Positions 1-64,000 of a stretch of 64,000 nucleotides of DNA are shown here, one piece after another. The notes below the pieces were generated by a model. That model saw only the letters and a program-made list of their open reading frames with translations. It was not told where the DNA came from and searched no databases. Position 1 is the stretch's first letter; each line of letters opens with the position of its first letter. The stretch covers positions 27,962-91,961 of the forward strand of contig CAYZNW010000004.1 of assembly GCA_964480345.1 (NCBI GenBank), in the 5' to 3' direction. The stretch comes from an uncultured Candidatus Saccharibacteria bacterium (GTDB taxonomy: Bacteria > Patescibacteriota > Dojkabacteria > SC72). Both the position numbers and the translations under genes were made by a program.

Positions 1-2641
1 CTGTTGCTTTCTTACTTCCACCGTTATCATTTATTACTTCTTTGATTACAATTAACTTTCCTAGGTTTCTACTGTTTGTGAAAGTACATACTACATCTTC
101 ACCTGATTTAAGAGAGATAGTTGCACTCTCATTTGCTATCACGATATTATTGCTTCCAAAACAAACTAAAGAGGTAAAGTGATAGTTCTCTTTATTTATC
201 TCTTTTACTGTATATGATCCTGGTCTAAGTTCTGAAACTGTGTTTCCAGTAGCATGACCGAGATCTCCATTTAATGTCCATGTCCAATCTGTTGCACCTT
301 TTCTATCTACGCTATCTTCTACATCTCCATCTCCGTTTTCATCAACATTTTTTATGACTTTAATACTTCCTTGTTTGTAGTTAACAAAATTTACATTAAC
401 TTCATTTTCTCCTGCTGTAATGGTTACAGTTTGTTCTCCAACTACTAATACAGCCCATCCTGTTTGTAATACTTCTTTTACAATATATGTACCTGGTAGT
501 AATTTAGTAAATGAATATTTACCTGTACCATCTGTACTTGTTTCTGCCAATTTCAATGTATTGGTTGAGTTCCATAACTCTATACCCCAACCTGCAACAT
601 ATGTTTGATCAGTAGTTGTCTCTGGGTCTGCATCAGCATCATTGATTTTGTAACCTGATATTGATGCATATTTAGTATTAGTAAATGTACATGTAATTGA
701 TTTACCTGCTTCAATTACAATATTACCTATTGTATTTCCATCACTACAACCGTAAGTTGTTTGCCAATCAGCACTGTAGTCATTTTCTGCTACAGCGTAT
801 ATACCTGCTTTCAAGCTAAATGTTTTGCTTGCATCCTCTGTTGCAGAGTTGTCTACTAAATTAAACTGTTCATTAACTGAGTTTCCTGTAAGTGTAAAAC
901 CAAATGAGTTAGTACCAAATGGTAATGCTCTCTTAACAATTGTTAACGAACCATCTTGCGTATTTGTAATGGTACACTCTTTTGTCTCATTACTAGTAAT
1001 TACAATGTTTGAACATGTATTACTTACTAAGCTCCAACCTGCAGGTACTGTTTCTGCGATATTGTAAGTACCAGGCATTACATTATATGTATGTGAACTA
1101 TTTCTACTAATACTTCCAATATTACTATTACTGTCGTACAAGAATGTAGGAGAACCTTCTATTGAAGGTGTACCACTACCAACTATTTCAAATGCTTGAT
1201 TACTGCTAGAAGTTGGGCTTAACACTTTGTTAACTACAATCTTACCCTGTGGGATTAGACAATCGTTTTCATATACTGATTGTCCATATTCTGTCCAGTT
1301 AACACCTGGGAAGTAGGTTCCATCATATGATGTGAATGAAGGGATAATATCTCCCCATGTGTCCATACCAGGGAACCAAATTGCTCCTGTATGTCCTGCA
1401 TGACCATTAAGATCTCCAGATGCACTTGGGGTATGTACAATATATGGGTTTGTTTGAGAATTAGATGCATGACAGATTCTAATTGTTGGAATAACACCGA
1501 CATAGTTTGCAGGATCACTTGCAGTTAGGTTATGTGAAGATGTAACTGTTCCGATATTTGTATAATTTCCTGCAATAGCTTTTGCACTTCCTGTACACGT
1601 CATGCTGATACCTGCTTCTAACTCTGTTTCAGGGCATGTAACTGCTACTCCTTTATCATCGGTAACAAGTATATCGGTTAATTTAACATTACCTGTATTC
1701 TGAACTATATATGTAAAATTAACAGTTTCTCCTGCTGTTACTTGTACTGCATCTTTTGTACTGTTAGCATCAGAATCATTAACTTTCTTAACAATAGATA
1801 TTGCAGGTCTTTCAACTAATACAGAACTTAAATGTCCTAGTAGAAATGCTTTATTATCTTTCCTTTCTTCAGTTACAAACTTTGATACAGCACTACCTGT
1901 AGGGTATGCATTTTGGAATCCATCTATCTTCAATGTATATTTAGTATCACCAATGGTAAATACTTTATCTCCATATGCATTAGGAAATGTTACGACATCA
2001 TCACAAGGAGTTGTACTTAACTGCTCATCTGGATATCCAGAGCAATTGTAATAGAACCAAGGGTTATTAGATGTTTCATTTATATCGAAATAATAACTGA
2101 AAGTAGGGGAAGGAGTTACTGCTGGATTTGAAAAATTCAAAGTAACTTTTAATGTGGCACCACTTGCAGCATCTGAAACAGGCCAGTTCATATGAGTTAA
2201 ATCACCTATGAGGAACTTTTCATCAGCATTGAAACTTTGAGTTCCAGCACCATCAAATCTTAATCCACTTTTATATGTATTTTCTGGTCTTCCCCATCTA
2301 ACTTCTGACGTATTAATACCCGTAATATACCGTCCACCTGTTACTCCAGTCCAGATCCCACTAGTAGAGGAAATTGAGTATTGTCCTGTTGCATTTAACA
2401 TTGCTTTAGGTAAAACATCAGTTCTGTATTCTAATTTCTCACCTTTAGCAATCTCCTCAGGATCAGAGATACCATCTAAGATACTCTTACTAGTATCTTC
2501 AGTTGTAGCTGATACCGATTGAATATTTGCAGGAATTTCACTAATAGCCAAAGCTGACGGAGTTAGCGTGTAAAATATAAAGAAAAATGAAACAAAAGCC
2601 TTATAAAAAGACTTTAGAAATACTTTTGTACTTCTTCTCAT
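1..2641 (-). CDS. Large secreted adhesin-like surface protein, 5' part only (runs off the window start). It has a signal peptide, a DUF11-like domain and multiple Cna-B/SpaA-type prealbumin-fold repeats.
   Basis: Reverse-complement translation by hand from ATG at 2641..2639 gives MRRSTKVFLKSFYKAFVSFFFIFYTLTPSALA|ISE (signal peptide). Then an uninterrupted ORF to position 1, which is why it is absent from the ORF track (no stop in the window). Repeated G.Y.V.E....GW motifs (e.g. LPGTYIVKEVLQTGW, RPGSYTVKEINKENY) are typical of Cna B/SpaA isopeptide-type domains. A VNFTYIVQNTGNVKLTDILVTDDKG segment is DUF11-like. The only ORFs in this region on the + strand (420..608, 825..1067) are short shadows. 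Confidence 0.6.
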   Translation of the reverse strand, partial: MRRSTKVFLKSFYKAFVSFFFIFYTLTPSALAISEIPANIQSVSATTEDTSKSILDGISDPEEIAKGEKLEYRTDVLPKAMLNATGQYSISSTSGIWTGVTGGRYITGINTSEVRWGRPENTYKSGLRFDGAGTQSFNADEKFLIGDLTHMNWPVSDAASGATLKVTLNFSNPAVTPSPTFSYYFDINETSNNPWFYYNCSGYPDEQLSTTPCDDVVTFPNAYGDKVFTIGDTKYTLKIDGFQNAYPTGSAVSKFVTEERKDNKAFLLGHLSSVLVERPAISIVKKVNDSDANSTKDAVQVTAGETVNFTYIVQNTGNVKLTDILVTDDKGVAVTCPETELEAGISMTCTGSAKAIAGNYTNIGTVTSSHNLTASDPANYVGVIPTIRICHASNSQTNPYIVHTPSASGDLNGHAGHTGAIWFPGMDTWGDIIPSFTSYDGTYFPGVNWTEYGQSVYENDCLIPQGKIVVNKVLSPTSSSNQAFEIVGSGTPSIEGSPTFLYDSNSNIGSISRNSSHTYNVMPGTYNIAETVPAGWSLVSNTCSNIVITSNETKECTITNTQDGSLTIVKRALPFGTNSFGFTLTGNSVNEQFNLVDNSATEDASKTFSLKAGIYAVAENDYSADWQTTYGCSDGNTIGNIVIEAGKSITCTFTNTKYASISGYKINDADADPETTTDQTYVAGWGIELWNSTNTLKLAETSTDGTGKYSFTKLLPGTYIVKEVLQTGWAVLVVGEQTVTITAGENEVNVNFVNYKQGSIKVIKNVDENGDGDVEDSVDRKGATDWTWTLNGDLGHATGNTVSELRPGSYTVKEINKENYHFTSLVCFGSNNIVIANESATISLKSGEDVVCTFTNSRNLGKLIVIKEVINDNGGSKKAT

Positions 2642-2792
2642 ATAAATATAATTAAATTTATATATTTACAAATAAAAATTTTAAAGAGTAGCTATTGAAC
2701 TTCTTTTGTAAGAAATCAAATTAATACTCTCAGTAACCGAACAAATTATACATCAAACTCTATCGAATTACAACTCATAGTGCGAGAGACTA

Positions 2793-2801
2793 TGGTATAA
2801 A
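2793..2801 (+). promoter_or_regulatory. Possible extended -10 element (TGgTATAAA) upstream of typA
   Basis: TG-n-TATAAA lies about 45 nt upstream of the typA ATG at 2845. No clear -35. Confidence 0.25.
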
Positions 2802-2844
2802 CTCTTTAATTTATCCTCTCACTGTGTTAAAATTCCTCTTCGTT

Positions 2845-4740
2845 ATGTCAACTCCACACCAAGAGCAACAAAACTTAAGAAACATAGCAATCATTGCGCA
2901 CGTAGATCACGGTAAGACTACCTTGGTAGATGCGTTCATGAAGCAAACACATCTTTTCAGAGATAACCAAGAAGAGATGAGTCAAACACAAATACTTGAT
3001 GTAGGAGAGTTAGAGAGAGAGAAAGGTATTACCATAAATGCAAAGAATATTTCTGTTAGATATAAAGGAGTTAAGATCAATATTATAGATACCCCAGGTC
3101 ATGCTGATTTTGGGGGGGAGGTAGAAAGAACACTTAATATGGCAGATAGCTGTCTGCTATTAGTAGATGCTAAGGAGGGTACTATGCCTCAAACTAAATT
3201 TGTTTTGAAGAAAGCATTGGAGAAGGGGTTAAAACCTGTTGTAGTCATAAACAAGATTGACAAGAAATTAGCAAATATTCAAAAAACAATTTCTAAGATA
3301 CAGGATCTTTTTCTTTCATTAGCAACAAATGAAGAACAACTCGAATTTCCTATATTTTATGCGATCTCAAGAGAAGGTAAGGTATGGAGGGAGTTACCAG
3401 AGGGAGACCTTACTGTAGCTGATAGTATAGAGGGGGATCTAACACCTATATTAGATGAGATAGTAGATAATCTACCAGCACCACAAGGTGATGTGGATAA
3501 ACCGTTTCAGATGTTGATTACCTCCATAGAATACAATGAGCATTTAGGAAGGTATCTGATTGGTAAGATTGCAAATGGGAGTGTAACTGTTGATGACCCT
3601 ATTATTTTGACATCAAATAAAGAGGGTTTTCAAAAGAAACAGGGTAGAGTGAAAGAGATTTTTGTAAAAGAGGGTATGCAGTGGCAGAAAGTTAACAGTG
3701 CTTTAACAGGAGAGATAATTGCACTTACAGGTATAGATAGTACAGATATAGGAGCTACAGTATGCTCTCTTGATAACCCAGAACCTTTGCCTGAGATTAG
3801 TATGACTCCTCCATCTGTTAGGGTTAAGTTTTCGGCAAATACTTCACCGTTTGTAGGAAAAGAGGGTCAATTTGTAACTGCTAAGCAATTACAACAGAGG
3901 TTAGATCAAGAGAAGAATCTAAACATCAGTTTTAAGATAGAGTATATGGGAGGTGATGGATATTTCGTTTCTGGAAGAGGGGAGTTACAGTTAGCTATTC
4001 TCATAGAGCAGTTAAGAAGAGAGGGGTATGAGTTTGAACTTAGTAAGCCGGAGGTTATTTTGCGAGAGGTTGATGGTGTAGAGTGTGAACCACTAGAAGA
4101 GTTGTACATTGATGCTCCTGAGGAGTATTTAAGTGTAATTACCCAAGAGGTAAATGAAAGGAAGGGTAATCTTATCAATATTGAAACTGAAGATGGGGTT
4201 AATAGATTTACATTTAATATTCTCACTAGAAATTTGATTGGACTTCATAGAGTTTTAATGAATGCCACAAAAGGTACCGCTATTATCAATAGTTTTATTG
4301 TCGATTACATTCCTTTCAGCAAGAGTAATGAACTATTTAGAAAAGGAGTGATTATATCTTCTGAGACAGGTACTGCTTTAGCATATTCCTTAATGACTAT
4401 TCAAGAAAGAGGTAAGCTGTTCATATCAGGTTCTACTGATGTATATGAGGGCATGATAATTGGGATAAATAATCATGAGAACGACTTGGATGTTAATCCG
4501 TGTAAGGCAAGGCATAAGACAAATGTGCGTATGTCCCATGCTCAGGTTACTGAGATTGCATTAAAGACTCCTATACAACTTACAATAGAGTATGCTCTTT
4601 CGTTTATAAATAACGATGAGCTTATTGAAATAACTCCAAAGAGTGTTCGTCTTAGAAAGAAGCTTTTAACAGAGACACAAAGAATCTGGTCTAAAAGAAA
4701 AAATCTAACAGAGTATGCAAAGTCTCATTTGAATAGTTAA
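2845..4740 (+). CDS. typA: Translational GTPase TypA/BipA
   Basis: NIAIIAHVDHGKTTLVD G1 motif and DTPGHADFGGEVER. Overall trGTPase architecture of about 630 aa. The track ORF begins at an upstream GTG (2824); the ATG at 2845 (MSTPHQ..) is preferred. Confidence 0.9.
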   Translation: MSTPHQEQQNLRNIAIIAHVDHGKTTLVDAFMKQTHLFRDNQEEMSQTQILDVGELEREKGITINAKNISVRYKGVKINIIDTPGHADFGGEVERTLNMADSCLLLVDAKEGTMPQTKFVLKKALEKGLKPVVVINKIDKKLANIQKTISKIQDLFLSLATNEEQLEFPIFYAISREGKVWRELPEGDLTVADSIEGDLTPILDEIVDNLPAPQGDVDKPFQMLITSIEYNEHLGRYLIGKIANGSVTVDDPIILTSNKEGFQKKQGRVKEIFVKEGMQWQKVNSALTGEIIALTGIDSTDIGATVCSLDNPEPLPEISMTPPSVRVKFSANTSPFVGKEGQFVTAKQLQQRLDQEKNLNISFKIEYMGGDGYFVSGRGELQLAILIEQLRREGYEFELSKPEVILREVDGVECEPLEELYIDAPEEYLSVITQEVNERKGNLINIETEDGVNRFTFNILTRNLIGLHRVLMNATKGTAIINSFIVDYIPFSKSNELFRKGVIISSETGTALAYSLMTIQERGKLFISGSTDVYEGMIIGINNHENDLDVNPCKARHKTNVRMSHAQVTEIALKTPIQLTIEYALSFINNDELIEITPKSVRLRKKLLTETQRIWSKRKNLTEYAKSHLNS

Positions 4741-4763
4741 GAATTTCCATTGTTTTGTATTAT

Positions 4764-4791
4764 AAAAAAAAGAGAGGTATTTCTACCTCTC
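4764..4791 (-). terminator. Rho-independent terminator hairpin between the convergent typA and RRM genes (perfect 8-bp stem GAGAGGTA/TACCTCTC, TTTC loop, flanked by an A8 tract, which reads as a U-run for the minus-strand transcript)
   Basis: Seen directly at 4764..4791. The A-tract at 4764..4770 becomes the poly-U tail for the minus-strand gene 4829..5089. Confidence 0.5.
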
Positions 4792-4828
4792 CTTCAAATC
4801 CGTTTCAAGAAAAACGAATGGTTACCTA

Positions 4829-5089
4829 TTAGAATTCCCTCTTCTCTTCTCGAGCTTCGGAAACGTTTATAGGTCTTCCATCAACTTCTTTACCGTTAAG
4901 TTCAGAAATTGCTTTTTGTGCTTCTTCTTCAGTGGACATAGTGACAAATCCAAAACCTTTGGATCTATTCTTGATTCTGTCCATAATTACTACTGCCTCT
5001 TCAACAGTACCAATTGAACTAAAAGCTTCCTTTAACTGTTCGTCTCTGACGTTCCAGCTAAGGTTTCCTATAAATAATTTTTTACCCAT
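4829..5089 (-). CDS. RRM-type RNA-binding protein (glycine-free short RBP)
   Basis: RNP-2 LFIGNL and RNP-1 KGFGFVTM motifs, 86 aa. Confidence 0.8.
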   Translation of the reverse strand: MGKKLFIGNLSWNVRDEQLKEAFSSIGTVEEAVVIMDRIKNRSKGFGFVTMSTEEEAQKAISELNGKEVDGRPINVSEAREEKREF

Positions 5090-5198
5090 TATTTATATTA
5101 ATATAATTTAAATTTGCTACACCAATTAATTGGGAGATTTACACTCTAAGCAGTCTGTCGAAGAAAGCTTCCATAGCTATCCACATTATACCACATTT

Positions 5199-6422
5199 CT
5201 ATCTCAAATATCCAATAATCTCTTTCAAGGTAGGACGCCTATTGTACATTAGACAGCCCAATTCAAACAATTTCATTGAGACAAAGAGAGCAAGAAGTAC
5301 ATACAGTATTGACATGACTATACCTAAAGTTAATTCTTCTGGTGAGAGTTTTCCAAATGAATTTCGTAATAACAAGGTCATAAATGATGTAAATGGGAAG
5401 TAACTAAAGATTTTTGCTAACAAAGAATCAGGTTGAGTCATGAGTGTTTGTAATAGATAGGTTGGGAAGATAGAGAGGATAATAAATACTGAGGAGAGAT
5501 TCCTACTATCCTCAGCTCCTGCTCCAACTGCACCTACACCAATCATTACTGCTGCAAAGAAGATAAAGCCTGTTACAGTTAAGAACACATTTAATGGAAG
5601 TAAACTCCAATCTATATTATGTAAATTAATATTAAACGGTAGGGTGAGATCAAAGTAGTTATTAATTCCGAAGTATGCAATTAATCCTAATCCTACCCAT
5701 GCTAATAGCTGAGTCATAGCAACACCAATTAATCCAATCATTTTTCCCATCATTAAAGATCTCTTATCTACCATGGATAGCATTGTCTCAATCATACGAT
5801 TCTCTTTCTCTGATGATACACTATCAAGCATAAATGAAGAGGAGATGAATACTGCAAGGAAGAATATCACCAAAGATAGTACAGGTAATATATACTCTTC
5901 AAAACCAAACGGTTTCAAATTTCCTTCTGCATCATATACATGAATAGTAGAAGAGTACGGCCCAGTAACCATTTTACTTACACTCTCATCAGAGATACTA
6001 CTTAATGCGACACCTTTGAACATAGATTCAGCTACAGTAGTTGCCATTGCATTTGTAAACATACCACCCTCATTGCTGAAAAACACTTCATATTTAAGAT
6101 CTGATTTAAAGGTGGAAGGGACATATATAATTAATGACTTTGTATCTTTAATTATCTCTTCCTTAACTATATCTACTGTAGAAGCCTTTATGATAGGCTC
6201 AACATACATAGCATCAGGAAACAAACCAGCATCATCTACAACATATATTTTGTTGAAAGCACTTCTGTCTTCCATCTTCTTTGTACTATCTGCGGCAGAG
6301 TATCCAGAAATGAACATTATTAATCCCATGAATACAGGGAAAAACAGAGTAGAGAACCAGAATGATTTCTTTCTAACTACCTTTAAATATTCAAATCTAG
6401 CAACAACTAAAAATTTTCTCAT
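5199..6422 (-). CDS. ABC-2 family transporter permease
   Basis: About six predicted TM segments in the C-terminal half. Start overlaps the upstream ATPase stop by 4 nt (operon). Confidence 0.7.
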   Translation of the reverse strand: MRKFLVVARFEYLKVVRKKSFWFSTLFFPVFMGLIMFISGYSAADSTKKMEDRSAFNKIYVVDDAGLFPDAMYVEPIIKASTVDIVKEEIIKDTKSLIIYVPSTFKSDLKYEVFFSNEGGMFTNAMATTVAESMFKGVALSSISDESVSKMVTGPYSSTIHVYDAEGNLKPFGFEEYILPVLSLVIFFLAVFISSSFMLDSVSSEKENRMIETMLSMVDKRSLMMGKMIGLIGVAMTQLLAWVGLGLIAYFGINNYFDLTLPFNINLHNIDWSLLPLNVFLTVTGFIFFAAVMIGVGAVGAGAEDSRNLSSVFIILSIFPTYLLQTLMTQPDSLLAKIFSYFPFTSFMTLLLRNSFGKLSPEELTLGIVMSILYVLLALFVSMKLFELGCLMYNRRPTLKEIIGYLR

Positions 6423-7339
6423 GGCTTTTTCATTAAATCTATAAATATTTGATTTAAACTTGGATAGTCTAACTTAACACTTACTAACTTAGTTCCATTA
6501 CTAATTATTTCTTTTAACACATCATTGCTATCTATAGAGTCGTTTTTAGGTTTAATTTCTGCCATCTTACCATCAATGATTGAGGTATATAGCTTACCAT
6601 TTGCTAAAGGTTGTTTACCGTCAAATTCAATAACAAGATTACTATCACCATGTCTTTTTCTAACTTCATCAACACTTCCATGCTCTAGCATCTTACCTGA
6701 GTTAACTATAACAAGACTGTCAGCCATCTTCTGTGCTTCATCTATTACATGAGTGCTGTAAAGAATAGTGGCACCTTTCTTCTTTCTTTCTAAAAGGATA
6801 TCTATAAACATCTGCCTGTTAACTGGGTCTAAGCCTCTAAACGGTTCATCAAGAATTAATATCTCAGGCTTATGAATTAATGCAACACCAAGCTGTACTT
6901 TTTGTTGCATACCTGAACTTAACTTTGATATCTCTTTATCTTTAGCCTCAATCAAACCTACATACTCTAAGTAGTCGAGAGATTTTTTCTTCGCTTCGCT
7001 ACTTGTCATACCTCTCAAAACACCTGTATATGTGAGAATATCTATAACTTTCGTATCTTTATACAATCCTCTCTCTTCAGGTAAGTAACCAATTACCTTA
7101 TTTAATTTCTCGGTATACTCTTTACCGTTAATTAACAGTTCACCTTCATCTGGTAAATAAATCTTTAACAAACATCTAATAGTAGTAGTTTTTCCAGAAC
7201 CATTTGATCCTAAGAAAGCAAATATTTCGCCTTCATTAACATCAAATGAGAAGTTATCAACTGCTTTAAGATCTCCAAAACTTTTTGAAAAATTCTTTAT
7301 ACTTATAGAATATGAAGCCATATGTAAAATATATAACAT
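6419..7339 (-). CDS. ABC transporter ATP-binding protein (ABC-2 exporter ATPase)
   Basis: Walker A GSNGSGKTTT, signature LSSGMQQK, Walker B ILILDEP. The true start may be the internal MASYSISIK. Confidence 0.85.
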   Translation of the reverse strand: MLYILHMASYSISIKNFSKSFGDLKAVDNFSFDVNEGEIFAFLGSNGSGKTTTIRCLLKIYLPDEGELLINGKEYTEKLNKVIGYLPEERGLYKDTKVIDILTYTGVLRGMTSSEAKKKSLDYLEYVGLIEAKDKEISKLSSGMQQKVQLGVALIHKPEILILDEPFRGLDPVNRQMFIDILLERKKKGATILYSTHVIDEAQKMADSLVIVNSGKMLEHGSVDEVRKRHGDSNLVIEFDGKQPLANGKLYTSIIDGKMAEIKPKNDSIDSNDVLKEIISNGTKLVSVKLDYPSLNQIFIDLMKKP

Positions 7340-7390
7340 ACTGCTAATTTTTCTGCAAGAAAGATTTTAATCATATGATATACTCGCATC

Positions 7391-7945
7391 ATGAAAATAT
7401 TAATACATACATGTTGTGCCGATTGCTTTCTGAATACGCTTAACTATCTGAAAGAGAAATCATTAATAAATTCTGAGACAGAAATAGTTGCCTTTTTCTT
7501 TAATCCAAATATTCATCCTAGAGCAGAGTATTTGGAAAGATTAAATGCGTTAAAAAAGGTCATTGAACAGCTAGATGATAGAAATATTAAATTAGTAATA
7601 CCTGATTACAAACCGAAAGAGTATATATCTATGATTAGAGGGAATGAAAAGAACATTAAGCTTTCAAGGTGTAATAAATGTTGGAATTTAAGATTAGAAA
7701 AATCTTTTGAGTATGCGCAAGAAATTGGTGCTGACACTGTTACGACAACTTTATTAACTAGTCATTACCAAAATAGAGAGGATATAAGAAAAATAGGAAA
7801 GGATATTAGTACAAAATATAACATTGATTTCTTAAACATAGACTCTTCATGTAATTGTCATAATCACGGCTTCTATAAACAGAATTACTGTGGATGCTGT
7901 TTTTCATTAACTGAAAAGATGCTACAATTATCAAATAATGAATAA
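7391..7945 (+). CDS. queH: Epoxyqueuosine reductase QueH (DUF208 family)
   Basis: N-terminal MKILIHTCCADC (the LLHxCCAPC-like Cys cluster of DUF208/QueH) plus downstream CNKCW Cys motifs, 184 aa. Confidence 0.7.
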   Translation: MKILIHTCCADCFLNTLNYLKEKSLINSETEIVAFFFNPNIHPRAEYLERLNALKKVIEQLDDRNIKLVIPDYKPKEYISMIRGNEKNIKLSRCNKCWNLRLEKSFEYAQEIGADTVTTTLLTSHYQNREDIRKIGKDISTKYNIDFLNIDSSCNCHNHGFYKQNYCGCCFSLTEKMLQLSNNE

Positions 7946-8146
7946 TTACTTTGTAATTTTAATACTCTCTTTCGTAGCAGTACTTTTTTTTCTTTTTCTT
8001 CTCTCGTTCATTATTCCTTCATCAAAAAAGAAAGTAGGAGATCAGTATGAAGGAGATGATGACGAGTCAAAAGAAGAAGACGAAGAGTAAATATATTACG
8101 AAGTCATGACTTTGTAATATGTGTAATTTATACTTCTACAGTAAGT

Positions 8147-8857
8147 ATGAAGCAACAAAGTATTCTAATAATAGAAGATTGTGCTAATTTAGTCTTTACA
8201 TTACAAAAATTTCTTAAAACGATAGGATACACTTCAGTTGCGGTATATGATGGTGCCTCAGGATTACAGAAAGCTCAATTTAAAGATATATCCTTAATAC
8301 TGCTAGATATTGGACTACCTGATATATCAGGAATAGAGGTTTTAAACAAAGTAAGAGAATTTACTAACAAACCTATCATAATAATATCTTCAAACAGTAC
8401 AGATAGTAACAAAATTGCTTCTTTTGAAAACAAGGCTAATATTTTTCATGAAAAACCAATTAACTATGAACTATTAAAAGCACAGATTGATAGCTTAATA
8501 AATAGAAACGTAAAGAAAGAGATAGTAAAGTTAGACCAATATATTACTGTAGATAAAAATAGTAACACAGTCTTTCACAACGGAAAAGAAGTATCACTTA
8601 CTAATAGAGAGTACTCATTATTAAATTTGTTAATGAGATATAGAGGGCAGACCGTAAGTAGAAAGAACATTATGCAGATATTTGATCCATTAGATAAACT
8701 AAATAGTGTAAATTCTGTAGATGCTACAGTATGTAGATTAAGAAAAAAGCTTCACTGTCATCCAAAAGACGGGTTTATTCAAAGTATCAATGGTAAAGGA
8801 TATCGAATTAAGAAGCAGGAATGTAAAGAGAAACCTTACAATACTTACTCCGCTTAG
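8147..8857 (+). CDS. OmpR-family two-component response regulator
   Basis: Receiver domain (ILIIEDC..., LILLDIGLPDISG, phospho-acceptor Asp context) and a C-terminal winged-helix (LTNREYSLLNLLMRYRGQTVSR...VCRLRKKL...GKGYRI). Confidence 0.85.
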   Translation: MKQQSILIIEDCANLVFTLQKFLKTIGYTSVAVYDGASGLQKAQFKDISLILLDIGLPDISGIEVLNKVREFTNKPIIIISSNSTDSNKIASFENKANIFHEKPINYELLKAQIDSLINRNVKKEIVKLDQYITVDKNSNTVFHNGKEVSLTNREYSLLNLLMRYRGQTVSRKNIMQIFDPLDKLNSVNSVDATVCRLRKKLHCHPKDGFIQSINGKGYRIKKQECKEKPYNTYSA

Positions 8858-9869
8858 AAGTGATTTTTAGATATCCATAAAACTTTTCTTTCAAAACAAG
8901 TTTACAAAACTGTAATCCACATCCCAACACAGTATCTTTTTCAAAACCATCTCCATTATCTCTAAATGTAATGACAACTGTATTTTCCCTCTTTACTACA
9001 TTAATTACTATCTTCTTTTTCCTCTTAGATATCCTTTCAAACTCCTCAATACTATTTATTAAAATATTCATACAAACTCGTAGAAACATAACTTTTTCTC
9101 CAAATATTAAAATATTCTTATCTCCTGTAATAACTACATTAATCTCATTTCGTTTGATTCTTGAAAGTAACAAATTAATTAATTTTCGAATTTCACACAG
9201 TGGTGAGAAGTTATCCTCTATATTCTTCCTTCTAATTAAAATATCACTACTATCAATAATATTCTCCATCTGCTGAGTAGCTAGCAAGAGCTTCTCCAAA
9301 GCCTGTTTCTCTTCATAACCTTTAATACTTCCATCTTGTAGCATTTTAGAAATACCGTACACTACACTCAATGGAGTAGATAGATCATGAAAAACAGATC
9401 TACATATCAAATTTGATAACCTATTACAATTCTCATGATTTACCAATTCCTCATACTCTTTCTTCAATTTTGTAATATGCATTAAATATGAATTCAATAA
9501 TCTTGCCAAAAAATATAGAAAGAGCATAAAACAAACATAGTACGAGAAAAATATATATTTAATATCTATAAATTTGTTTGCAGTTAAAGAATGAAGATGA
9601 GGTAGTATAAAAAACAGAAATATGACAAAAGCGAATTGAGTATGAAGTTTACCAACAAACAAGACTCTCTGACATACCACAACAACTACAATTATCAAAA
9701 ACAAGCAAATACTGTTTAACAGTATTACTAATGAAGGATCTCCAGACAAAATAAAAGTATTAAAACATAATGAAATAAATAAGATTGTTAAAAAAAGAAA
9801 AGTAGATATCTTCACCATCCTTTCTATCTTCGCTTCATAAAATGAAGGTAATTCTATTTTCTTTTTCAT
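8808..9869 (-). CDS. Membrane sensor histidine kinase
   Basis: N-terminal multi-TM region, H-box HDLSTPLSVVYGISKML, ATPase region FRDNGDGF / GCGLQFCK. The 3' end overlaps the response-regulator 3' end by 50 nt (convergent). Confidence 0.8.
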   Translation of the reverse strand: MKKKIELPSFYEAKIERMVKISTFLFLTILFISLCFNTFILSGDPSLVILLNSICLFLIIVVVVVCQRVLFVGKLHTQFAFVIFLFFILPHLHSLTANKFIDIKYIFFSYYVCFMLFLYFLARLLNSYLMHITKLKKEYEELVNHENCNRLSNLICRSVFHDLSTPLSVVYGISKMLQDGSIKGYEEKQALEKLLLATQQMENIIDSSDILIRRKNIEDNFSPLCEIRKLINLLLSRIKRNEINVVITGDKNILIFGEKVMFLRVCMNILINSIEEFERISKRKKKIVINVVKRENTVVITFRDNGDGFEKDTVLGCGLQFCKLVLKEKFYGYLKITSKRSKYCKVSLYIPAS

Positions 9870-9954
9870 TTTAATTAATAATTAATTTTACATAACAGTA
9901 TATGTTCTAACAATTACAAAATCATTACATCTATAATTATGATATAATTTTCAA

Positions 9955-10434
9955 ATGGCAAAAGTTTTAAAAATACTTACAACTAAAGATAAAGAAGAGG
10001 AGAAATTACTAAGAGAAATTAGTACTCCAGTAACAAGTGAAGATATTAAGAGTAAAGCATTTAAAAACTTCATAGAGAATTTACTTGAAACAGCTAAACA
10101 GAGTAAAATCCCTGCATGCGGTATAGCCGCTCCTCAGGTTGGCGAGTACAAAAGGCTCTTCTATATACTGAACTACGATACAGATAAATGGGAGTTACTG
10201 ATAAACCCTGAAATAGAACCAATGGGATTTGCAAAAACCCAAATAAAAGAGGCATGTCTTAGTGTTCCTGAAATAGAGAAAGAAGTCCTTAGATACAGAA
10301 ATATTAAAGTGAAATTTCAAGATGCACAAGGAAATTGGCAAACAAAGAAATATAATGACTACAATGCCATAACTGTACAACATGAAAATGATCATTTAAA
10401 TGGTATACTTTTTGTAGATAAAGCTGAAAAATAA
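9955..10434 (+). CDS. def: Peptide deformylase
   Basis: GIAAPQVG, EACLSVPE and HENDHLNG (HExxH) motifs. Confidence 0.9.
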   Translation: MAKVLKILTTKDKEEEKLLREISTPVTSEDIKSKAFKNFIENLLETAKQSKIPACGIAAPQVGEYKRLFYILNYDTDKWELLINPEIEPMGFAKTQIKEACLSVPEIEKEVLRYRNIKVKFQDAQGNWQTKKYNDYNAITVQHENDHLNGILFVDKAEK

Positions 10435-10466
10435 CTATTACTTAAATTTATACTCTGCCCAATAAA

Positions 10467-11654
10467 ATGAATAAGAGAAAAACAATATTCATACCAATAC
10501 TCTCTCTGTTTACACTCATATTAATCTCTTCTACTGTACTAGCACAAGAGACTAAAGTTTCTGATGTACTAGGAGAAAATCCAGCTCAACCGGCTACTAC
10601 AGAGCAATTAGATCAGAAAGAAGCTCAACGAGAGACTGATTTTCTTAATCAGTTACTTTTAGAGATACCTGCAGAGACTGACAATCCTAGCTATACATTA
10701 ACCTTTACAGATCCATCATCTGACAAAAAAGGAGTCCAATTAGAAATAGATTCAAAATCTTACCAGGATATTAAAAGTCCATACTCTCTACCTGCCTTAA
10801 GTATTGGTAAACATACTCTTAAATTCAAATTTGCAGACAAATACAATACCACACAAATATTAGAGAAGGAGATTATAATACTTCCAAGACCTCCAATCAT
10901 TAGTACACCTAATATTTTAGAGAACAAATTAGTTTTAACAGGAACTGGCTTAGCTAACTCGGATTTAACATTAATCCTAGCATCAGATGATAGGATGGTA
11001 GTGAAAGAAGCTGCAGTAGATGCTGATGGTAAATGGAGTATATCCATAGAAGAGAATATACCTTCTGGAGTTTACTCTTTCATAGCATATTTAAGAAAAT
11101 ACGGCTTCTCTAGTAACTTATCACAACCAATTACTGCAAATATTGATAAAAACATAACCTCTGTAACAAGTAGTAATATTAATCAGAGTGAAGATATTCG
11201 TTTTGCTCTTAAAGATATTAAATTAGATAAACTCCCTGTTATTCTTTCAAGCAATCCAGATCTATTAGTAGTTATTTCAATAGGTTTTATACTTGGTATA
11301 ATCATCTCCTCGTTGATTTACGCTTTTTCTAAAGCAAGCAAAGAGAAAAAAGAGATTAAGAAGGTAGAGTGTATAGTAAAACCAAAAGAAGAAGATAGTA
11401 AGAAAGGGAAAACCCTTTTTGAAAAGCTTACTCAGGATATAGAGGAGAAGAAGGGTGAGGGGAATAAAGATAAAGGTAAGAAAGAGGAGGAAAAGATTGA
11501 TGATAAAAAGGATGTAAAGGAAGAGAAAAAACAAGAGAAACCTGAATTTCTATCTAAGATAGACTTCCTTAAAGACTTTAAGAAATTTGATCCTGATGAT
11601 GATAAAGGAAAAGAGAAAGATAACATCAAAGTATCATTAACATCTAAGGATTAA
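10467..11654 (+). CDS. Secreted single-pass membrane protein with an Ig-like ectodomain and a Lys/Glu-rich low-complexity cytoplasmic tail
   Basis: Signal peptide MNKRKTIFIPILSLFTLILISSTVLA|QE, a TM segment LLVVISIGFILGIIISSLIYAF, and a C-terminal KKGEGNKDKGKKEEEKIDDKKDVKEEKKQEK tail. Confidence 0.55.
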   Translation: MNKRKTIFIPILSLFTLILISSTVLAQETKVSDVLGENPAQPATTEQLDQKEAQRETDFLNQLLLEIPAETDNPSYTLTFTDPSSDKKGVQLEIDSKSYQDIKSPYSLPALSIGKHTLKFKFADKYNTTQILEKEIIILPRPPIISTPNILENKLVLTGTGLANSDLTLILASDDRMVVKEAAVDADGKWSISIEENIPSGVYSFIAYLRKYGFSSNLSQPITANIDKNITSVTSSNINQSEDIRFALKDIKLDKLPVILSSNPDLLVVISIGFILGIIISSLIYAFSKASKEKKEIKKVECIVKPKEEDSKKGKTLFEKLTQDIEEKKGEGNKDKGKKEEEKIDDKKDVKEEKKQEKPEFLSKIDFLKDFKKFDPDDDKGKEKDNIKVSLTSKD

Positions 11655-11660
11655 CAGTAG

Positions 11661-11744
11661 GCCAGGATGGTGAAATTGGCAGACACGCTGTGTTCAGAAC
11701 GCAGTCCTAGAAATAGGGTGGGGGTTCAACTCCCCCTCTTGGCA
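11661..11744 (+). tRNA. tRNA-Leu (anticodon CAG), type II with long variable arm, no encoded CCA
   Basis: Acceptor GCCAGGA/TCTTGGC, D stem GTG/CAC, anticodon stem CTGTG/CGCAG with loop TTCAGAA, variable arm TCCTAGAAATAGGGT, T arm GGGGG-TTCAACT-CCCCC, discriminator A. Confidence 0.85.
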
Positions 11745-11746
11745 AA

Positions 11747-13519
11747 TTAATCTTTCCAAACCCACTTCTCAATATTACTAAAACGATCATATGAATAGCT
11801 CATATTGCTAAGATCTATACCACTCCAACCATTTCGAACATAGTACAAAAATGACGGAGAGTAGAGAAATACTACTGGAGCATCCGCATTTAGATATCTC
11901 TGAAACAGTGTATATCTCTCTTTTCGTATATCTTTGTTGTTAGTCTTCCTACCATCTTCAAGCAAAATATCTACCCTCTCATAGTTATATCCAGAAAGAT
12001 TCAAATCAGGATAATTACTCTTTAAAGAGTGCCATAAATTATACTGATCTGGATCTATAGCAGTCTCTACTTCATACAGAAGAATCTCAAAATCTCGAGT
12101 AGCAATAATCTCCTGAGTTAATCTTGTATATGTAAGCCTTTCTACCTTCAGTACTATTCCTTCTTTTTTGTATAACTCAACAAGTAAATTAACAAGCCTA
12201 TCATTACTTACACTTCCTAAATAGCTAATTGTGAAAGTTAAGATCTCTCCATTACTTGCTTCATAATAACCACTACTCTCATTTTTCTTAAACTGCTTAC
12301 CACCAAGTAACTCAGATGCTTTAGTAGGATTATATTCATACTTCTCAATATTGCTATTGTATATCCAAGACTCACTTGGAATAGCTCCATAAATAATATG
12401 ACCACCAGAATCAAGCTCTTCCATAAACTTCTCTTTATTTAATAAGTAATTAAAAGCCTGTCTCACCTCTTTTGATTTCAAAGACTCTTTTCTAACATTA
12501 AAAAACAGAAGTTTCTTTCTATTCACCTCTTTCTCCTCATACAAGCTATAGTTCTTGTACTCATCAACAAAAGAGTAAAGTGCTCGATCCCAACCTCCAA
12601 TACCATCTAATGCACCAACTCTAAAAGACATCTCTAAACTCTCAATATCAGGGAAGACCTTAAATACTAAAGTCTTAATACTTGGATTAAAACCATCTAA
12701 CTCATTGTCTCGTAAATATACAGAGCTATCATCACTCCTAGTCACTCTGTACTTTCCACTTCCAACAGGATACTTTGTAAAAGAATCAAACAACATCTGT
12801 CTCGGATCAACATCTTCTAACCTGTCCATAGGTACAATATATACAGATACTAACTGAAAGAAAGTAGGATTAACCTCAGGAAGTACAAACCTAACTGTAT
12901 TCTCATTTGTTTTCTCTACAGTAACCTCCTGTATAGGGCTACCAATAGTGTCATATTCATAATTCTGAGCGAGTTTTATACCTGTCTGAAAAGTAAACAC
13001 AACATCATCGGCAGTAACTTTTGTCCTATCATGCCAATATTTACCATCTCCAATAACAAAATCATATGTCAAATAGTCAGAAGATACTCTCCACTCCTTA
13101 GCTATACCTGCTACAGGATCTCCGTTTTTGTCCAAATATACAAGTTTTTCAAAAACTAAACTCTGTACACTCTTGTCTAAATAGTTGTTAGTACTAAACA
13201 GAGGATTAAATGAAGAGATTGCTCCTATACTACCCTCTACATATGTATCTTTTTTGGTAGATCCATTAACAATATTAAGAAAGAAACTTGATTGAATTAC
13301 ACCAATGATTAATAGAGCAACTAAGCCAAAACAAAAAATGTAGCTTAAAGGAATAAATTTAGAGAATAGCTTCGATAAATATAAGGGATAGTTCCATACT
13401 ATCTCTCGTAAATCAATCTGAATAGATTGATTAGAGTTCTTAACAGTAGTAGAGATATCACCTAATGCTTCCTTCATAGAAGAACTCACCATTTTACTAA
13501 CTTTCTTTTTTGTAGGCAT
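11747..13519 (-). CDS. Family-5 extracellular solute-binding protein (Opp/Dpp-like), membrane-anchored by an N-terminal TM
   Basis: SBP_bac_5-like segments (AKEWRVSSDYLTYDFVIGDGKYWHDRTKVTADDVVFTFQ) and an N-terminal TM IFCFGLVALLIIGVI, 590 aa. Confidence 0.7.
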   Translation of the reverse strand: MPTKKKVSKMVSSSMKEALGDISTTVKNSNQSIQIDLREIVWNYPLYLSKLFSKFIPLSYIFCFGLVALLIIGVIQSSFFLNIVNGSTKKDTYVEGSIGAISSFNPLFSTNNYLDKSVQSLVFEKLVYLDKNGDPVAGIAKEWRVSSDYLTYDFVIGDGKYWHDRTKVTADDVVFTFQTGIKLAQNYEYDTIGSPIQEVTVEKTNENTVRFVLPEVNPTFFQLVSVYIVPMDRLEDVDPRQMLFDSFTKYPVGSGKYRVTRSDDSSVYLRDNELDGFNPSIKTLVFKVFPDIESLEMSFRVGALDGIGGWDRALYSFVDEYKNYSLYEEKEVNRKKLLFFNVRKESLKSKEVRQAFNYLLNKEKFMEELDSGGHIIYGAIPSESWIYNSNIEKYEYNPTKASELLGGKQFKKNESSGYYEASNGEILTFTISYLGSVSNDRLVNLLVELYKKEGIVLKVERLTYTRLTQEIIATRDFEILLYEVETAIDPDQYNLWHSLKSNYPDLNLSGYNYERVDILLEDGRKTNNKDIRKERYTLFQRYLNADAPVVFLYSPSFLYYVRNGWSGIDLSNMSYSYDRFSNIEKWVWKD

Positions 13520-13558
13520 ACTTAATCAGTATTTATACTTATGACTTAAAAAGCACAA

Positions 13559-13801
13559 TTAAGATGAATACTTAAGAACCAACAAGGACAATACTACTAA
13601 AACAACAACTAAGAAAATAGTAAAGTAGTACAGGAACTTCTCTAATCCTCTTTTGGTTCTAAATACTTCACCGCCACCACCAAACATAGATCCCAATCCC
13701 TCTGCACGATTCTGAAGAAGAATTGAAACTATTAAAAGAACACAAACCACTATTTGTGAAATTAAAAGTATTTGAGTTAAATTTTGTATCATAATCTCCA
13801 A
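13559..13801 (-). CDS. secG: Preprotein translocase subunit SecG
   Basis: Two TM helices flanking LLQNRAEGLGSMFGGGGEVFRTKRGLEKFL (SecG signature Gly-rich loop), 80 aa. Confidence 0.7.
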   Translation of the reverse strand: MEIMIQNLTQILLISQIVVCVLLIVSILLQNRAEGLGSMFGGGGEVFRTKRGLEKFLYYFTIFLVVVLVVLSLLVLKYSS

Positions 13802-13837
13802 TTATACATCATATAATTAAATATTTACTACAGTATT

Positions 13838-14248
13838 CTAAGATGACCTGTCTAATTCACGATAGATTGATGCTAAACATGCAATAGATAATGATGTAAG
13901 CACGATAGTAATTAATGGAGTAACATTAAAACTCTCAATATGTAAATTACCTATACTCAATGCATCAAAGTCATATGAATCAATTGTGAAATCTATCATA
14001 AACATCTTTAAAACAAAGAGTACTCCAACAAGTAAAACAGAACTCACTAGAAAGAATGTAATGAAGTTTGATTTCACTGTAAGAAATCTTAATAGAGGAT
14101 TAACAAAAGATATTGCTAATGCAATAAGAAAATATGTAAATAGCAAATATTCAGCACGCACAGGTAGATGGATACTACCTCCAAAAAGATCAATAGCTAA
14201 GTAAATAATAAGGAAATTAACAAAAAATTTCTTTATTTCTTCTTTCAT
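13838..14248 (-). CDS. Small 4-TM membrane protein, DUF360/YvlD-like (holin superfamily IV-like)
   Basis: GGSIHLP...LIALAISFVNPLL pattern and four hydrophobic segments. Assignment by pattern only. Confidence 0.4.
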   Translation of the reverse strand: MKEEIKKFFVNFLIIYLAIDLFGGSIHLPVRAEYLLFTYFLIALAISFVNPLLRFLTVKSNFITFFLVSSVLLVGVLFVLKMFMIDFTIDSYDFDALSIGNLHIESFNVTPLITIVLTSLSIACLASIYRELDRSS

Positions 14249-14354
14249 ATATACTTAAAGATAATCTTACTGACAACAGAATACTATGTTTAATGAAAAA
14301 ATACAAAATTTATTTCTTTTACTGTATACTGAATAAATAGAAATCGCTGCCCAA

Positions 14355-15758
14355 ATGAATAGCAATAGAACAGCAAGAACAAAAATAGTCGCAACAATAG
14401 GACCTTCCTCATGGGATGATACTGTATTGCGAGAGATGTATAGAAGTGGAATGTCACTAGCAAGGATTAATGCATCTTTTGCTGATTTTGCTGAATTGAA
14501 GAGGGTATCAGATCAACTTAGAAATATATCTCCACGAATATCAATAATATTGGATACACAGGGCAACAAAATTAGAGTTGCCAATTTAATTAATCCAATT
14601 GAGATCAAAGAAAAAGTTATTCTTTCTTCAGAAAACAGTGGAGAAAATATCATAAATGTCGGGTATCCTAAACTTCATGAAAACATCATAGTTGGCTCAA
14701 GAATAGCTTTAGATGATGGAAACATACAATTAACCGTAGCATCTATTGAGGGAAGCAATATACTTTGTGATGTCATTCAAGGAGGTACTCTTAAACCTAA
14801 CAAGACAGTTAATATACCTGATGTTAATCTTAAATTTCCTGTTCTAACTGAGAAAGATAAGCAGGATATCCTTTTTGCAGTAGAAAATAATTTTGATTTT
14901 GTATGTGCATCATTTGTAAGAAATGCGGAAGATGTTAGAACTGTTAAAAAGTTAATAGCTAATAGTAGTGTAGGCATTATTTCAAAGATTGAAAATAAAG
15001 AGGGGGTGAAAAATTTCTTAGAGATATTAAATGAATCTGATGGAATCATGATTGCAAGAGGAGATCTTGGTGTAGAGATAGATTTAGATAAAGTTCCAAT
15101 ATTGCAGAAGCAGATGATTCATAAGTGCAGAACAGTTGGTAAACCAGTGATAGTAGCGACACAGATGTTAGAGTCTATGAAAGAGAATATCCGCCCAACA
15201 AGAGCAGAAGTTTCAGATGTTGCAAATGCAGTCATGGATGGAGCTGATTGTTTAATGCTCTCAGCAGAGACTTCCACAGGAAAGTATCCTATTCAATCAG
15301 TTGCAACAATGTATAAAACAATATTAACCACAGAAACTGTAATGCAATCAAAAAAGATAGTTGGTAATACTGACGCAGGAGAAGATGTAGATGAAATAGG
15401 TAGTAGTATATTTAATATATCTCAAAATATAAACCTTAAAGCTATCTTACTTATCACAGATAACACTAGCACAATAGGCACTGTAAGCAGACATCGTCCA
15501 AACCTACCTATATATGTAGTTGGTAGTAAATTACAAAGTATTAGAAGAAATATTATCTACAATTCAGTAAAAACATATTACATTCAAAATCTATCATCCG
15601 ATAGAGACAGTAGCATCATAGAGGCAGTAGAGCAAATTTATGCACATGGGGAGTTGGATTTATGTGATAAAATTGCTATTATTAGCGGTAGCTCTATAAA
15701 AGGTAAAGATGGAGATAGCATTCTTGAGATTCTAACTGTCAAAGATATTCTCAAATAG
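14355..15758 (+). CDS. pyk: Pyruvate kinase
   Basis: RTKIVATIGPSS, MIARGDLGVEI and VIVATQMLESM motifs. Confidence 0.9.
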   Translation: MNSNRTARTKIVATIGPSSWDDTVLREMYRSGMSLARINASFADFAELKRVSDQLRNISPRISIILDTQGNKIRVANLINPIEIKEKVILSSENSGENIINVGYPKLHENIIVGSRIALDDGNIQLTVASIEGSNILCDVIQGGTLKPNKTVNIPDVNLKFPVLTEKDKQDILFAVENNFDFVCASFVRNAEDVRTVKKLIANSSVGIISKIENKEGVKNFLEILNESDGIMIARGDLGVEIDLDKVPILQKQMIHKCRTVGKPVIVATQMLESMKENIRPTRAEVSDVANAVMDGADCLMLSAETSTGKYPIQSVATMYKTILTTETVMQSKKIVGNTDAGEDVDEIGSSIFNISQNINLKAILLITDNTSTIGTVSRHRPNLPIYVVGSKLQSIRRNIIYNSVKTYYIQNLSSDRDSSIIEAVEQIYAHGELDLCDKIAIISGSSIKGKDGDSILEILTVKDILK

Positions 15759-15760
15759 AA

Positions 15761-15833
15761 GGTGACGTAGCCAAGTTGGTTAAGGCCGTGGTCTGCAAAA
15801 CCACTATCATGGGTTCGAATCCCATCGTCACCT
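15761..15833 (+). tRNA. tRNA-Cys (anticodon GCA), discriminator U73
   Basis: Acceptor GGTGACG/CGTCACC, anticodon stem GTGGT/ACCAC with loop CTGCAAA, T loop TTCGAAT. Starts 3 nt after the pyk stop. Confidence 0.85.
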
Positions 15834-15842
15834 AATTGTACT

Positions 15843-15929
15843 GCTGGGATGGCGGAACAGGCAGACGCGCGGGACTTAAAATCCCGTTCTAGAAATAGAG
15901 TGGGGGTTCGATTCCCCCTCCCAGCACCA
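15843..15929 (+). tRNA. tRNA-Leu (anticodon UAA), type II, with genomically encoded 3' CCA
   Basis: Acceptor GCTGGGA/TCCCAGC, anticodon stem CGGGA/TCCCG with loop CTTAAAA, variable arm TTCTAGAAATAGAGT, T arm GGGGG-TTCGATT-CCCCC, then ACCA. Confidence 0.85.
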
Positions 15930-15945
15930 CGAAGTTAAACAAACC

Positions 15946-16377
15946 ATGAATAAAAGTAATATAGAGCAACCTCTAAACAAACAAGATATCCTTTCAATAC
16001 TAAATAAGTATAAATTCGATAAAAGTGAATTTATCATCATATCAGGAGCCTCCATGGTATTACAGGATATTAAAAAAACGACTCATGATATAGATATAGC
16101 AGTATCACCAAATCTCCTCAATGACATTCTAGAAAAACATCAATGCGAAGTAGAAAAAGAAGATAAGGAAAGTAATAAGAGTGTATATTACCTAGATAAT
16201 TACATAAACTTTAGTACCAATTACTTTGATAATACCCAGTGGCAGTACTATCAAGGATACAAAATACAAACAGCTGATTCATTATTAAAATTAAAAAAAG
16301 AACTAAATAGAGAAAAAGATAAAGAAGATATCATATTAATAGAGGAATATATCAAAACAAAGAAATCAGATATATAA
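15946..16377 (+). CDS. Minimal nucleotidyltransferase-fold protein (Pol-beta NTase; Lnu(A)/ANT(2'')-like size and motif)
   Basis: FIIISGASMVLQDIKKTTHDIDIAV matches the hG[GS]x(9-13)DxD NTase motif, 143 aa. The resemblance to lincosamide/aminoglycoside nucleotidyltransferases is by pattern and length only. Confidence 0.45.
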   Translation: MNKSNIEQPLNKQDILSILNKYKFDKSEFIIISGASMVLQDIKKTTHDIDIAVSPNLLNDILEKHQCEVEKEDKESNKSVYYLDNYINFSTNYFDNTQWQYYQGYKIQTADSLLKLKKELNREKDKEDIILIEEYIKTKKSDI

Positions 16378-16408
16378 TAAAATATATTTAAAATAATAAA
16401 TAACAGAT

Positions 16409-16729
16409 ATGGCTGAACAAACAGGTTCTAAATCATATTTCGATGGTGGATTACTCCAACTAATTGGCTGGCGAATAGTAGGAATTTTAATAACTCTTCT
16501 AACATTTGGCATCTGCTTCCCCTGGGCCATCTGCATGCTATACTCTTGGGAAACAAAACATACTGTCATAAATGGAAAAAGATTGTATTTTGATGGGAAA
16601 GCAATTCAACTATTTGGATCTTGGATTAAATGGCTATTCTTTACAATAATTACATTAGGAATATACTCATTCTGGCTAGACATAGCACTAAAGAAGTGGA
16701 TTACAAAGCATACACACTTTCAAAACTAA
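16409..16729 (+). CDS. Small membrane protein with two DUF898 (YjgN)-like repeat modules
   Basis: Duplicated YFDG...G.W....T..T.GI..PW/FW...W.TKHT modules with ITLGIYSFW, similar to the YjgN repeat. Confidence 0.45.
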   Translation: MAEQTGSKSYFDGGLLQLIGWRIVGILITLLTFGICFPWAICMLYSWETKHTVINGKRLYFDGKAIQLFGSWIKWLFFTIITLGIYSFWLDIALKKWITKHTHFQN

Positions 16730-16734
16730 CTCTG

Positions 16735-16986
16735 CTACTCTGAATCATCAAACTTATCCAAATCAGAGTTACCACACTTAGGACAAACTTTCATGGGAAC
16801 AGCTCCCTCATATACATAGCCACATACTAAACATTTCCATCTAAGCCATCTAATATCCAAATCCTCCACTAACTGACTATCAGTAGGAACGGCAGGTATA
16901 GATTGCCCATTATTCACAGGCACAGTAGGGGAGATATTAGAAGTTGTATCATTTGAATTAAGATTGTTTTTTGATATATCCTCCAT
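16735..16986 (-). CDS. Rubredoxin-like zinc-ribbon protein with an N-terminal disordered extension
   Basis: WKCLVCGYVYEG...PMKVCPKCGNSDLDKF resembles rubredoxin CxxCGY...CPxCG knuckles. Confidence 0.5.
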   Translation of the reverse strand: MEDISKNNLNSNDTTSNISPTVPVNNGQSIPAVPTDSQLVEDLDIRWLRWKCLVCGYVYEGAVPMKVCPKCGNSDLDKFDDSE

Positions 16987-17563
16987 CTTTCAATCTTTCT
17001 AAAATTAGATCAAAAGTTTGAACCTCATTCATATTAGTACTATCTATTACTATATCATTGTACAATGACGGCTTGCTGTATTCAACTCCGTAAAGCTCCT
17101 TATATCTTTTCTCATCAAATCTTTTTCTGTAATACAAATCAATACAAGATTTCAGAAAAAGGAGTATCTTTTCTAGAATATTTAAATCTTTCTGTTTAGA
17201 AACAGTTCTCAAGCCTCTTCTCCACAGAGATGCTGTAAGCCAAATCTTAGCAGTACACTCAATACGCTCTACAGTAGCAATTCCTGCAAAGATTTTAGAA
17301 TCAATTACAACAAAACCAGTTTTAGCTCGCTCCCGCAAATAACTATCTATTTTCCTATCTGCATTTATCACATCCTCCTTCTTTCCATTTTTAAAGAATT
17401 CTTCTAGAGAGGAGAAACCTTTCTCTAATACCTCATCTCTCATTAGCTCTCCTCCATACACTCTTTCTAAACCAAACTGCTTGGCAAGCATAATAGATAT
17501 TGTAGAAGAGCCACTAGAGCCTGGTCCTCCAATAACAAAAATATAATTCTCTTTCTTATCCAT
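16958..17563 (-). CDS. cmk: Cytidylate kinase-like P-loop nucleotide kinase (archaeal/type-2 CMP kinase-like)
   Basis: P-loop FVIGGPGSSGSST. KIWLTASLWRRGLRTV matches the KIFLTAS..R.ERI region of short CMP kinases. Start set to the internal ATG (MDKKENYIF) at 17563 rather than the track start 17665. Confidence 0.65.
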   Translation of the reverse strand: MDKKENYIFVIGGPGSSGSSTISIMLAKQFGLERVYGGELMRDEVLEKGFSSLEEFFKNGKKEDVINADRKIDSYLRERAKTGFVVIDSKIFAGIATVERIECTAKIWLTASLWRRGLRTVSKQKDLNILEKILLFLKSCIDLYYRKRFDEKRYKELYGVEYSKPSLYNDIVIDSTNMNEVQTFDLILERLKDGGYIKKQS

Positions 17564-17595
17564 CTTGATATATAGTATAGTAATACTTAGATTGT

Positions 17596-18804
17596 ATGTC
17601 GAGAAGTACTGCTTCAACAAAACCAAAAAAACAGGGATACAAATCAGACAAGGTAATACTCTCATTTGCGATAGCTATGGCTATTTTCGGAGCCATAATG
17701 ATCTTCGATGCAAGTATATACAAAGCAAACGAATCATTTAATGACCCATTTCACTTTCTCAAACTTCAGGGAATATGGCTACTCGTAGGATTAATACCTG
17801 CCCTCATAATATACTTCTGGGACTACCGTAAACTTCTTAAACTTTCATTCCCAATATTAATGATTACTGTAATCCTACTAATAGCAGTGCTCATATTTGC
17901 ACAAGAGATAAACGGATCAAAAAGGTGGTTCTCCATAGGATCTCTACCACCAATACAACCTGCAGAATTTGCTAAAATTTCAATAATCCTCTACCTAGCA
18001 AGATGGTTAGGAAACAACAATTTCTTCTCATCAAATATTAAAACTGATTTTAAAAATACTTTTCTAAAAAGTTTCTTCAGCTTCGGAGTAATACTAGCTC
18101 TCATAATCCTTCCAATTTTTCTAGAGCCTGATCTAGGTACTACAGTTATGATTGGTATTACAGCATTTGCAATGTTCTTTGTTGCAAAAGAAGACAGAAA
18201 TCATAGATGGTTTAGTATATTAACTTTAATCGCCCTGTTTATCCCATTTATACTAATAGCTGGACTTCTAGCACCTTACAGACTAAAACGAATCACAACT
18301 TTTCTACATCTATTACTGACAGGAGAGGTGGCAGATCCTCAAGGAACAGGCTACCAGATACAACAAATTTTGATTGGTATAGGTTCAGGAGGATTATTTG
18401 GCACAGGATTTGGGCAATCAAGACAACGATTTGGATACTTAGTAGAAAACACTGCTTTCACCGATTCTATATTTGCAGTAATACTTGAAGAGATAGGGTT
18501 TCTAGGAGGAACAATACTTGTAATCGCATGGATACTATTTTTGTGGAGAGGATTAAAGATAGCAGTAAACGCACCAGACAAACAGGGAAGAATGCTTGCT
18601 ACGGGAATAACTGTTTGGTTATCACTTCAAGCATTTATAAACATGGCAGCAAATATAGGGTTAGTACCATTAACAGGAATACCTCTTCCTTTTCTTACAT
18701 ATGGAGGCTCTAGCACTATCGTAACCTTAATAGGAATTGGTATACTACTTAATATAAGTAAATATAGAAACAACAGTAATCAAAATGAGAAATATAGAAG
18801 ATAG
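17596..18804 (+). CDS. ftsW: SEDS-family peptidoglycan glycosyltransferase FtsW
   Basis: Ten-TM SEDS architecture with GSKRWFSIGSLPPIQPAEFAKISIILYLA. Directly precedes murG. Confidence 0.8.
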   Translation: MSRSTASTKPKKQGYKSDKVILSFAIAMAIFGAIMIFDASIYKANESFNDPFHFLKLQGIWLLVGLIPALIIYFWDYRKLLKLSFPILMITVILLIAVLIFAQEINGSKRWFSIGSLPPIQPAEFAKISIILYLARWLGNNNFFSSNIKTDFKNTFLKSFFSFGVILALIILPIFLEPDLGTTVMIGITAFAMFFVAKEDRNHRWFSILTLIALFIPFILIAGLLAPYRLKRITTFLHLLLTGEVADPQGTGYQIQQILIGIGSGGLFGTGFGQSRQRFGYLVENTAFTDSIFAVILEEIGFLGGTILVIAWILFLWRGLKIAVNAPDKQGRMLATGITVWLSLQAFINMAANIGLVPLTGIPLPFLTYGGSSTIVTLIGIGILLNISKYRNNSNQNEKYRR

Positions 18805-19948
18805 AATCGTTGTAACAGGTGGAGGATCAGGAGGACATGTCTCTTGTGCTAGTGCAATAATCTCAGGGTTACAGGAAAGATACAATCTTACAGATCAAAA
18901 CTTCATGTATGTTGGAGGAGATTTAGGACTTTCTGGAGAGAGAGACTCAAAATCCTTAGAGATGAAATATTTTGAAAAAGCTAATTTCAATACTAAATAC
19001 ATTAGAGCAGGCAAGCTACAAAGAGTATTTAGTGTAAAAACGATACTCCTTCTTCTCCGGACTATCTTAGGTTTTGCAGATTCTTTCAAAATATTTAGAA
19101 AATTCAAACCCACAGTCATTATTTCTACTGGAGGATTTACCTCAGTCCCTGTATGTATTGTAGGCAAAATTTTTGGAGCAAAAATATATATCCATGAACA
19201 AACAGCAACCGTTGGTTTAGCAAACAAAATAGTTTCTAAAATATCAGAAAAGATATTTCTAACATACCAGATATCCGAGAAATATTTCAAAAAAGAGAAA
19301 ACCATATATACTGGTTGCCCTGTTAGAAAGAGTATATTTTCGAAGGAAGGCACAGGAGAGCATACCTCTGATTTCAAAGAGATGATAGCCAAAAAAGAGA
19401 AATTACCAATAATATATGTCTCAGGAGGAGGTTTAGGTTCTCATCTCATAAATAAAGTAGTTATACAAAACCTGAGTAAGTTACTTCAGAAATATCAGAT
19501 AGTTCTACAAACAGGAGAGAGTAAAACATACAATGATTTTGATTTAGCAAAGGAAGAGAAAGAAAATCTAGCAGAAGAATTAAAAGATAGATTTCTTCCA
19601 GTTAAATATATTACTGAAGAGTGGATAGGCTTTCTTTACAACAATATAGATATATATGTTGGTAGAGCAGGAGCAAACAGTGTCTACGAGATAGGAGTAT
19701 TACAAATACCATCTGTATTCATACCTATACCGTGGGTAACTCATAACGAACAGGAGGAGAATGCAAAGATCTTAGTCAATTTAGGATTAAGCACCATTAT
19801 TAATGAATCCTCACTTTCAATAGATACATTGTTAGAAGCATTAGAAAAAACAGATCTCAAAAACAGTGGTATTGATACAGTAAAATTAGGAGAAACATTT
19901 AAGACAAACGCGGTTGAAGATATTTTAAACAGTATATATATAAAATAA
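18785..19948 (+). CDS. murG: UDP-GlcNAc:lipid I N-acetylglucosaminyltransferase MurG
   Basis: GGGSGGHV N-terminal motif and GT28 architecture. Overlaps the ftsW stop. Confidence 0.85.
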   Translation: MRNIEDRIVVTGGGSGGHVSCASAIISGLQERYNLTDQNFMYVGGDLGLSGERDSKSLEMKYFEKANFNTKYIRAGKLQRVFSVKTILLLLRTILGFADSFKIFRKFKPTVIISTGGFTSVPVCIVGKIFGAKIYIHEQTATVGLANKIVSKISEKIFLTYQISEKYFKKEKTIYTGCPVRKSIFSKEGTGEHTSDFKEMIAKKEKLPIIYVSGGGLGSHLINKVVIQNLSKLLQKYQIVLQTGESKTYNDFDLAKEEKENLAEELKDRFLPVKYITEEWIGFLYNNIDIYVGRAGANSVYEIGVLQIPSVFIPIPWVTHNEQEENAKILVNLGLSTIINESSLSIDTLLEALEKTDLKNSGIDTVKLGETFKTNAVEDILNSIYIK

Positions 19949-19960
19949 ATTGATAAATCT

Positions 19961-21253
19961 ATGGCAAACTTAATTGTAAGAGGAGGGAACAAATTAGTAG
20001 GAGAGATTACTCCAGCAGGTAATAAAAATTCAGCACTCCCCATAATTTGTGCATCTTTACTTACAAATGAAGATGTTACCATTAGGAACATGCCTGATAT
20101 TACAGATGTTGCGAAGCTACTAGATTTAATGAAATCCTTAGGCTCATCAATTACATGGGATAAAGAGAATTTTGTCTTAAAGATAAATAACTCAAACTTT
20201 AAAGAAGATTTCGGTAAAGAATCATTTCCATTAGGAATGAGAGGTGCAGTTTTGCTACTAGGACCTCTAGTTACAAGAATGAAAAAGATAGAGATAAAAG
20301 AGGAGATAGGAGGGTGTGCTTTAGGAATCAGAGAGATAGATCCTCATCTAGAGGTTTTGAAAGAGCTAAATGTAAATATTGAAACAAATGGTTCTATCAA
20401 AATAAATACTGAGAATGGATTGAAAGCAGGCAAACTGTGGCAAGAGTATATGAGTGTAACTACTACTGAGAACTTCCTCATGGCAGCATCAAAAGCCAAA
20501 GGTATTTCCACAATGGTAAATGCTGCATCAGAACCTCATGTACAAGATTTATGTAACTTTCTAATCAGCATGGGTGCTAAGATAACTGGAGTAGGAAGCT
20601 CTATCTTGACTGTAGAGGGAGTAGAGGAGTTACACGGTGCTGACTTTACCATATCCTCAGATCATCATGAGATTACAACTATGTTGGCACTAGGAGCTAT
20701 AACAGGAGGGGAGATTAAAGTACATAATGCTATACCTGAACATTTCCCATTGATTGTTAAAGAGTTTAAGAAGTTTGGTGTAGATATTTCATATAACCAG
20801 GATACTGCTTCTGTAAAAGATTGTGATAGATTACTGATTGAACAACCGTATACAAAGAATATGCTTCCTAAAATAGAAGCAGCTCCATGGCCATACTTTC
20901 CTGCTGATTTAATGCCATTAATGATCGCTCTTGCTGTAAAAGCAGATGGAAGCATAATGTTTTGGAACAAGCTGTATGAAGGAGGTTTCTTCTGGATACC
21001 TGAGATGATTAAATTTGGATCTCATATAGTTATGTGTGATCCACATCGAGTAATAGTGTATGGAAACAAACCGCTATCTCCTGCAAAGGTAGTAGCTCCA
21101 AATATCATTAGAGCCACTGTTGCTTTAGCTATGGTAGCACTCTCTATTGATGGTGAGAGTGTAATAGAAAACGCAGATGCTATTAGAAGAGCCCATCCAA
21201 ACTTCACAGAGAATTTACAGAAGCTAGGAGCAGATATCGAGTGGACTGAGTAA
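19961..21253 (+). CDS. murA: UDP-N-acetylglucosamine 1-carboxyvinyltransferase MurA
   Basis: LIVRGGNKLVGEI..AGNKNSALPI EPT-family N-terminus, 430 aa. Confidence 0.9.
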   Translation: MANLIVRGGNKLVGEITPAGNKNSALPIICASLLTNEDVTIRNMPDITDVAKLLDLMKSLGSSITWDKENFVLKINNSNFKEDFGKESFPLGMRGAVLLLGPLVTRMKKIEIKEEIGGCALGIREIDPHLEVLKELNVNIETNGSIKINTENGLKAGKLWQEYMSVTTTENFLMAASKAKGISTMVNAASEPHVQDLCNFLISMGAKITGVGSSILTVEGVEELHGADFTISSDHHEITTMLALGAITGGEIKVHNAIPEHFPLIVKEFKKFGVDISYNQDTASVKDCDRLLIEQPYTKNMLPKIEAAPWPYFPADLMPLMIALAVKADGSIMFWNKLYEGGFFWIPEMIKFGSHIVMCDPHRVIVYGNKPLSPAKVVAPNIIRATVALAMVALSIDGESVIENADAIRRAHPNFTENLQKLGADIEWTE

Positions 21254-21258
21254 AGCAA

Positions 21259-22641
21259 TTAAATAGCACCTAGTTTCTTAAGATAGTCTGGAATCCTATA
21301 CAAACTCAGAGAGTTACTTCCTTTTAGTAGTATCGCAACTTTTTGACCATTTAACTCACTTAAGCGAGAGTTAAGCAATGCGGCAACTTCATCTGCAGAT
21401 TCTACTAACTCTCCAATACCGAAATCTTTCATATTATCTCCTACATAGTACACTTCATTAAAATCACAATCCTTAACTAACTGACCTATTTCTTTATGCT
21501 TAGAGCAAGAGATATATCCTAGCTCCTTCATATCACCCAGAACTGCTATTGTATGATATTCAGATTTAAACAATTTGCAGAAAGTTTCTAATGAGATCTC
21601 CATAGAAGATGGGTTTGCATTGTATGCATCATTTACAATTACGATGTTATCTCCATACTGTAACTTTTCAAATCTTCCATCTGAGCTATTAAAATCAGCT
21701 AGAGATTTTATACAGTTATCTAAGCTAACCCCAAGCATATTAGCAACTATGATAGATGCCATGGCATCATACACAAAACCTTCTCCATACACTTTTAAGT
21801 CTACATCTAATGTGTTGTCATGATAGTAAGTAAATTTAAAATGTGTGCCTGATTCGTCAACTGATACGTCACTAATTCTAAAATCTGAGTTTTGATCTTT
21901 ACCAAAAGTAGTTAAGGGATAATCACCTGTATATACATCGTAGATTCTGCGAAGCATTTCGTCATCAATATTTAATACTAATGGTTTACCAACTCTTCTC
22001 ATGAAATCTGCAAGATCCTTCTTCTCCTCATATATATCTTCTATACTCCCTATCTTTTCTGCATGAACAAAACCTATGTTTAGCAATACTCCAATATCAG
22101 GATCTACTGAATTTACATGCCAGGCTATTTCTCCTTTCATATCCATAGCGCACTCAAGTACTATTACATCCTCATCTTCTAATTTGCTAAGTAGGGCAGC
22201 ATTACCCCATACAGTGTTAGAATAATCAGACCAGAGGACTTTCTTTTCAGATTCTAATATTTTAACTAACATTCTTTTAGTTGTAGATTTACCTGTACTA
22301 CCAGCAATAGCTACTATTGGTTGTTTAATAGAGGAGGTTGCATAGTTAAGCACTTTTTCTAAACCTTCTTCTATACTATCAACAAGAATAATTGGTTTGT
22401 TAGATTCAGCAATATACTCTCTCTTAGATCCTTCACAAAATGAAGCTGAAGCTCCTGCATCTAATGCATTTTTAATAAAGACATGGCCATCAAATTTCTC
22501 TCCTACGATAGGGATATATATACTTCCTTTTACGTCACTCCTTGTATCATAGCTAAAGCTTGTAAAGTATGCTGATTCGTCATAGTTTTCTATTTCAAAT
22601 TCTGGGAATCTCTCTTTGATATCTTTAAGAAAAATTTTCAT
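21259..22641 (-). CDS. murF: Mur ligase, MurF-like (UDP-MurNAc-tripeptide D-Ala-D-Ala ligase)
   Basis: Mur ligase P-loop IVAIAGSTGKSTTKRML and downstream ligase core. MurF-like N-terminal domain (IPIVGEKFDGHVFI). Confidence 0.65.
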   Translation of the reverse strand: MKIFLKDIKERFPEFEIENYDESAYFTSFSYDTRSDVKGSIYIPIVGEKFDGHVFIKNALDAGASASFCEGSKREYIAESNKPIILVDSIEEGLEKVLNYATSSIKQPIVAIAGSTGKSTTKRMLVKILESEKKVLWSDYSNTVWGNAALLSKLEDEDVIVLECAMDMKGEIAWHVNSVDPDIGVLLNIGFVHAEKIGSIEDIYEEKKDLADFMRRVGKPLVLNIDDEMLRRIYDVYTGDYPLTTFGKDQNSDFRISDVSVDESGTHFKFTYYHDNTLDVDLKVYGEGFVYDAMASIIVANMLGVSLDNCIKSLADFNSSDGRFEKLQYGDNIVIVNDAYNANPSSMEISLETFCKLFKSEYHTIAVLGDMKELGYISCSKHKEIGQLVKDCDFNEVYYVGDNMKDFGIGELVESADEVAALLNSRLSELNGQKVAILLKGSNSLSLYRIPDYLKKLGAI

Positions 22642-22905
22642 TGAATAAATAGTTAATTTATCTGTTTATACAATATATCTTAATGAAGAAATTTACAACA
22701 GGAGAAATAACTTCTTTAGTGTCAATAGAACCGTAATAGAACAACATGTCAACCTACATATTTCAATAACAGTATTAAAATATCTACGGGTTTAAATAAA
22801 TATTCATATAATTTTATTAAACATTAGAAAAAAATATTTTTTCCCATTAAAACACCCTTAAATAGAAGCCTAGAGAAAAATAACAAACCCTATAACTCTT
22901 TTCTC

Positions 22906-22934
22906 TTGACGAGTCAGATTCCCAGTGTTAAATT
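22906..22934 (+). promoter_or_regulatory. Near-consensus sigma-70-type promoter for the mraZ operon (-35 TTGACG, 17-nt spacer, -10 TAAATT)
   Basis: TTGACG at 22906..22911 and TAAATT at 22929..22934, about 48 nt upstream of the mraZ ATG. Confidence 0.45.
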
Positions 22935-22981
22935 AGTGGCAGGAAGTGGAAAAAAGTGGAAAGAGATGATATAGTAGATTC

Positions 22982-23425
22982 ATGCTAATAGGAGAATACA
23001 AAAGTAAAGTAGCAGAAAAGAAAAGAGTCTCACTTCCAAAAAAGTTTAGAGATGAGATAGGAGATGATCTCATCCTAACAAGAGGCTATGAACAAGCTTT
23101 AATACTGGTAAACAAAAAGCTTTGGAAAAACATAGCAAAAGAAGTAATAAATGGCTCTTTCACAAACAAAGATATTAGAGACACAAGTAGATTCCTAGTA
23201 GGAGGAGCAAAAGAGATAGAGATGGATACACAGGGAAGATTTGTAATACCAACCCCCCTTTATGACCATGCAAAGTTAAAAGAGGACATTGTATTCCTAG
23301 GATTAATAAATTGGATAGAAATATGGGATTTATCAAAATGGGAAGAAAGACTCAAATATTTAGAAAAGCATGGTGATGAAATAGCTCAAGAGATAAATAA
23401 AATAGGAAGCAAAACTAATGAATAA
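22982..23425 (+). CDS. mraZ: Transcriptional regulator MraZ
   Basis: MLIGEYKSK...RVSLPKKFRDEIG and a second RFVIPTPL module (two MraZ/SpoVT-AbrB repeats). Confidence 0.85.
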   Translation: MLIGEYKSKVAEKKRVSLPKKFRDEIGDDLILTRGYEQALILVNKKLWKNIAKEVINGSFTNKDIRDTSRFLVGGAKEIEMDTQGRFVIPTPLYDHAKLKEDIVFLGLINWIEIWDLSKWEERLKYLEKHGDEIAQEINKIGSKTNE

Positions 23426-24305
23426 AATACATGTACCTGTACTTCTAAAAGAATCAATAGATTCATTAAATATCAAACCTGATGGCTTCTATATAGATGG
23501 AACATTAGGAGATGGAGGTCACTCTCTAGCCATATTACAGAAACTCTCACCAAAAGGATTACTTGTCAGTACTGATCAAGATCAATACGCTATCGACTTT
23601 GTTAAAGAGTATTACAAAAACGAAATAACAGAGAATTGGAAAATAGTTAAATCCAATTTTAAGAATATAAATAAGATAGCAAAAGAGATAGGTAGGGAAG
23701 TTGACGGAATCTTACTAGATATAGGGATATCATCTAGACAGCTAGAAGAGTCAAACGACAGAGGATTTAGCTACCTAGAACCAGAAGAGCAACTAGATAT
23801 GAGAATGGATAGAGATTTAGGAGTAACAGCAAAAGATCTAATCAACGCACTTTCAGTACAGGAACTATCATATATATTTAAAAAATATGGAGAAGAGAAA
23901 TTTGCTACTAAGATAGCAAAAGAGATAAAAAAAGAAACCTCTAATATCAATACCGTAGGAGATCTCACAAGAATTATCTACAAAGTAGTGCCGGCAGATA
24001 ACTCTAACCTTAAGAACCCTTCTCGCAGAGTCTTTCAGGCTCTGCGAATCGTGGTAAACGATGAGTTAGATAGTCTTACAGATGCTTTAGAAAATTCTTT
24101 TGAGATCTTAACAAAAAATGGAAGAATCTCCGTAATATCCTTCCATTCATTAGAAGACCGAATAATTAAACAATTTTTTGTAGAAAAACAGAGAAGCGGT
24201 GAGGGTACTTTGTTGAATAAGAATCATATAGCCCCAACCGATGAGGAAATTCAACAGAATCCCAGAGCCGCTTCAGCAAAATTAAGAACATTAATTAAAA
24301 ATTAA
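23418..24305 (+). CDS. rsmH: 16S rRNA m4C1402 methyltransferase RsmH (MraW)
   Basis: HVPVLLKE...DGTLGDGGHS N-terminal signature. Start overlaps the mraZ stop. Confidence 0.9.
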   Translation: MNKIHVPVLLKESIDSLNIKPDGFYIDGTLGDGGHSLAILQKLSPKGLLVSTDQDQYAIDFVKEYYKNEITENWKIVKSNFKNINKIAKEIGREVDGILLDIGISSRQLEESNDRGFSYLEPEEQLDMRMDRDLGVTAKDLINALSVQELSYIFKKYGEEKFATKIAKEIKKETSNINTVGDLTRIIYKVVPADNSNLKNPSRRVFQALRIVVNDELDSLTDALENSFEILTKNGRISVISFHSLEDRIIKQFFVEKQRSGEGTLLNKNHIAPTDEEIQQNPRAASAKLRTLIKN

Positions 24306-24310
24306 GAAAA

Positions 24311-24616
24311 ATGAAGATACCTGCCCCAAAATCTAGAAACACATCAATATTTATTTTTGTGATTGCTCTATCCTCCTTCATACTCTCCCAACTAATCATT
24401 AACTCAATACTTGCTCCCCTTGGTACAGATCTTCAGAATTTAAACAGAGAGAAAAACTATCTAGTAGAGGAGAACAGAACAATGGAAGAGCAAATAGCTA
24501 AAGCTAACTCCATAACTGTAATACAGAAGCTAGCAGACAAATCTTTGTCTTTGACTACTGGTTCAAAAACTGTTGTATACTTAGAGAAAGATCCTCTAGT
24601 TGCAAATCGACAGTAA
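24311..24616 (+). CDS. ftsL: Cell division protein FtsL-like (single TM plus coiled coil)
   Basis: Small bitopic protein located between rsmH and ftsI. Its TAATG stop/start overlap with ftsI. Confidence 0.55.
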   Translation: MKIPAPKSRNTSIFIFVIALSSFILSQLIINSILAPLGTDLQNLNREKNYLVEENRTMEEQIAKANSITVIQKLADKSLSLTTGSKTVVYLEKDPLVANRQ

Positions 24617-26448
24617 TGACAAAACTCAATCATCTGTACAAAAAAAACAAATCAACAAGAAAGAGAAAGAGTTTCTCTTTACCAAACCTCTCAGGAATTA
24701 CCATATTAGCTTTAGGAGTATCATTAGTAGGTTTGATCATAATCGTACAAGCATTTAGATGGCAAATCATTTATGCAGAGAAGTTTAGAAGCCTTTCAAA
24801 AAATCAGTATGCTACTAGTGAGAAAGAAATCGCACAGAGAGGAAAAGTAGAAGCTATAGATGGTACAACATTAGCGATAGATCAACCTGTTTGGAATATA
24901 TATGCAACATTAAGTATGAATGAGCCAGAAAGAAAACTTTTCTTCAGTAAAAAAGATAAATTTGCTGCTGAGGTCTCTGGAATTTTAAATATTCCATTAG
25001 AAGAGGTTAGCACTAAGCTTACAGATGATTTTGTGTACGCCCCATTAGCGAAAGGGGTATCTACAGAGAAGAAGAAAGCACTTCAAGAAGCAAATATCTT
25101 TGGAGAAGATAAACGAGGATTTGGTCTCTACTTTGAAAGAGAAGAGCAGAGAACATATCCAAACGGTTCATTAGCAGCACATATTTTAGGATTTCTAGGA
25201 AAAAACAGTGAGGGAGAGCAGATAGGACAGTATGGGGTACAAGGATACTACTTTAGAGATATTACAGGAAAAGCAGGATACTCATATGAAGAGAAAGACT
25301 CGTCTGGCAATGTCATTTTGACATCAGAGTACGAACCTGTACTTCCTAGAAGTGGAAAAGATTTTAAATTAACCATACTTCCAAGTATTCAAAGTAAAGT
25401 AGAAAACATTCTAGAGCAGGGTGTTAAATATGCTAGAGCTAAAAGTGGGACAGCTATAATTATGAATCCTAAAACAGGAGCTATCATAGCCATGGCAAAT
25501 TACCCAACATACAATCCTGCAGAGTATTGGAGAGTTTCAGAATCATGGGTGTTAAAAAACAGGGCTGTATCTGATGTTTACGAATACGGATCTGTACATA
25601 AACCAATTACAGCAGGTATTGGCATAGAGACTAATGCAATAGATAAAGATTATAAGTGTGATGACAATACAGGCTCCTTAGATCTTTACAAAGTAACAGG
25701 CTATGAGGATTTAAAAGGACAAAAGGTATACACATGGAATCGTAAGCCTGCAGGGCTTCAAGATATTGCAGATATTTTCAAAAATTCAAATAACCCATGT
25801 ACAGCTCAAATAGCTTTGAAAGTTAACTCATTAGAGTACTACTCATATCTCAAAGATTTTGGTATTGGAGAATTTATTGGAATAGGGGTGCAAGATGAGG
25901 CAACAAGCTACATGAAGCCTTTTGATTACTGGACAAGATTAGATATCATAACTTCATCATACGGACAAAGTATTGCTGCTACTCCACTTCAGGTGCTTTC
26001 GGCATTAAGCACATTTGCAAATAATGGAGAGAGAATGAGACCGTACATAATCTCAGAGATTTCTGATGAGAAGGAAACGATTAAAATTGAGCCTAAAGTT
26101 CTTTCTACACCTGTATCAAAGAAAACTGCAAATGAAGTAAAAGATGCACTAACTGTAGCAGTAGAAAGAGATTCTCTTGGAGGATTAGCCAAAGGCTTAG
26201 AGCAGTACAGTATTGCTGCGAAGACTGGAACGGCTCAGGTACTCGATACTTTAAAAGGTGGTTACAAGAGTCATGCTACAAACGATACTGTAGTAGGTTT
26301 CGCTCCTGCAGACGATCCTAAAATGATTATGTTAGTGAAGCTAGAAGAGCCTCAGATAGCTAACTATGCAACATTAACAACAGTCCCAATATGGAAAGAT
26401 ATTTTTCTGGAGATAGCAGACAATCTGGAAATATCAAAGAAAAACTGA
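24616..26448 (+). CDS. ftsI: Class B penicillin-binding protein (FtsI/PBP2-type transpeptidase)
   Basis: N-terminal TM, PBP dimerisation region, and a transpeptidase SxxK (GSVHKP) context. Confidence 0.8.
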   Translation: MTKLNHLYKKNKSTRKRKSFSLPNLSGITILALGVSLVGLIIIVQAFRWQIIYAEKFRSLSKNQYATSEKEIAQRGKVEAIDGTTLAIDQPVWNIYATLSMNEPERKLFFSKKDKFAAEVSGILNIPLEEVSTKLTDDFVYAPLAKGVSTEKKKALQEANIFGEDKRGFGLYFEREEQRTYPNGSLAAHILGFLGKNSEGEQIGQYGVQGYYFRDITGKAGYSYEEKDSSGNVILTSEYEPVLPRSGKDFKLTILPSIQSKVENILEQGVKYARAKSGTAIIMNPKTGAIIAMANYPTYNPAEYWRVSESWVLKNRAVSDVYEYGSVHKPITAGIGIETNAIDKDYKCDDNTGSLDLYKVTGYEDLKGQKVYTWNRKPAGLQDIADIFKNSNNPCTAQIALKVNSLEYYSYLKDFGIGEFIGIGVQDEATSYMKPFDYWTRLDIITSSYGQSIAATPLQVLSALSTFANNGERMRPYIISEISDEKETIKIEPKVLSTPVSKKTANEVKDALTVAVERDSLGGLAKGLEQYSIAAKTGTAQVLDTLKGGYKSHATNDTVVGFAPADDPKMIMLVKLEEPQIANYATLTTVPIWKDIFLEIADNLEISKKN

Positions 26449-26480
26449 GATAATTTTAAATAATATTTTTAATTACTAAC

Positions 26481-27512
26481 ATGACTGAAATACTCAAAAC
26501 ATCACTAGAAGCCCTATTCATATCATCATTAGCATCAGCTCTCATAGCTCCAATTATGATTAATCTTCTTTACAAATTCGGTCAAGTTAGTGGCATAACA
26601 AAATCAAAAATAGGTGGAGGAGAGGGAGATAACACTCTATTTATGAAAATAATGAAGAGTACAACTACCAATGGTACTCCAAATATGGGAGGGATGTTAA
26701 TATGGATAGTAGTACCAATAATTACATTGATATTACTACCTGTAACTGAGATAAGTAGAATCTTTTTAATAGGTTTCTCTCTCTTTGGTCTATGGGGATT
26801 CATAGATGTTGTGGTATTTACAAACGGTTTTAAAAAGAACGAGAAGATGAGAGTGTTGCAAGAGTCATTTGAATGGAGACTTTTCAAACTTTGTTTTGCT
26901 ATGTTAATGAATATTGGGATTATGTTTCTTCTTAAAAGAAGTGGGTATATATCATCAATAAATATCATAGATAGCTTAGCATTAAACTTTACTCCTATCA
27001 TAGCGATTATCTCTGGTGTAGTAGGGCAGTTTGCAATATATTCAGCTGAGCTCTCTGATGGAGCAGATGGTTTGATGATAGGTATATTCATCATAATCAC
27101 AGTAGGAATGAGTACATTACTTCTAATACAGGGTAAATATGACTTCCTACCAATATTAGGAATAATACTAGGAGTACAATTAGTCGATCTTTACTTTAAT
27201 ATTCCTCCTGCAAGATTTTGGAATGGAGGACCTGGAGCTATGCCACTAGGCTTTGCGATGTACTTCATAGCTTTTGCTACAAATAATCTAATTCCTTACT
27301 TCTTGATGAGTTCAATAACTTGGATTATTATGCTTTCTAGTATGATGCAGATAGTTAGCATGAAGTTTTTCCATAGAAGAGTATTTAAGATAGCTCCAAT
27401 ACATCACCACTTTCAAGCAAACGGCTGGCCACAATACAAAGTAGTTATGAGATTCTGGTTGTTTGCTCTGTTTACAAGCATAATAGGAATATATATTGGG
27501 ATAGCTATCTAG
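26481..27512 (+). CDS. mraY: Phospho-N-acetylmuramoyl-pentapeptide transferase MraY
   Basis: C-terminal HHHFQANGWPQYKVVMRFW (MraY HHH motif). Polytopic membrane protein. Confidence 0.85.
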   Translation: MTEILKTSLEALFISSLASALIAPIMINLLYKFGQVSGITKSKIGGGEGDNTLFMKIMKSTTTNGTPNMGGMLIWIVVPIITLILLPVTEISRIFLIGFSLFGLWGFIDVVVFTNGFKKNEKMRVLQESFEWRLFKLCFAMLMNIGIMFLLKRSGYISSINIIDSLALNFTPIIAIISGVVGQFAIYSAELSDGADGLMIGIFIIITVGMSTLLLIQGKYDFLPILGIILGVQLVDLYFNIPPARFWNGGPGAMPLGFAMYFIAFATNNLIPYFLMSSITWIIMLSSMMQIVSMKFFHRRVFKIAPIHHHFQANGWPQYKVVMRFWLFALFTSIIGIYIGIAI

Positions 27513-28210
27513 TTACACTTTACAGTAGATGGCTCGCAGGTACATATCTGCTGTTTGCTAATAGATTCAAAGACATCTCCTATACCGTACAGGGTTCCAT
27601 TATAGTAACAGCTATTTAAATCAAACAGTTTTCCCTCCTCACTTCTATACATAATTGAGAATGAATCTAATTTTGGAATTGTAATATCCAAAATAGTGTA
27701 AATATTACTAATTAAACATGGTGTATCGTAAACCGAAGTATCACGATTAGTTAAAGTTGTTAATACTAGAGCATTTTCTCTTAATTCATAAAAACCTGTC
27801 TGTACTGGAGGATTACCATCAGATGTACAGTATGATTCTCTTTCAAAATATACATATATACTGTGCGGATTATGATTTACATCTCCTAAACTAACTTTTG
27901 AGCTATCACTTCCTCTTTCTAACTTTCTAACAAAAGCGTAGGAGAAATCTAAATTTTCTGTATTAAAAGAATCATATGACAAAACCCTTTTCTCATCTTC
28001 ACATTTCACCCCTTCAGCTCCAAAACATCTACAGTTAGCAAACTCTTTATACCCCTCTAGAATATCTCCCTCTTTGTAATATATACCGTTGAAAAGACAG
28101 CTATCTTTTCTCATTTCTCTTGATATTGAAATATACAGTACAAACAGAGAGGTAACAAAAAGAAAAACAGTAATTAACAGTAACCAATTCCTATTTTTCT
28201 CTCTTGCCAT
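27509..28210 (-). CDS. Secreted/anchored protein with a duplicated Cys motif domain
   Basis: N-terminal TM NWLLLITVFLFVTSLFVLYISI. Two copies of C..NG.Y...GD......C.C.....VKC (CLFNGIYYKEGD...CRCFGAEGVKCE and CYYNGTLYGIGD...CTCEPSTVKCN). Confidence 0.5.
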   Translation of the reverse strand: MAREKNRNWLLLITVFLFVTSLFVLYISISREMRKDSCLFNGIYYKEGDILEGYKEFANCRCFGAEGVKCEDEKRVLSYDSFNTENLDFSYAFVRKLERGSDSSKVSLGDVNHNPHSIYVYFERESYCTSDGNPPVQTGFYELRENALVLTTLTNRDTSVYDTPCLISNIYTILDITIPKLDSFSIMYRSEEGKLFDLNSCYYNGTLYGIGDVFESISKQQICTCEPSTVKCN

Positions 28211-28261
28211 AATGATTAGATTCTACCACAAATAGAGAGCATATGTGATACAATCTACCTT

Positions 28262-29149
28262 ATGCATGACTCACATATTCATTTAACAAGAGAGCCTTTG
28301 CTTTCAAATATTGCCGAGATTGTAGATAGATTTGTAGAGAATAACGGTAAATATATACTATCTCAGGTTACTCATGTAGATGATTTTGATAACAATTTGG
28401 CTTTAACAAATCAATTTCCAAATATAGTGCAAACAGCTATAGGAATACATCCAACTGTATTTGAAGAGATGACTTTAGCAAACAGCTTAGCTGATGAAGA
28501 GAAAACAGATATATATATTAAAGGTCAGAGTGAGATAGAGAAATTTGAAAAATATTTATCTACACACAGAAAAGAAATCTCTGCAATTGGAGAGTGTGGA
28601 CTAGATTACTATGAATTTAACATAAACACATCATATACAGAAGAGCAAAAAGAACAATTAAAAGAGATACAGAAATTAGCTTTCAGAAAACATTTACAGT
28701 TAGCAAAAGAATTTAATCTACCATTAAGTATTCATGCTAGAGATAGCTATGAATCTAATCAGTGTGTAGAGGATGTGATACGAATAGTAGCAGAGGAGGG
28801 GAATGGAACATTGAAAGGAGCTTTTCACTGCTATACAGGAGATATTAAGTTTCTATATGACATATTAGATTTAGGATTCCATATTGGTTTTAATGCAATC
28901 ATTACATACAAGAGTGGAGAGAGTGTAAGAGAGATATTGAAGGCTACACCGTTAGACAGAATCCTGTTTGAAACAGATGGTCCATTTCTACCACCTCAAT
29001 CTGTTAGAAAAGATAGTCATATTAAAGAAAAATTCGCACAACCGTATGATATAAAAGAGATAATGGAAGTAGCTATTGAATTAAAAGATGTAACCTATGA
29101 CAAGTTAGAGAGAAGTACCGATCAAAATTACGAACTACTTTTTCTTTAA
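28262..29149 (+). CDS. tatD: TatD-family metal-dependent hydrolase
   Basis: HIHLT, GECGLDYY, FHCYTG, ETDGPFL motifs. Confidence 0.85.
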   Translation: MHDSHIHLTREPLLSNIAEIVDRFVENNGKYILSQVTHVDDFDNNLALTNQFPNIVQTAIGIHPTVFEEMTLANSLADEEKTDIYIKGQSEIEKFEKYLSTHRKEISAIGECGLDYYEFNINTSYTEEQKEQLKEIQKLAFRKHLQLAKEFNLPLSIHARDSYESNQCVEDVIRIVAEEGNGTLKGAFHCYTGDIKFLYDILDLGFHIGFNAIITYKSGESVREILKATPLDRILFETDGPFLPPQSVRKDSHIKEKFAQPYDIKEIMEVAIELKDVTYDKLERSTDQNYELLFL

Positions 29150-29841
29150 ATATCTTTGTTGTTAAATATCACAACATACTCTCCATGAGGAGAATTCTCA
29201 AAATCTCTCTCTGTCAAAAGATGTATTACCTCATCTACAGTTCCATATATACTTTCTTCTCTTAATTTTGATATGTCTTTTGCTAAAAAACAGCTACATT
29301 TAGGACCTAAAACCTCTTTAGCTACATCAAGTAATTTCATTAATCTTTTTGGAGATTCATATATGACTAAAGTAACTTCATTCTTTTTGTACTCTTCTAA
29401 TAGCTTTTTTCTCCTTTGCGCACTTTTCGGTAAAAATCCTAAGAAAAGAAACTTGTCTGTGGGTAGGCCTGATATAGATAAAGCTGATGTTAAGGCAGAA
29501 GATCCCGGTATGGAAACTACTTCAAATTCAGACTCTCTTAATTCGTTCACAAGTTTGTAACCTGGATCAGATATCAATGGAGTACCAGCATCAGATATCA
29601 AAGCTAAATCTAAACCTATTGTTAACTTCTCTTTAATCTTCTCAACCATACTTAAATGATTTTGGTCTCTATATGAAATTAGTTGGGTTTTAATATCATA
29701 CCTACCAAACAGTTTCTTAGATTCTCTAGTATCTTCTGCTAAAACAAAGGCTACCTCTTTCAATGTAGATACAGCTCTAAATGTAATATCTTCTAAATTA
29801 CCAATAGGGGTAGCAACAATATACAGTTTACCTTTCTCCAT
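29146..29841 (-). CDS. rsmI: 16S rRNA 2'-O-ribose C1402 methyltransferase RsmI
   Basis: LYIVATPIGNLEDITFRA...LAEDTR tetrapyrrole-methylase-fold signature. Confidence 0.85.
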   Translation of the reverse strand: MEKGKLYIVATPIGNLEDITFRAVSTLKEVAFVLAEDTRESKKLFGRYDIKTQLISYRDQNHLSMVEKIKEKLTIGLDLALISDAGTPLISDPGYKLVNELRESEFEVVSIPGSSALTSALSISGLPTDKFLFLGFLPKSAQRRKKLLEEYKKNEVTLVIYESPKRLMKLLDVAKEVLGPKCSCFLAKDISKLREESIYGTVDEVIHLLTERDFENSPHGEYVVIFNNKDI

Positions 29842-30541
29842 GATTAATATCTTCTAAATTTAAAACAGAGTTTACAATTCTCTCTAAATTCTCATCAGTT
29901 ATATCGGAGCTAGATATAGATTGGTTTAAATCATACTCTCCGATGCGTGTTCTTTCTAATTCTACAGCTGTGGCATAAGTTCCTAGACTTTTACCCAAAT
30001 CATCTACTAGCGTCCTAATATAGGTACCTGTAGAACAAGATATTTCAAAAAGGACGTATGGCCAATCATATTGAAGTATCTTAAAAGTATCTACTGTAAT
30101 ACTGACAGGAGATAACTTTACCTCTTCTCCTTTTCTAGCTAGTTCATATGCTTTTCTCCCTGCTATTTTTTTTGCTGAGTAGGAGGGAGGTGTTTGTAAA
30201 ATTTCTCCTATAAATCCATTTTGAATTTTCTTTTCAATATCTTCTATACCTATCTTAATATTTCTTTTCTCTTCAAACATTTTCGTACCTGTAATATCTT
30301 GAGTATCTGTTGAGTACCCAAACTCTGCTTTAACTACATAGGTTTTCTTTAAGGAGTGTATTCTGTTCATTTGTTTTGTTCCTCTTCCAAGTAGTATTAC
30401 TAGTACACCTGTAGCAAATGGATCCAATGTCCCACCGTGACCAATTTTCTGCCCTTTTGGTAAAACTTTTTTTAATTTTCGTATTACATCATACGATGTA
30501 ATATTTCTCTCCTTGTTAATTAACAGAATTCCATCTATCAT
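29828..30541 (-). CDS. truB: tRNA pseudouridine-55 synthase TruB
   Basis: GILLINKERNITSYDV...GHGGTLDPFATGVL motif. Confidence 0.9.
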   Translation of the reverse strand: MIDGILLINKERNITSYDVIRKLKKVLPKGQKIGHGGTLDPFATGVLVILLGRGTKQMNRIHSLKKTYVVKAEFGYSTDTQDITGTKMFEEKRNIKIGIEDIEKKIQNGFIGEILQTPPSYSAKKIAGRKAYELARKGEEVKLSPVSITVDTFKILQYDWPYVLFEISCSTGTYIRTLVDDLGKSLGTYATAVELERTRIGEYDLNQSISSSDITDENLERIVNSVLNLEDINHGER

Positions 30542-30581
30542 ATGTATATATATTTACACTTTACTTTATGATGATATCACA

Positions 30582-31121
30582 ATGTTAAATGGAATTTCTT
30601 TAGCAATCATAATGATAGCAGTATCACTCTTATTACTTTTTAGTATTACAGTACTCGTAAATGTATTTTTAGTACCAATTGTAGGAACATCTGGGAAGAT
30701 TCTAAAAGAGATTTTGGAGATTATGGATTTAAAGAAGAAAGATGTATTCATAGACTTAGGTAGTGGTGATGGAAGAATGATTTTGCGAGCGTATGCGGAG
30801 GCCAAATGTAGATGTATAGGGTATGAGATATCACCAATATCTATTTTGATTTCTAGAACCAAGAGGATTCTTAAATATCCTAGGGTTTCTGATATTTCAT
30901 TTGAGTTAGAGAATATTTTTACAATTGATTTTTCTGTATCTACCAAAATTTACTGCTATTTGAATCCAGAGTGTATGGGTGTATTGAAGAAAAAATTTAA
31001 GAAGTATGTTGAGGATGGAGGGTATATATTCAGCTATATTCATCAGATTCCTGAGATGAAATACAATGGGAAGTTTGTGTTGGGTAATGGTGATATTTTG
31101 TATGTGTACAGGAAGAAGTAG
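30582..31121 (+). CDS. Membrane-anchored class I SAM-dependent methyltransferase
   Basis: N-terminal TM, then VFIDLGSGDGRMIL (motif I). Start moved to the internal ATG at 30582 to avoid overlap with truB. Confidence 0.55.
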   Translation: MLNGISLAIIMIAVSLLLLFSITVLVNVFLVPIVGTSGKILKEILEIMDLKKKDVFIDLGSGDGRMILRAYAEAKCRCIGYEISPISILISRTKRILKYPRVSDISFELENIFTIDFSVSTKIYCYLNPECMGVLKKKFKKYVEDGGYIFSYIHQIPEMKYNGKFVLGNGDILYVYRKK

Positions 31122-31150
31122 AGGTTTTGGTTGAGATGATATAATGGGGT

Positions 31151-32350
31151 ATGGCAATTTATGAGCCTTTAGCATCAAAATATAGACCGAAGAGTTTAGA
31201 GGATTTTGTTGGTCAAACTCATTTGGTTGGGAAGAATGGACCAATTAGGAAGTTTTTGGAGAGTGGGAATATTCCATCTATGATTTTTTGGGGACCTCCA
31301 GGTACAGGTAAGACTACTTTAGCGTATATTCTTTCTTTGAATTTGTATTATGATTTTCATAAGGTGCAGGCTGTTAATAGTGGTAAGGATGCTTTAAGAA
31401 AGATTATTAAGATTGCACTTGGGAATCAGCAGTATGGTAAGAAGACGATTCTTTTTTTGGATGAGATTCATAGATGGAATAAGGCTCAGCAGGATGCTTT
31501 GCTTCCGTATGTGGAGAAGGGGGTTATCATTTTAATTGGAGCTACTACAGAGAATCCTTCTTTTACTGTGATTAGTGCTTTGTTGTCTAGGACTAAGGTT
31601 TTTGTGTTTAAACAGCATACAGAGGATGATATTTTTTCTCTTCTTGGGAGGATTAGTAAGGAGGAGTTTCCAAAGATCAAGATAGATCAGAAGGTGTTAA
31701 GGAGTATGGCTTCTTTATCAAATGGTGATATTAGGTCTGGTTTAAATATTTTAGAGATGAGTAGTAATTTAGCGTTGGCTAATGGTAGTAAGAGTGTTAC
31801 TGCTAAGCTTTTGCAGGATACTGTTCAGAGTCCTGTCTACTATGACAAGAATGGAGAGGAGCATTACAATTTGATTTCAGCTGTTCATAAGTCTATGAGG
31901 TCTTCTAATCCTGATGCGGCTTGTTACTGGGTAGGTAGGATTATAGCGGGGGGAGAGGATCCTCTTTTTGTTGCAAGAAGGCTGTTGCGTTTCGCAAGTG
32001 AGGATGTTGGGAATTCTGATCCTAATGCGGTTGTTTTAGCTAATGCTGTATATGAGGCTTGTGCGAAGATTGGTATGCCAGAGAGTGAGGTTTTTCTTAT
32101 GCAATTAGCAATATATTTGGCTAATGCTCCAAAGGACAATACAGCGTATGTTGTGGAGGGATTGGTTAAGGAGGATATAGAGAAGTTTGGTAATTTACCT
32201 GTGCCTATGCATATTAGAAATGCTCCTACTAAATTGATGAAGGAGTTGGGATATTCAAAGGGATATGAGTATGATCATGATTTAAAGAGTAAGAAGTCTA
32301 ATCAACAGTGTATGCCTGACAAATTGAAGAACAGGAAATATATTACTTAA
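31151..32350 (+). CDS. rarA: Replication-associated recombination protein A (RarA/MgsA AAA+ ATPase)
   Basis: YRPKSLEDFVGQ, GPPGTGKTTLA, LFLDEIHRWNKAQQDALLPYVEKG. Confidence 0.9.
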   Translation: MAIYEPLASKYRPKSLEDFVGQTHLVGKNGPIRKFLESGNIPSMIFWGPPGTGKTTLAYILSLNLYYDFHKVQAVNSGKDALRKIIKIALGNQQYGKKTILFLDEIHRWNKAQQDALLPYVEKGVIILIGATTENPSFTVISALLSRTKVFVFKQHTEDDIFSLLGRISKEEFPKIKIDQKVLRSMASLSNGDIRSGLNILEMSSNLALANGSKSVTAKLLQDTVQSPVYYDKNGEEHYNLISAVHKSMRSSNPDAACYWVGRIIAGGEDPLFVARRLLRFASEDVGNSDPNAVVLANAVYEACAKIGMPESEVFLMQLAIYLANAPKDNTAYVVEGLVKEDIEKFGNLPVPMHIRNAPTKLMKELGYSKGYEYDHDLKSKKSNQQCMPDKLKNRKYIT

Positions 32351-34880
32351 ATCTCTCCTCTATATTTTTCTTCTTCTGTGTTCTTCTAATTTCACCATTT
32401 CTTATAACATATCTACCTAGTTTTAGAACTCTATTTCCCATTGTAATATACAGGCTGTCTATGAACTTTGTAGTAGGGTAGAACAGGACGCCTAGTATCA
32501 ACATAGTAGCTCCAAGTACTACATTTCTTAGGTATGCGTTATCAAATATTCCTGTTTTAGGTGGCACTCCTGGAGTAGATGGACACAAACAGGTAGCTTT
32601 GCTACATTTATCCCATGAGCATGTAGTTCCTGATGGATTTCCTTCTTCACACTGTTCACCTTCTTGTAATTTTCCATCTCCGCAATATTCCGAGACTTTA
32701 ACTTCACAATCACATGTTGATTTACTACACTCTTCCCACAAGCAGGATACACCAGTAGGATTATTTTTCTCACACTGTTCTCCTGTATCTAATTTACCAT
32801 CTCCACATCCTGGTTCTATACATTCACATTTTAATTGGTTACATGTATCCCATTTACAGGTTGTACCTGTAGGGTCACCTTTCTCACACTGTTCTCCTGC
32901 ATCCAATGTTCCATCTCCACATCCTGGAGTTATACATTTACATGTTGTTCTATTACATGTATCCCATTTACAAGTAGTTCCGCTAGGATCTCCAACTTCA
33001 CACTGTTCTCCAGCTACATTTATTATTCCATCTCCACAGAAAGGAGCAGTAACAGTAGGACAAGTACAAGTTACATTGTTACAAACATTCCAACTACAAG
33101 AGACTCCAGTAGGATCTCCAAACTCACATTTTTCACCTGTTGTATTTCCTAATATTCCATCTCCACAGTACGGGACTCCAGGTGTTGGAGGAGGAATAAC
33201 AGGTGGTTCAGATGGAGGTTCATTACATGTATCACAGATAAGATTTTCTACTCTACATATCTGATCACAAGTACCTGTAACTGCAGTCGTCCAATAATTA
33301 CCACAATTACACAAAATTGGAGCACGGACATTTGAGCCTACTGTACCTGGTTCACAAGGATCCACTGATGTCTTTCCTGTAGGAACTAAAACTGCTGTTT
33401 GAGTTTTGGCATCGTATCTGTATGTGTAATCATCTGCAGAAAGCTTCTCACAAGCAGACGTGCCATCAGGCATCTGACAATAAACATGAGAATTACAATC
33501 GACAACTTTACCATTCATAATACAGTAACGAACAACCGATTTCTGTGTCTTAATACAAGCAGACGTGCCATCAGGCATCTGACAATAAACATTAGAACTA
33601 CAATCAACAACTTTACCATTAACTGTACATTCTGTAATAGTTCTTCTAAGGGCCTTGTTTAAAGCTTCTTCCATAACTCTCTCCTTAACTTCAGCTGCTT
33701 CTTTACTCCCAGTATTAGCAACATACTGATCTAAAGAGGTTTGATTTACAGGAGTAGTTGAAGAACCACTACCTGTATTAACTTTTATTTGATCTGCTGA
33801 TCTCACACCCTCCAACGCTGTATTCATTGAAACGGGTTTATTTGAACTATTCAGAAGTGATGATCCATTCCAAGTGTAGGTAACACCACCTATCGTTACT
33901 GTATCCCCCTGTTTCAAATTATTTACAAGAGTAGGATACAACGTTTGTTCTTCAGGAGGTGTTTGATTTAGATGCGAAGCATTACTACCAAAGAGTTCTT
34001 CGTCTTTCTTCTTTTGCTCTTCATATTTTGCTGCTATTCTTTGCTCTTCTTCATTACCATGTTCTGCTCTTGCATTCATTAAATCTTCATATGTAGCACA
34101 ATTTGGGCGACAATCACCAGCGGAACTTCGTAAAGGGCTATAATTACTTTTTATACTATTAACCTTAAATGTTAAGTATCCAAGAGAACAAATTATCAAG
34201 AATACTTGAGCCCCAAGAACAATTCTTCTTTTTCTGTAATCAAATTTATTTCTAAAGAATAGAATAACAACAAAGCTAACAACAATTAAAATAATCACAA
34301 TAATTAATAAAATCAAAGTAACAATATTAATCTTGTTGACATAATCTATCAGAGTCATAGAAGCTATCTCTTTGTTATATGCTTGAATTGACTCCTCTAA
34401 ATAGTCATCTGCTTCTTTAATGCTAGCCTTTAAATCGATGTTTTCAGCTTCTAAAGTGAACCTACTTCCAATAGCTAAAGTAATATCATCAACACCTACT
34501 GTACACACGTCTTTATATAAGAAAGTAGGAACAAGTATTTCGGAGAAATAACACTTCTGCCTATACAACTTAGCAAATTCCTCATAAATATTTCCTCCCC
34601 TTGGAACATTTACTACATTAACTGTAAAATAATCTACTTTCTCAGGAGAAACGCTATTAATATAGTCTAATACTGTTTTACTTGCCTCAGATCCATCTTG
34701 TACAAACAAATATGCTTTTTCCTTGTCATAATCACTTGCTTTAAAATCATTTACCTCTGTGATAGCTGAAGTCGCAGTGCTATCCTGCGCTTTTACCTCA
34801 TTAACATTACACAAAGAAAATAAAAGAAATGTGAAAAATACAACCAAAAGAGAACTCCAAGCAGTTTTTAATCTATACAT
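32343..34880 (-). CDS. Large Cys-rich repeat membrane protein (signal peptide, internal TM, 5 tandem CGDG..GEQCE repeats, C-terminal TM)
   Basis: Signal MYRLKTAWSSLLVVFFTFLLFSLCNVNEVKA|QD (track start 34949 is probably too far upstream). TM LILLIIVIILIVVSFVVILFF. A duplicated 35-aa module containing NGKVVDC.S.VYCQMPDGTSAC. Five repeats of about 38 aa, CGDG.(L/I)...GEQCE.G.P.G..C.W..C....C.C, similar to the Myxococcus cysteine-rich repeat (TIGR02232-type). C-terminal TM and a basic tail. Confidence 0.7.
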   Translation of the reverse strand: MYRLKTAWSSLLVVFFTFLLFSLCNVNEVKAQDSTATSAITEVNDFKASDYDKEKAYLFVQDGSEASKTVLDYINSVSPEKVDYFTVNVVNVPRGGNIYEEFAKLYRQKCYFSEILVPTFLYKDVCTVGVDDITLAIGSRFTLEAENIDLKASIKEADDYLEESIQAYNKEIASMTLIDYVNKINIVTLILLIIVIILIVVSFVVILFFRNKFDYRKRRIVLGAQVFLIICSLGYLTFKVNSIKSNYSPLRSSAGDCRPNCATYEDLMNARAEHGNEEEQRIAAKYEEQKKKDEELFGSNASHLNQTPPEEQTLYPTLVNNLKQGDTVTIGGVTYTWNGSSLLNSSNKPVSMNTALEGVRSADQIKVNTGSGSSTTPVNQTSLDQYVANTGSKEAAEVKERVMEEALNKALRRTITECTVNGKVVDCSSNVYCQMPDGTSACIKTQKSVVRYCIMNGKVVDCNSHVYCQMPDGTSACEKLSADDYTYRYDAKTQTAVLVPTGKTSVDPCEPGTVGSNVRAPILCNCGNYWTTAVTGTCDQICRVENLICDTCNEPPSEPPVIPPPTPGVPYCGDGILGNTTGEKCEFGDPTGVSCSWNVCNNVTCTCPTVTAPFCGDGIINVAGEQCEVGDPSGTTCKWDTCNRTTCKCITPGCGDGTLDAGEQCEKGDPTGTTCKWDTCNQLKCECIEPGCGDGKLDTGEQCEKNNPTGVSCLWEECSKSTCDCEVKVSEYCGDGKLQEGEQCEEGNPSGTTCSWDKCSKATCLCPSTPGVPPKTGIFDNAYLRNVVLGATMLILGVLFYPTTKFIDSLYITMGNRVLKLGRYVIRNGEIRRTQKKKNIEERFK
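32567..33185 (-). repeat. Five tandem coding repeats of about 114 nt (Cys-rich CGDG-GEQCE modules) inside the 32343..34880 CDS
   Basis: Repeated protein modules seen in translation. The antisense shadow ORFs 32599..33264 and 32835..33152 are a by-product of the periodic composition. Confidence 0.55.
33452..33660 (-). repeat. Intragenic tandem duplication with a 105-nt period (two near-identical copies of about 64 nt)
   Basis: aagcagacgtgccatcaggcatctgacaataaacat(g/t)aga... occurs at 33452 and again at 33557. It encodes the duplicated NGKVVDC.S.VYCQMPDGTSAC module. Confidence 0.7.
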
Positions 34881-34912
34881 AATAAACATACAATACCAAT
34901 ATAGAAAAAATT

Positions 34913-36160
34913 TTGCAATACATATATAATCAAAACATGAACATATCAACAGACAAACAAATCATAAATAGAATACTAACAAAAGCAGTAGAACAAATCC
35001 TGCCATCCAAGGAACTTTTAGAAAAAAAACTACTCTCTGGAGAAAGACTAAACATCTACCAAGGATTTGACCCAACAGCAGACACACTACACATAGGACA
35101 CACAGTTGCAATGAGAAAGTTAGAAGACTTTAGAAAATTGGGACACCATGTAATCTTCCTCATAGGAGACTTCACAGCAAGAATAGGAGATCCTAGTGAT
35201 AAAACAAACGCTAGAAAGGCACTAACAGAACAACAGGTAAAAGAAAATCTGAAAGACTATGTAGAACAAGCCTCACACATTATTGATATAAATAACAAAG
35301 AGAACCCAGTAGAAATACTCTTCAACAGCCAATGGCATGACAAGTTAACATTCCAAGATGTCATAAATCTCTCTACAGAATTCACAGTACAACAAATGCT
35401 CAAAAGAAACATGTTCCAACAAAGAATAAAAGAAGACAAACCAATATACCTAAATGAATTCCTCTACCCAATAATGCAAGGATACGACTCAGTAGTCATG
35501 AACATAGATATAGAGGTAGGAGGAAATGATCAACTCTTCAACATGCTTGCAGGAAGAGATATGGTTCTCAACCATCTCAACAAAGAGAAGAGCGTCATAA
35601 CTACAAGATTACTTACTACACAAGATGGTGCCAAAATGGGTAAGTCAGAAGGTAATATGGTCAAACTCAATGATAAACCAGAAGAGATATATGGAAAGAT
35701 AATGGCAAGTACTGATGATTCTATCGTAGAGATGTTCGAGCTACTCACATCTGCTGATTTAGAAGAATTAGAAAAATACAAAGAAAGATTACAAGCAGGA
35801 GAGAATCCTATGAATTTGAAAAAAGAACTAGCCTTTAGAATAACCAAGGAGGTAAAAACAGAAGAGGAAGCCGTACTAGCACAGAAACATTTTGAATCAA
35901 TATTTCAAAAAAGAGATAATTCTACAGACACAATAGAACAGAAAACACTCTCGGAAGATGAGATAAATATATTAGATCTACTCGTACAAGTAGGCTTTTC
36001 ACAAAGCAAAGGAGAGGCAAGAAGATTAGTAGAACAGGGTGCTGTTAAAATAAACGATCAGAAGTGTACAGATTACAAAACAACTGTAGATTTCAAAAAC
36101 GATCAAGAAATCATATTAAAAGCAGGAAGACATATTTGTCTAATTAGATACTCTAAATAA
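34913..36160 (+). CDS. tyrS: Tyrosyl-tRNA synthetase with a C-terminal S4 domain
   Basis: HIGH (TLHIGHTVAM) and KMSKS-type (AKMGKSEGN) motifs. The start could be the downstream ATG at 34937. Confidence 0.9.
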   Translation: MQYIYNQNMNISTDKQIINRILTKAVEQILPSKELLEKKLLSGERLNIYQGFDPTADTLHIGHTVAMRKLEDFRKLGHHVIFLIGDFTARIGDPSDKTNARKALTEQQVKENLKDYVEQASHIIDINNKENPVEILFNSQWHDKLTFQDVINLSTEFTVQQMLKRNMFQQRIKEDKPIYLNEFLYPIMQGYDSVVMNIDIEVGGNDQLFNMLAGRDMVLNHLNKEKSVITTRLLTTQDGAKMGKSEGNMVKLNDKPEEIYGKIMASTDDSIVEMFELLTSADLEELEKYKERLQAGENPMNLKKELAFRITKEVKTEEEAVLAQKHFESIFQKRDNSTDTIEQKTLSEDEINILDLLVQVGFSQSKGEARRLVEQGAVKINDQKCTDYKTTVDFKNDQEIILKAGRHICLIRYSK

Positions 36161-36178
36161 TTACTAATACTAGCAAAT

Positions 36179-37618
36179 ATGAACGAAGAAGTATTAATAA
36201 AAAAGGTTGTAGAAAACACGCCTGAGCTATTCAAAAATGAAGTTAGTAAAGCATATATATTTGCTCAGAAAGAATACAGTGGTAAATTTCGATATAACGG
36301 AGCTACTAGAATTTCCCATACTCTCAATGTAGCCTCATATATACAAGATGTTGGTCTAGATACCAATACCGTCATAGCTGCAATACTTCACGAAGTACCT
36401 CTCTCAGAAGAAGAACAAATCATTAGCAATAGTTCTAAAGAAGTATTAGATATAATTCAGAAAGCTTACAATATAAAAGAAGCATCACAAAGTACAGACA
36501 CAGATCCCGAACTCATCATTAAATATATATTAAATAGCTCTAAAGATCTCAGAGCACTCTTCATAAAAGTATTTGATAAATTAGATGATGTAAGAAGCAT
36601 ATCTAAAATTCCAGATGAGTTCATAAAAGACACTTTAAACAAATCATTAAATATCTATTCTGCTCTTGCAGAGTACCTCTTTTTAGATCAAACAAAGAAA
36701 GAGATAGAAGAGAAATCATTCCAAAACTATCTACCTCAAGAGTATGAAAGTATTACAAAAAAAATGCAGGAATCAGGAATAAACCTAGACTTACTAAATA
36801 GATGTAAAGGAAAAATATTTCAATGTATGCAAAATCTAGATGAGGATATTACACTTACTGGAAGGATCAAAGGAACATACAGCATTTACAATAAATTAAA
36901 AAAATATGAAAAAGAGTGGATTAATCCAAAGATAGATAGTATCGATGACCTAATAGCATTCAGAATAGTTACAAATAGTAATGAGCACTGTTACAAAGTC
37001 TTGGAATCACTGATGGATAGTGGCGAAATAGTTGAAGAGCGCTTTGATGACTACATCTCAAATCCAAAACCTAATGGATATATGGCAATACAATTCCCTA
37101 TGAAGTTTACGGACATTACAGATATTAATATAGAGATACAAATTCTGACAAAAGATATGGATTACAACAATAGATACGGAACAGCATCTCACATAGCATA
37201 TAAAGCAAGTAAGACTAGATTTGCTAAACCTACAAATAAATACGATTGGGTAAAGACAATTCAGGATCAAATATCCTCTAACATAGCAAACAGAGAGAAA
37301 GAGATTAACTTACCAATTAACTGTGAGATATATGAAGATGAGGTTTTTGCATTTACTCCAAAAAGGAAAATAATACAGTTAGATAAAGGAGATACAGTAA
37401 TAGATTTTGCATTTAAATTACACACAAGCATAGGTAACTCAGCAGTATCAGCAAAAATTAATGGTGCTCCTGCGAAACTAAGCAGCATAATTCAAACAGG
37501 AGATATAGTAGAGATCAAGGTAGACAAAAGTAAATCTCATCAAAGTGATAATGTATTAGAATACGCGAATTCTACAAGTACAAAAAACAAAATATTAAAA
37601 TATTTGAAACAGGTATAA
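36179..37618 (+). CDS. Short RelA/SpoT-family (p)ppGpp synthetase homolog (HD-like, synthetase and TGS domains; no ACT/RRM C-terminal domains)
   Basis: Synthetase motifs GRIKGTYSIYNKLKK, DDLIAFRIV, DYISNPKPNGYMAIQF, EIQILT...HIAYK. TGS domain FTPKRKIIQLDKGDTVIDFAFKLHT...GDIVEI. The HD motif is degenerate (LHEV instead of HDVxED). Confidence 0.8.
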   Translation: MNEEVLIKKVVENTPELFKNEVSKAYIFAQKEYSGKFRYNGATRISHTLNVASYIQDVGLDTNTVIAAILHEVPLSEEEQIISNSSKEVLDIIQKAYNIKEASQSTDTDPELIIKYILNSSKDLRALFIKVFDKLDDVRSISKIPDEFIKDTLNKSLNIYSALAEYLFLDQTKKEIEEKSFQNYLPQEYESITKKMQESGINLDLLNRCKGKIFQCMQNLDEDITLTGRIKGTYSIYNKLKKYEKEWINPKIDSIDDLIAFRIVTNSNEHCYKVLESLMDSGEIVEERFDDYISNPKPNGYMAIQFPMKFTDITDINIEIQILTKDMDYNNRYGTASHIAYKASKTRFAKPTNKYDWVKTIQDQISSNIANREKEINLPINCEIYEDEVFAFTPKRKIIQLDKGDTVIDFAFKLHTSIGNSAVSAKINGAPAKLSSIIQTGDIVEIKVDKSKSHQSDNVLEYANSTSTKNKILKYLKQV

Positions 37619-37775
37619 TTTAGTACGATACTTAATTCTGTGTTAAAATCAAACATATGAAAAAAGAATCAAAAAAGAGAATACACAAAGTAATCAACAT
37701 AACAATGGCTTTAGTGCTTCTAGCCAGTATAGCTGTCCCTATGATTCTTGTAGTCATAGATATGCTGAAGTAATA

Positions 37776-39770
37776 ATGAGATTAGCTACAGATTCTCCAA
37801 TAACAGATATCAAAGGAATAGGGCAGAGACAAGCTGATCTTTACTCCAAACTATCAATATTCTCCGTAAGAGACTTACTCTTCCATATACCTTTCAGATA
37901 CAAAGATACTTCAACTCTAATTCCTATTACAGAATTTAAACAGAGTGGAGAAGGAACATTTCTTGCAGAGATAGAAGATGTAAAAACAACATACTTTAGA
38001 CGAGCAATAGTCTCTATCAAAGTAAAGGATGACACAGCATCATTGAGAATGTCTTTTCTAAATCAACCGTATCTAGCAAAAACTTTTCAAAAAGGAGACA
38101 TATATATTTTTGATGCAAAAATAAGCCAAAAAGGAAAAAACAAAAACATATACAATCCTAAATTTGAGAAATTTGAAGCAGAGAAAGAAACTGTACATCT
38201 TGGGAAAATTATGGGCATCTATCCTGAGACAGAGGGATTAACCTCCAAATCAATTCGAACAAAAGTACAAACTTTGCAACCAGATATAGAGAAACTACTT
38301 CCTGATCCAATAAATATAGAAAAATACGATTCACTATCTGACGCAATAAATACAATTCATTTTCCTAACAATCAAGAAGAGATTAAAAAAGCTCGGAATA
38401 GGCTTGCTTTTGATGAAATGTTGAGAATAGCAATAAAGATAGAGCAAGATAGAAAAGAATCAGCGAAACAGAAAGCTAAACCGATGAAAATATATACAAA
38501 AGAGCTGAATCAATTCATCAAAAATCTACCTTATAAACTCACAGAAGATCAAAATACATCAATAGAACAAATACTTGCTGATTGTACAAAAAAAACTCCT
38601 ATGAATAGGTTGCTAAATGGAGATGTCGGTAGTGGAAAAACAATAGTAAGTGCAGTAGCTGTACTAAATTGTATAAGAAACGGATTTTCTGCAATACTTC
38701 TAGCTCCTACAACCGTATTAGCAATACAACATTACAGCACTTTCACAAAAATTTTTGAAGATACAGGTATAGATATTGAGCTATGTATATCAACAAAAAA
38801 GAATATTTCAAAAGCAGATAACAAATTAATCATAGGTACACATGCCATACTTTTTGAAAAAGAGCTACCTAAAGATCTAAACCTAGTAATCATAGATGAA
38901 CAACATAGATTTGGAGTAGAACAGAGGCATCATTTCAAAAAAACAGTTAAAAATCCTCCTCACTACTTAACTATGAGTGCAACTCCTATACCAAGAAGCT
39001 TAACTGAGATTTTCTTTGGAGGAATGGATGTCTCAGAGATACGACAGAAACCTGCAAACAGGAAAGAAATTAAAACATATTTTACTCCATCAAACAAAAG
39101 AGTAGATTGCTTAAATTGGGTAAAAGAAAAAATCATTTCAAGCAAAAAAAATAGCAATTCGAATCAAGCCTTCATAATATACCCACTCATTGAAGAGAGC
39201 GAGAAGTCTTCTACAAAATCCATACTAAACGAATACGAAAATTTAAAGAAGCTATTTAAAGGCCTTAATGTAGAGTATCTACATGGGAAATTAAAAGAGA
39301 GGGAAAAAGATCAGTTACTAAATGATTTCAGAGAGAAGAAGATAGATATCTTACTTTCTACAACAGTAATAGAGGTAGGCATAGATATACCTGATGCGAC
39401 AATCATGGTAATAGAGGATGCGGAAAGATTTGGTTTAGCACAATTACATCAACTTCGTGGAAGAGTTGGCAGAGGAGAGAAAGAATCGTACTGTTTTGTA
39501 ATACTCGGAACATCTGTGGAGAATAAAGCTCCAGCAGAAGAGAGATTAAAATACTTTGCAAGCCACTCCTCTGGATTTGAAGTGGCAGAATACGACTTAA
39601 AACATCGTGGCCCAGGAGAGGTATACGGTACCAAGCAATCAGGTATCCCTATTTTCAAAGTAGCAAACATCTACGATTTAGAACTACTTAAAGAAGCCAG
39701 AAAGTTTGCAAAATCGCTGTTGCAGAGAGATAATAACGTGCAATATATATTAGATCATATTTTCACATAG
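37776..39770 (+). CDS. recG: ATP-dependent DNA helicase RecG
   Basis: GDVGSGKT, DEQHRFGVEQR, TMSATPIPRSL, QLHQLRGRVGRG. Confidence 0.9.
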   Translation: MRLATDSPITDIKGIGQRQADLYSKLSIFSVRDLLFHIPFRYKDTSTLIPITEFKQSGEGTFLAEIEDVKTTYFRRAIVSIKVKDDTASLRMSFLNQPYLAKTFQKGDIYIFDAKISQKGKNKNIYNPKFEKFEAEKETVHLGKIMGIYPETEGLTSKSIRTKVQTLQPDIEKLLPDPINIEKYDSLSDAINTIHFPNNQEEIKKARNRLAFDEMLRIAIKIEQDRKESAKQKAKPMKIYTKELNQFIKNLPYKLTEDQNTSIEQILADCTKKTPMNRLLNGDVGSGKTIVSAVAVLNCIRNGFSAILLAPTTVLAIQHYSTFTKIFEDTGIDIELCISTKKNISKADNKLIIGTHAILFEKELPKDLNLVIIDEQHRFGVEQRHHFKKTVKNPPHYLTMSATPIPRSLTEIFFGGMDVSEIRQKPANRKEIKTYFTPSNKRVDCLNWVKEKIISSKKNSNSNQAFIIYPLIEESEKSSTKSILNEYENLKKLFKGLNVEYLHGKLKEREKDQLLNDFREKKIDILLSTTVIEVGIDIPDATIMVIEDAERFGLAQLHQLRGRVGRGEKESYCFVILGTSVENKAPAEERLKYFASHSSGFEVAEYDLKHRGPGEVYGTKQSGIPIFKVANIYDLELLKEARKFAKSLLQRDNNVQYILDHIFT

Positions 39771-39772
39771 AA

Positions 39773-40231
39773 ATGAAAATACACATCGTTTTAGACAATA
39801 TAAGGTCTTGCTTTAATGTAGGAAGCATATTCAGATCTGCAGATGGAGCAGGTAGTGTTAAGAAAATCTATCTATGTGGAATGACTACTGACATAGATAA
39901 CCCCAAATTAGAGAAAACTGCACTAGGAGCAACTGATATGATTGAATCTGAGCATTACGATACAACAGAAGAAGCATTAGAAGAAATTCGAAATTTAAAT
40001 ATTCCAATATACTCCGTAGAACTAACAGAAGATGCAGAGGATTTTCAAAAAGTAAAATACCCTGAAGAAATAGCTTTGGTATTCGGCCATGAAAAAATGG
40101 GAGTAGATGAGGATATCTTAATAGAATCAGATAAGAAGATATTTATACCTATGAGAGGAAAGAAAGAAAGTCTAAATGTTGCCAATTGTGCAACAACAAT
40201 ACTGTATGAAATTACAAGAGAGAAGAAGTAA
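39773..40231 (+). CDS. Minimal SPOUT-class RNA 2'-O-methyltransferase (TrmL/SpoU-like)
   Basis: 152 aa. N-terminal NVGSIFRSADGAG and a C-terminal knot region LVFGHEKMGVDEDIL...LNVANCATTILYE. Confidence 0.7.
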   Translation: MKIHIVLDNIRSCFNVGSIFRSADGAGSVKKIYLCGMTTDIDNPKLEKTALGATDMIESEHYDTTEEALEEIRNLNIPIYSVELTEDAEDFQKVKYPEEIALVFGHEKMGVDEDILIESDKKIFIPMRGKKESLNVANCATTILYEITREKK

Positions 40232-40269
40232 GCTAGCATATACATGTAATAGTACGATATAATCACAGT

Positions 40270-41016
40270 ATGAGTTTAAAACATGATTCGTTCAAAAAAT
40301 TAAGAAAAGAGAAAAACAAATGGAGAATAGACACTCCAGAAGATTTTGAAGAAAGAGAAACTACCTTCTTAAAAGAGATGTTGCAAAGCAAAGAGCCAAC
40401 TATAAAAACCTTGGTAAGAATAAGTGCGGGCAAAGCCAGGAACTTCAATATAGAGGTACCAAAAGCTACAAGACCTATGACAGATAGAATGAAGGTTAGA
40501 ATCTTTGATATTTTAAGAGAAGATGTTGTCAATAAAGATATACTAGATCTCTATGCAGGAGCAGGATCTTTTGGACTCGAAGCACTCTCACGAGGAGCAA
40601 AAAGCTGTACATTTGTAGATGCTTCTAAAAATGCTGATATTATAATAAAAAAGAACGTTGCTCATACAGGATTCCTGCCGGAGTCTGAGATTTTAAGAGA
40701 GAAAGTAGAAGAGTACCTATTTAGATTAACAGAAGGAGTAGAGAAAGAAGAAAAAAAAACTTTTGACATCATATTCATAGACCCTCCATACAAACTATTT
40801 AATACAAAACGAGTCTTTAAAATGGAGAAAGTTATTAACATGGCATCAAAACTCTTACCTGGAGTTAGTAATCCAAAAACAAATAAGTTTAAAGGGGCAT
40901 TGATTTTAAAACATCCGAGAAGATACGATTTAGAGAAATTGAAATTAGAAGAAATTAGAAAAGTAGAAAGCATAACCCTAGGGTTAAATGTAATATCATT
41001 TTATATAGTTAAATAG
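40270..41016 (+). CDS. rsmD: RsmD-family 16S rRNA m2G966 methyltransferase (N6-Mtase_2 fold) with an N-terminal extension
   Basis: RPMTDRMKVRIFDIL, DLYAGAGSFGLEALSRGA, FIDPPY. Confidence 0.7.
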   Translation: MSLKHDSFKKLRKEKNKWRIDTPEDFEERETTFLKEMLQSKEPTIKTLVRISAGKARNFNIEVPKATRPMTDRMKVRIFDILREDVVNKDILDLYAGAGSFGLEALSRGAKSCTFVDASKNADIIIKKNVAHTGFLPESEILREKVEEYLFRLTEGVEKEEKKTFDIIFIDPPYKLFNTKRVFKMEKVINMASKLLPGVSNPKTNKFKGALILKHPRRYDLEKLKLEEIRKVESITLGLNVISFYIVK

Positions 41017-41035
41017 TATAATTAGTAATCTACAT

Positions 41036-41109
41036 GGGCCTGTAGCTCACTTGGTTAGAGCACTTCGCTGGCAGTGAAGGGGTAAGGGGTTCGAATCCCC
41101 TCAGGTCCA
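41036..41109 (+). tRNA. tRNA-Ala (anticodon GGC) with the G3:U70 identity pair, no encoded CCA
   Basis: Acceptor GGGCCTG/CAGGTCC with G3-T70 wobble, anticodon stem CTTCG/TGAAG with loop CTGGCAG, T arm AGGGG-TTCGAAT-CCCCT. Confidence 0.8.
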
Positions 41110-41553
41110 AAATACGTTCAACACCATCGGTTATACTTACAGCATCTACATTATTTCATACTTTTTCATAGATATTTAAGATACTAGAAGATACTTTCTA
41201 TGAAAATTGATTGTGTTTACAACATTTACACAAAATAACCGTTTAATATATTACATGTATATATTGTGTAAACCTTTATATACCAATCTTAACACTCCTA
41301 AACTATCCTATATCTTCTTAAATATTTATGAATTATCTACTTGAAATCTTAAACTGGTATGGATATCTGTAAACCTTCAACCTAGAATCAAGACTTGATA
41401 CTGTTCTGCTTCTTGTGATAGAATTTCCACAGAAACAATGTTCAAAATATACGGTACAAACAAATCAAAGCTAGCAAAGATTGTCTTTACAACATGGACT
41501 TTTTAATAGCTATCGTTAATCCCCCAACTAACTTATTATATATTTAACCATTT

Positions 41554-43332
41554 ATGGATTCGGAAAAAGAAATATTGAAATTAGAAGAAATGAGGCACTC
41601 AGCATCTCACATCTTAGCTCAAGCTGTATTAAAGCTTTATCCTGATACTAAACTAGGTATAGGACCTGCTATAGATAATGGCTTTTACTATGATTTTGAT
41701 TTTACAGAGCCAATTACAAATGAAGACTTACCAAAGATAGAGAAAGAGATGCGAAAAATCATCAAGCAAGGGCTACCTTTTGGCAGAGTCATGATGAGTA
41801 GAGATGCTGCTAAAGAGTATTTGAAGAAAACAGACCAGATATATAAGCTAGAGCTTTTAGATGAATTAGAAGGTGATGAATTTAGTTTTTATGTTACTGG
41901 CGAGAATGAGTTTGCAGATCTTTGCAGAGGACCTCATGTTGAAAACACAAAAGATATAGGAGCAATAAAATTGACTAAGACAGCAGGAGCATACTGGAGA
42001 GGTGATGAGAACAACAAGATGTTAACAAGAATATATGGAACCGCATTTCCAACTGAGAATGAATTAAATACATATTTAAAACAGCAAGAGGAGCTTGAAA
42101 ACAGAAATCACAGGAAGTTAGGTAAACAGTTACAGCTCTTTGCGATCATTCCTGAAGTAGGACAGGGTCTTCCTGTATGGCTTCCTAGAGGATATGTGAT
42201 GAGAAGAATTCTTGAAGAGTATATGATTGATCTTGAAAGAAGTGCAGGGTATGAGCATATTTTATCTCCTCATATTAATAAAGAGGTACTCTTTCAAACA
42301 TCCGGTCATTTAGATTTCTATAAAGAATCGATGTATGCACCAATAGTAGTAGATGACGAAACTTACTATTTGAAGCCTATGAATTGTCCTATCGCTATGA
42401 TGGTATACAAGTTAGACACTAAAAGTTACAAAGACTTGCCTTACAAGTTAGGAGAGCTAGGCACAGTATATAGATATGAGAAAAGTGGAGAATTACACGG
42501 TCTACAAAGAGTAAGAGGATTTACTCAAAATGATGCTCATCTTTTCTGTACTTCAGAGCAATTAGAAGGAATCATAGATGAGACTTTAGACTTACTTGAT
42601 ATTTTCTACAAAGATGTAGGATTCAACAACTATAAATTTAGACTCTCAATATCAGATTGGGAGAAAAAATCAGATAAGTATGCGGGAACAAAAGAGAAAT
42701 GGGAACATACAGAAGAAATTTTAAGAAAAGTACTCGTCAACAGAGGACTAGAATTTGAAGAGATGCCAGGAGATGCCGCTTTCTATGGACCAAAAATTGA
42801 TATCCAAGCTGTGAATGTTTTTGGTAAAGAAGATTCCGTCTCTACAATTCAGCTAGATTTCAATCTTCCAGAAAGATTCAATATCACATATATTGATGAT
42901 GATGGACAGGAGAAACAACCGTATGTAGTACATAGAGCTTTACTTGGATCATTTGAAAGATTTTTGGCTTTCCTCATTGAACATCACGGAGGAGACTTCC
43001 CACTTTGGTTTACGCCAGAGCAAGTCTATATTATCCCAATATCAGATAAACATATACAGTATGCACAAGATGTATATGAAAGATTAAAAGAAGCACAATT
43101 AAGAGTAAAACTAGACGACAGAACAAAGAGTATGCAATCAAGAATTAGAGATGCAGAAAAAATGAAAATTCCATACATCATCATTGTAGGAGATAAAGAA
43201 ATTGAAACAGAGACTGTCTCAGTAAGAGCACGAAGAAACAAAGAAGAGGGGTTAATGAAAGTTCAAGAATTCATCGATAAACTAAAAGAGGAGATTAGAA
43301 CTAAAGATTCTTTCTCTTCTGACAATATATAA
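41554..43332 (+). CDS. thrS: Threonyl-tRNA synthetase lacking the N-terminal TGS (N1) domain
   Basis: Starts at the N2 editing-domain region (RHSASHILAQAV...GPAIDNGFYYDF). Class II motifs RGFTQNDAHLFC, 592 aa. Confidence 0.9.
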   Translation: MDSEKEILKLEEMRHSASHILAQAVLKLYPDTKLGIGPAIDNGFYYDFDFTEPITNEDLPKIEKEMRKIIKQGLPFGRVMMSRDAAKEYLKKTDQIYKLELLDELEGDEFSFYVTGENEFADLCRGPHVENTKDIGAIKLTKTAGAYWRGDENNKMLTRIYGTAFPTENELNTYLKQQEELENRNHRKLGKQLQLFAIIPEVGQGLPVWLPRGYVMRRILEEYMIDLERSAGYEHILSPHINKEVLFQTSGHLDFYKESMYAPIVVDDETYYLKPMNCPIAMMVYKLDTKSYKDLPYKLGELGTVYRYEKSGELHGLQRVRGFTQNDAHLFCTSEQLEGIIDETLDLLDIFYKDVGFNNYKFRLSISDWEKKSDKYAGTKEKWEHTEEILRKVLVNRGLEFEEMPGDAAFYGPKIDIQAVNVFGKEDSVSTIQLDFNLPERFNITYIDDDGQEKQPYVVHRALLGSFERFLAFLIEHHGGDFPLWFTPEQVYIIPISDKHIQYAQDVYERLKEAQLRVKLDDRTKSMQSRIRDAEKMKIPYIIIVGDKEIETETVSVRARRNKEEGLMKVQEFIDKLKEEIRTKDSFSSDNI

Positions 43333-43355
43333 CTTTTTACTTTTAAAATACATTA

Positions 43356-43922
43356 ATGGCTTTTGAAAACAAAACAGATTTTAGGAAGAAGTTTGGACCT
43401 AGGAAAAACGAATTTATTCATGTTCCAGAAGTACAATTGATAGATGAGAAAGGAGAGAATATAGGGGTCGTTTCTACACAGAAAGCTTTAGAAATGGCAA
43501 AAGAGGTGGAACTTGATTTAGTAGAAGTAGGACCAAATGTTAGACCTCCTGTTTGCAAAATTATGGATTTTTCAAAATACATGTATATGCAAAGTAAAAA
43601 AAGTAGGATGAATAAGAAAGGAAAGGTGAAAGAAACGAAAGAGTTTAGATTTACACCCGTTATAGAGAAAGCAGATGTAGAACACAGGATTAAAAGAGCT
43701 AAAGAGTATCTAAGTAAAGGGCATCCAGTTAAAATATTAATGGTTAGAAAAGGCAGACAAAGTAAAGAGCAGGCATTAGAAGTTTTTAATCAAATATTGA
43801 CTAATTTTACTGATTATAGTAGTATCGAGGCCGTACCTACACAAGAAGGTAATCGTATATCTTTGACATATAAACCAAATGGCAAGACAGAAAACAAACA
43901 AAACAGCGAAGAAAAGAATTAG
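43356..43922 (+). CDS. infC: Translation initiation factor IF-3
   Basis: VQLIDEKGENIGVVSTQKALEMAKE...DLVEVGPNVRPPVCKIMDFSKY. Confidence 0.9.
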   Translation: MAFENKTDFRKKFGPRKNEFIHVPEVQLIDEKGENIGVVSTQKALEMAKEVELDLVEVGPNVRPPVCKIMDFSKYMYMQSKKSRMNKKGKVKETKEFRFTPVIEKADVEHRIKRAKEYLSKGHPVKILMVRKGRQSKEQALEVFNQILTNFTDYSSIEAVPTQEGNRISLTYKPNGKTENKQNSEEKN

Positions 43923-44091
43923 CCTTTCTAATCCAAGAGGAAATAAGGCTCCTGTTGTTCAGTATAAACAGAGTCATCAAGGCCATTTGAAGACAAAGAG
44001 ATCCGCAAGAGCAAAAAGAAGACAGTTTTCTAATGCAAAAGTACATAGTACTACTGCAAAGAAATTGATAAAGAAAATTATTAATATCTAA
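43879..44091 (+). CDS. rpmI: 50S ribosomal protein L35
   Basis: Very basic 70-aa protein (KTNKTAKKR...KTKRSARAKRRQ) in the canonical infC-rpmI-rplT position. Overlaps the infC 3' end by 44 nt in another frame. Confidence 0.6.
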   Translation: MARQKTNKTAKKRISLSNPRGNKAPVVQYKQSHQGHLKTKRSARAKRRQFSNAKVHSTTAKKLIKKIINI

Positions 44092-44102
44092 ATAGTACAA
44101 AA

Positions 44103-44444
44103 ATGAGAGTTAAGGGTGGAACCACAAGGAAAAGAAAACATAATAAAATCTTAAAGAGTACAAAAGGATACAGAATGAGCAAAAGTACTCTATATAGAGT
44201 AGCTCACGAATCTTTCATGCATGCAGGCCAGTATGCATATAACCATAGACAAAGAAGAGCAAGTGATTTCAGAAGAATTTGGATAGCAAAAATTAATGCA
44301 GCATGTAAGAATAATGGCATTCAGTACAAAGATTTAATAAACAAACTAAAGATAAAGAAATCAGAGCTTAATAGAATGGTTCTTGCAGATATAGCACAAA
44401 ATAATCCTGAAGTGTTTTCTGCAATAGTAAAAACTATTTCATAA
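44103..44444 (+). CDS. rplT: 50S ribosomal protein L20
   Basis: MRVKGGTTRKRKHNKILK...AGQYAYNHRQRR...RRIWIAKINAA. Confidence 0.9.
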   Translation: MRVKGGTTRKRKHNKILKSTKGYRMSKSTLYRVAHESFMHAGQYAYNHRQRRASDFRRIWIAKINAACKNNGIQYKDLINKLKIKKSELNRMVLADIAQNNPEVFSAIVKTIS

Positions 44445-44478
44445 GCGTTTCCTATACTACTCCAACAGTCCCATAGTG

Positions 44479-44487
44479 TGTTATAAT
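44479..44487 (+). promoter_or_regulatory. Extended -10 promoter element (TGtTATAAT) for the three-gene cassette
   Basis: TG at 44479..44480 and TATAAT at 44482..44487. SD AGGAGG at 44551..44556, 9 nt before the ATG at 44566. Confidence 0.35.
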
Positions 44488-44565
44488 ACTACTGTATTAT
44501 TACTTTTGTAACAATACAGATCTTTAACAACAATTTCTTATTAATCAAGAAGGAGGAAACACATA

Positions 44566-45066
44566 ATGGTCGGCGAGAGTTATTCACGTTTTGACAATGT
44601 CTATACTCAATTTATTCAACATGGAAGGAAGAACAACATTTATAGCTCTTCAGCATCTATAGAAGAGACTAAGATCAAAGAACTAACTGTGTACGAAGCA
44701 CTAGAAGCTTCTTACAACAAATTTGATAAGGGAGAGAAGATTACAGAATTACTCATCACATTAGCATTTTACAAATACTGTCAGGAGGAAGCTCCAAGTC
44801 TTATACCAAGCTATGGTATAACTCTAGTTTCTGTAAAGAAATCAAAGAAGGCGAATTGGTCATATCAGCTATATCTCAATGGAATAAGGATGCTCAGTCG
44901 TCCAACAGATGATATTAAAATTACGGAGAAAGAAATATATACTCCAGTTCATCTAATTATCACTGATCCAAATCCACCAGAAATAAAAGTATTTACATTA
45001 TTTAGTGAAAAGAAATTGGATAATCTACTCAATGAATGTCATTATTTAAATCTGGGGGAAGTATGA
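44566..45066 (+). CDS. Hypothetical cytoplasmic protein (cassette gene A, 166 aa)
   Basis: No recognisable motif, signal peptide or TM. Strong SD. Stop TGA overlaps the next start (ATGA). Confidence 0.5.
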   Translation: MVGESYSRFDNVYTQFIQHGRKNNIYSSSASIEETKIKELTVYEALEASYNKFDKGEKITELLITLAFYKYCQEEAPSLIPSYGITLVSVKKSKKANWSYQLYLNGIRMLSRPTDDIKITEKEIYTPVHLIITDPNPPEIKVFTLFSEKKLDNLLNECHYLNLGEV

Positions 45067-45590
45067 ACATTAATATGTCAAAAAAGTCTGAGAAAATCTG
45101 TAATCAATTAAGATTCTACTGTAACAGACTAATTAACACTAGATACTGGAATACTTTCTGTAAACAAGATGGTGTTTATCAAGAAGACACCACTTTCAAC
45201 GATATGACATATAAAGATGCAATCGAAATAGCCTATATGAGATTCTTCTCACCTAGTAGTTTGTATCATCACGACAGTGAATGCCCAGCAAGATCATCTC
45301 TTGCGACTACATTGGCTTTCCTTTATTCAATAGACTTAGGAGGACACTTAGTATACATTGTGCCCAAACTTTTTGTAATCAAGCAACATTTTGAGCATCA
45401 AGAAGTAATACTTGCACTAATACAACTAGAAGATATACAGATTGCTGTAGATCCATCTCAAATATTTGGTCCAGATATATTCCATACATTAGCAGATGTT
45501 AAGGAATATCATCATAAAGATACCTACACTTCAGATATTCATCAATACAAAAAAATTTCTTCTTTACTAAAGAAAAAAATGCCAGTTTAA
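45063..45590 (+). CDS. Hypothetical cytoplasmic protein (cassette gene B, 175 aa from MNINMSKK)
   Basis: ATGA overlap with gene A suggests translational coupling. The track ORF starts earlier (45036) but the in-frame ATG at 45063 is preferred. No recognisable domain. Confidence 0.5.
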   Translation: MNINMSKKSEKICNQLRFYCNRLINTRYWNTFCKQDGVYQEDTTFNDMTYKDAIEIAYMRFFSPSSLYHHDSECPARSSLATTLAFLYSIDLGGHLVYIVPKLFVIKQHFEHQEVILALIQLEDIQIAVDPSQIFGPDIFHTLADVKEYHHKDTYTSDIHQYKKISSLLKKKMPV

Positions 45591-45621
45591 TTAATAAGAA
45601 ATAGAACAGTTAGGAGGGAGG

Positions 45622-46149
45622 GTGAAAGAAATAACCTGTTTTTTCAAAGGAAAAATTACAAGAACCTACCAACTAGATATACCAGAGGAGGTAGAAGTAT
45701 TTATTAGAGTAACACCATTTCTACCAGATGATATCTATTCTGAGAATGCCTTTATTAGTTCAGAGCTCTATGATTTGTCACAAGAGGAAGGAGTATATTT
45801 ACAAAAAGTTTTGTTAGCTGATGACATACTACATTGTTTTCTGATATTTACTACAACATTCCAGCCATTAGATTATGATTTGAAAGAGAGGTCTCCAGAG
45901 GAGCTATATTTAATAAACAAACATTTGATATCATCTAATATGTCACCATTGACAAAAGATGTTAAGATACTCTCAAAGCACAGTGATGAGTATGCTAGCT
46001 TTGCTAGTAGTCAAGATGAATCAATATCTCCGTTTGAAAATGACGAATGGATTTATGCAGAACGTGTTTTATCAGAATGGACAGAAGAAACAGAGAAAAA
46101 GCTCTTTTTACCGAACAAAATCTATAAGAAAATATTCAAAACCAAATAA
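45622..46149 (+). CDS. Hypothetical acidic cytoplasmic protein (cassette gene C, 175 aa, GTG start)
   Basis: GTG start immediately after AGGAGGGAGG. No recognisable domain. Confidence 0.45.
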   Translation: MKEITCFFKGKITRTYQLDIPEEVEVFIRVTPFLPDDIYSENAFISSELYDLSQEEGVYLQKVLLADDILHCFLIFTTTFQPLDYDLKERSPEELYLINKHLISSNMSPLTKDVKILSKHSDEYASFASSQDESISPFENDEWIYAERVLSEWTEETEKKLFLPNKIYKKIFKTK

Positions 46150-46158
46150 CTGCTCAAT

Positions 46159-46256
46159 AGTGGATATAACTTAATATTGAATGCTTAAAAAGCTTCTCTA
46201 TACTACAAAGTTATATCCACTACAAACCTTTCTATTCAACCTACTTTTGTAGTATA
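46159..46256 (+). repeat. Two interlocked inverted repeats in the gene C-pheS intergenic region (possible terminator/attenuator)
   Basis: Perfect 14-bp IR agtggatataactt (46159..46172) / aagttatatccact (46208..46221). Second 11-bp IR tatactacaaa (46199..46209) / tttgtagtata (46246..46256). Each arm of one IR lies inside the loop of the other. Confidence 0.45.
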
Positions 46257-46260
46257 CTGA

Positions 46261-47301
46261 GTGGAAATGAATTTCACACACAACAATTTACAAAAAATAT
46301 ATGACAATTTAATTAATGATATTAATTTGCCATACGAAGAGATAAAACAGAAGTATTTAAGTAAGAACGGAGAGCTTACTCAAGCACTGGCTGAAATCAG
46401 TACTCTTCCCAATCAACAGAAAGCTATATATGGAAAAGAAGTAAACACTCTCAAAACATATATATTAGAAAAGTTAGAAGAGAAACTAAATAATGAGAAG
46501 ACATACTCAACAAAAAAACGAATAGATCCAACAGCACCATTTGATATTAATACTAAGAAAAATCAAAGACCTACTATTTTTGATGAGAAGGGATCAAAGC
46601 ATCCTCTAAATAAAGAAGTAGAGAAACTAATAGGTATTTTTCAAAATATGGGTTTTGATGTATTAGAAAGTAGACAAATAGATGATGATTACCATATGTT
46701 TGAATCACTCAATTTTCCTCAAGGTCATCCTGCCAGAGATATGTATGATACATTTTGGACAGAAGATGGTTTTGTTTTACCAGCACATACCTCAACAATG
46801 CAAAATAGAGCTATGAAGAAGTTTGGACCTCCTCCAATTGCAGCAGTTATTCCAGGACGATGTTTTAGAAACGAAGCTACAGATGCCTCACACGAACATA
46901 CCTTCTATCAAATAGAGGGAGTGTATGTAGATAAGGGTATATCTATAGCCAATATGGAAGCTACAATCAAAACCTTTCTCGAGACATATTTAGAAACTAA
47001 GTTGGAAGTAAGAATGCAACCATCTTTCTTCCCATTTACAGAACCTGATTGTGAATTTGTAATTAGCTGTCCTTTCTGTAAAAAAGCAGGCTGTAGTGTA
47101 TGTGGATACTCTGGATGGATAGAGATAATGGGGTGTGGAATGATACATCCAAATGTATTGAAAGAAGCAGGCATAGATTCTGAAGTTTACTCAGGGTTTG
47201 CATGGGGTTTTGGAGTAGATAGATTAACAATGATCAAATTAGCCATAAATGATATACGACTTTTGCGAGATTCTAATCTTAATTTCCTAAGGCAATTCTA
47301 A
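46261..47301 (+). CDS. pheS: Phenylalanyl-tRNA synthetase alpha subunit
   Basis: FPQGHPARDMYDTFW, GRCFRNEATDASHEHTFYQIEG. Includes a Cys4 zinc-ribbon insertion (CPFCKKAGCSVCGYSGW). Confidence 0.9.
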   Translation: MEMNFTHNNLQKIYDNLINDINLPYEEIKQKYLSKNGELTQALAEISTLPNQQKAIYGKEVNTLKTYILEKLEEKLNNEKTYSTKKRIDPTAPFDINTKKNQRPTIFDEKGSKHPLNKEVEKLIGIFQNMGFDVLESRQIDDDYHMFESLNFPQGHPARDMYDTFWTEDGFVLPAHTSTMQNRAMKKFGPPPIAAVIPGRCFRNEATDASHEHTFYQIEGVYVDKGISIANMEATIKTFLETYLETKLEVRMQPSFFPFTEPDCEFVISCPFCKKAGCSVCGYSGWIEIMGCGMIHPNVLKEAGIDSEVYSGFAWGFGVDRLTMIKLAINDIRLLRDSNLNFLRQF

Positions 47302-47302
47302 G

Positions 47303-49792
47303 ATGAAAATAACTACGAACTTACTAAAACAATTTGGCGATATTAATGTCTCAGATGAAGAGATTATTAGATTAACTAAAGAACATATTGCAGAAGTAGA
47401 GGAGCAACACAATCTAAAGGCTGATTATGAAAATATAATCATTGCAGAGATAACAAGCAAAGAAATACATCCTGATTCAGATAAGCTTGGAATATATAAA
47501 TTAACCACAGATGGAAGTAATCAAATACAGGTAGTTGCAGGAGATAGAAATTTACAAATAGGGGATAAGGTAGCATATATCCAACCAGGAGCCATAGTTC
47601 CATATTCTATTTACACAGAAGAAGAGCCTATTACAATTAAGAGTGTAAAATTAAGAGGTGTAGATTCAAACGGTATGATGGGGTCAGAAAGAGAGTTGAA
47701 TATAGGAAGCAATCATATAGAAGTCTACAAATTACCTAAAGATGCTCCTGTAGGAGAATCTTTCTCAAAATATTTCAATTTGGAAGATACTGCATTCTCC
47801 ATAGAGAATAAAGGCTTAACAAATAGAGGAGATCTTTTTGGAGTGATTGGTCTTGCAAGGGAGTTAACAGCTATTACTGGTAATAAATTTACCTCTCCTG
47901 AGTCATATGTCGATCATGATAGTAACCTTAAACCAGAAACTAGCTGTTTAAATCTTCAAATTACAAATAATGCTGAAGTGCTTTGTCCAAGATATACAGC
48001 AATAGCTATAGATAATGTAAACATACAAGAATCTCCAGTAGAGTTTAAATCTACATTGATAAAATGCGGTATTAAACCAACAAACAATATAGTTGATATA
48101 ACAAACTATGTCTCTTTGATATTTGGACAACCTATGCATGCTTTTGATTATGACAAGGTTATTTCTAATGATAGAAGTACTACTAATACTGCAAATATAG
48201 AAATTAGATTAGCTAGAGAAGGTGAAAATATGTTAGGTTTGGATAACAAAGTACACGAGTTGAATAGTAGGACAGTTGTAATAGCAGATAGCACCCATCC
48301 AATAGCTATTGCAGGAGTAATTGGTGGTAAAGATACAGAAGTAGATTTCAATACCAGAAGAATAATATTTGAATCTGCTAATTTTGATAAAAATAGTATT
48401 AGAAAAACCTCGATGGAGTTAGGGGTATTCACGGATGCATGTACTAAATACAAACACTCTTTAGATACAGAGGTAACATTACCTGCTCTAAAGAAAGCAG
48501 TATCATTAGCGAAAGAGTTAGCTGGGGCTAAAGTTGCTTCCTCTATAGTCGATCTATATGAAATACCTTTTGATACAAACCAAACCATTAAGTTTGATAT
48601 TGATAATTTTAATACAATAGCAGGTATAGAAATAAGTCCAGAAGAGATAAAAAAGATTCTTGAGAATTTGGAGTATAAAGTTACAGAGAACGATGATAAT
48701 TCATTAATTGTATTTATTCCTTCATGGAGGAGAGATATTTCTATCAAAGAAGATCTGTACGAAGACATTATTAGAGTGTATGGATACAACAATATAGTTC
48801 CTATTCTTCCAAAGAAACAGATTAAACCTCCTGTAAAAAATGAGATATTTGAACTTAAGAAAGAGGTTCGAAATATATTAAGTAATAGAGGAGCTAATGA
48901 AATTGTAAGTTACAGTTTTACTGGTTTGAAGAATTTCCAAGAGTGTAATTTAAATCCTGATGAGGCTTTTAGAATTGCAAATCCTCTTTCACCTGAATTG
49001 TTTCTGATGAGAACAAGCATCTTGCAATCAGTTTTGCAAAAAGCAAAAGAGAATATATTACGATGTTTTGATAAATTTGTGTTATATGAGCAGGGAATTT
49101 CTCATCTAAGGAGTAGAATAGATGAGGGTAATGTTCCTGAAGAGGAGTGGATGCTTTCTACAGTTGTTACTGATATGAGAAAGGATGATTATGAAGGCTC
49201 GCCATATTATGAATCTAAGAAATATCTTGATGATTTACTGGAAAGTTTAAATTATCATAATGTTAAATATACTCTTGTAGCAGATATGGAAGAGGAGAAA
49301 TTGCCTGCAAGAATAAAGAATCTTCTTCCTATATTTGATCCTAATGTCTCAGCGATTGTATCTATGGGTATGGATTATTTCGGTATAGTAGGAGAGGTGA
49401 AAGAGAGTATTAAAGATACTTTCAAATTACCAAAGAACACATCTGCTTTTGAGATTTCATTATCTCATCTCATTACATTAGATAGGTCAATGAAATCATA
49501 TAGAGATATCCCTGTATATCCTCCTTTTTCAATAGATATGTGTTTTAAGGTAGATACTGCTATACTTTACTCTGATTTATATAACGAGATTAATTTTGTT
49601 GTAAATAAAGAGAATTACTATGGAAAAGTTGAATGTTTGGATATATATCAAGATAACGATGAGAAGAAAAAGATAACATTTAGAATATCAGTAAGTAATT
49701 ACAACAGTACATTTACTGAGAAACAAATTAATGAGATTAAGGAACAAATAATTAAAAAGCTATCAAAGAAATTCTTAGCTGAGGTTGTTTAA
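47303..49792 (+). CDS. pheT: Phenylalanyl-tRNA synthetase beta subunit
   Basis: 829 aa, starts 1 nt after the pheS stop. B3/4, B5 and FDX-ACB-like architecture inferred from length and context. Confidence 0.85.
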   Translation: MKITTNLLKQFGDINVSDEEIIRLTKEHIAEVEEQHNLKADYENIIIAEITSKEIHPDSDKLGIYKLTTDGSNQIQVVAGDRNLQIGDKVAYIQPGAIVPYSIYTEEEPITIKSVKLRGVDSNGMMGSERELNIGSNHIEVYKLPKDAPVGESFSKYFNLEDTAFSIENKGLTNRGDLFGVIGLARELTAITGNKFTSPESYVDHDSNLKPETSCLNLQITNNAEVLCPRYTAIAIDNVNIQESPVEFKSTLIKCGIKPTNNIVDITNYVSLIFGQPMHAFDYDKVISNDRSTTNTANIEIRLAREGENMLGLDNKVHELNSRTVVIADSTHPIAIAGVIGGKDTEVDFNTRRIIFESANFDKNSIRKTSMELGVFTDACTKYKHSLDTEVTLPALKKAVSLAKELAGAKVASSIVDLYEIPFDTNQTIKFDIDNFNTIAGIEISPEEIKKILENLEYKVTENDDNSLIVFIPSWRRDISIKEDLYEDIIRVYGYNNIVPILPKKQIKPPVKNEIFELKKEVRNILSNRGANEIVSYSFTGLKNFQECNLNPDEAFRIANPLSPELFLMRTSILQSVLQKAKENILRCFDKFVLYEQGISHLRSRIDEGNVPEEEWMLSTVVTDMRKDDYEGSPYYESKKYLDDLLESLNYHNVKYTLVADMEEEKLPARIKNLLPIFDPNVSAIVSMGMDYFGIVGEVKESIKDTFKLPKNTSAFEISLSHLITLDRSMKSYRDIPVYPPFSIDMCFKVDTAILYSDLYNEINFVVNKENYYGKVECLDIYQDNDEKKKITFRISVSNYNSTFTEKQINEIKEQIIKKLSKKFLAEVV

Positions 49793-52578
49793 TTGTTATT
49801 ACCATTTCCAGGTTTAGGTGTGATAGGGTCGGCAGGAGGAGTAACTGGTTCAGTTGCTACGGCTTTGACTGTGACAGAAGCAGTACCTATTTTTGCATGA
49901 TTATCTTTAGCTGTTACTACTATTTTAATATCTCCTGCTTTAGTGGTAGTAGGTACTGTGTAATGTATTACATATGAGCCATCAGCATTTAATGAAGCGG
50001 CAACATTTTTCCCATCAAAAGTAACTATGAACTCAGAAATACTTTCTAAGTATCTAACACTTCCTGTGATTTCCACCATCTGACCTATTTTTACTTCAGC
50101 TCCAGATGCCGGAGTCTTAATTTCTACTACAGGAGCATTATTTTCACCTAAAGGAAGCTGACATACTCCAGTTGCAGGATTATCAAATAGATAAACTGAA
50201 TCTGCAGGAGCAGTTAAATGTACTTTATATGCATCAAACTGTAAAGAATTTTCTAATTTTGTAGAAAGAAGGATTTTTGTCGTAACTAGTTCATACTTTC
50301 GAGCTGCATCAAGATTCGTAGGAATCAAATTATTAGCTTTACAAACTTCAATTACCTTTCTGTTATCAACCTGAGGAGCTTTACCAGCAATATATAAAGA
50401 AGCTTCTTTCGCACATTCTACTCCCTCAGCAGGAGTTGCACCTGTATCTGTACAAACCGATGTAGTCATAATACCTGCGGGCCTATTAAAAGCAAATTCA
50501 GAGTAGCTATCTATAACTCGCTTGAAGAAAGAGTTAGCCATAGCAAGAGAGATCGTAGAAGCCCAACCGTTAGGCATAATCTCTCCATTGTTATTACCGT
50601 TCCATGCCCCAACAACTAAGCTTTGATTGTACAAGAAGGCATCTAAGTCTTTAGGACCATCTGTTGTACCTGTCTTTCCACAAACTTTTTTACCATTAAT
50701 ATAGAAGTAATTATCTCCATACCTGTCATGGAATCCTTGGATATCACAAGCCATCCAGTTAATTAAATATGCTTCCTTTTCATCTATAACTCTAGTTCCT
50801 TCATTATCTTTATACTCTTTCAAAATATTCCCTTTGTTATCCTCCACTTTTAGAATAGATGTAACATCGTGTTTAACTCCACTGTTTGCCAATGTTGCAA
50901 ACGCACCAGCAAAGTCCAAAAGTTTCATCTCTGCCGAACCTAATCCTAAACTCAAACCGTAACTAGCTTTAGATACAATATCTACACCTAGTTTCTCCAT
51001 AAGCTGAATATACCCATCAATACCACCAAGCTGCAACATATATACGGCAGGAGTATTTCGAGAGAGAACAAGAGCTTTTCTTGCAGTCATTAAACCTTGA
51101 TTTTTTCCATCCCAGTTCTTAGGGTCATAGGTTCCAAATTTAATCTCAGCTATATCAGGAGCAAGTGTCCAAGGACCGTACCCTCTTGATATCGCATTAA
51201 GATACACAAAAGGCTTAACTGAAGAACCCATCTGTCTATCACTCGTCGTAATATTTACATTACCATCCACACGAGGATCCGAAGTATTCCAGTAATCTAC
51301 AGAACCAACCATAGCTAATATCTGACCGTTCTTTGGATTTAATACAATCATAGCTCCGTTATTTGCATTAAACCTTCTAGCAGCATCAACACTTTTAACA
51401 ACCTCTTCTTCTGCTATAGATTGCAAAGACGGATCAAGAGTAGTAGTAACTTTCAATCCTCCTCTTTCAACACGATCAATGCCAAACTCCTCTTCTAAAA
51501 GCTGTTTAACATAAAAGACAAAATGAGGAGCCTTAATATCAATCTTCTTTGTACTGTAAGTTAACTCTTCATCTCTTGCCGAAGCTATTTCATCTTTATT
51601 AATACCTGTAAGATTTTGATGCTTTTCCATTTGATCTAAAACATACTGCTTTCTTACCTCAGCCATCTCCGGTTTTGTTCCATACAAAGGAGAGTATATT
51701 CCAGGACTCTGAATCAAACCTGATATCAATGCACTCTCTGCAAGTGTAAGTTCACTTACATCTTTATTAAAATATGCATTAGCAGCAGCTTGGAAACCGT
51801 AATTAACTCCTCCAAGAGGCACTTCATTCATATACATCTGTAATATCTGATCTTTGGTAAATGTCTGTTCTACCTGCATAGTAATCAAAACCTCCTGTAT
51901 TTTCCTGGAGTATGTTTGTTTGTAGGCATCATCTCCAAGCACATCGTAGAGGATAGTGTTTTTTACCAACTGTTGAGTAACAGTACTGGCTCCTCTAACA
52001 ACTCTCTTATTTCTTAAGTTCTGAATAAAAGATTTGAGAATGCCTAAGTAATCCAATCCTTTATGCTGATAAAACTCAATATCTTCAGCAGCAAGCAGAG
52101 CCCATTTAGTATGATCAGGAATCTGATCTATTGGAACAAATTTCCTGTTGTGATCTTTATATACTGTGTAAAGTAAATTCCCATCTTTATCTAAAATCTG
52201 AGTACTCTGATCTGATACTCTATCAACAAGTTTATCTGGAGAGGGTAATGACTTCTGAATGTTTCTTAAATACAAACCAACCACTATTAATCCAACACAA
52301 CCAAGAAAGAATAAAACACCAATGAAAATATATACTACTTTCTTTGCCTTCTTTTTAAACTCAGCATTACCAAAAGGTCGTTTCGTTCCTACTTTCTTAA
52401 TATCTCCCTCCTTATTACTTCTTTTACTAATACCATTAGCACTATACTTCTTGAAATTTTTGTACCTATTTAATTCAGTAGGACCAAAAGATCTTGAAAG
52501 ATTTCGAATGGAATCCTTACTTCCAAACATCTTTTTTCGTCTATCGCTTATACCAAAACTGTACTTCATGGTTACCAT
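49789..52578 (-). CDS. Class A penicillin-binding protein (bifunctional GT51 transglycosylase/transpeptidase, PBP1A-like) with a basic N-terminal cytoplasmic extension and a C-terminal Ig-like/Pro-rich extension
   Basis: GT51 motifs ALLAAEDIEFYQHKGLD and RGASTVTQQLVKN. Transpeptidase SSVKPF (SxxK). The C-terminal 150 aa are beta-rich, ending in PVTPPADPITPKPGNGNNN. Confidence 0.85.
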   Translation of the reverse strand: MVTMKYSFGISDRRKKMFGSKDSIRNLSRSFGPTELNRYKNFKKYSANGISKRSNKEGDIKKVGTKRPFGNAEFKKKAKKVVYIFIGVLFFLGCVGLIVVGLYLRNIQKSLPSPDKLVDRVSDQSTQILDKDGNLLYTVYKDHNRKFVPIDQIPDHTKWALLAAEDIEFYQHKGLDYLGILKSFIQNLRNKRVVRGASTVTQQLVKNTILYDVLGDDAYKQTYSRKIQEVLITMQVEQTFTKDQILQMYMNEVPLGGVNYGFQAAANAYFNKDVSELTLAESALISGLIQSPGIYSPLYGTKPEMAEVRKQYVLDQMEKHQNLTGINKDEIASARDEELTYSTKKIDIKAPHFVFYVKQLLEEEFGIDRVERGGLKVTTTLDPSLQSIAEEEVVKSVDAARRFNANNGAMIVLNPKNGQILAMVGSVDYWNTSDPRVDGNVNITTSDRQMGSSVKPFVYLNAISRGYGPWTLAPDIAEIKFGTYDPKNWDGKNQGLMTARKALVLSRNTPAVYMLQLGGIDGYIQLMEKLGVDIVSKASYGLSLGLGSAEMKLLDFAGAFATLANSGVKHDVTSILKVEDNKGNILKEYKDNEGTRVIDEKEAYLINWMACDIQGFHDRYGDNYFYINGKKVCGKTGTTDGPKDLDAFLYNQSLVVGAWNGNNNGEIMPNGWASTISLAMANSFFKRVIDSYSEFAFNRPAGIMTTSVCTDTGATPAEGVECAKEASLYIAGKAPQVDNRKVIEVCKANNLIPTNLDAARKYELVTTKILLSTKLENSLQFDAYKVHLTAPADSVYLFDNPATGVCQLPLGENNAPVVEIKTPASGAEVKIGQMVEITGSVRYLESISEFIVTFDGKNVAASLNADGSYVIHYTVPTTTKAGDIKIVVTAKDNHAKIGTASVTVKAVATEPVTPPADPITPKPGNGNNN

Positions 52579-52621
52579 TATGCACCATTTATATTCTCAA
52601 ATCAATTCCTTACCCAACATA

Positions 52622-52641
52622 TGTCGGACCTAGGTCAGACA
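52622..52641. promoter_or_regulatory. 20-bp GC-rich imperfect palindrome TGTCGGACCTAGGTCAGACA (copy 1), a candidate operator in the PBP1A promoter / 5' UTR
   Basis: Perfect 10-bp core GACCTAGGTC. The same two mismatched positions as copy 2. 44 nt upstream of the PBP1A start codon. Confidence 0.5.
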
Positions 52642-52804
52642 CGTTGTAAGAACTTTTTCATCTACACCTTAACCTTAGTGCAATAGGTTTTTTCAGACTT
52701 CTTGTTTTTTTCTATTTTTCGACCAGTATATTTTTTACAAAACCAAAAGCAGCTAAGGGCCGTACTTTGAGATAAACTATTGTTATGAACTGTTTCTTAA
52801 AAGA

Positions 52805-52824
52805 GGTCGGACCTAGGTGCGACC
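52805..52824. promoter_or_regulatory. 20-bp GC-rich imperfect palindrome GGTCGGACCTAGGTGCGACC (copy 2), overlapping the -35 region of the hisS promoter
   Basis: Shares GTCGGACCTAGGT with copy 1. An extended -10 TGaTATAAT (52835..52843) lies just downstream. Confidence 0.5.
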
Positions 52825-52834
52825 TGTAAAGGCA

Positions 52835-52843
52835 TGATATAAT
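52835..52843 (+). promoter_or_regulatory. Extended -10 element TGaTATAAT for hisS
   Basis: TG at 52835..52836 and TATAAT at 52838..52843, a few nt upstream of the hisS start. Confidence 0.3.
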
Positions 52844-52849
52844 CGTTGT

Positions 52850-54151
52850 ATGGGAACAAGAATGAAAGCAACAACATTAAAAGGGTTTAAGGACTATTTC
52901 GCACAGGATGTGCAGATAAGAGAGTATATCAAGGATACTTTTAGGAATTTAGCTTTAAGTTATGGGTACGAGGGGCTTGAGACTCCTTCTTTAGAATACT
53001 CTGAATTGATACTAGGCATCAGTGGAGCGGAGGCAGAGAAGCTTTACTACCGATTTAAAGATCATGGAGATCGGGATGTAATGCTTAAGTATGAATTAAT
53101 GACATCTATGTGTCGAGCAGTCGCTCAAAATGTTAATGAAATACAAATGCCTTATAAGAGATATCAGATGCAGAATGTTTGGAGAGCAGATAATGTTCAA
53201 AAGGGACGACTTCGAGAGTTCACTCAGCTTGATATTGATACATTAGGTACAAATTCAAATTTCTCAGATGCAGAGATATTAGAGATAGGTTTAAGATTCC
53301 TGCAGAAGTTAGGATTTAAGAAATATGTAGCAAGAATTAGTAATCGAAAGATTCTACTAGGTATATTGGAGTATTTGGATATACCTGAATCATACTTTGA
53401 TGGTTTCTATATATCAGTAGATAAGTTGAAGAAGATAGGAGAAGAAGAGGTTAAATATGAATTAATTAATGTAAGAGGAATAGAGAGTAAAAAGGTAGAA
53501 CAGATAATGAAAATTTTAAAAACAAGGGAGCTGGAAGATTTAGAGAAAAGTATTGGTACAACAGAAACAGGAGGAGAAGGGGTTAATGAATTAAAAGAAA
53601 TACTATCTATTCTAAAAGAAACTGATCTTGATCCTTCTACATATCAGTTTGATATCACATTAGCTCGAGGTTTAGCTTCATATACTGGCCCTATTTGGGA
53701 ATATGAGATATTAGATAACAACATAGGTTCTGTTTCTGGTGGGGGAAGATATGACAAAATAATAGGAAGATATATAGGTTATGATATTTATGCTACTGGC
53801 GTATCTTTTGGGTTAGAGAGGTTACAAGAGATAATGAAAGATAATAATATGGTCAAAGACATCTCTACCACAACAGATGTGTTAGTAGTTCCTATGGAAA
53901 ATAAATATATTGAATACACTATCCAAATTGCACAAAAATTAAGAGAAAAAGGAATAAAGACTATGGTATATCCAGAAATTAAGAAATTAGGAAGTGTATT
54001 TAAATATGCAGATAAGAAAAATTTTCCGTGGGTAATAGTCATAGGTGAAGATGAAGTATCAAAGAAGTGTGTACAGTTAAAAAATATGAAAACACAGAAG
54101 CAATCGACTGTAATAGTAGAGGAAGCTGTAAAGTTAATTAATCAGAAGTAA
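52850..54151 (+). CDS. hisS: Histidyl-tRNA synthetase
   Basis: Class II motifs: LKGFKDYFAQD..., YRFKDHGDRDVMLKYELMTS, RYQMQNVWRADNVQKGRLREFTQLDIDTLG. C-terminal anticodon-binding domain. Confidence 0.9.
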   Translation: MGTRMKATTLKGFKDYFAQDVQIREYIKDTFRNLALSYGYEGLETPSLEYSELILGISGAEAEKLYYRFKDHGDRDVMLKYELMTSMCRAVAQNVNEIQMPYKRYQMQNVWRADNVQKGRLREFTQLDIDTLGTNSNFSDAEILEIGLRFLQKLGFKKYVARISNRKILLGILEYLDIPESYFDGFYISVDKLKKIGEEEVKYELINVRGIESKKVEQIMKILKTRELEDLEKSIGTTETGGEGVNELKEILSILKETDLDPSTYQFDITLARGLASYTGPIWEYEILDNNIGSVSGGGRYDKIIGRYIGYDIYATGVSFGLERLQEIMKDNNMVKDISTTTDVLVVPMENKYIEYTIQIAQKLREKGIKTMVYPEIKKLGSVFKYADKKNFPWVIVIGEDEVSKKCVQLKNMKTQKQSTVIVEEAVKLINQK

Positions 54152-54185
54152 TTTTTTTGTAATCCCCATAGGCTATATATTTTGT

Positions 54186-54788
54186 ATGATATCTTCGTAC
54201 AAAAATATATATATTATTTCTACAGATAAACAATTCATTACTTCCATAAGAAAGAATATATACTGCGATACCCTGTCCAAAGAGAGTAATACCAAAATAG
54301 CACTGATAGATAGAAGGAAGGAATCAAATACTTCCATTTCATATATTGAAAAGGTAAGAGTATGTAGGAAGATACATATTATTAATAATCTGTCATACAA
54401 AAGAATTAACAAATTGCTAGATCACGGTACTGATTACATTATCTCAGATCCGATAAATGTTAATTTACTTAATGGAGTGATATCTAAATTTCAAGGGAGT
54501 AATGAATTTATTGAATATCACGGTCTGAAACTTTATTTGAAAGATTTAGTTTTAGAATACAAGCAGTGTAGAATAAATATTACAAAGATAGAGGCTTTAA
54601 TAATCAAAGCATTAATTTTTAATAAAGGTTTTTGTTCCTTGGAGAGATTATGCGAGTATGCAAGAAGAGATCTGACAAGCAATTACATACAGGTAATTGT
54701 AACAAGAATAAATAATAAAAGTAAATTAGCAACAGGGATTAAGATTATAAAAAACAGATACGGTTTAGGATACAGAATAGCAATTTAA
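54186..54788 (+). CDS. Atypical OmpR-family winged-helix DNA-binding protein with a degenerate, non-canonical N-terminal domain
   Basis: C-terminal trans_reg_C-like ITKIEALIIKALIFNKGFCSLERLCEYARRDL...IQVIVTRINNKSKLATGIKIIKNRYGLGYRIAI. The N-terminal 100 aa lack the canonical receiver acidic pocket. Confidence 0.5.
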   Translation: MISSYKNIYIISTDKQFITSIRKNIYCDTLSKESNTKIALIDRRKESNTSISYIEKVRVCRKIHIINNLSYKRINKLLDHGTDYIISDPINVNLLNGVISKFQGSNEFIEYHGLKLYLKDLVLEYKQCRINITKIEALIIKALIFNKGFCSLERLCEYARRDLTSNYIQVIVTRINNKSKLATGIKIIKNRYGLGYRIAI

Positions 54789-57386
54789 TTAAATTTTCTT
54801 CCTCCATTTAACAATTTTATTTAATGCCTCTATTGGAGTTAGGTTATCTACATCTAATTCTTGAATTTCTCTCTCAATTTCTGATTCTTTTGCAGAGAAG
54901 AGTGGGTATTGAAGGGCACTTTGTCCATTGGAGATATCCTCTTTTTTTGAAGGGAAGACAACTTCTCTAACCGCACCTTTTGGTGAAAACATATTCTTTT
55001 GTTCAAAACTCTCTAATATCTCATTTGCTCTAACTATAACTTTTTCTGGTAGACCCGCCATCTTAGCAACATATATACCGTAACTTCTATCTGTACCTCC
55101 TTCTACTATTTTGCGAAGGAAAATCACAGATCCTTTCTCTACATCCTCTTCAACAAGTACATTAAAATTCTTAACGGTATTTTGGTTCTTCTCGGAAAGT
55201 TTTAACAGTTCATGATAATGGGTTGCAAAAAGAGTTCGAGCTTTAATATCTTTTAATATATACTCCGCTAAAGCCCAAGCTATACTAACTCCATCATACG
55301 TACTTGTTCCTCTGCCAACTTCATCAAGGATTATTAAACTATACTTAGTTGCATTATTTACTATATTGGCTGCTTCATCCATTTCGACCATAAATGTACT
55401 TCTTCCTTTAACCAAATCATCTGAGGCTCCAACTCTTGTAAATATCCTATCTACTATAGAGATATCAGCTTTTGATGCAGGAACAAAACTTCCGATTTGT
55501 GCCATTAGAACAATAGTAGCAACCTGTCTTATATATGTAGATTTACCTGACATGTTTGGGCCTGTGAGAATTGCCATATTTGATTCTTTTTGTGAGAGAT
55601 AGGTATCGTTTGATATAAATTCCTCATCAGAGATAGCTTCGATTATTGGATGTCTACCTTTTTGTATGTCTATAATTCCATCTTTCTCTCCAATTTCATA
55701 AATATTTGGCTTAGTGTAATTATTCTTAATAGCTATATATGCGAAGTTTGAAAGAACATCTATATACGCCACTACTTCAGCTAATTTAAGTAATTGATCT
55801 AAATTAGGTTGTAATGAATCTCGTAAGTCATTAAACAAACTGTATTCAAGAGCAAATAATTTATCATGTGCATTAAGTATGATGTCTTCTTTCCCTTTTA
55901 ATTCTTCTGTAATATATCTTTCTGAATTTACCAAAGTCTGCTTACGAATATATCTATCAGGGACTTTATCTTGATGAGCTTTTGTAACCTCAATATAGTA
56001 TCCAAACACAGAATTAAATCCGATCTTAAGTGTAGAGATTCCCGTTTTGTTTCGCTCTTCCTCTTCGAAACTCTTTAGCCAATCTTTACTATCACCAGAT
56101 ACTGCTCGAAGGTCATCTACCTCTTTGCTGTATTGCTCTTTAATTATTCCTCCCTCTGTTAATAGAGTAGGAGGAGTATCAGATATTGCTTTCTCAATCT
56201 TCTCAACTATTTCCTCAAACAGATTAATTTTTAATGAATCAAATTTAATATTCAGTTCTTTATTTAATTTCTCCAAAACTTTTAATGAACTAGAGAGAGA
56301 ATATTGCAAAGATTTAATATCTCTAGGAGCTGCTCTTTTCAAACCTATTCTCCCAGCAATTCTTCCAATATCATTAACTCCATCTAACTCTTCTCTTACT
56401 TCATTTAATATGTTTTCATTTTTGTAAAACTTCTCAACTATATTTACTCTCTCATCTATTTCTTTTTTACTAATTAACGGATTTAATATCCAAGAATACA
56501 GTAATCTAGTACCCATACGAGTACAGGTTTCATTAAGAATACTAAATAATGAATTTTCAATATTTCCTGAATATGAACTAGCGATTAACTCCAAATTTCG
56601 AATTGTAGCTTTATCCAAATTCATACTGCTATTCAAAGACACTCTTTTTGGTTTCTGGATATGCTTTGGTTCCATCAATTGAGTATCAAGAATATATTTT
56701 ATTATCATTGCTACTGGTATGATTTCTTCATCTTCATTAAGACCTAATGAATCTATATTTTTAACCTCAAAGAATTCAGAAATTAATTTTGAACTATACT
56801 GAATATTTTTTAAACCTTTATCTACAAACTGAACTGGAATACTGTTTAGCAAATCCTCATTCTCGCCCTCTACCAAGAGTATCTCAGTAGGATCATATTT
56901 AGATATGATGTTATTAATATTTAATTTAATATTATCTTCTACTAGAAGTAGAAAAGTTCCTGTAGAGATATCGCATAGGGAAGAGTACAATTTTTTACTT
57001 GTTAAGAAAAATGCTCCAAGATATGAATCTTTTATGGAGCTTGCTTCCTCACCATCTAATGTACCAGGGGTTACAACTCTTACTACTCCTCTCTTTACTA
57101 TTCCTTTAGCTAACTTAGGATCTTCTAACTGATCTACTACTACTACACAGTATCCTGACTCTATGAATTTTGGAAGATATTGATCTATCGCTTTATGAGG
57201 GAAACCTGCTAAGGGAACTTCTCCTTTTTTGTCTCTTTTTGTGAGAGTAATATTTAAAACTTTCGAAGCTATTTTTGCATCATCTCCAAATGTTTCAAAG
57301 AAATCACCCATTCTAAAAAGAACTATTTTATCAGCATACTGCTTCTTGAAAGCAGTATATTGTTTCATCATTGGAGTATTATCCAT
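54789..57386 (-). CDS. mutS: DNA mismatch repair protein MutS
   Basis: MMKQYTAFKKQY...FRMGDFFETFGDDA N-terminal mismatch-binding motif. Walker A LTGPNMSGKST. Confidence 0.9.
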   Translation of the reverse strand: MDNTPMMKQYTAFKKQYADKIVLFRMGDFFETFGDDAKIASKVLNITLTKRDKKGEVPLAGFPHKAIDQYLPKFIESGYCVVVVDQLEDPKLAKGIVKRGVVRVVTPGTLDGEEASSIKDSYLGAFFLTSKKLYSSLCDISTGTFLLLVEDNIKLNINNIISKYDPTEILLVEGENEDLLNSIPVQFVDKGLKNIQYSSKLISEFFEVKNIDSLGLNEDEEIIPVAMIIKYILDTQLMEPKHIQKPKRVSLNSSMNLDKATIRNLELIASSYSGNIENSLFSILNETCTRMGTRLLYSWILNPLISKKEIDERVNIVEKFYKNENILNEVREELDGVNDIGRIAGRIGLKRAAPRDIKSLQYSLSSSLKVLEKLNKELNIKFDSLKINLFEEIVEKIEKAISDTPPTLLTEGGIIKEQYSKEVDDLRAVSGDSKDWLKSFEEEERNKTGISTLKIGFNSVFGYYIEVTKAHQDKVPDRYIRKQTLVNSERYITEELKGKEDIILNAHDKLFALEYSLFNDLRDSLQPNLDQLLKLAEVVAYIDVLSNFAYIAIKNNYTKPNIYEIGEKDGIIDIQKGRHPIIEAISDEEFISNDTYLSQKESNMAILTGPNMSGKSTYIRQVATIVLMAQIGSFVPASKADISIVDRIFTRVGASDDLVKGRSTFMVEMDEAANIVNNATKYSLIILDEVGRGTSTYDGVSIAWALAEYILKDIKARTLFATHYHELLKLSEKNQNTVKNFNVLVEEDVEKGSVIFLRKIVEGGTDRSYGIYVAKMAGLPEKVIVRANEILESFEQKNMFSPKGAVREVVFPSKKEDISNGQSALQYPLFSAKESEIEREIQELDVDNLTPIEALNKIVKWRKKI

Positions 57387-57439
57387 ATGTGGAAGTATAT
57401 CATATGGAAAAGGGTTTTTGTGTTATATGGAGTTGTAGA

Positions 57440-59971
57440 TTATTTCCCTAGAATAATTTTGCTCTCTTCTTCAAAAGCAACTTTCCTTGCTTCTTTAATA
57501 TCTTCAGGATATACAGATACTCCGTATACTCCTGCCTGTACACAGTATTTGAGTAAAGGTTTACTATTTTCAACTATAACTATGACTTTCTCAGCTTTTG
57601 GCTTAACAACTTCCAATACATTATCGAGTACTTTAAATACACTATGTCTAGCTAAATCATATTTAGCATCTTTCTCATCAAGTTTGAAACCTTGCATTAC
57701 TCTAGCTATTCTTGGCATATTTAAAATCAAACCATCTATCTTGCTGTTTAATATCTCATCTGCAAGAATTACTTCTGATGGGTTATCTAGTATTGCAAAT
57801 ATTCCAAATGTAGAAGTTCTTCGTAATTTTTCACCTGAAAGTAATTTTTTGAATTCTTTCATTACATCATCATTCATAGGGGAGTGTACTGCAAGAGAAA
57901 TATTTCTCTTCTTATATACATTTCTTAATCTCTTAATTATAGTCGCAACTCTTTTTAGCAAAGCTGGATTACTGATGTAGTGTATAGCTCCAGACATATC
58001 ATTAGAAAGAATTTCGCCCTCATGTTCCTGTCCACCTTTTAGATTTTTGAATTCTTTGACAGTCGAGGAACCAAGTGAGAGGACAACATCGTTACCTGAG
58101 GCTAGGTTTACATACTCCAGCACTTTATCACATATCTCTTTTGTATATTCAACAAACTTCTTCTCCTTAACATACTCTAGAGGATGTTTTCCATTTTCTA
58201 TCATAACTCTATCCAAATCTACATATACTATTCCATCAGAATCACCTATATATTCAAAAAGCTTTTTACTATTAATATTAGCCATGCTATATATTTTAGT
58301 AGCGGATGGGGGTAGGGTACTATCTTTCAAAGGTATAGCTTCTTTAGTTTCAATAATCTTCTCAACAGGAGCTTTAACATCACCAGCAACATATGAGTCT
58401 ACAACAGGATGGGTATCCTTACCAGCAGGAGTAACCTCTTTCTCTCTATATACCGTACCTGAGCTTCCATCAATTCGAATATATTCACCATTTTTTAATA
58501 TCTCAGAAGCATTACCAGCCCCAACAACTGCTGGGATATTAAATTCTCTACAGAGGATTGCAGTATCACTTGTAACACCTCCTGTATCAAGAACAACTCC
58601 GCCACTTCCAAGTATCATTGATTCCATATCAGAGGAGTAATTCTTTATGACTAATATATCTTTTCTACTAAGTTTTCTTTTATCATCTGGTTTAGCAATA
58701 CATACATTTCCAACTGCTACACCAAAGCTAGCGCCAATTCCTGTAAGTATGAGGTCATCTTTAGTTATATCTTTCTTGTTCAAATCAGTATCTAAACCTT
58801 TCTTAGCAAGATATATTAACTCTTCTAACTTTCTGCTTACTTCATCATTATTCTTCTCTACGATCTTTTGCGCTTCATTCATAGCAGAGGAGACCATCTG
58901 TTTCTCAACTCTATATTTCTCTAAGAAAGCTATCACAACCTCTCTAATATTTTTTCTTGATATATCAGCATCAGAGAGCATAACTTTATCCTGAGCAACC
59001 ATTTCATAGAGAGGTTTGTTTTGAAGAATCCAGAATCTACCACCTGCAAGAACCCATTCTACATTTTGTACCTCTTTAGATTTATCTTCTATCACAAGAG
59101 CTATTTTAGATATCTCTTCCATATCTTTGTCTGAAAGTTTCTGCCTATGACTCCAATTCATGGAGATTTTAATTTTCTCAGCATTTTTGCTGTTTCCACC
59201 TGAAGATCTCATTGTTCTAACTTTCATCCACTCTTGTGGAGCTATATGTTTTTCTAAAATGGATAGATCTTTCTTGTTTAATAGGTAGGAGTCAGGAGTT
59301 AATTCGCCAAGTGATATCACATCTCCAAGGCCGTAAACTGCTTCGATACTTAATTTACTGTTATCTTGCGTTATCGGATCAACTGTAAATATTACTCCTG
59401 AGATCTCAGACTGAACCATTCGCTGAACTACTACAGCCATTTTTACATCTGAAAGATCAATACCAACACGAGATGCATATGCTACTACATCATCTGTGAA
59501 TACTGAAGCGTAAATTCTTTTGATGGAGTTTAGTAATTGATCAAACTTCCTAACATTTAACTCAGTTGCAAATATTCCATTAAAAGAGATATCTTTCCCA
59601 TCAGGAAATACAACAGAAGATCTAACTGATACCCATGCTTCTGTAAAACCTGAAAGACGAGTATATGCACTTAGAATTTCCTCCTCAACACCTTTATCAA
59701 AATTAGCTTTCAAGAAAGTATTCTCTATCTCTTTTCCCTCAGGATTCCTACCTTTACCCAAAAGTTTATCCTCTACAGAATCAAAAGCGTTTAAGCAGAA
59801 AGAGGTAAATACATTACTAGAAATCACAAAAAAATCAGGAACTGGAACATCCATGTCTTTTAATCTGAACAGACTATATCCTTTTCTTCCAATTCTATTT
59901 CTGTTTAAATCTTTAGCAGCGAAATCTTCAAAAAAGAAAACGGAACTCTTCTTTGTGCTAGAATTTTCCAT
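57440..59971 (-). CDS. PEP synthase / pyruvate-phosphate-dikinase family homolog with substituted catalytic residues (probable pseudoenzyme or neofunctionalised paralog)
   Basis: N-terminal PPDK_N/ATP-grasp-like region (IGRKGYSLFR...DVPVPDFFVIS). Central PEP-utilizers mobile domain DILVIKNYSSDMESMILGSGGVVLDTGGVTSDTAILCREFNIPAVVGAG, where the conserved phospho-His of GG.TSHAAI is Asp (TSD). The C-terminal domain aligns to PEP-utilizers_C but lacks the S[LIVMF]G[ST]NDLTQ signature (IDGLILNMPRIARV). Confidence 0.7.
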   Translation of the reverse strand: MENSSTKKSSVFFFEDFAAKDLNRNRIGRKGYSLFRLKDMDVPVPDFFVISSNVFTSFCLNAFDSVEDKLLGKGRNPEGKEIENTFLKANFDKGVEEEILSAYTRLSGFTEAWVSVRSSVVFPDGKDISFNGIFATELNVRKFDQLLNSIKRIYASVFTDDVVAYASRVGIDLSDVKMAVVVQRMVQSEISGVIFTVDPITQDNSKLSIEAVYGLGDVISLGELTPDSYLLNKKDLSILEKHIAPQEWMKVRTMRSSGGNSKNAEKIKISMNWSHRQKLSDKDMEEISKIALVIEDKSKEVQNVEWVLAGGRFWILQNKPLYEMVAQDKVMLSDADISRKNIREVVIAFLEKYRVEKQMVSSAMNEAQKIVEKNNDEVSRKLEELIYLAKKGLDTDLNKKDITKDDLILTGIGASFGVAVGNVCIAKPDDKRKLSRKDILVIKNYSSDMESMILGSGGVVLDTGGVTSDTAILCREFNIPAVVGAGNASEILKNGEYIRIDGSSGTVYREKEVTPAGKDTHPVVDSYVAGDVKAPVEKIIETKEAIPLKDSTLPPSATKIYSMANINSKKLFEYIGDSDGIVYVDLDRVMIENGKHPLEYVKEKKFVEYTKEICDKVLEYVNLASGNDVVLSLGSSTVKEFKNLKGGQEHEGEILSNDMSGAIHYISNPALLKRVATIIKRLRNVYKKRNISLAVHSPMNDDVMKEFKKLLSGEKLRRTSTFGIFAILDNPSEVILADEILNSKIDGLILNMPRIARVMQGFKLDEKDAKYDLARHSVFKVLDNVLEVVKPKAEKVIVIVENSKPLLKYCVQAGVYGVSVYPEDIKEARKVAFEEESKIILGK

Positions 59972-60003
59972 TTATACCGGGCAGTACAAAATTTATATCC
60001 TCT

Positions 60004-61101
60004 CTAAACGATACCTTTAGCCTTAATTTTTTGCAAGTCTATATAGAATTCGTAAAGGATCTTCAAAACGACAATTGCTGGAAGAGCTAACAAACCTCCA
60101 ATAGGACCAAACACTATGATAGCTGCTACTACACCTAACATTACAGCAAAAGGTTTAAGACCAATGGCATTACCCATAACACGAGGATACACTACAGTAT
60201 TCTCAATAGGCTGGTAGAAGAGGAGTAAGGCAAGAATTAAAACTGCTTTTGCTGGACCAAACACTATTAACCCTATTAATGATACCACTATGGCTGCAAG
60301 AGAAGCTCCAATATTTGGAATTAATCCAACTAGAGCTATGAATACAGCTAACGGAATAGCAAACGGCATCTGTAATATACTCAAGATAATTGCTGAATAA
60401 ATCATAGATAGTAGGCTTACAAAACTTTGACCAAGTAACCAACTACCTAATTTACTTTCTACATCTGAGACTAATTTCTTAACTCTTTCCTTCTTTTCAT
60501 CTGCAGGTATCCTGATTAGTATGAAATCAAGAAGAGAATCATGCTCTAATACAAGATATATCGAAAATATCATTGAAGTAATAACTGTACCAAAAGATTT
60601 TACAAAGCCAGAGAAGAACTCAGTTATATTTTTGAAATTATCAAAAGAGGGTAGGGCGTTCACTTTATCCATTAAAGATTTCTCTAAAGCATTAACATCC
60701 ACATTCATTCCAGCAATAGAGAAATTTCTCAAATCATCAGCAATTTTCTCTATCCAACCAGGTACAGCTGCTACTAGATTATCAAGCTGAGTAACAAAAG
60801 GAACAACTATAAGGGCAAATACTGATACCAATATTAATATTAAAGCAGTATACGCTATGAAGATAGATAGGAATTTGGAAACTCCCTTGCTCTTCAGTTT
60901 ATCAACAACAGGAAGACACACTGACATAAATATGAAGCTTAGAATCAAGAACATCAATACTGAAAGGATTTTCTTACCAAAAAACATAACGCCAAGTCCA
61001 AGAATAATTAGAAACATCAATCTAGGAGAGAGGTCAACCATAACTGTTCTGCTCTCTTCACTTCTACTACTATTCTCTTTTACTGAGTATATTTTTGCCA
61101 T
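60004..61101 (-). CDS. AI-2E family transporter (PerM/YhhT-like, UPF0118)
   Basis: Eight predicted TM segments. C-terminal conserved LIPNIGASLAAIVVSLIG...FYQPIENTVVYPRVMG motif. Confidence 0.7.
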   Translation of the reverse strand: MAKIYSVKENSSRSEESRTVMVDLSPRLMFLIILGLGVMFFGKKILSVLMFLILSFIFMSVCLPVVDKLKSKGVSKFLSIFIAYTALILILVSVFALIVVPFVTQLDNLVAAVPGWIEKIADDLRNFSIAGMNVDVNALEKSLMDKVNALPSFDNFKNITEFFSGFVKSFGTVITSMIFSIYLVLEHDSLLDFILIRIPADEKKERVKKLVSDVESKLGSWLLGQSFVSLLSMIYSAIILSILQMPFAIPLAVFIALVGLIPNIGASLAAIVVSLIGLIVFGPAKAVLILALLLFYQPIENTVVYPRVMGNAIGLKPFAVMLGVVAAIIVFGPIGGLLALPAIVVLKILYEFYIDLQKIKAKGIV

Positions 61102-61165
61102 ATTTCATAATTATAACAAAAAAGGGAGAATATTTCCTCCCTTTTTCAAAAACTATTTCAGTTGA

Positions 61166-62125
61166 TTATGCTCTCTTGTAATCTTTCCTAACTATTACAA
61201 CTCCTGAGCTTAGTACAAATGCTGCTATTGCTAGTATTCCAAAAATCATCATAAGCTTGTTGCCAAATAATGAATCTAAAGCTTCAGATAATTCTCCTGA
61301 TGCTACTGGAAGAGTAGAGTCAACAACTCCATCTCCATCAACATCTGCGACTGCATTACCATTTACACTACTTTCTGCAGAGTAGATAACTTTAATTTTC
61401 TCTTCGACATCGGTAACATTTCCTGCTTTATCTCTAATTTCCATACTAAATACATTTGGACCCTCCTCAAGAACTACTCCTTTCACTACAAAGTTACCTG
61501 AGTCATCACACTCGCTATTGTAAATACTTGTACCTCTTTTCAATATAACCTGACAACCTGGCTCTACATTTCCTGCAACTGAGAAAGTCTCAGTTCCTAC
61601 TTCTGCAGGATAGTTTACTTTTCCTAAAACAGGAACAGTCTTATCTACTTCGACTACTTTAGATGTAGATCTTGTTGAGATATATCTCTTTGGAAAACCC
61701 TTAACACCAGCTGCACTTACTACATATTTACCCTCACCACCTGTATTGTACTTATAAGCAAAATTACCCTCCTTATCTACATTTGTCTTACCTACATACT
61801 CATCATTTACATATACATACACATTGTTATACCCAGAAGCTACACCTTTAATCTCTACTTCATCTTGATTAGTCTCAGAAACAGTACCTGAAATAAATGG
61901 GGCTTGGAAAGATTCATCCAGCTGTGGTTCTCTTGTATATTTTATGAAAGAGAATATTCCATACAATACAAAGCCTAAACCTAAGATGATAAATATTGTA
62001 CCTAATATTCTAGAAATCTTATCTTGATCTTCTACTTCGACAGTTTTTACTTCTACTTTAGAAACCATACTATCTTTGCTCTCTGAAATTGGTTTTGTAG
62101 AAATGTATGTTTTTTTCTTAGCCAC
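61166..62125 (-). CDS. Surface protein with an N-terminal signal anchor, Ig-like beta-rich ectodomain, and a C-terminal hydrophobic segment plus positively charged tail (cell-wall-sorting-signal-like topology)
   Basis: N-terminal TM ISRILGTIFIILGLGFVLYGIFSFI. C-terminus ...STLPVASGELSEALDSLFGNK-LMMIFGILAIAAFVLSSGVVIV-RKDYKRA. Divergently adjacent to a sortase gene. Confidence 0.5.
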   Translation of the reverse strand: MAKKKTYISTKPISESKDSMVSKVEVKTVEVEDQDKISRILGTIFIILGLGFVLYGIFSFIKYTREPQLDESFQAPFISGTVSETNQDEVEIKGVASGYNNVYVYVNDEYVGKTNVDKEGNFAYKYNTGGEGKYVVSAAGVKGFPKRYISTRSTSKVVEVDKTVPVLGKVNYPAEVGTETFSVAGNVEPGCQVILKRGTSIYNSECDDSGNFVVKGVVLEEGPNVFSMEIRDKAGNVTDVEEKIKVIYSAESSVNGNAVADVDGDGVVDSTLPVASGELSEALDSLFGNKLMMIFGILAIAAFVLSSGVVIVRKDYKRA

Positions 62126-62225
62126 TGTTAGCCTATATTAAAATTTATATGTCTTACAAAGTAGGATAATATAATTGAGAGAATAATGCAATATCTTCAG
62201 AAATCTAGTAGAATGGAGAGCAGAT

Positions 62226-62912
62226 ATGAATAAACCATTAAAAATTGTAACTACACTTTTTCTTTTACTATTGGTCTTCGCCCCAATAGCTATTTTTCTC
62301 ATATACCCTGTATATTCCAACCTTGTTGTTCAATTTGAGAAAGTTAAAACATACACTCTTGCAAGAAAAACAACTATAGCTATCTTTTCATCAATAGCTC
62401 CAAGCAAAAGTAAGTATACTGAACAGGTATTAGGAGCATCTACAATAGAAGAATCAATAACAAATGCGCAGACAACGATAGACAAGAAAGAGATAGAGGA
62501 GATCAATACAGTATTAAGTATTCCATCATTAAATATTAGTGGCAAAATATTTCAAGGTCAGAATTCTGCTACTATGGATAAAGGGTTTTGGCACTTCCCA
62601 ACATCGATAAATCCTGGAGAGAAAGGTAATGCAGTCATCATAGGACATCGTTTCCTCCATATGCCTCCCAAAACTGATACCTTTTTTAACTTAGATAAAA
62701 TCGATATTGGAGAAAAGATTCAGATTACAACAGATCTTAGTGAACACAACTATATTGTATTAGAGAAAAAAGAAGTAGAGGCTAATGATCTCTCCATAGT
62801 TCAAGACAGTAATGATTACACATTAACCTTAGTGACATGCACTCCACTTTGGACATCAGAAAGAAGATTAGTCATCGTAGCAAAGCTAGACAAACTATAC
62901 AAAAAAGTGTAG
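62226..62912 (+). CDS. Sortase-family transpeptidase
   Basis: N-terminal TM anchor, catalytic His in GNAVIIGHRF, TLxTC motif YTLTLVTCTP, downstream Arg (ERRLVIVAKL). Confidence 0.75.
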   Translation: MNKPLKIVTTLFLLLLVFAPIAIFLIYPVYSNLVVQFEKVKTYTLARKTTIAIFSSIAPSKSKYTEQVLGASTIEESITNAQTTIDKKEIEEINTVLSIPSLNISGKIFQGQNSATMDKGFWHFPTSINPGEKGNAVIIGHRFLHMPPKTDTFFNLDKIDIGEKIQITTDLSEHNYIVLEKKEVEANDLSIVQDSNDYTLTLVTCTPLWTSERRLVIVAKLDKLYKKV

Positions 62913-62949
62913 ACTCAGAGAGTATTTTAATATATTTTTAACAAAAAAC

Positions 62950-63972
62950 ATGGACCAGTTTTACAGTAGAAAAGATAAAGATAAAAGTACTGTAGAGTTT
63001 ACAGTAACTATTCCAAGAAAAACTTTTACAGAAACATATCAAAACCTTCTTAAAGAGAATCTAAAGAAGACAGATATAAAAGGTTTTAGAAAAGGAAAGG
63101 TACCCGCAGATCTCGTAGAATCAGAGATTAGTAACAATTTGAGATTGGAAGCATTTGAGAAATTAATTCCTCTCTATTTAACTACAGCATTACAGAAAGA
63201 AAACATATCACCTGTAGCACCTCCAGATTACAAAGATTTTCCAAAACTTGATGGAGATAATGATATTACTTTTACTGTAGATATTACTGTTATGCCTGAG
63301 TTTAAACTTGGTAATTTGAAGAAGATTAAGGTAGAGAAAGAAGAGGCAAAGGTTTCAGCAAAGGAGATAGATGAGGCTTTAGAGAATGTTTTCAAAAACA
63401 ATCAGACAAAGTTTAAAGAGATGAACGATGATTGGGCAAAAGAAACTGCGAAATTACTAGGTAAGGACGATGTAAAAGATATGAAGAGTTTGAGAAAATA
63501 TGTAGAGGATACTCTCAAATCACAAAAAGAGCATATGTTAAAGCATAAACAGGAAGATGCTGTTTTAGAGCAAGCTATAAAGCTTTCAGGTATAGAAATA
63601 CCAGAGGCAGCTATTAGGTATGAGGCTATGGAGAGAGAACACTCTTTTGAACATGATATGGGACATAGACAGATTAAGATTGATGATTTTCTTAAAGCAA
63701 ATGACATTACTTTGGAGAAGATGAGAGAGTTATGGTTGAAAGATGCTAAACAGGCTTTAGAAACAGATGTTTTCTTACGAACATATATTAAAGCAAAAGC
63801 TCTACAATTCTCTGATGAGGAGTTAGCAAAGAAGATTGAGGAGATTAAGTTACAAGCTCCAGAGGGGACTGATAAATCAATATTTGAGGATGAAGAGTGG
63901 AAGGAGTATATAAGGAGAGTTTCTCTAAAGGATTTAGCTTTTAAGAAGTTCTCTGAGGAGGTTATTAAGTAA
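62950..63972 (+). CDS. tig: Trigger factor lacking the central PPIase (FKBP) domain
   Basis: N-terminal ribosome-binding domain with GFRKGKVP (the TF signature GFRxGxxP). The remainder aligns to the TF C-terminal arm domain. 340 aa instead of about 430, with no FKBP segment. Confidence 0.7.
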   Translation: MDQFYSRKDKDKSTVEFTVTIPRKTFTETYQNLLKENLKKTDIKGFRKGKVPADLVESEISNNLRLEAFEKLIPLYLTTALQKENISPVAPPDYKDFPKLDGDNDITFTVDITVMPEFKLGNLKKIKVEKEEAKVSAKEIDEALENVFKNNQTKFKEMNDDWAKETAKLLGKDDVKDMKSLRKYVEDTLKSQKEHMLKHKQEDAVLEQAIKLSGIEIPEAAIRYEAMEREHSFEHDMGHRQIKIDDFLKANDITLEKMRELWLKDAKQALETDVFLRTYIKAKALQFSDEELAKKIEEIKLQAPEGTDKSIFEDEEWKEYIRRVSLKDLAFKKFSEEVIK

Positions 63973-64000
63973 TAAATTCATTTAAATATATTAAATGGTT

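What the first reader, a model, noticed from the sequence alone, without database searches (positions are those of the whole stretch)
32343..34880. Roughly 850-aa Cys-rich membrane protein with five tandem CGDG-GEQCE (Myxococcus-cysteine-rich-repeat-like) modules and a duplicated 35-aa Cys module
After a signal peptide and an internal TM helix, the protein carries two near-identical NGKVVDC.S.VYCQMPDGTSAC modules. These are followed by five repeats of about 38 aa, CGDG.L..GEQCE.G.P.G..C.W..C....C.C, with six Cys per repeat, then a C-terminal TM and a basic tail. I know this repeat class mainly from myxobacterial, Bdellovibrio and some CPR surface proteins. Its function is unknown; it may be an adhesin or a host/epibiont-contact protein. 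It is one of the largest proteins in a genome that otherwise looks minimised, which suggests importance for a surface or interaction phenotype.
Basis: partly seen in the sequence, partly recalled or inferred. Interest (0 to 1): 0.5.

Follow-up and report, generated by a model that had tools for sequence, protein, structure and literature searches.

The report
Cysteine-knot surface protein of a Dojkabacterium
This is a real 845-residue cell-envelope protein found so far almost only in Dojkabacteria (tiny candidate-phyla-radiation bacteria): a redox-dead thioredoxin-like head, a membrane hairpin, a fast-evolving middle, five strongly conserved six-cysteine repeats and a sortase-type "PPKTG" end signal, so it is an interesting but not revolutionary surface protein.

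Summary
Window 32343..34880 (-) encodes an 845-aa protein with five tandem 6-Cys CGDG…GE[QK]CE repeats, two 35-aa NGKVVDC modules, a signal peptide and a C-terminal TM with a basic tail.

- **Correction:** there are two internal TM helices forming a hairpin, not one.
- **Repeat class:** the repeats are a divergent 6-Cys, Trp-containing subtype of the "cysteine-rich acidic repeat" (TIGR02232 / DUF4215). They score at the family cutoffs only when the repeat region is scanned alone. Profile-profile probability is 97.5%, but only over the N-terminal half of the repeat.
- **Missed (2):** the C-terminus is an LPXTG-like sorting signal (PPKTG + TM + basic tail). A sortase gene lies in the same window.
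- **Missed (3):** the gene sits between TyrRS and RarA in all five Dojkabacteria-type loci recovered, and all named members are "hypothetical protein".
- **Missed (4):** the gene is mosaic. The repeats are 61-85% identical across the family, while head and middle are 7-25% identical in every member compared except the closest ortholog. Segment similarity conflicts with neighbour-gene similarity.

Most likely it is a disulfide-stapled, probably sortase-processed envelope or contact protein. Its function is untested.

The parts
32343..34880 (-). Whole CDS, 845 aa plus stop codon (32343-32345). It overlaps the 3' end of the convergent RarA/MgsA gene (31151..32350) by 8 nt.
   Evidence: The start is supported by alignment to homolog N-termini.
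34788..34880 (-). Signal peptide, residues 1-31 (MYRLK / hydrophobic core / VKA|QD).
   Evidence: Hydropathy. The -3/-1 small residues are conserved in homologs (VKA|V, LAQ|V, LGQ|E, FAQ|E, VKA|E). Read by eye; no SignalP was available.
34461..34763 (-). Thioredoxin/glutaredoxin-fold ectodomain, residues ~40-140. It contains the invariant loop Pro118 (at the position of the Trx-fold cis-Pro) and the Cys110/Cys126 pair.
34680..34691 (-). S64-E-A-S67, sitting where the family has the CxxC redox motif (N-terminus of helix 1).
   Evidence: Alignment A5 shows CESC, CEGC (three members), CEAC, CKAC and CEFC in 7 of 9 members. It shows SEAS here and SESS in P0002. L009 has SAAS.
34332..34460 (-). Long juxtamembrane helix, residues 141-183, connecting the Trx-like domain to TM1.
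   Evidence: The AF2 model has a helix from about residue 130 to 173 in protein numbering (98-141 in the model), at lower pLDDT of 56-82.
34161..34331 (-). TM hairpin: TM1 at 184-209, cytoplasmic basic loop RNKFDYRKRR, TM2 at 219-240.
   Evidence: Hydropathy. The hairpin is present in all full-length homologs.
34056..34160 (-). Conserved extracytoplasmic juxtamembrane segment, residues 241-275, with the motif KVN...SSAG-x-C257-x3-C261-ATYEDL. Both Cys are invariant in the family.
   Evidence: Invariant columns A254, C257 and C261 in the 10-sequence alignment A4.
33630..34055 (-). Hypervariable middle region, residues 276-417, charged and Ser/Thr/Asn-rich.
   Evidence: 7-19% identity to family members other than P0002.
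33450..33629 (-). Two lineage-specific 4-Cys NGKVVDC...VYCQMPDGTSAC modules, residues 418-477, 35-aa period.
   Evidence: DNA copies at 33450-33524 and 33555-33629 are 91% identical. Only P0002 shares them.
33222..33428 (-). Conserved module, residues 485-553: Y-x-Y-D-x-x-T...P-x-G, then seven invariant Cys at 509, 524, 526, 538, 542, 549 and 552.
   Evidence: Invariant columns in A4 and A7. AF2 gives a small beta-rich unit at low confidence, pLDDT 58-77.
33168..33221 (-). Pro-rich linker, residues 554-571 (EPPSEPPVIPPPTPGVPY).
   Evidence: Sequence. AF2 pLDDT is below 50 here.
32583..33167 (-). Five tandem 6-Cys repeats, residues 572-766. R1 is 572-607, R2 615-649, R3 654-687, R4 692-725 and R5 733-766.
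   Evidence: TIGR02232 scores 24.9 bits and PF13948 27.5 bits on this region alone. hhalign gives 97.5% over the first half. This is the most conserved part of the protein, at 61-85% identity across the family.
32550..32564 (-). P773-P-K-T-G777, an LPXTG-like ((S/P)PXTG-type) sorting motif, followed by the conserved IFD.
   Evidence: Homologs carry YPQTS, PPQTS, FPQTS, SPQAS, SPQTG, VPDTG, APQTG and SPNTG. Other 6-Cys-repeat proteins carry LPETG, IPQTG, VPQTG and IPETG. PPKTG and SPQTG are cleaved by C. difficile SrtB between T and G (PMC4155245).
32472..32534 (-). C-terminal hydrophobic helix, residues ~783-803.
   Evidence: Hydropathy. Conserved in homologs.
32346..32471 (-). Basic cytoplasmic tail, residues 804-845, ending ...KKKNIEERFK. 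The terminal [KR]x[FY]E-x-[KR]-[VIF]-type motif is shared with other proteins that carry the same sorting signal.
62226..62912 (+). Sortase gene: N-terminal TM anchor and TLVTC catalytic motif. It is the candidate processing enzyme. The link to the target is inferred, not shown.
   Evidence: PF04203 at E 3.9e-25. TIGR01076 at 68.1 bits against a cutoff of 39.35. No class-specific model reaches its cutoff.

Best explanation
It is a disulfide-rich cell-envelope protein of a Dojkabacteria-type (candidate phyla radiation) bacterium, at a conserved genome position.

**Proposed working**
1. Export by Sec with a cleaved signal peptide puts a thioredoxin-fold domain outside the cell.
2. A two-helix hairpin re-anchors the chain in the membrane.
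3. The remaining ~540 residues are outside again:
   - a juxtamembrane Cys pair;
   - a fast-evolving middle region, probably the exposed part;
   - a 7-Cys module and a proline linker;
   - five six-cysteine acidic repeats, each a small disulfide knot, which together make the conserved core of the protein.
4. The chain ends in PPKTG + hydrophobic helix + basic tail. The genome's sortase most likely cleaves this signal after Thr776 and joins the repeat array to the cell wall.
5. The mature protein would then be held both by the membrane hairpin and by the wall.

**The head.** In most relatives the thioredoxin-like head carries CxxC. It plausibly oxidises or isomerises the protein's own ~45 cysteines, or those of other exported proteins. 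In this genome the motif is SEAS, so the head cannot do CxxC redox chemistry here and is at most a scaffold or chaperone-like module.

**Role.** The likely role is envelope architecture and/or contact with other cells, with the variable head and middle under diversifying pressure.

**Shown:** domain composition, Trx fold, loss of CxxC, repeat relationship, motif conservation, sortase gene, synteny, mosaicism.

**Inferred:** topology, disulfide formation, sortase cleavage, wall attachment, biological role.
For: **Architecture and topology.**. The basic loop between the hairpin helices and the basic C-tail satisfy the positive-inside rule.

**Trx fold.**
- AF2 pLDDT 87.2.
- Foldseek top 50 almost all Trx-fold proteins.
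- CxxC at the canonical helix-1 N-terminus in 7 of 9 family representatives, SEAS/SESS/SAAS in this clade.

**Repeats.**
- Borderline TIGR02232 and PF13948 hits.
- The family profile reaches 466 proteins at E<=1e-3, including bona fide TIGR02232 proteins.
- hhalign 97.5%.
- The repeats are the most constrained segment: 61-85% identity against 14-25% for the head and 7-19% for the middle in members other than the closest ortholog P0002.
- Orthologous repeats resemble each other more (~90%) than paralogous ones (~50%).
- Of 100 W-type repeats, 86 keep all six Cys. The commonest exception is joint loss of C3 and C6, seen 6 times in three proteins, which implies a C3-C6 disulfide.

**Sorting signal.**
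- xPxT[GS] + IFD + TM + basic tail is conserved in all homologs.
- 22 of 28 proteins with the 6-Cys repeat carry this signal, against 3 of 121 without it.
- Some carry the canonical LPETG.
- PPKTG is a proven sortase substrate motif in C. difficile (PMC4155245).
- A sortase gene lies at 62226..62912.
- Sortases occur in more than half of CPR genomes (PMC6744442).

**Conserved-position gene.**
- The order TyrRS-X-RarA is found in L001, L002, L004, L005 and L009.
- The named members are Candidatus Dojkabacteria hypothetical proteins.

**Surface-protein-like evolution.** See the mosaicism analysis.

**Prior art.** Cys-rich extracellular proteins with weak Myxococcus-repeat similarity were already noted in CPR Peregrinibacteria and proposed to act in attachment (PMC4736985).
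Against: - No experiment bears on this family.
- No LPXTG-anchor model of NCBIfam matches the C-terminus at E<=1.
- The tail after the hydrophobic helix is 42 aa. By my own knowledge of typical sorting signals, usual tails are under ~10 aa. It also ends in a conserved motif, which is odd for a peptide that would be discarded.
- Several orthologs have Ser, and one has Ala-Ser, in place of Thr-Gly (PQTS, PQAS).
- The only sortase seen is 27 kb away. It sits next to a different candidate substrate with an LPVAS motif.
- A sortase substrate with an additional internal TM hairpin is not the classical pattern.
- The AF2 model of the Cys-rich part is weak (pLDDT 65.8, pTM 0.30) and has no structural or sequence relative in the PDB. 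The knot or stalk picture therefore rests on sequence logic only.
- Topology was read from hydropathy and charge, not from a dedicated predictor.
- The adhesion or contact role is pure inference.
Confidence: 0.55

Rival explanations
1. Same protein and topology, but not a sortase substrate. It would be a permanent three-pass membrane protein. PxTG-IFD would be a structural juxtamembrane motif, and the long conserved basic tail (…KKxIE-x-x-FK) would contact a cytoplasmic partner, for example for localisation or signalling.
For: - The tail is 42 aa and carries a terminal motif conserved across many proteins with this ending.
- G is replaced by S in several orthologs, and T by A in one.
- No LPXTG-anchor HMM hit.
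- The internal hairpin already anchors the protein.
Against: - The motif is always xPxT[GSA], at a fixed short distance before a hydrophobic helix and a basic cluster. That is the tripartite sorting-signal design.
- Some members have the canonical LPETG.
- PPKTG and SPQTG are verified sortase motifs elsewhere.
- A sortase is encoded in the window.
Confidence: 0.3
2. The family's primary job is extracytoplasmic thiol-disulfide oxidoreduction, as a membrane-tethered DsbA/MdbA-like enzyme for the cell's exported proteins. The Cys-rich array would be a secondary wall-spanning tether. The window's copy would then be a pseudo-enzyme that kept only the structural role.
For: - Trx fold with CxxC at the canonical site in 7 of 9 representatives.
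- Invariant loop Pro118 at the cis-Pro position and an invariant juxtamembrane Cys pair C257/C261 next to it.
- CPR bacteria rely on membrane-bound MdbA-like oxidoreductases (PMC6744442).
Against: - The head is the least conserved folded part (14-25% identity), while the repeats are 61-85% identical. That is opposite to what is expected if the head were the essential enzyme.
- Three lineages (window, P0002, L009/L010) dispense with both active-site Cys yet keep the whole protein intact.
- No Trx, Grx or DsbA Pfam or NCBIfam model reaches E<=0.1 on any family member.
- The domain lacks the helical insertion that, to my knowledge, characterises DsbA-type oxidases.
Confidence: 0.15
3. The conserved acidic Cys repeats are the functional unit. 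They would act as a cation (Ca2+) or cell-wall-polymer binding array, by analogy with LDL-receptor class A or thrombospondin type 3 repeats, rather than as an inert stalk. This can coexist with the best explanation.
For: - The repeats are far more conserved than the rest.
- Each repeat position has its own conserved identity across orthologs.
- Invariant acidic and Gly positions (GDG, GE-x-C-E, [GN][DN]P) occur in every repeat.
- NCBI names the parent family 'cysteine-rich acidic repeat'.
Against: - No structure and no binding data exist for this or the parent family.
- The AF2 model is low-confidence and has no PDB match.
- The analogy to Ca-binding repeats is recalled from general knowledge, not tested here.
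Confidence: 0.25
4. A generic myxobacterial-type DUF4215 adhesin recently acquired by horizontal transfer.
For: - Local GC is slightly higher (0.383 against ~0.33).
- The parent repeat family is widespread in unrelated bacteria and eukaryotes.
Against: - Identical gene order TyrRS-X-RarA in five independent Dojkabacteria-type loci.
- The 6-Cys/Trp repeat subtype and its sorting signal co-occur in the proteins that carry them.
- The GC excess is probably explained by Cys, Gly and Pro codons (my inference).
Confidence: 0.03

Closest known systems
Cysteine-rich acidic repeat / Myxococcus cysteine-rich repeat (NCBIfam TIGR02232; Pfam PF13948, DUF4215)
   Same: - Tandem ~35-40-aa extracellular repeats that open with P-x-C-G-[DN]-G-x-[LIV]-[DQN]-x-G-E-x-C-[DE]-x-G-[DN].
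- hhalign 97.5%, E 6e-12 over these 20 columns.
- Direct HMM scores at the cutoffs on the isolated repeat region.
- The function of the parent family is also unknown. It occurs in a diatom adhesive-trail protein (bioRxiv 10.1101/2023.03.06.531300).
   Different: - The second half is P-x-G-x2-C-x-W-x2-C-x4-C-x-C (six Cys and an invariant Trp), not the x3-5-[DG]-G-C-x3-C-x2-E of the four-Cys canonical repeat.
- The whole protein and its orthologs fall below the family cutoffs.
- The copy number is low and fixed (4-5), whereas the canonical repeat proteins retrieved carry roughly 7 to 67 CGDG motifs.
- This subtype is tied to an xPxTG-IFD sorting signal.
Cys-rich large extracellular proteins of CPR bacteria (Ca. 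Peribacter riflensis; Anantharaman et al. 2016, PMC4736985)
   Same: [quoted passage not shown]
   Different: - Those are larger (mean 1,655 aa) and clustered as a 14-gene island in another phylum.
- No thioredoxin head, TM hairpin or conserved syntenic single locus was described for them.
- Sequence relatedness to them was not tested here.
Sortase substrates with (S/P)PXTG cell-wall sorting signals (Clostridioides difficile SrtB substrates such as CD2831; PMC4155245)
   Same: - Signal peptide at the N-terminus.
- The identical pentapeptide PPKTG (SPQTG in relatives), followed by a hydrophobic segment and a positively charged tail.
- A sortase is encoded in the genome.
   Different: - The tail is 42 aa with a conserved terminal motif.
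- A conserved IFD follows the motif.
- Ser replaces Gly in some orthologs.
- An additional internal TM hairpin is present.
- The window's sortase fits no defined class A-F.
- Cleavage is untested.
Redox-inactive thioredoxin-fold domains (e.g. PDI b/b' domains, PDILT) and membrane-tethered extracytoplasmic oxidoreductases (MdbA/DsbA of Gram-positives)
   Same: - Trx fold outside the cytoplasm and tethered to the membrane.
- Relatives carry CxxC at the canonical position, and this copy has Ser-x-x-Ser.
- The PDILT b' domain is among the Foldseek matches.
- MdbA-like enzymes are enriched in CPR.
   Different: - No sequence-family membership: no Pfam or NCBIfam Trx, Grx or DsbA hit.
- A minimal Grx-like fold without the DsbA helical insertion.
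- Fused in one chain to its own Cys-rich ectodomain through a TM hairpin.

Membership tests
TIGR02232 / PF13948 (DUF4215) cysteine-rich acidic repeat | Score at or above the curated HMM cutoffs | tested here: inconclusive
   - Whole protein: TIGR02232 17.3 bits against a cutoff of 20.8, and no PF13948 hit.
- Repeat region alone: TIGR02232 24.9 bits (cutoff 20.8) and PF13948 27.5 bits (cutoff 27).
- Ortholog's repeat region: 19.3 and 14.3 bits, both below cutoff.
- Single repeats: only R5 reaches 20.8 bits.
TIGR02232 / PF13948 (DUF4215) cysteine-rich acidic repeat | N-terminal half-motif C-G-[DN]-G-x4-6-G-E-x-C-[DE]-[DE]-G-N | tested here: met
   - hhalign of A1 against 31 canonical repeats (A9): probability 97.5%, E 6.2e-12, 20 aligned columns.
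- The family profile retrieves canonical proteins, for example P0019 at E 1.2e-25, which itself scores 471.8 bits on TIGR02232.
TIGR02232 / PF13948 (DUF4215) cysteine-rich acidic repeat | C-terminal half of the repeat (…[DG]-G-C-x3-C-x2-E; four Cys per unit) | tested here: not met
   - The second half does not align in hhalign.
- HMM matches cover mainly profile positions 2-28 of 38.
- The window repeat has P-x-G-x2-C-x-W-x2-C-x4-C-x-C with six Cys.
TIGR02232 / PF13948 (DUF4215) cysteine-rich acidic repeat | Tandem multi-copy arrangement in a secreted or surface protein | tested here: met
   Five tandem copies follow a signal peptide.
Sortase substrate (cell-wall sorting signal) | N-terminal signal peptide | tested here: met
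   Hydrophobic core at 5-24 and a VKA|QD site, conserved in homologs. Judged by inspection only.
Sortase substrate (cell-wall sorting signal) | LPXTG-like pentapeptide near the C-terminus | tested here: met
   - PPKTG at residues 773-777.
- xPxT[GS] in all homologs, and LPETG/IPQTG/VPQTG in other 6-Cys-repeat proteins.
- PPKTG is cleaved by C. difficile SrtB.
Sortase substrate (cell-wall sorting signal) | Hydrophobic segment followed by a positively charged tail directly after the motif | tested here: met
   Hydrophobic segment at 783-803 and a Lys/Arg-rich tail at 804-845. The tail is atypically long and carries a conserved terminal motif.
Sortase substrate (cell-wall sorting signal) | Match to curated LPXTG-anchor models | tested here: not met
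   The last 87 residues give no anchor-domain hit in NCBIfam at E<=1. The whole proteins P0012 and P0026 give none either.
Sortase substrate (cell-wall sorting signal) | Sortase encoded in the same genome | tested here: met
   Window 62226..62912: PF04203 at E 3.9e-25, TIGR01076 at 68.1 bits against a cutoff of 39.35, TLVTC motif.
Sortase substrate (cell-wall sorting signal) | Cleavage after Thr and transfer to peptidoglycan | not testable with these tools
   Needs an enzyme assay or mass spectrometry.
Thioredoxin-fold thiol-disulfide oxidoreductase | Thioredoxin fold | tested here: met
Thioredoxin-fold thiol-disulfide oxidoreductase | CxxC (or CxxS) active site at the N-terminus of helix 1 | tested here: not met
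   The window has S64-E-A-S67. Seven of nine family representatives have C-[EK]-x-C at this position.
Thioredoxin-fold thiol-disulfide oxidoreductase | cis-Pro loop before strand 3 | tested here: met
   Pro118 is invariant in all alignments and directly precedes the third core strand of the model. The cis conformation itself could not be checked.
Thioredoxin-fold thiol-disulfide oxidoreductase | Match to Trx/Grx/DsbA sequence families | tested here: not met
   No such Pfam or NCBIfam hit for the window protein or for 9 relatives. Only weak PDB profile hits at E 0.01-1.

The most novel reading that the evidence does not exclude
The family may be a previously undescribed kind of CPR envelope device with four properties.
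- A single chain is pinned to the membrane by a hairpin and to the wall by sortase.
- A built-in thioredoxin module oxidatively folds the chain's own cysteine-knot array as it emerges from the translocon.
- The ~500-residue head-plus-middle segment is exchanged between lineages as a cassette.
- Two head morphs, redox-competent CxxC and redox-dead SxxS, are maintained side by side. That would point to balancing or diversifying selection from hosts, phages or neighbouring cells.
Probability: 0.12. Interest if true: 0.7.

Novelty: new variant of a known kind. Interest (0 to 1): 0.42.

Why it matters
CPR bacteria are thought to live attached to or dependent on other cells, yet their surface proteins are almost all 'hypothetical'.

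This locus gives a concrete, conserved and easily recognised envelope protein for Dojkabacteria. It has three testable handles:
- a sortase-type signal, with the enzyme encoded nearby;
- a thioredoxin head that exists in active-looking and dead forms in close relatives;
- a six-cysteine repeat subtype that current Pfam and NCBIfam models barely detect.

Among the retrieved proteins this repeat subtype strongly co-occurs with one kind of C-terminal sorting signal. Defining the subtype and the xPxTG-IFD…KFE-x-KV ending as models would improve annotation of the proteins that carry them.

The mosaic pattern, with a conserved stalk and an exchangeable head, is the signature expected of a contact or antigenic surface. 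That makes the protein a reasonable candidate for host-interaction studies.

None of this overturns current understanding. It extends what was already noted for Cys-rich CPR surface proteins.

Tried and rejected
- **Word-indexed protein searches.**
  - The full protein found only itself and one ortholog.
  - The repeat alignment A1 gave 7 candidates, none significant.
  - The N-terminal alignment A8 gave 8000 candidates, none significant, not even the query members.
  - I treat the last two as prefilter failures, not as evidence of absence. The exhaustive HMMER search found 466 relatives.
- **Whole-protein family scans.** Pfam and NCBIfam on the window protein and on 9 relatives gave no family for the architecture.
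- **Cys-rich region (residues 482-778).**
  - AF2 gave pLDDT 65.8 and pTM 0.30.
  - Foldseek against the PDB gave only E>4 noise.
  - The PDB sequence profile gave only chance hits: an alcohol-dehydrogenase-like enzyme and a pentapeptide-repeat protein.
  - No fold assignment is made for this region.
  - The afdb50 library was not available.
  - An exact look-up of P0001 found no contig on record, so the source organism is inferred rather than read. The evidence is 82-90% identical flanking RarA and the same gene order as in the related loci, one of them titled Candidatus Dojkabacteria. The family proteins P0003 and P0008 also carry Dojkabacteria names.
- **Promoter and terminator scan of 32000..35300.** Nothing usable on the minus strand.
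- **Lipoprotein reading of the N-terminus (LFSL-C24).** Rejected, because position -1 is Leu and the Cys is absent in the ortholog.
- **DsbB/VKOR-like reading of the TM hairpin.** Rejected, because there are only two helices and no Cys conserved within them across the family.
- **Recent horizontal acquisition.** Rejected on synteny.

Full report
**1. What is in the sequence**

It encodes 845 aa starting MYRLKTAW.
- This start aligns with the N-termini of all full-length homologs.
- NCBI's own call for the identical protein begins three codons earlier (P0001, 848 aa).

- **Five tandem repeats, residues 572-766.**
  - Each has six Cys; 15 columns are invariant over the ten repeats of this protein and its ortholog.
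  - At the DNA level the five units are only 61-75% identical to each other, so the array is old.
- **Two NGKVVDC…VYCQMPDGTSAC modules, 35 aa apart (418-477).** Their DNA is 91% identical over 75 nt, so this duplication is recent.
- **51 Cys in total,** 49 of them in predicted extracytoplasmic parts.
- **An N-terminal hydrophobic signal with a VKA|QD site.**
- **A C-terminal hydrophobic helix with a 42-aa basic tail**.

One correction is needed. After the helix at 184-209 there is a basic loop (RNKFDYRKRR) and a second helix at 219-240. The internal anchor is therefore a hairpin. Only this arrangement puts both the N-terminal domain and the Cys-rich region outside the cell. The repeat motifs occur nowhere else in the window.

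**2. The repeats and the known family**

On the whole protein, TIGR02232 scores 17.3 bits against a cutoff of 20.8, and Pfam reports nothing relevant.

| Query | TIGR02232 (cutoff 20.8) | PF13948/DUF4215 (cutoff 27) |
|---|---|---|
| Window repeat region alone (223 aa) | 24.9 bits, E 1.3e-5, five stretches | 27.5 bits, E 4e-6 |
| Ortholog's repeat region | 19.3 bits | 14.3 bits |

An exhaustive HMMER search with the two-sequence profile found 466 proteins at E<=1e-3, 89 at <=1e-10 and 13 at <=1e-30.
- Below the handful of full-length relatives, the hits match only residues ~570-770.
- Many of them are classical multi-repeat proteins. P0019, for example, is hit at E 1.2e-25 and scores 471.8 bits on TIGR02232 with 14 stretches.

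hhalign of the window-type repeats against 31 canonical repeats gives 97.5% probability and E 6e-12. It aligns only the first 20 columns, PxCGDGxLDxGExC[ED]xG[DN].
- The second half differs. It reads P-x-G-x2-C-x-W-x2-C-x4-C-x-C, whereas the canonical repeat reads …GDGC-x3-C-x2-E.
As membership it is borderline. This is a six-Cys, Trp-containing subtype that current models barely see.

An HMM of the subtype found 100 such repeats in 43 proteins.
- 86 keep all six Cys.
- The commonest exception is joint absence of Cys3 and Cys6: six cases in three proteins (L009's repeat 2, P0012, P0049).
- I read this as evidence for a Cys3-Cys6 disulfide. This is an inference from correlated loss.

**3. The N-terminal domain is a thioredoxin fold that has lost CxxC**

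I first suspected this from reading residues ~56-130 (AYLFVQDG-SEAS-K…VPTFLYKDVCTVG).

The Dojkabacteria homolog in L002 has CESC exactly where the window has SEAS. In the nine-member alignment:
- seven members have C-[EK]-x-C (CESC, CEGC three times, CEAC, CKAC, CEFC);
- the window has SEAS and P0002 has SESS;
- the metagenomic relative L009 has SAAS.

Structural evidence:
- A profile search of PDB sequences returned almost only thioredoxins, glutaredoxins and Trx designs, at weak E-values of 0.01-1. The CxxC aligned to their CGPC.
- AF2 on this alignment gave pLDDT 87.2 and pTM 0.74, with the order beta-alpha-beta-alpha-beta-beta-alpha followed by a long helix.
- The Foldseek top 50 were almost all Trx-fold proteins: Grx, Trx, GST N-domains and the PDILT b' domain.

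In the model, the Ser at the first CxxC position comes immediately before helix 1 and the second Ser lies in its first turn. The invariant Pro118 directly precedes strand 3. No Pfam or NCBIfam Trx, Grx or DsbA model matches any member.

The fold is therefore established. The window's copy cannot perform CxxC chemistry.

**4. The C-terminus is an LPXTG-like sorting signal**

The chain ends …CPSTPGV-PPKTG-IFDNAYLRN-[hydrophobic 17-21 aa]-[42-aa Lys/Arg-rich tail ending EERFK].
- Homologs have YPQTS, PPQTS, FPQTS, SPQAS, SPQTG, VPDTG, APQTG or SPNTG at the same place.
- Unrelated proteins that carry the six-Cys repeat end in LPETG, IPQTG, VPQTG, IPETG or VPETG + IFD[ST] + TM + a basic tail with a recurrent KFE-x-KV-like end.
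- Among 149 retrieved proteins, 22 of the 28 with the six-Cys repeat have such an ending; several of the other six are visibly truncated fragments. Only 3 of the 121 without the repeat have it. Fisher p is 7e-18, not corrected for relatedness.

(S/P)PXTG, explicitly including PPKTG and SPQTG, is the motif that C. difficile SrtB cleaves between T and G (PMC4155245).

The window encodes a sortase at 62226..62912.
- PF04203 at E 3.9e-25, TIGR01076 at 68.1 bits against a cutoff of 39.35, and a TLVTC motif.
- It reaches no class-specific cutoff.
- Sortases are reported in more than half of CPR genomes (PMC6744442).

Points against simple sortase processing:
- no curated anchor model matches;
- the tail is long and conserved;
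- Ser replaces Gly in some orthologs;
- the protein has an extra membrane hairpin;
- the sortase's immediate neighbour (61166..62125) is a different candidate substrate ending in LPVAS-G…TM…RKDYKRA.

I put sortase processing at roughly 55-60%.

**5. Distribution, synteny and evolution**

Full-length relatives are few.
- Nine 50%-identity clusters among 1.84 billion representatives carry the Trx-like head.
- Two metagenomic loci add to these.
- The only names attached are 'hypothetical protein [Candidatus Dojkabacteria bacterium]'.
- One genome hit is titled Saccharibacteria but has the same neighbour.

In L001, L002, L004, L005 and L009 the gene lies directly next to RarA/MgsA.
- Wherever the other flank is held, it sits between TyrRS and RarA/MgsA, convergent with RarA.
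- In L004 and L005 this is inside a larger conserved block, SpoU-RecG-RelA/SpoT-TyrRS-X-RarA…TruB-…-TatD.
- The more distant P0032 sits elsewhere.

Repeat number is 5 or 4. The 4-repeat forms lack exactly one unit, from the middle of repeat 3 to the middle of repeat 4.

Conservation is very uneven. Against family members other than the closest ortholog P0002:
- repeats: 61-80% identical;
- Trx head: 14-25% identical;
- middle region: 7-19% identical.

The gene is mosaic.

| Compared genome | RarA identity to window |
|---|---|
| L002 | 90% |
| L001 (P0002's contig) | 82% |
| L009 | 82% |

- L002's protein has the most different head (7-37% identity per 60-residue block, CxxC type).
- The L001 and L009 proteins have more similar heads (SxxS type; 43-67% and 10-50% per block over the first ~500 residues).
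- The window's last ~110 residues resemble L002's (76-78%) more than P0002's (52-60%).
- P0002 and L009 share a 92-100% identical tail despite 13-73% identity upstream.

With only four alleles this is suggestive rather than proven. It is nonetheless the pattern of recombining surface-protein genes.

**6. Mechanism**

The best-supported reading is given under 'best explanation': a Sec-exported, hairpin-anchored, disulfide-stapled envelope protein.
- The conserved six-Cys acidic repeat array is the functional core.
- The C-terminus is probably transferred to the wall by sortase.
- The thioredoxin head is redox-dead in this lineage.
- The fast-evolving head and middle are likely the exposed surface.

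The very high conservation of each individual repeat argues that the array does more than act as a spacer, for example binding cations or a wall polymer. Nothing here tests that.

The Cys-rich part could not be modelled well (pLDDT 65.8) and has no PDB relative.

**7. Comparison and novelty**

Each component is known:
- a DUF4215/TIGR02232-like repeat;
- a Trx fold;
- an LPXTG-like signal;
- Cys-rich CPR surface proteins with weak Myxococcus-repeat similarity (PMC4736985).

Not found in Pfam, NCBIfam or the literature searched:
- the six-Cys/Trp repeat subtype and its tie to an xPxTG-IFD…KFE-x-KV ending;
- the four-part architecture (Trx head, hairpin, repeat array, sorting signal) as a conserved syntenic Dojkabacteria gene;
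- the CxxC/SxxS head dimorphism with mosaic exchange.

I class the finding as a new variant of a known kind. It is of moderate interest (0.42).

Noticed in passing
window 62226..62912 (+) and 61166..62125 (-): A sortase gene (PF04203 at E 3.9e-25; fits no class A-F model) lies head-to-head with a 319-aa Ig-like (Big_6/Big_13) protein. That protein has an N-terminal TM and ends STLPVASG…hydrophobic…RKDYKRA. This is a second candidate sorting signal, with the variant motif LPVAS instead of LPXTG.
   Followed up: partly
window 27509..28210 (-): A 233-aa membrane-anchored protein with 10 Cys. It has C-x-[FY]-NG-x-x-Y-x-x-GD…C-x-C…V-K-C modules at both ends (weak VWC-like hit, E 0.003). It lies between MraY and TatD. 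An unannotated ~235-aa gene occupies the same position in the Dojkabacteria loci L004 and L005, so it may be a second conserved Cys-containing envelope protein.
   Followed up: partly
window 32346..32564 (-); also P0015, P0017, P0026, P0038, P0061, P0100, P0142: Proteins with the xPxTG-IFD signal share a long cytoplasmic tail ending in a [KR][KR]-[FY]-E-x-[KR]-[VIF]-like motif (…EERFK, …KKFERRVAKRK, …KKFERKVAKS, …RFEKRITK). This is unusual for a peptide that a sortase would discard. No NCBIfam model covers it.
   Followed up: partly
L009 4001..6532 (repeat 2, protein residues ~610-646); P0012, P0049: Some six-Cys repeats have lost Cys3 and Cys6 together, with Cys3 replaced by Tyr or Glu. This points to a Cys3-Cys6 disulfide and shows that single repeats tolerate losing one staple.
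   Followed up: yes
L003 74..2104; P0006-P0009: Four-repeat alleles differ from five-repeat alleles by a clean deletion of one repeat unit, running from mid-repeat 3 to mid-repeat 4. This is consistent with unequal crossing-over within the array.
   Followed up: partly
L009 vs L001 (P0002), C-terminal ~110 residues: Two alleles that are 13-73% identical upstream share a 92-100% identical final segment (last repeat, sorting signal and tail). The window's tail instead resembles that of L002. Segment-wise similarity conflicts with RarA similarity, so recombination between lineages is likely.
   Followed up: partly
window 32343..32350: The target CDS and the convergent RarA/MgsA gene overlap by 8 nt at their 3' ends. 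The same tail-to-tail overlap is seen in L002, L004, L005 and L009.
   Followed up: no
window 49789..52578 (-): The largest ORF in the window is a class A penicillin-binding protein (transglycosylase + transpeptidase). It has a C-terminal Ig-like domain and a Pro-rich tail (…TEPVTPPADPITPKPGNGNNN). This fits a Gram-positive-like, peptidoglycan-containing envelope in which sortase anchoring makes sense.
   Followed up: no

Follow-up and report, generated by a model that had tools for sequence, protein, structure and literature searches.

The known systems closest to the protein at the centre of this study include LapG/BTLCP and the Legionella effector Ceg10; LapG is periplasmic and calcium-dependent, and uses a Cys-His-Asp triad. 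A further close relative in fold is CPR-C4 (PDB: 7OB6 and 7PJO), a cysteine protease of the CPR with a vasohibin-like fold and hundreds of homologues, for which protease activity has been measured and the triad assigned to Cys61-His93-Leu115 (PMC9108980). The triad that CPR-C4 shares with the vasohibins is of an unusual kind, Cys-His-Leu(carbonyl) (PMC9108980).

We analysed a stretch of 64,000 nucleotides (the window) from a genome of Candidatus Dojkabacteria, a CPR lineage, in which a first-pass annotation had singled out three genes of unknown function, here A, B and C, lying between rplT and pheS. The features of this locus are as follows:

44103..44444, + strand: rplT (L20; PF00453), the upstream neighbour, which is without a canonical terminator in the carrier clade
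44479..44487, + strand: extended -10 element TGTTATAAT, a putative promoter, conserved in some of the relatives
44492..44519, + strand: 5' stem-loop of the predicted transcript (-9.8 kcal/mol, z = -4.0)
44519..44529, + strand: leader box GATCTTTAACA, from alignments of seven lineages
44566..45066, + strand: gene A, 166 aa, soluble, pI 6.0
45063..45590, + strand: gene B, the conserved core of the operon, 175 aa long, with a predicted transglutaminase-like (vasohibin/LapG-type) fold
45612..45621, + strand: Shine-Dalgarno sequence AGGAGGGAGG of gene C, adjoining the GTG start at 45622
45622..46149, + strand: gene C, start GTG, encoding an acidic protein of 175 aa (pI 4.7, charge -12)
46159..46221, + strand: nested RNA hairpin closing the operon at its 3' end, outer stem AGTGGATATAACTT / AAGTTATATCCACT
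46179-46196, + strand: inner hairpin GAATGCTT-AAAA-AGCTTC, nested in the preceding feature
46250..46258, + strand: pheS promoter motif TAGTATACT, 8 nt before ATG 46267
46261..47301, + strand: pheS, the downstream neighbour, with a likely start at ATG 46267

The gene order thrS-infC-rpmI-rplT-pheS-pheT is syntenic in 65 related species, and across the 67 loci of the same phylum that have both rplT and pheS the spacing between the two has a median of 90 bp, which agrees with the initial statement that these genes are normally contiguous. The gap measures 1819 bp in the window and 1328 bp in its sister species (L003), which has an A pseudogene besides B there; L004, L006 and L007, with B only, have gaps of about 780 bp. 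The insert is missing in about 58 of the 65 related species and its products belong to no housekeeping family, consistent with the earlier proposal of an insertion into a contiguous cluster that is not a core function. However, the same annotation had presented the three genes as a tightly coupled accessory module, and here the distribution tells otherwise: the carriers are monophyletic (bootstrap 100/100), with the topology ((L007,L084),((L003,window),(L004,L006))), and B lies at the exact rplT/pheS junction in every one of them. Only B recurs, being without A or C in five of the seven lineages; A is confined to two sister lineages, and the full trio was seen in the window genome only. The insert does not differ in GC content from its flanks or from the host genome (32%), its neighbours are housekeeping genes, and neither mobility genes nor a defence-island context was found around it. 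The region 44103-46750 is identical in two independent read-set assemblies and is therefore not a chimera. A second, independent insertion at the same rplT-pheS junction was observed in the L025 lineage.

Comparison of the flanks with those of non-carriers revealed that 44 of 60 non-carriers have a terminator no more than 110 nt past the end of rplT, versus none of the seven carriers, suggesting that the insertion took the place of the rplT terminator. On the downstream side the motif (T/A)GTATACT occurs shortly 5' of the pheS ATG in most relatives, whether or not the insert is present, and other genes of the window display the same motif-to-ATG geometry. The true start of pheS is most likely ATG 46267, rather than the GTG at 46261 that had been given previously, and the gene is best read as leaderless or near-leaderless.

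The three ORFs first called between rplT and pheS (166-184 codons) are all present in tandem. Shuffles of the 1.8-kb region (n = 2000) gave a mean longest stop-free run of 66 codons and reached 160 codons or more in just one case of 2000, indicating that these ORFs are not due to chance, and their in-frame codon-usage margins (0.22-0.26) are comparable to the 0.23-0.35 of the window's bona fide genes. Gene A is preceded by the Shine-Dalgarno sequence AAGGAGG (44550-44556, ATG at 44566), the ATGA at 45063-45066 is the stop of A overlapping the start of B, and C begins at a GTG directly after its own strong Shine-Dalgarno site, all as the annotation had them, along with the TGTTATAAT element. 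No transmembrane segments were found in A, B or C, again as had been noted. Scans of the three proteins with Pfam, NCBIfam and PADLOC (the last at E <= 1) matched no family, and a PHROGs scan returned a single non-significant match (E = 0.06) that we regard as noise. The first reading, that none of them has a recognisable motif, thus stands at the level of these family libraries but not for B, which has a recognisable predicted fold. In a k-mer-seeded search of 5.8 billion proteins A, B and C matched only themselves, and neither tblastn against phage records nor an IMG/VR scan recovered phage or viral relatives. With no PADLOC match, no toxin-antitoxin family and no phage signal, the suggested roles in defence or as a toxin-antitoxin module lose their footing.

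A phmmer search run exhaustively over 1.84 billion representatives, standing for about 15 billion proteins, recovered four relatives of B, each of them encoded between rplT and pheS. The family comprises the window protein and four other 50%-identity clusters, and belongs to one clade and one locus. Public gene calls place the start of B at 45036 (184 aa); its homologues favour 45063. B is under purifying selection, with dN/dS values of 0.19-0.3 versus 0.02-0.06 for rplT, infC and pheS, and identity among lineages is 27-44% for B versus 75-87% for PheS. The window protein has no match in Pfam or NCBIfam at E <= 1, nor do the five members match anything in Pfam at E <= 10, including Transglut_core, Vasohibin and BTLCP; the homologues gave nothing in PADLOC at E <= 1, and the B profile searched against PDB sequences returned only noise (EngA, ArsA).

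Structure prediction points to a transglutaminase-like cysteine-protease fold of the vasohibin/LapG/CPR-C4 type, as judged from one AF2 model for which five sequences were aligned; of the five models computed, two had a pLDDT below 45. In the predicted model a nucleophile-type helix packs on an antiparallel beta-sheet, the core of this fold, and weak fold matches include 9l5u, SpvD and GtgE, which come from papain-like toxin/immunity pairs and effector proteases. We mapped the catalytic positions through secondary-structure register and spacing rather than by residue-level superposition. The 5-sequence family alignment contains no invariant cysteine or histidine. Members of the superfamily carry the nucleophilic Cys at the N-terminus of the core helix and the catalytic His on the beta-strand after it. 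On the register adopted, residues 78-82, at the start of helix 79-92, read SSLAT, SSLGT, TPLAT, TPLTT and STLAI, and strand 112-122 opens with H/Y/Y/Y/H, with no other histidine column invariant. These patterns indicate that the family has lost the catalytic residues. D130-P131 is invariant in the five sequences and directly follows strand 125-129; we take it to resemble the 'DPT' motif of transglutaminases, and it is a candidate for the third triad position, which is an Asp in transglutaminases and LapG and a backbone carbonyl in vasohibin and CPR-C4. The window B has Ser78/79, His112 and Asp130, and a Ser-His-Asp activity specific to the B of this lineage may exist.

The phmmer search with gene A recovered A alone. 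Its sole homologue is that of L003, which shows 39% identity and an in-frame TAA; this nonsense codon is fixed, being present in the L003 record and in six further contigs. The dN/dS of A between the window and L003 is about 0.24, at saturated dS. A profile comparison of A with the B family using hhalign gave a probability of 75% (E = 2.5e-5) over 131 collinear columns that include the DP motif, and A is probably a diverged tandem paralogue of B. By the same method C showed no relation to the B family. C is a singleton ORFan with only a self-match in both protein searches, and a search of its DNA against the window in all frames found only a weak 40-aa match to RecG. Its codon usage is host-like. 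It is absent in all six other B-carrying lineages, where the hairpin starts 18-45 nt past the stop of B. A concatenation of A, B and C submitted to single-sequence AF2 was unusable (pLDDT 31.6), giving no confident structure for A or C.

The nested inverted repeats that the annotation had placed before pheS form a strong hairpin at 46159-46221, with a folding energy of -27.2 kcal/mol (z = -5.3), which is single-copy within the window. All orthologous hairpins fold as well (-21 to -26 kcal/mol, with a stem of 14-15 bp), and the element is present at eight of eight loci with B versus none of 76 without it. The outer stem has 14 pairs, with 95.9% of cells paired and compensatory double changes at three pairs, and G-U pairs arise only if the + strand is read as RNA. 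Its 9-bp base and the inner UUGAAUGC are 100% conserved across seven lineages in which synonymous sites are saturated. The tail is without a canonical U-tract (CUACAAACCUUUC in the window, CUUAAAUUAUUUC in relatives), and a scan with the terminator consensus did not call it. An Rfam 15 search of 44300-46400 at E <= 10 returned only spurious miRNA and snoRNA matches far below gathering scores. Scanning metagenomes for the hairpin pattern, which with 18 specified bases is too short to be selective in a database of that size, gave 120 loci, among which there was no B relative and no true orthologue; the only scanned metagenome stretch containing GAATGC (L156) is unrelated. The UUC/UUU in the inner stem raised the question of a T-box or tRNA-Phe sensor, which we reject because there is no Rfam T-box match, the pheS promoter lies 3' of the hairpin, and the distance between hairpin and pheS is not constant, being about 30 nt in the window and about 80 nt in L007. 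The same variable distance speaks against a pheS operator, which we likewise reject.

The extended -10 element that had been read as the insert's own promoter is indeed present. L003 also has TGTTATAAT, L004 and L006 have TGATATAAT, and L083 has TGATACAAT, whereas L007 and L084 show a weak element or none. A 5' stem of differing sequence occurs in L004, L006 and L083 (z from -2.4 to -4.6), is weak in L003 and is unclear in L007 and L084. The leader box, with the consensus GAT(C/T)(T/G)TT(A/G)ACA, is found in all seven lineages.

We favour, as a reasonably probable account, a small, clade-restricted and vertically inherited operon to which genes were added one at a time at a single permissive intergenic position. 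In the ancestor of the narrow clade a unit made up of a promoter, a structured leader, B and the 3' hairpin would have taken the place of the terminator of rplT, 5' of the promoter of the leaderless pheS. A would be a later gain in the common ancestor of the window genome and its sister species, most likely through tandem duplication of B followed by fast divergence, and C would have been added solely in the lineage of the window genome. Because the family has conserved neither the nucleophilic Cys nor the His, B (and by extension A) would be a soluble pseudo-protease of about 170 aa, most likely acting as a non-catalytic binding protein and not as a hydrolase. Given that there is no terminator after rplT, read-through from infC-rpmI-rplT into these genes is to be expected, and A-B-C would thus be transcribed both in this way and from their own TGTTATAAT promoter. 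A probable role of the stem-loop at the 5' terminus is to stabilise the mRNA; that of the 3' hairpin, whose stem base is invariant, is probably to define or protect the 3' end and to keep read-through away from the pheS promoter. The invariant sequence of this hairpin exceeds what a terminator needs, which hints at a sequence-specific recognition that goes beyond the account favoured here.

Several other explanations deserve weighing against this operon grown by accretion. That A and C are non-functional, as decaying or accidental ORFs (C perhaps a young gene or proto-gene) beside B as the sole real gene, is unlikely, despite the fixed nonsense codon of A in the sister species, the want of any homologue of C among about 15 billion proteins or of an orthologue in any relative, and the failure of single-sequence AF2 to give either a confident structure. 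Both are intact over 166-175 codons at 32% GC, which is improbable by chance; both have strong Shine-Dalgarno sites, A is translationally coupled to B, in-frame codon usage is host-like, and the dN/dS of A against L003 is low. Moreover, CPR genomes are small and prone to deletion, and dead DNA should vanish from them. We consider it rather unlikely that B, perhaps with A, is an active transglutaminase-like enzyme with a non-canonical nucleophile such as Ser/Thr78, acting on a component of translation. The fold matches active enzymes, most strongly those with unusual triads (vasohibin, CPR-C4); column 78 bears a hydroxyl (Ser/Thr) in all five sequences, and D130-P131 is invariant; the loss of the rplT terminator couples expression to the operon for IF3, L35 and L20; and the spacing from 79 to 112 in B, about 33 residues, is near the 32 of C61-H93 in CPR-C4 (PMC9108980). 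Yet the histidine position is a tyrosine in three of five lineages with no other invariant histidine to replace it, sequence-level matches to the transglutaminase, vasohibin and BTLCP families are absent, and the fast evolution of B relative to PheS is unlike that of a constrained active site. Moreover, neither carrier-specific indels nor diagnostic changes were found in IF3, L35, L20 or PheS, and those in PheT and ThrS are trivial.

It is distinctly unlikely, in our estimate, that the RNA is the functional core, with the hairpin at 46159-46221 serving as an sRNA, a cis-regulatory or a protein-binding element that B might recognise, and the ORFs secondary. The invariant stem base and inner UUGAAUGC amid saturated synonymous sites, the compensatory changes, the G-U pairs specific to + strand RNA and the perfect co-occurrence with B all speak for such a role; against it, no Rfam family was found even at E <= 10, the variable distance to pheS does not suit an operator there, B is near neutral (pI 5.6-7.6) and not basic, and B is itself under purifying selection. 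A bolder combination, for which we see very little chance, would make B and the invariant hairpin an undescribed RNA-protein module, in which a dead vasohibin-like fold reads a specific structured RNA where the IF3-L35-L20 transcript ends, adjusting the expression of that operon or of the adjacent leaderless pheS, the locus being at the same time a natural series of gene birth (B, A+B, A+B+C). Most improbable is a three-component accessory system, for anti-phage defence or of a toxin-antitoxin-like kind, within a housekeeping operon. Such a system could account for the tight same-strand packing with the ATGA overlap and own promoter, for the absence from most relatives of what are sequence orphans, and for the presence of toxin/immunity pairs and effector proteases among the weak fold matches of B, and an inhibitory role is conceivable for the acidic C. 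Nevertheless, PADLOC matches neither A, B, C nor any B homologue, the trio never occurs together outside the window genome, the sister species has A as a fixed pseudogene, and inheritance is strictly vertical at a single site of host-like GC, with no mobility genes or defence island; furthermore, B is without the nucleophile that a protease toxin needs.

The locus reveals no new defence or regulatory system. It is rather a well-resolved case of a common CPR pattern, that of fast-evolving, lineage-specific genes of unknown function, and its stepwise accretion of genes at one site, with dated intermediates in sister lineages, offers a compact example in which to study how reduced genomes gain genes. 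Among known systems, VASH1 and VASH2, the tubulin tyrosine carboxypeptidases, themselves transglutaminase-like cysteine proteases, resemble B in fold at 7-13% identity and with no sequence-level match. The vasohibins are about 70 residues longer than B, require the partner SVBP and act on tubulin, a substrate absent from bacteria (PMC9108980), and B does not conserve their catalytic Cys and His. CPR-C4 is widespread and has its triad, whereas the B family is restricted to a single clade and locus and is without the Cys/His pair. In contrast to LapG/BTLCP, B has no hydrophobic segment resembling a signal peptide or transmembrane helix in a Kyte-Doolittle scan, and no match to Pfam BTLCP. Inactive transglutaminase folds are also represented by the TGD domain of Rad4/XPC and by erythrocyte protein 4.2, which are eukaryotic, multidomain and unrelated to B by sequence. 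B adds to the vasohibin/LapG/CPR-C4 branch a sequence-orphan family that is detectable by structure prediction only and has apparently lost the catalytic dyad, and it thereby bears on the spread of pseudo-proteases in ultra-small symbiotic bacteria.

Loci anchored on PheS, with one genome per species, place the organism within Candidatus Dojkabacteria (WS6, CPR). The gene order thrS-infC-rpmI-rplT-pheS-pheT is shared by 65 related species, with a median rplT-pheS gap of 90 bp, which bears out for this phylum the first-pass annotation's view that rplT and pheS are normally contiguous. Two elements usually occupy the gap: a canonical rplT terminator (aaaggactc...gagtccttttt) and, just ahead of the pheS ATG (a few bases, mostly 5-30 nt), the motif (T/A)GTATACT. 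Elsewhere in the cluster, the rpmI ORF overlaps the infC 3' end by ~44 nt (43879-43922; ~40 nt in most Dojkabacteria loci examined), and pheT (plus strand, ending at 49792) converges on a 929-aa penicillin-binding-protein-like ORF (minus strand, 49789-52578) with a 4-nt 3' overlap (49789-49792), so that no terminator could fit in between. In the window the rplT-pheS junction contains three tandem genes, A, B and C. Every detail originally reported for them (the ORFs, TGTTATAAT, the SD sites, the ATGA overlap and the nested repeat) is found in the sequence:

44103-44444, plus strand: rplT, upstream neighbor of the insert
44479-44487: TGTTATAAT, predicted promoter element of the A-B-C operon
44550-44556: AAGGAGG, SD site ahead of A
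44566-45066, same strand as B and C: A, 166 aa
45063-45590, same strand as A and C: B, 175 aa; its start overlaps the A stop as ATGA, the ORF opens at 45036 and homologues align from ATG 45063
45622-46149, same strand as A and B: C, 175 aa, with a GTG start adjoined by the SD site AGGAGGGAGG
46159-46221: nested inverted repeat 3' of C
46250-46258: extended -10 element at pheS

In shuffled versions of the A-B-C region the longest open frame averaged 66 codons and reached at least 160 codons in 1 of 2000 shuffles. The in-frame codon signal of the host is present in A, B and C alike, and two independent Logan assemblies (SRR15237811 and SRR15237809) are identical over the region. Together with the folding score of the 3' hairpin (z = -5.3), these observations argue that the genes and the hairpin are not due to chance. 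The insert has the GC content of its flanks, and a search of A, B and C for TM segments found none; C is acidic (pI 4.7), the other two close to neutral. Public annotations (NCBI and Logan, P0002) begin B at ATG 45036, giving 184 aa and a 31-nt overlap with A; aligned homologues instead favor 45063, the start coupled to A through ATGA.

A k-mer-seeded search of 5.8 billion proteins recovered only self matches for A, B and C. The concatenated A+B+C was also run in an exhaustive phmmer search of 1.84 billion sequences representing about 15 billion proteins: A and C again matched only themselves, and B recovered itself and four clusters at 27-44% identity. All B homologues sit between rplT and pheS, in the lineages L003 (the nearest species, with PheS 87% identical), L004, L006, L007, L083 and L084. 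L003 has B and an interrupted A homologue without C, and the remaining lineages have B alone; hence the proposal that the three genes form one three-component system does not hold. In a neighbor-joining tree built on ThrS+IF3+L20+PheS+PheT the carriers form one clade in 100/100 bootstraps, with the topology ((L007,L084),((L003,window),(L004,L006))). Given this monophyly and gene content, parsimony gives a history in which B would have been gained once, A once later, and C once in the lineage of the window genome.

The A homologue of L003 (5862-6368), 39% identical to A, is broken by an in-frame TAA at 6000-6002. The same TAA recurs in six further contigs from other samples (L205-L210), so it is a nonsense mutation fixed in the sister species rather than an assembly error, and it shows that A can be dispensed with. 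Between the window genome and L003 its dN/dS is about 0.24, with dS saturated. A aligns to the B profile over 131 collinear columns (hhalign probability 75%, E 2.5e-5) that include the shared motifs A.E.AY.RF, L..LAF.Y and DP; A thus probably arose by tandem duplication of B and then diverged. No relation of C to B was found; in comparison with L003, C (SD and ORF) is a clean insert of ~550 bp that separates the B 3' end from the hairpin. As C has no orthologue, only its intactness, SD site and codon usage argue that it is a gene; a single-sequence model of it was uninformative. Residues 57-96 of C (45790-45909) weakly resemble the C-terminal region of recG (39507-39626; DYDLKERSPEELY versus EYDLKHRGPGEVY, 13/40 identical, pairwise E 1e-4, E 0.002 against the whole window), a similarity that may be accidental or may hint at the source of part of C.

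Seven or more window genes have TGnTATAAT 6-9 nt ahead of their ATG, so mRNAs of this genome appear to be leaderless as a rule; a literature search on leaderless mRNAs in Patescibacteria found no paper on the subject. Extended -10 elements (TGnTATAAT or TGnTATACT) lie at:

7376-7384, 9940-9948, 28246-28254, 31137-31145 and 52835-52843, plus strand
57402-57394 and 61118-61110, minus strand

Within 46261-46269, the pheS ORF first offers GTG 46261 as a start codon. Homologues start at the equivalent of ATG 46267 (MNFTHNN versus MKFTHNN), with the conserved TAGTATACT motif 8 nt upstream; together with the leaderless geometry, this makes ATG 46267 most likely the true start. Against this pattern the A-B-C operon is an exception: the promoter and strong SD claimed for it are present, the former 79 nt upstream of A, leaving a leader that ends in the SD. 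The leader opens with a stem-loop (44492-44519, z = -4.0). L004, L006 and L083 have a counterpart of different sequence (z -2.4 to -4.6); in L003 it is weak, and in L007 and L084 it is unclear. After the stem-loop comes an 11-nt box, GAT(C/T)(T/G)TT(A/G)ACA (44519-44529), eight of whose positions are invariant in 7/7 lineages. Within 110 nt of the rplT stop, 44/60 non-carriers but 0/7 carriers have a terminator; the insertion thus replaced it, and A-B-C would be expected to receive read-through from infC-rpmI-rplT.

The 3' hairpin, GTGGATATnnC...GnnATATCCAC (-27.2 kcal/mol in the window, where it is single-copy), is present in 8/8 loci with B and 0/76 without. Its outer stem (14 pairs, 95.9% paired) shows three compensatory double changes, in the inner hairpin L083 has CG in place of UA and L084 has G-U pairs possible only in plus-strand RNA, and the fold lies at -21 to -26 kcal/mol across all lineages. 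It has no clean U-tract after it and no match in an Rfam search. It probably defines or protects the operon 3' end, standing in for the lost rplT terminator. Its sequence invariance exceeds the need of such a role, and an RNA-centred module is one of two main rival explanations. That the module is a pseudo-protease binding this hairpin we regard as very improbable.

The protein B evolves under purifying selection, with a dN/dS of 0.19 (L004 versus L006, dS 0.63; about 0.2-0.3 in deeper comparisons). Set against 0.02-0.06 for its neighbors rplT, infC and pheS, and with 44% identity where PheS has 87%, B evolves fast; a test for its co-evolution with the translation-gene neighbors was negative. 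The first-pass statement that the proteins lack recognizable motifs stands for family databases (A, B and C match nothing in Pfam, NCBIfam or PADLOC, and a PHROGs scan gave a single non-significant match, E 0.06) but not for the predicted structure of B. The AlphaFold2 model of B, from a 5-sequence alignment, is confident (pLDDT 83.8, pTM 0.85; 3/5 models >73) and predicts a transglutaminase-like, papain-like cysteine-protease fold. It matched VASH2 (score 9.8), VASH1 (9.7), LapG (9.4), Ceg10 (8.6), TglA and protein-glutaminases (about 7), transglutaminases (6.5), CPR-C4 (6.3) and, lower, arylamine N-acetyltransferases (NATs), NlpC/P60 and Rad4/XPC; Foldseek was consistent (VASH1, probability 1.0). 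The five aligned sequences have no invariant Cys or His. Residues 78-82, at the start of the core helix, read SSLAT, SSLGT, TPLAT, TPLTT and STLAI, the next long strand begins with H/Y/Y/Y/H, and of the presumed catalytic positions only the Asp is invariant (D130-P131). We accordingly read B as a predicted pseudo-enzyme, with residue equivalence taken from secondary-structure register and spacing rather than superposition; the other main rival is that B is an active non-canonical enzyme.

Nothing favors a defense, toxin-antitoxin or mobile origin, and PADLOC has no match for A-B-C or the B homologues; the first-pass observation is thus confirmed and its interpretation supported in part. We consider it somewhat probable that this is a vertically inherited, clade-restricted operon accreting genes at a permissive junction, 3' of a ribosomal-protein operon and 5' of an independently promoted, leaderless pheS, with B acting by non-catalytic binding as a vasohibin-like pseudo-protease. 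That the site tolerates insertions is suggested by L025, a Dojkabacteria lineage outside the carriers, which has an independent 786-bp insertion there (6214-7001) that retains the rplT terminator and pheS promoter motif. It contains an unrelated minus-strand ORF (6365-6922, 185 aa) without a Pfam match. What is new is a variant of a known fold, an orphan by sequence and apparently inactive, whose lineage-specific operon also contains its paralogue and a singleton ORFan. CPR-C4 is likewise a CPR protein whose vasohibin-like nature was recognized only after its structure (PMC9108980); it keeps its Cys61-His93-Leu115 triad and is active (PMC9108980), whereas in the B family neither a Cys nor a His is invariant.

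What the first reader, a model, noticed from the sequence alone, without database searches (positions are those of the whole stretch)
52622..52824. Pair of GC-rich 20-bp CCTAGG-centred palindromes bracketing the divergent class-A PBP / hisS promoter region
TGTCGGACCTAGGTCAGACA (52622..52641) and GGTCGGACCTAGGTGCGACC (52805..52824) are imperfect palindromes. Both are built on GTCGGACCTAGGT. Their only symmetry breaks are at the same two mirrored positions (6 and 15 in both copies). They stand out as GC-rich islands in AT-rich intergenic DNA. Copy 2 overlaps the -35 region of the predicted hisS promoter (extended -10 at 52835..52843). Copy 1 lies in the promoter / 5' UTR of the PBP1A-like gene. 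This arrangement suggests operator sites for a dimeric transcription factor co-regulating a cell-wall synthase and hisS. Because each site is itself palindromic, the pair could alternatively be the termini of a small MITE-like insertion of about 200 bp.
Basis: seen in the sequence. Interest (0 to 1): 0.5.

Follow-up and report, generated by a model that had tools for sequence, protein, structure and literature searches.

The report
REP-doublet mobile element between PBP and hisS
The two palindromes are the ends of a roughly 200-bp non-coding mobile element (a REP doublet of the kind moved by RAYT tyrosine transposases) that sits between two core promoters in a tiny Dojkabacteria (CPR) genome; this is a known kind of element in a lineage where it seems not to have been described, not a regulator's operator pair.

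Summary
The two 20-bp CCTAGG-centred palindromes are real and non-random. Two details were wrong. Copy 1 breaks symmetry at positions 5/16, not 6/15. It also lies upstream of the PBP -35 box, not in the 5' UTR.

The palindromes are the termini of one 203-bp element (52622-52824). Each end is a roughly 40-bp terminal inverted repeat: the palindrome plus an inner flank (AAGAAnnTTTTCAT).

- Elements of 202-206 bp with the same ends occur at unrelated intergenic sites in two other Dojkabacteria genomes.
- The same palindromes, in inverted orientation, flank single RAYT-like Y1 (HUH) transposase genes in at least six related genomes.
- In one RAYT lineage the ORF ends at the TAG in the palindrome's centre. 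The doublets' inner flank is a relic of that 3' coding end.
- The orthologous PBP-hisS spacer carries the element in the closest relative (HisS 79% identical). It is empty in the next relatives (73%, 63% and 60%), whose core promoters are nevertheless conserved.
- No target-site duplication was found.

Verdict: a REP doublet (REPIN-like, MITE-like) of a RAYT system.

This is a new member of a known kind, of modest interest. No RAYT lies in the 64-kb window, and I could not show one for this genome.

The parts
52622..52824 (.). Whole non-autonomous element (REP doublet, REPIN-like or MITE-like), 203 bp
   Evidence: An nhmmer profile of the elements matches 52623-52824 end to end (trained partly on it). 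It also finds an independent full-length copy in L048 (E = 8e-13). Elements of 205-206 bp with the same ends are at L007 5102-5307, L014 3752-3956 and L052 3376-3581. The element folds end to end as a long imperfect hairpin.
52622..52641 (.). REP palindrome 1 (TGTCGGACCTAGGTCAGACA), left terminus
   Evidence: Symmetry break at positions 5/16.
52642..52661 (.). Inner flank of the left terminal inverted repeat (CGTTGTAAGAACTTTTTCAT)
   Evidence: It is inverted-complementary to 52785-52804 (I1). The same AAGAAnnTTTTCAT flank follows the REP in L007, L014, L052, L048 and the RAYT-flanking copies.
52662..52784 (.). Poorly conserved interior of the element
   Evidence: It is 36% identical to the orthologous element in L052, against 78-80% for the 40-nt ends. 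There is no Rfam match above noise.
52785..52804 (.). Inner flank of the right terminal inverted repeat (ATGAACTGTTTCTTAAAAGA); relic of the 3' coding end of a family-b RAYT gene
   Evidence: Compare L048 10422-10453, AGATGAAAAAGTTCTGAACGAG|GGGCAGACCTAG, where the RAYT ORF ends at the TAG in the REP centre.
52805..52824 (.). REP palindrome 2 (GGTCGGACCTAGGTGCGACC), right terminus; occupies the -35 position of the hisS promoter
   Evidence: Symmetry break at positions 6/15.
52835..52843 (+). hisS extended -10 (TGATATAAT), 6 nt before the ATG at 52850; not part of the element. It is conserved in relatives without the element.
52577..52605 (-). Predicted PBP1A promoter (-35 TTGATT at 52605-52600, -10 CATAAT at 52582-52577); not part of the element. 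It is conserved in relatives without the element.

Best explanation
**What it is.** The two palindromes are REP-type (repetitive extragenic palindrome) sequences. They form the two ends of a single 203-bp non-autonomous element, a REP doublet (REPIN-like). Each end is a roughly 40-bp terminal inverted repeat made of the 20-bp palindrome plus about 20 nt of inner flank.

**Origin.** The element derives by internal deletion from a unit in which the same inverted repeats flank a RAYT-like Y1 (HUH) tyrosine transposase gene.

**History at this site.** It entered the PBP1A-hisS spacer in the common ancestor of this species and the L052 species. It landed between two pre-existing, back-to-back core promoters that probably drive leaderless transcripts.

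**Mechanism (inferred, not shown).** This follows E. coli TnpA-REP and IS608. The REPs extrude as hairpins in single-stranded DNA. A RAYT encoded elsewhere in the genome binds them through the hairpin and its foot nucleotides. It then cuts and rejoins single strands through a 5'-phosphotyrosine intermediate, moving the doublet without target-site duplication.

**Local effect.** At this locus the element is probably a tolerated passenger. Its right REP now replaces whatever -35 sequence hisS once had, so hisS relies on its extended -10.
For: **1. Same architecture elsewhere.**
- Pairs of the palindrome 183-186 nt apart, with inverted inner flanks, occur at L007 5102/5288, L014 3752/3937 and L052 3376/3562.
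- The interiors of these copies are 58-66% identical to one another (70-76% over whole elements).
- An independent copy in a third genome, L048 17921-18122, is found by profile at E = 8e-13.

**2. Transposase link.**
- The palindromes flank, in inverted orientation, Y1_Tnp genes at L012 1913/2495, L049-51 9902/10483, L034 (a half-REP at about 126 and a full REP at 643), L042-44, L045-47, L048 and L057.
- These proteins hit Pfam PF01797 at 45 bits.
- Their best NCBIfam hit is 'REP-associated tyrosine transposase'.
- The best PDB hit is 4ER8, TnpA-REP (E = 4e-5).
- The HUH motif, the Tyr and the Asn four residues after it are all invariant.

**3. Co-variation.** In L048 both the RAYT-flanking REPs and the dispersed doublet carry the GGSCTGRCC/GGGCAGACC arm variant.

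**4. Derivation.** The family-b RAYT ORF ends at the TAG of the REP centre. The doublets' inner flank matches that 3' end.

**5. Filled versus empty sites.**
- The element is present at the orthologous site in L052, whose HisS is 79% identical.
- It is absent in L003/4 (73%), L005 (63%) and L045-47 (60%), where the spacers are about 95, 60 and 135 bp.

**6. Conservation pattern.** Between the window and L052 the ends are 78-80% identical and the interior 36%.

**7. No target-site duplication** at any of five doublets (sequences).

**8. Extragenic location.** All copies are extragenic.
Against: - No RAYT gene lies in the 64-kb window. The two sites that hold family-b RAYTs in relatives, mutS|PPDK and rsmD|SpoU, are empty here. 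I could not reach the rest of this genome, so a cognate transposase for this particular organism is not shown.
- Copy number is low. There is one doublet in 64 kb, and three doublets plus one RAYT unit were detected in the JBMNPD01/Ga0123335 species. Classical over-representation is therefore not demonstrated.
- All the RAYT-like proteins score below NCBIfam's curated cut-off (35-74 bits against 80).
- The classical unpaired GTAG tag is not present. Only '..AG' precedes the hairpin, and that AG can pair with a 3' CT.
- Transposition itself is inferred. Nothing here shows mobility directly.
Confidence: 0.85

Rival explanations
1. The palindromes are operator sites for a dimeric transcription factor that co-regulates the divergent PBP1A and hisS genes.
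For: Each site is a near-perfect 20-bp palindrome, as expected for a dimer. Copy 2 covers the -35 position of hisS, and copy 1 lies just upstream of the PBP -35 box. The ends are kept at 78-80% identity at the orthologous site in L052 while the interior decays.
Against: The motif is missing from the same spacer in L003/4, L005 and L045-47, although both core promoters and the adjacent 200-aa protein are conserved there. There is no other copy at any promoter in the 64 kb. The same sequence forms the ends of roughly 205-bp units at unrelated loci and flanks transposase genes. The candidate wHTH protein has only an E = 0.086 Pfam hit.
Confidence: 0.04
2. It is a classical MITE derived from a DDE-transposase insertion sequence, with 40-bp terminal inverted repeats that happen to contain palindromes.
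For: The element is about 200 bp, has terminal inverted repeats of about 40 bp, has no ORF, is intergenic and has several copies.
Against: No target-site duplication flanks any of the five doublets. The only gene found between such ends is a Y1 HUH transposase, in at least six genomes. No DDE transposase with these ends turned up in about 365 kb of related sequence.
Confidence: 0.04
3. It is an exapted REP doublet. The element began as mobile DNA but is now kept for a host function at this locus. Possible functions are a structural or protein-binding site (as E. coli BIMEs bind IHF and gyrase) or an insulator between the two divergent promoters.
For: It is retained at the orthologous site in two species whose HisS proteins differ by 21%, with the ends conserved and the interior not. 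Three of the six dispersed doublets sit in divergent spacers, and REPs abut core promoters in the window, L052, L014 and L034.
Against: Conservation of the ends is equally expected from selection for recognition by the transposase, or from gene conversion among copies. The tiny intergenic spaces of these genomes force any tolerated insertion to lie next to promoters. Relatives do without the element.
Confidence: 0.07

Closest known systems
REPIN-RAYT systems (REP doublets forming hairpins plus a single-copy REP-associated tyrosine transposase; Bertels & Rainey 2011, PMC3116915; Bertels et al. 2017, PMC5581495)
   Same: Two short imperfect palindromes lie in inverted orientation around a short spacer. 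The whole unit can fold as a long hairpin. The copies are extragenic and have no ORF. The same palindromes flank a single Y1 transposase gene. The family-a RAYT sits at a fixed syntenic site (Lactamase_B_3 | RAYT | rpmE-prfA) across relatives (RF1 85% identical, RAYT 77%), which suggests vertical inheritance. A doublet persists at an orthologous site.
   Different: Copy number is a handful per genome rather than tens to hundreds. The spacer is longer (about 163 nt between palindromes; 46 nt in the CAZAJR01 type). There is no unpaired GTAG tag. The proteins fall below the NCBIfam RAYT cut-off. Family-b RAYTs occupy different sites in different genomes, which is more IS-like. The host is a CPR bacterium with a very small genome.
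E. coli REP/BIME and TnpA-REP (REPtron; Ton-Hoang et al. 2012; Messing et al. 2012, PMC3479197, PDB 4ER8)
   Same: The HUH motif, the catalytic Tyr and the Asn four residues after it align (H59/H61/Y115/N119 in E. coli; H60/H62/Y121/N125 here). The transposase gene is bracketed by inverted REPs. 'AG' lies at the 5' foot of the hairpin, where E. coli uses A3 and G4 of GTAG to select a CT cleavage site.
   Different: Sequence similarity is weak (E = 4e-5). The REP sequence is unrelated. The hairpin here is an almost perfect 9-11-bp stem around CTAG. No activity has been tested.
RAYT genes flanked by long terminal inverted repeats rather than GTAG REPs, with moderately abundant inverted-repeat families (Di Nocera et al. 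2013, PMC3733652)
   Same: The RAYT-like gene lies between roughly 40-bp terminal inverted repeats. There is a moderately abundant family of ORF-less derivatives of those repeats.
   Different: Here the inverted repeat itself begins with a REP-like 20-bp palindrome. The lineage (Dojkabacteria) is not among the phyla surveyed there, according to the abstract.
IS200/IS605 insertion sequences and their palindrome-associated derivatives (PATEs)
   Same: Both have a Y1 HUH transposase, hairpin-forming ends, no target-site duplication, and short ORF-less derivatives that keep both ends.
   Different: IS200/IS605 ends are asymmetric (distinct left and right ends, same-strand hairpins) and the elements are multi-copy. 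Here the ends are true inverted repeats and the transposase is single-copy in each contig examined.

Membership tests
REP / REPIN | Short (20-40 nt) imperfect palindrome able to form a stem-loop | tested here: met
   The palindromes are 20 nt long, with 9 of 10 pairs in each copy. Both are 60-70% G+C.
REP / REPIN | Extragenic location | tested here: met
   The window copy lies between divergent genes. All doublets in L007, L014, L033, L048 and L052 lie between ORFs.
REP / REPIN | Two REPs in inverted orientation separated by a short spacer, with the unit folding as one hairpin | tested here: met
   The inverted inner flanks give 39-nt arms. The minimum-free-energy fold pairs end with end: z = -2.5 in the window, -6.1 in L007 and -3.8 in L014.
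REP / REPIN | Repeated and over-represented within the genome | tested here: inconclusive
   There is only one doublet in the 64-kb window. The related JBMNPD01/Ga0123335 species has three doublets plus RAYT-flanking copies. The whole genome of the window organism was not available.
REP / REPIN | The same palindromes flank a RAYT gene in the same genome | tested here: inconclusive
   This is met in related genomes: L034 together with L007/L014/L052 in one species, L048, and L012 together with L011/L033. No RAYT lies in the window, and look-ups did not reach the rest of this genome.
REP / REPIN | Conserved unpaired 5' tag (GTAG or CGTC; PMC3733652) | tested here: not met
   The four bases 5' of the stem are ATAT, AGAG, TGAG, GGAG, ATAG, CGAG or TTAG. 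Only the trailing AG recurs, and it can pair with a 3' CT.
RAYT (REP-associated tyrosine transposase) | [quoted passage not shown] | tested here: met
   PF01797 scores 45.2 bits against a cut-off of 23. H60, H62, Y121 and N125 are invariant in 7 sequences and align to H59, H61, Y115 and N119 of 4ER8.
RAYT (REP-associated tyrosine transposase) | Score above the curated NCBIfam NF047646 cut-off (80 bits) | tested here: not met
   Scores are 74.3, 72.9, 63.5, 48.6, 44.0, 35.9 and 35.4 bits. It is the best family hit in every case.
RAYT (REP-associated tyrosine transposase) | Single copy, syntenic, vertically inherited | tested here: inconclusive
   Family a lies at the same site in L012 and L049-51, with RF1 85% and RAYT 77% identical. 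Family b lies at three different sites. Copy number per complete genome was not measured.
DDE-type MITE | Target-site duplication flanking the terminal inverted repeats | tested here: not met
   No direct repeat flanks any doublet: window ACATA|TGTAA, L052 TTGCA|TTTCA, L007 TTGA|TCAA (inverted), L048 CATGA|TGTTA.
Transcription-factor operator | Conserved at orthologous promoters and/or present at other promoters of a regulon | tested here: not met
   Absent in L003/4, L005 and L045-47. No other site in the window.

The most novel reading that the evidence does not exclude
Dojkabacteria (CPR/Patescibacteria) carry an ancient, very low-copy REPIN-RAYT system. Its CCTAGG-centred REP core is shared by two RAYT lineages that are only 35-39% identical. 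Its doublets persist for long periods at orthologous promoter-proximal sites. The doublet at PBP1A-hisS has been co-opted as part of the promoter architecture: it supplies the -35 region of hisS and separates two back-to-back promoters that probably drive leaderless transcripts. If so, it would be a case of REPIN domestication in a minimal genome.
Probability: 0.1. Interest if true: 0.6.

Novelty: new member of a known kind. Interest (0 to 1): 0.35.

Why it matters
The result removes a tempting but false regulatory annotation, a shared operator for a cell-wall synthase and hisS.

It also shows that REP/RAYT-type elements exist and persist in the extremely compact genomes of CPR bacteria, where almost no intergenic space is available. 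In the paper library searched, no paper combined RAYT or REPIN with Patescibacteria or Dojkabacteria.

Several features make this a compact natural system for asking how REPIN-RAYT pairs arise from IS200-like elements and why they are retained. Copy number is low. Filled and empty orthologous sites are clear. Two RAYT lineages share one REP core. In one lineage the RAYT ORF terminates inside its own REP.

For annotation, the element explains the unusually long PBP-hisS spacer. It also supports corrected start codons: hisS at 52850 and PBP at 52569.

Tried and rejected
- **Known RNA families.** Rfam at gathering thresholds found only four tRNAs in the window. At E up to 10 the spacer gave only noise. 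The interior is not conserved between orthologous copies (36%), so I rejected a small-RNA gene.
- **Intrinsic terminator.** None was predicted, and the element lies between divergent genes.
- **Restriction-site avoidance or enrichment of CCTAGG.** 7 found against 8.25 expected, so there is no signal.
- **RAYT in the window.** tblastn found nothing.
- **RAYT of the same organism through homologue look-ups.** P0202 and P0197 came from other assemblies and samples. The exact-protein look-up of the 433-aa HisS found nothing because databases annotate the 429-aa form.
- **Viral contigs.** There were 0 matches to GGTCNGACCTAGGTCNGACC, so there is no sign of a phage vector.
- **High-GC hits in the genome scan.** 30 of the 36 loci are from other, mostly high-GC genomes (38-72% G+C). 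I treated them as chance matches.
- **Exact insertion point and target motif.** The spacers are too diverged to define these. ACCTGTA-like strings near the right junction in the window, L003 and L045 may be chance, and I did not pursue them.
- **Orientation of the window element.** It could not be decided relative to the A and B ends of the JBMNPD01 copies.

Full report
**Observation**

They share GTCGGACCTAGGT exactly.
- At up to 2 mismatches the 13-mer matches only these two sites (4 strand-matches, 0.34 expected). None of 100 shuffles reached that number.
- They are the only GC-rich 18-bp palindromes in the 64 kb and the only matches to the 20-mer consensus at up to 4 mismatches.
- CCTAGG itself is not enriched.

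Two details were wrong.
- Copy 1 breaks symmetry at positions 5/16 and copy 2 at 6/15.
- Copy 1 is not in the PBP promoter or 5' UTR.

**Setting**

HisS homologues place the window in Candidatus Dojkabacteria, a lineage of the CPR/Patescibacteria. G+C is about 33%. The gene order pheT, PBP1A (minus strand), hisS (plus), a 200-aa protein, mutS (minus) is conserved in relatives.

Both flanking genes appear to have promoters pressed against their start codons.
- hisS has TGATATAAT at 52835-52843, 6 nt before the ATG at 52850.
- PBP has -35 TTGATT (52605-52600) and -10 CATAAT (52582-52577), 7 nt before the conserved start MKYSFG at 52569.
- The same arrangement is seen in L003, L005 and L052.

Copy 2 therefore covers about -45 to -26 of hisS. 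Copy 1 lies at about -53 to -72 of PBP.

**Filled and empty orthologous sites**

The PBP-hisS spacer is about 280 bp here. It is about 95 bp in L003/L004 (HisS 73% identical), about 60 bp in L005 (63%) and about 135 bp in L045-47 (60%). None of those carries the palindrome, although both core promoters are recognisable.

A metagenome scan for the palindrome plus its inner flank returned three contigs from one sample. One of them, L052, is the same locus in the closest relative found (HisS 79.4% identical). It carries a 206-bp element with the same ends at the same place.

HisS identities fit the grouping ((window, L052), L003). One gain in the ancestor of the first two is therefore the simplest history.

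Between the window and L052 the 40-nt ends are 78-80% identical and the interior only 36%.

**The element recurs elsewhere**

A scan of one genome per species for GTCGGACCTAGGTNNGAC gave 36 loci.
- 30 were from other, mostly high-GC genomes and are taken as chance matches.
- Six came from two low-GC CPR MAGs, with three contigs each.

Relaxed matching shows that in the Dojkabacteria MAG JBMNPD01 the palindromes again come in pairs 185-186 nt apart (L007 5102/5288; L014 3752/3937). They have the same inverted inner flanks: REP, six variable bases, AAGAAnnTTTTCAT, then the interior, then ATGAAAnnnTTCTT, six variable bases, REP.
- Those copies and L052 are 70-76% identical over the whole element. 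The metagenome contigs L053 and L054 are the same loci as L014 and L007.
- A profile built from these elements finds a further full-length copy in a third genome, L048 17921-18122 (E = 8e-13). It finds nothing else in the window.
- In the MAG CAZAJR01 the pairs are 65-66 nt apart (L011, L033).
- All copies lie between ORFs.
- The elements fold end to end as long imperfect hairpins.
- None of the five roughly 205-bp doublets has a flanking direct repeat.

**Link to a transposase**

In L012 the two palindromes (1913 and 2495) bracket a 144-aa ORF.
- It hits Pfam Y1_Tnp (PF01797) at 45 bits.
- Its best NCBIfam hit is 'REP-associated tyrosine transposase', at 74.3 bits against a cut-off of 80.
- Its only PDB hit is E. 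coli TnpA-REP, 4ER8 (E = 4e-5).

Homologues fall into two lineages.
- **Family a** (144 aa) sits at a fixed site, Lactamase_B_3 | RAYT | rpmE-prfA. It is flanked by GGCCGGACCTAGGTCCGACC and GGTCGGACCTAGGTCCGGCC (L049-51).
- **Family b** (about 150 aa, 35-39% identical to family a) is found next to a full REP in L034 of the JBMNPD01 species. It is also found between mutS and PPDK in L045-47, between rsmD and SpoU in L042-44 and L048, and in L057. It is always between inverted REP variants.

The HUH histidines, a Tyr and the Asn four residues later are invariant. They align with H59, H61, Y115 and N119 of TnpA-REP.

In L048 the RAYT-flanking REPs and the dispersed doublet share the same arm variant.

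In family b the ORF ends at the TAG in the centre of the downstream REP. Its last codons (GATGAAAAAGTTCTGAACGAG) are the sequence preserved as the inner flank of the doublets, including the window's ATGAACTGTTTCTTAAAAGAG. The doublet is therefore an internally deleted derivative of a unit made of inverted repeat, RAYT, inverted repeat.

**Mechanism: what is shown and what is inferred**

Shown:
- the anatomy;
- recurrence at other sites;
- flanking of RAYT-like genes;
- filled and empty orthologous sites;
- absence of target-site duplications.

Inferred from E. coli TnpA-REP and IS608 (PMC3479197):
- the REPs act as hairpins in single-stranded DNA;
- a RAYT encoded elsewhere in this genome binds them and catalyses single-strand cleavage and strand transfer through a phosphotyrosine intermediate.

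The recurring AG at the 5' foot and CT at the 3' foot recall the A3-G4/CT rule of TnpA-REP. However, they also simply extend the stem, so this is only a lead.

Not shown: a RAYT in this organism. None lies in the window. The two family-b sites used in relatives are empty here, and look-ups did not reach the rest of the genome.

**Rival explanations**
- **Operator.** Disfavoured because the site is absent from orthologous promoters and from all other promoters in the window, and because it sits at transposase flanks. The proposed wHTH protein has only an E = 0.086 Trans_reg_C hit and is conserved regardless of the palindromes.
- **DDE-type MITE.** Disfavoured by the lack of target-site duplications and by the Y1 gene found between identical ends.
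- **Small-RNA gene or terminator.** Rejected.
- **Exaptation at this locus.** It cannot be excluded. The ends are conserved at an orthologous site, and REPs abut core promoters in the window, L052, L014 and L034. Constraint from the transposase, and the shortage of intergenic space, explain this equally well.

**Comparison with known systems**

The closest match is the REPIN-RAYT system (PMC3116915, PMC5581495). More specifically it resembles the class of RAYT genes flanked by long terminal inverted repeats that have moderately abundant derivative families (PMC3733652).

Differences from the classical systems:
- very low copy number;
- no unpaired GTAG tag;
- proteins below the NCBIfam cut-off;
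- a longer spacer;
- a CPR host.

No paper in the searched library combines RAYT or REPIN with Patescibacteria or Dojkabacteria. JGI annotation already names some of these proteins 'REP element-mobilizing transposase RayT'.

**Verdict**

The operator interpretation is not supported. The MITE-like alternative is right in substance and can be sharpened to a REP doublet of a RAYT-like Y1 transposase system. It is a new member of a known kind, of modest interest.

Noticed in passing
window 9955, 28262, 31151, 40270, 52850, 60004 (gene starts); also 49789-52569 (minus strand): Many genes have TGnTATAAT or a close variant ending 5-8 nt before the start codon and have no Shine-Dalgarno motif (13 of 45 ORFs by a loose rule). 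Leaderless mRNAs may be common in this Dojkabacteria genome.
   Followed up: partly
window 52850/52862 and 52569/52578: The start codons are probably mis-set in public annotation. The hisS start at 52850 is supported by L052 and L003, whereas the database protein P0001 starts at 52862. The PBP start at 52569 (MKYSFG, conserved in L003, L005 and L052) is more likely than 52578, which overlaps the -10 box.
   Followed up: partly
L048 10422-10453; L042 about 10445-10477; L057 about 1220-1252: Family-b RAYT ORFs terminate at the TAG in the CTAG centre of their downstream REP, so the transposase gene overlaps its own recognition palindrome.
   Followed up: partly
window 52622-52641 and all REP copies: The 20-mer is two 9-nt sub-palindromes, GGTCNGACC, joined by TA. 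It is therefore a direct repeat and an inverted repeat at once. L034 126-135 keeps only one such unit next to the RAYT stop codon.
   Followed up: no
L048 17885-17939: There is a tandem duplication (35-nt period) of the left REP of the doublet: CAACATGAGGCCTGGCCTAGGTCTGCCCCCGATTA occurs twice.
   Followed up: no
L055/L056 9841-10345: The RAYT is truncated or frameshifted (114 aa called). It is preceded by two REP variants, AGGCCTNNCCTAGGCCTNGCCT, each with the inner flank. This may be a decaying unit.
   Followed up: no
L011, L012, L033 (MAG CAZAJR01): This MAG is labelled 'uncultured Candidatus Saccharibacteria'. However, it has the same Lactamase_B_3 | RAYT | rpmE-prfA synteny as contig L049, with RF1 85% identical, and its RAYT family is named Dojkabacteria by NCBI. 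The label looks doubtful.
   Followed up: partly
window 54186-54788: This 200-aa protein is conserved downstream of hisS in all relatives. It has no Pfam family, only a sub-threshold Trans_reg_C (OmpR-type wHTH) hit over residues 130-198 (E = 0.086).
   Followed up: partly
window 52824-52830; L003 about 2684-2690; L045 about 5258-5268: ACCTGTA- or GTCTGTAAAG-like strings recur at or near the right junction in both the filled and the empty spacers. They could be a target motif, a relic or chance.
   Followed up: no
L005 5319-5437: A run of N (an assembly gap with duplicated flanks) lies inside the PBP gene of that MAG. It explains the apparently long 'intergenic' gap in its gene calls.
   Followed up: yes
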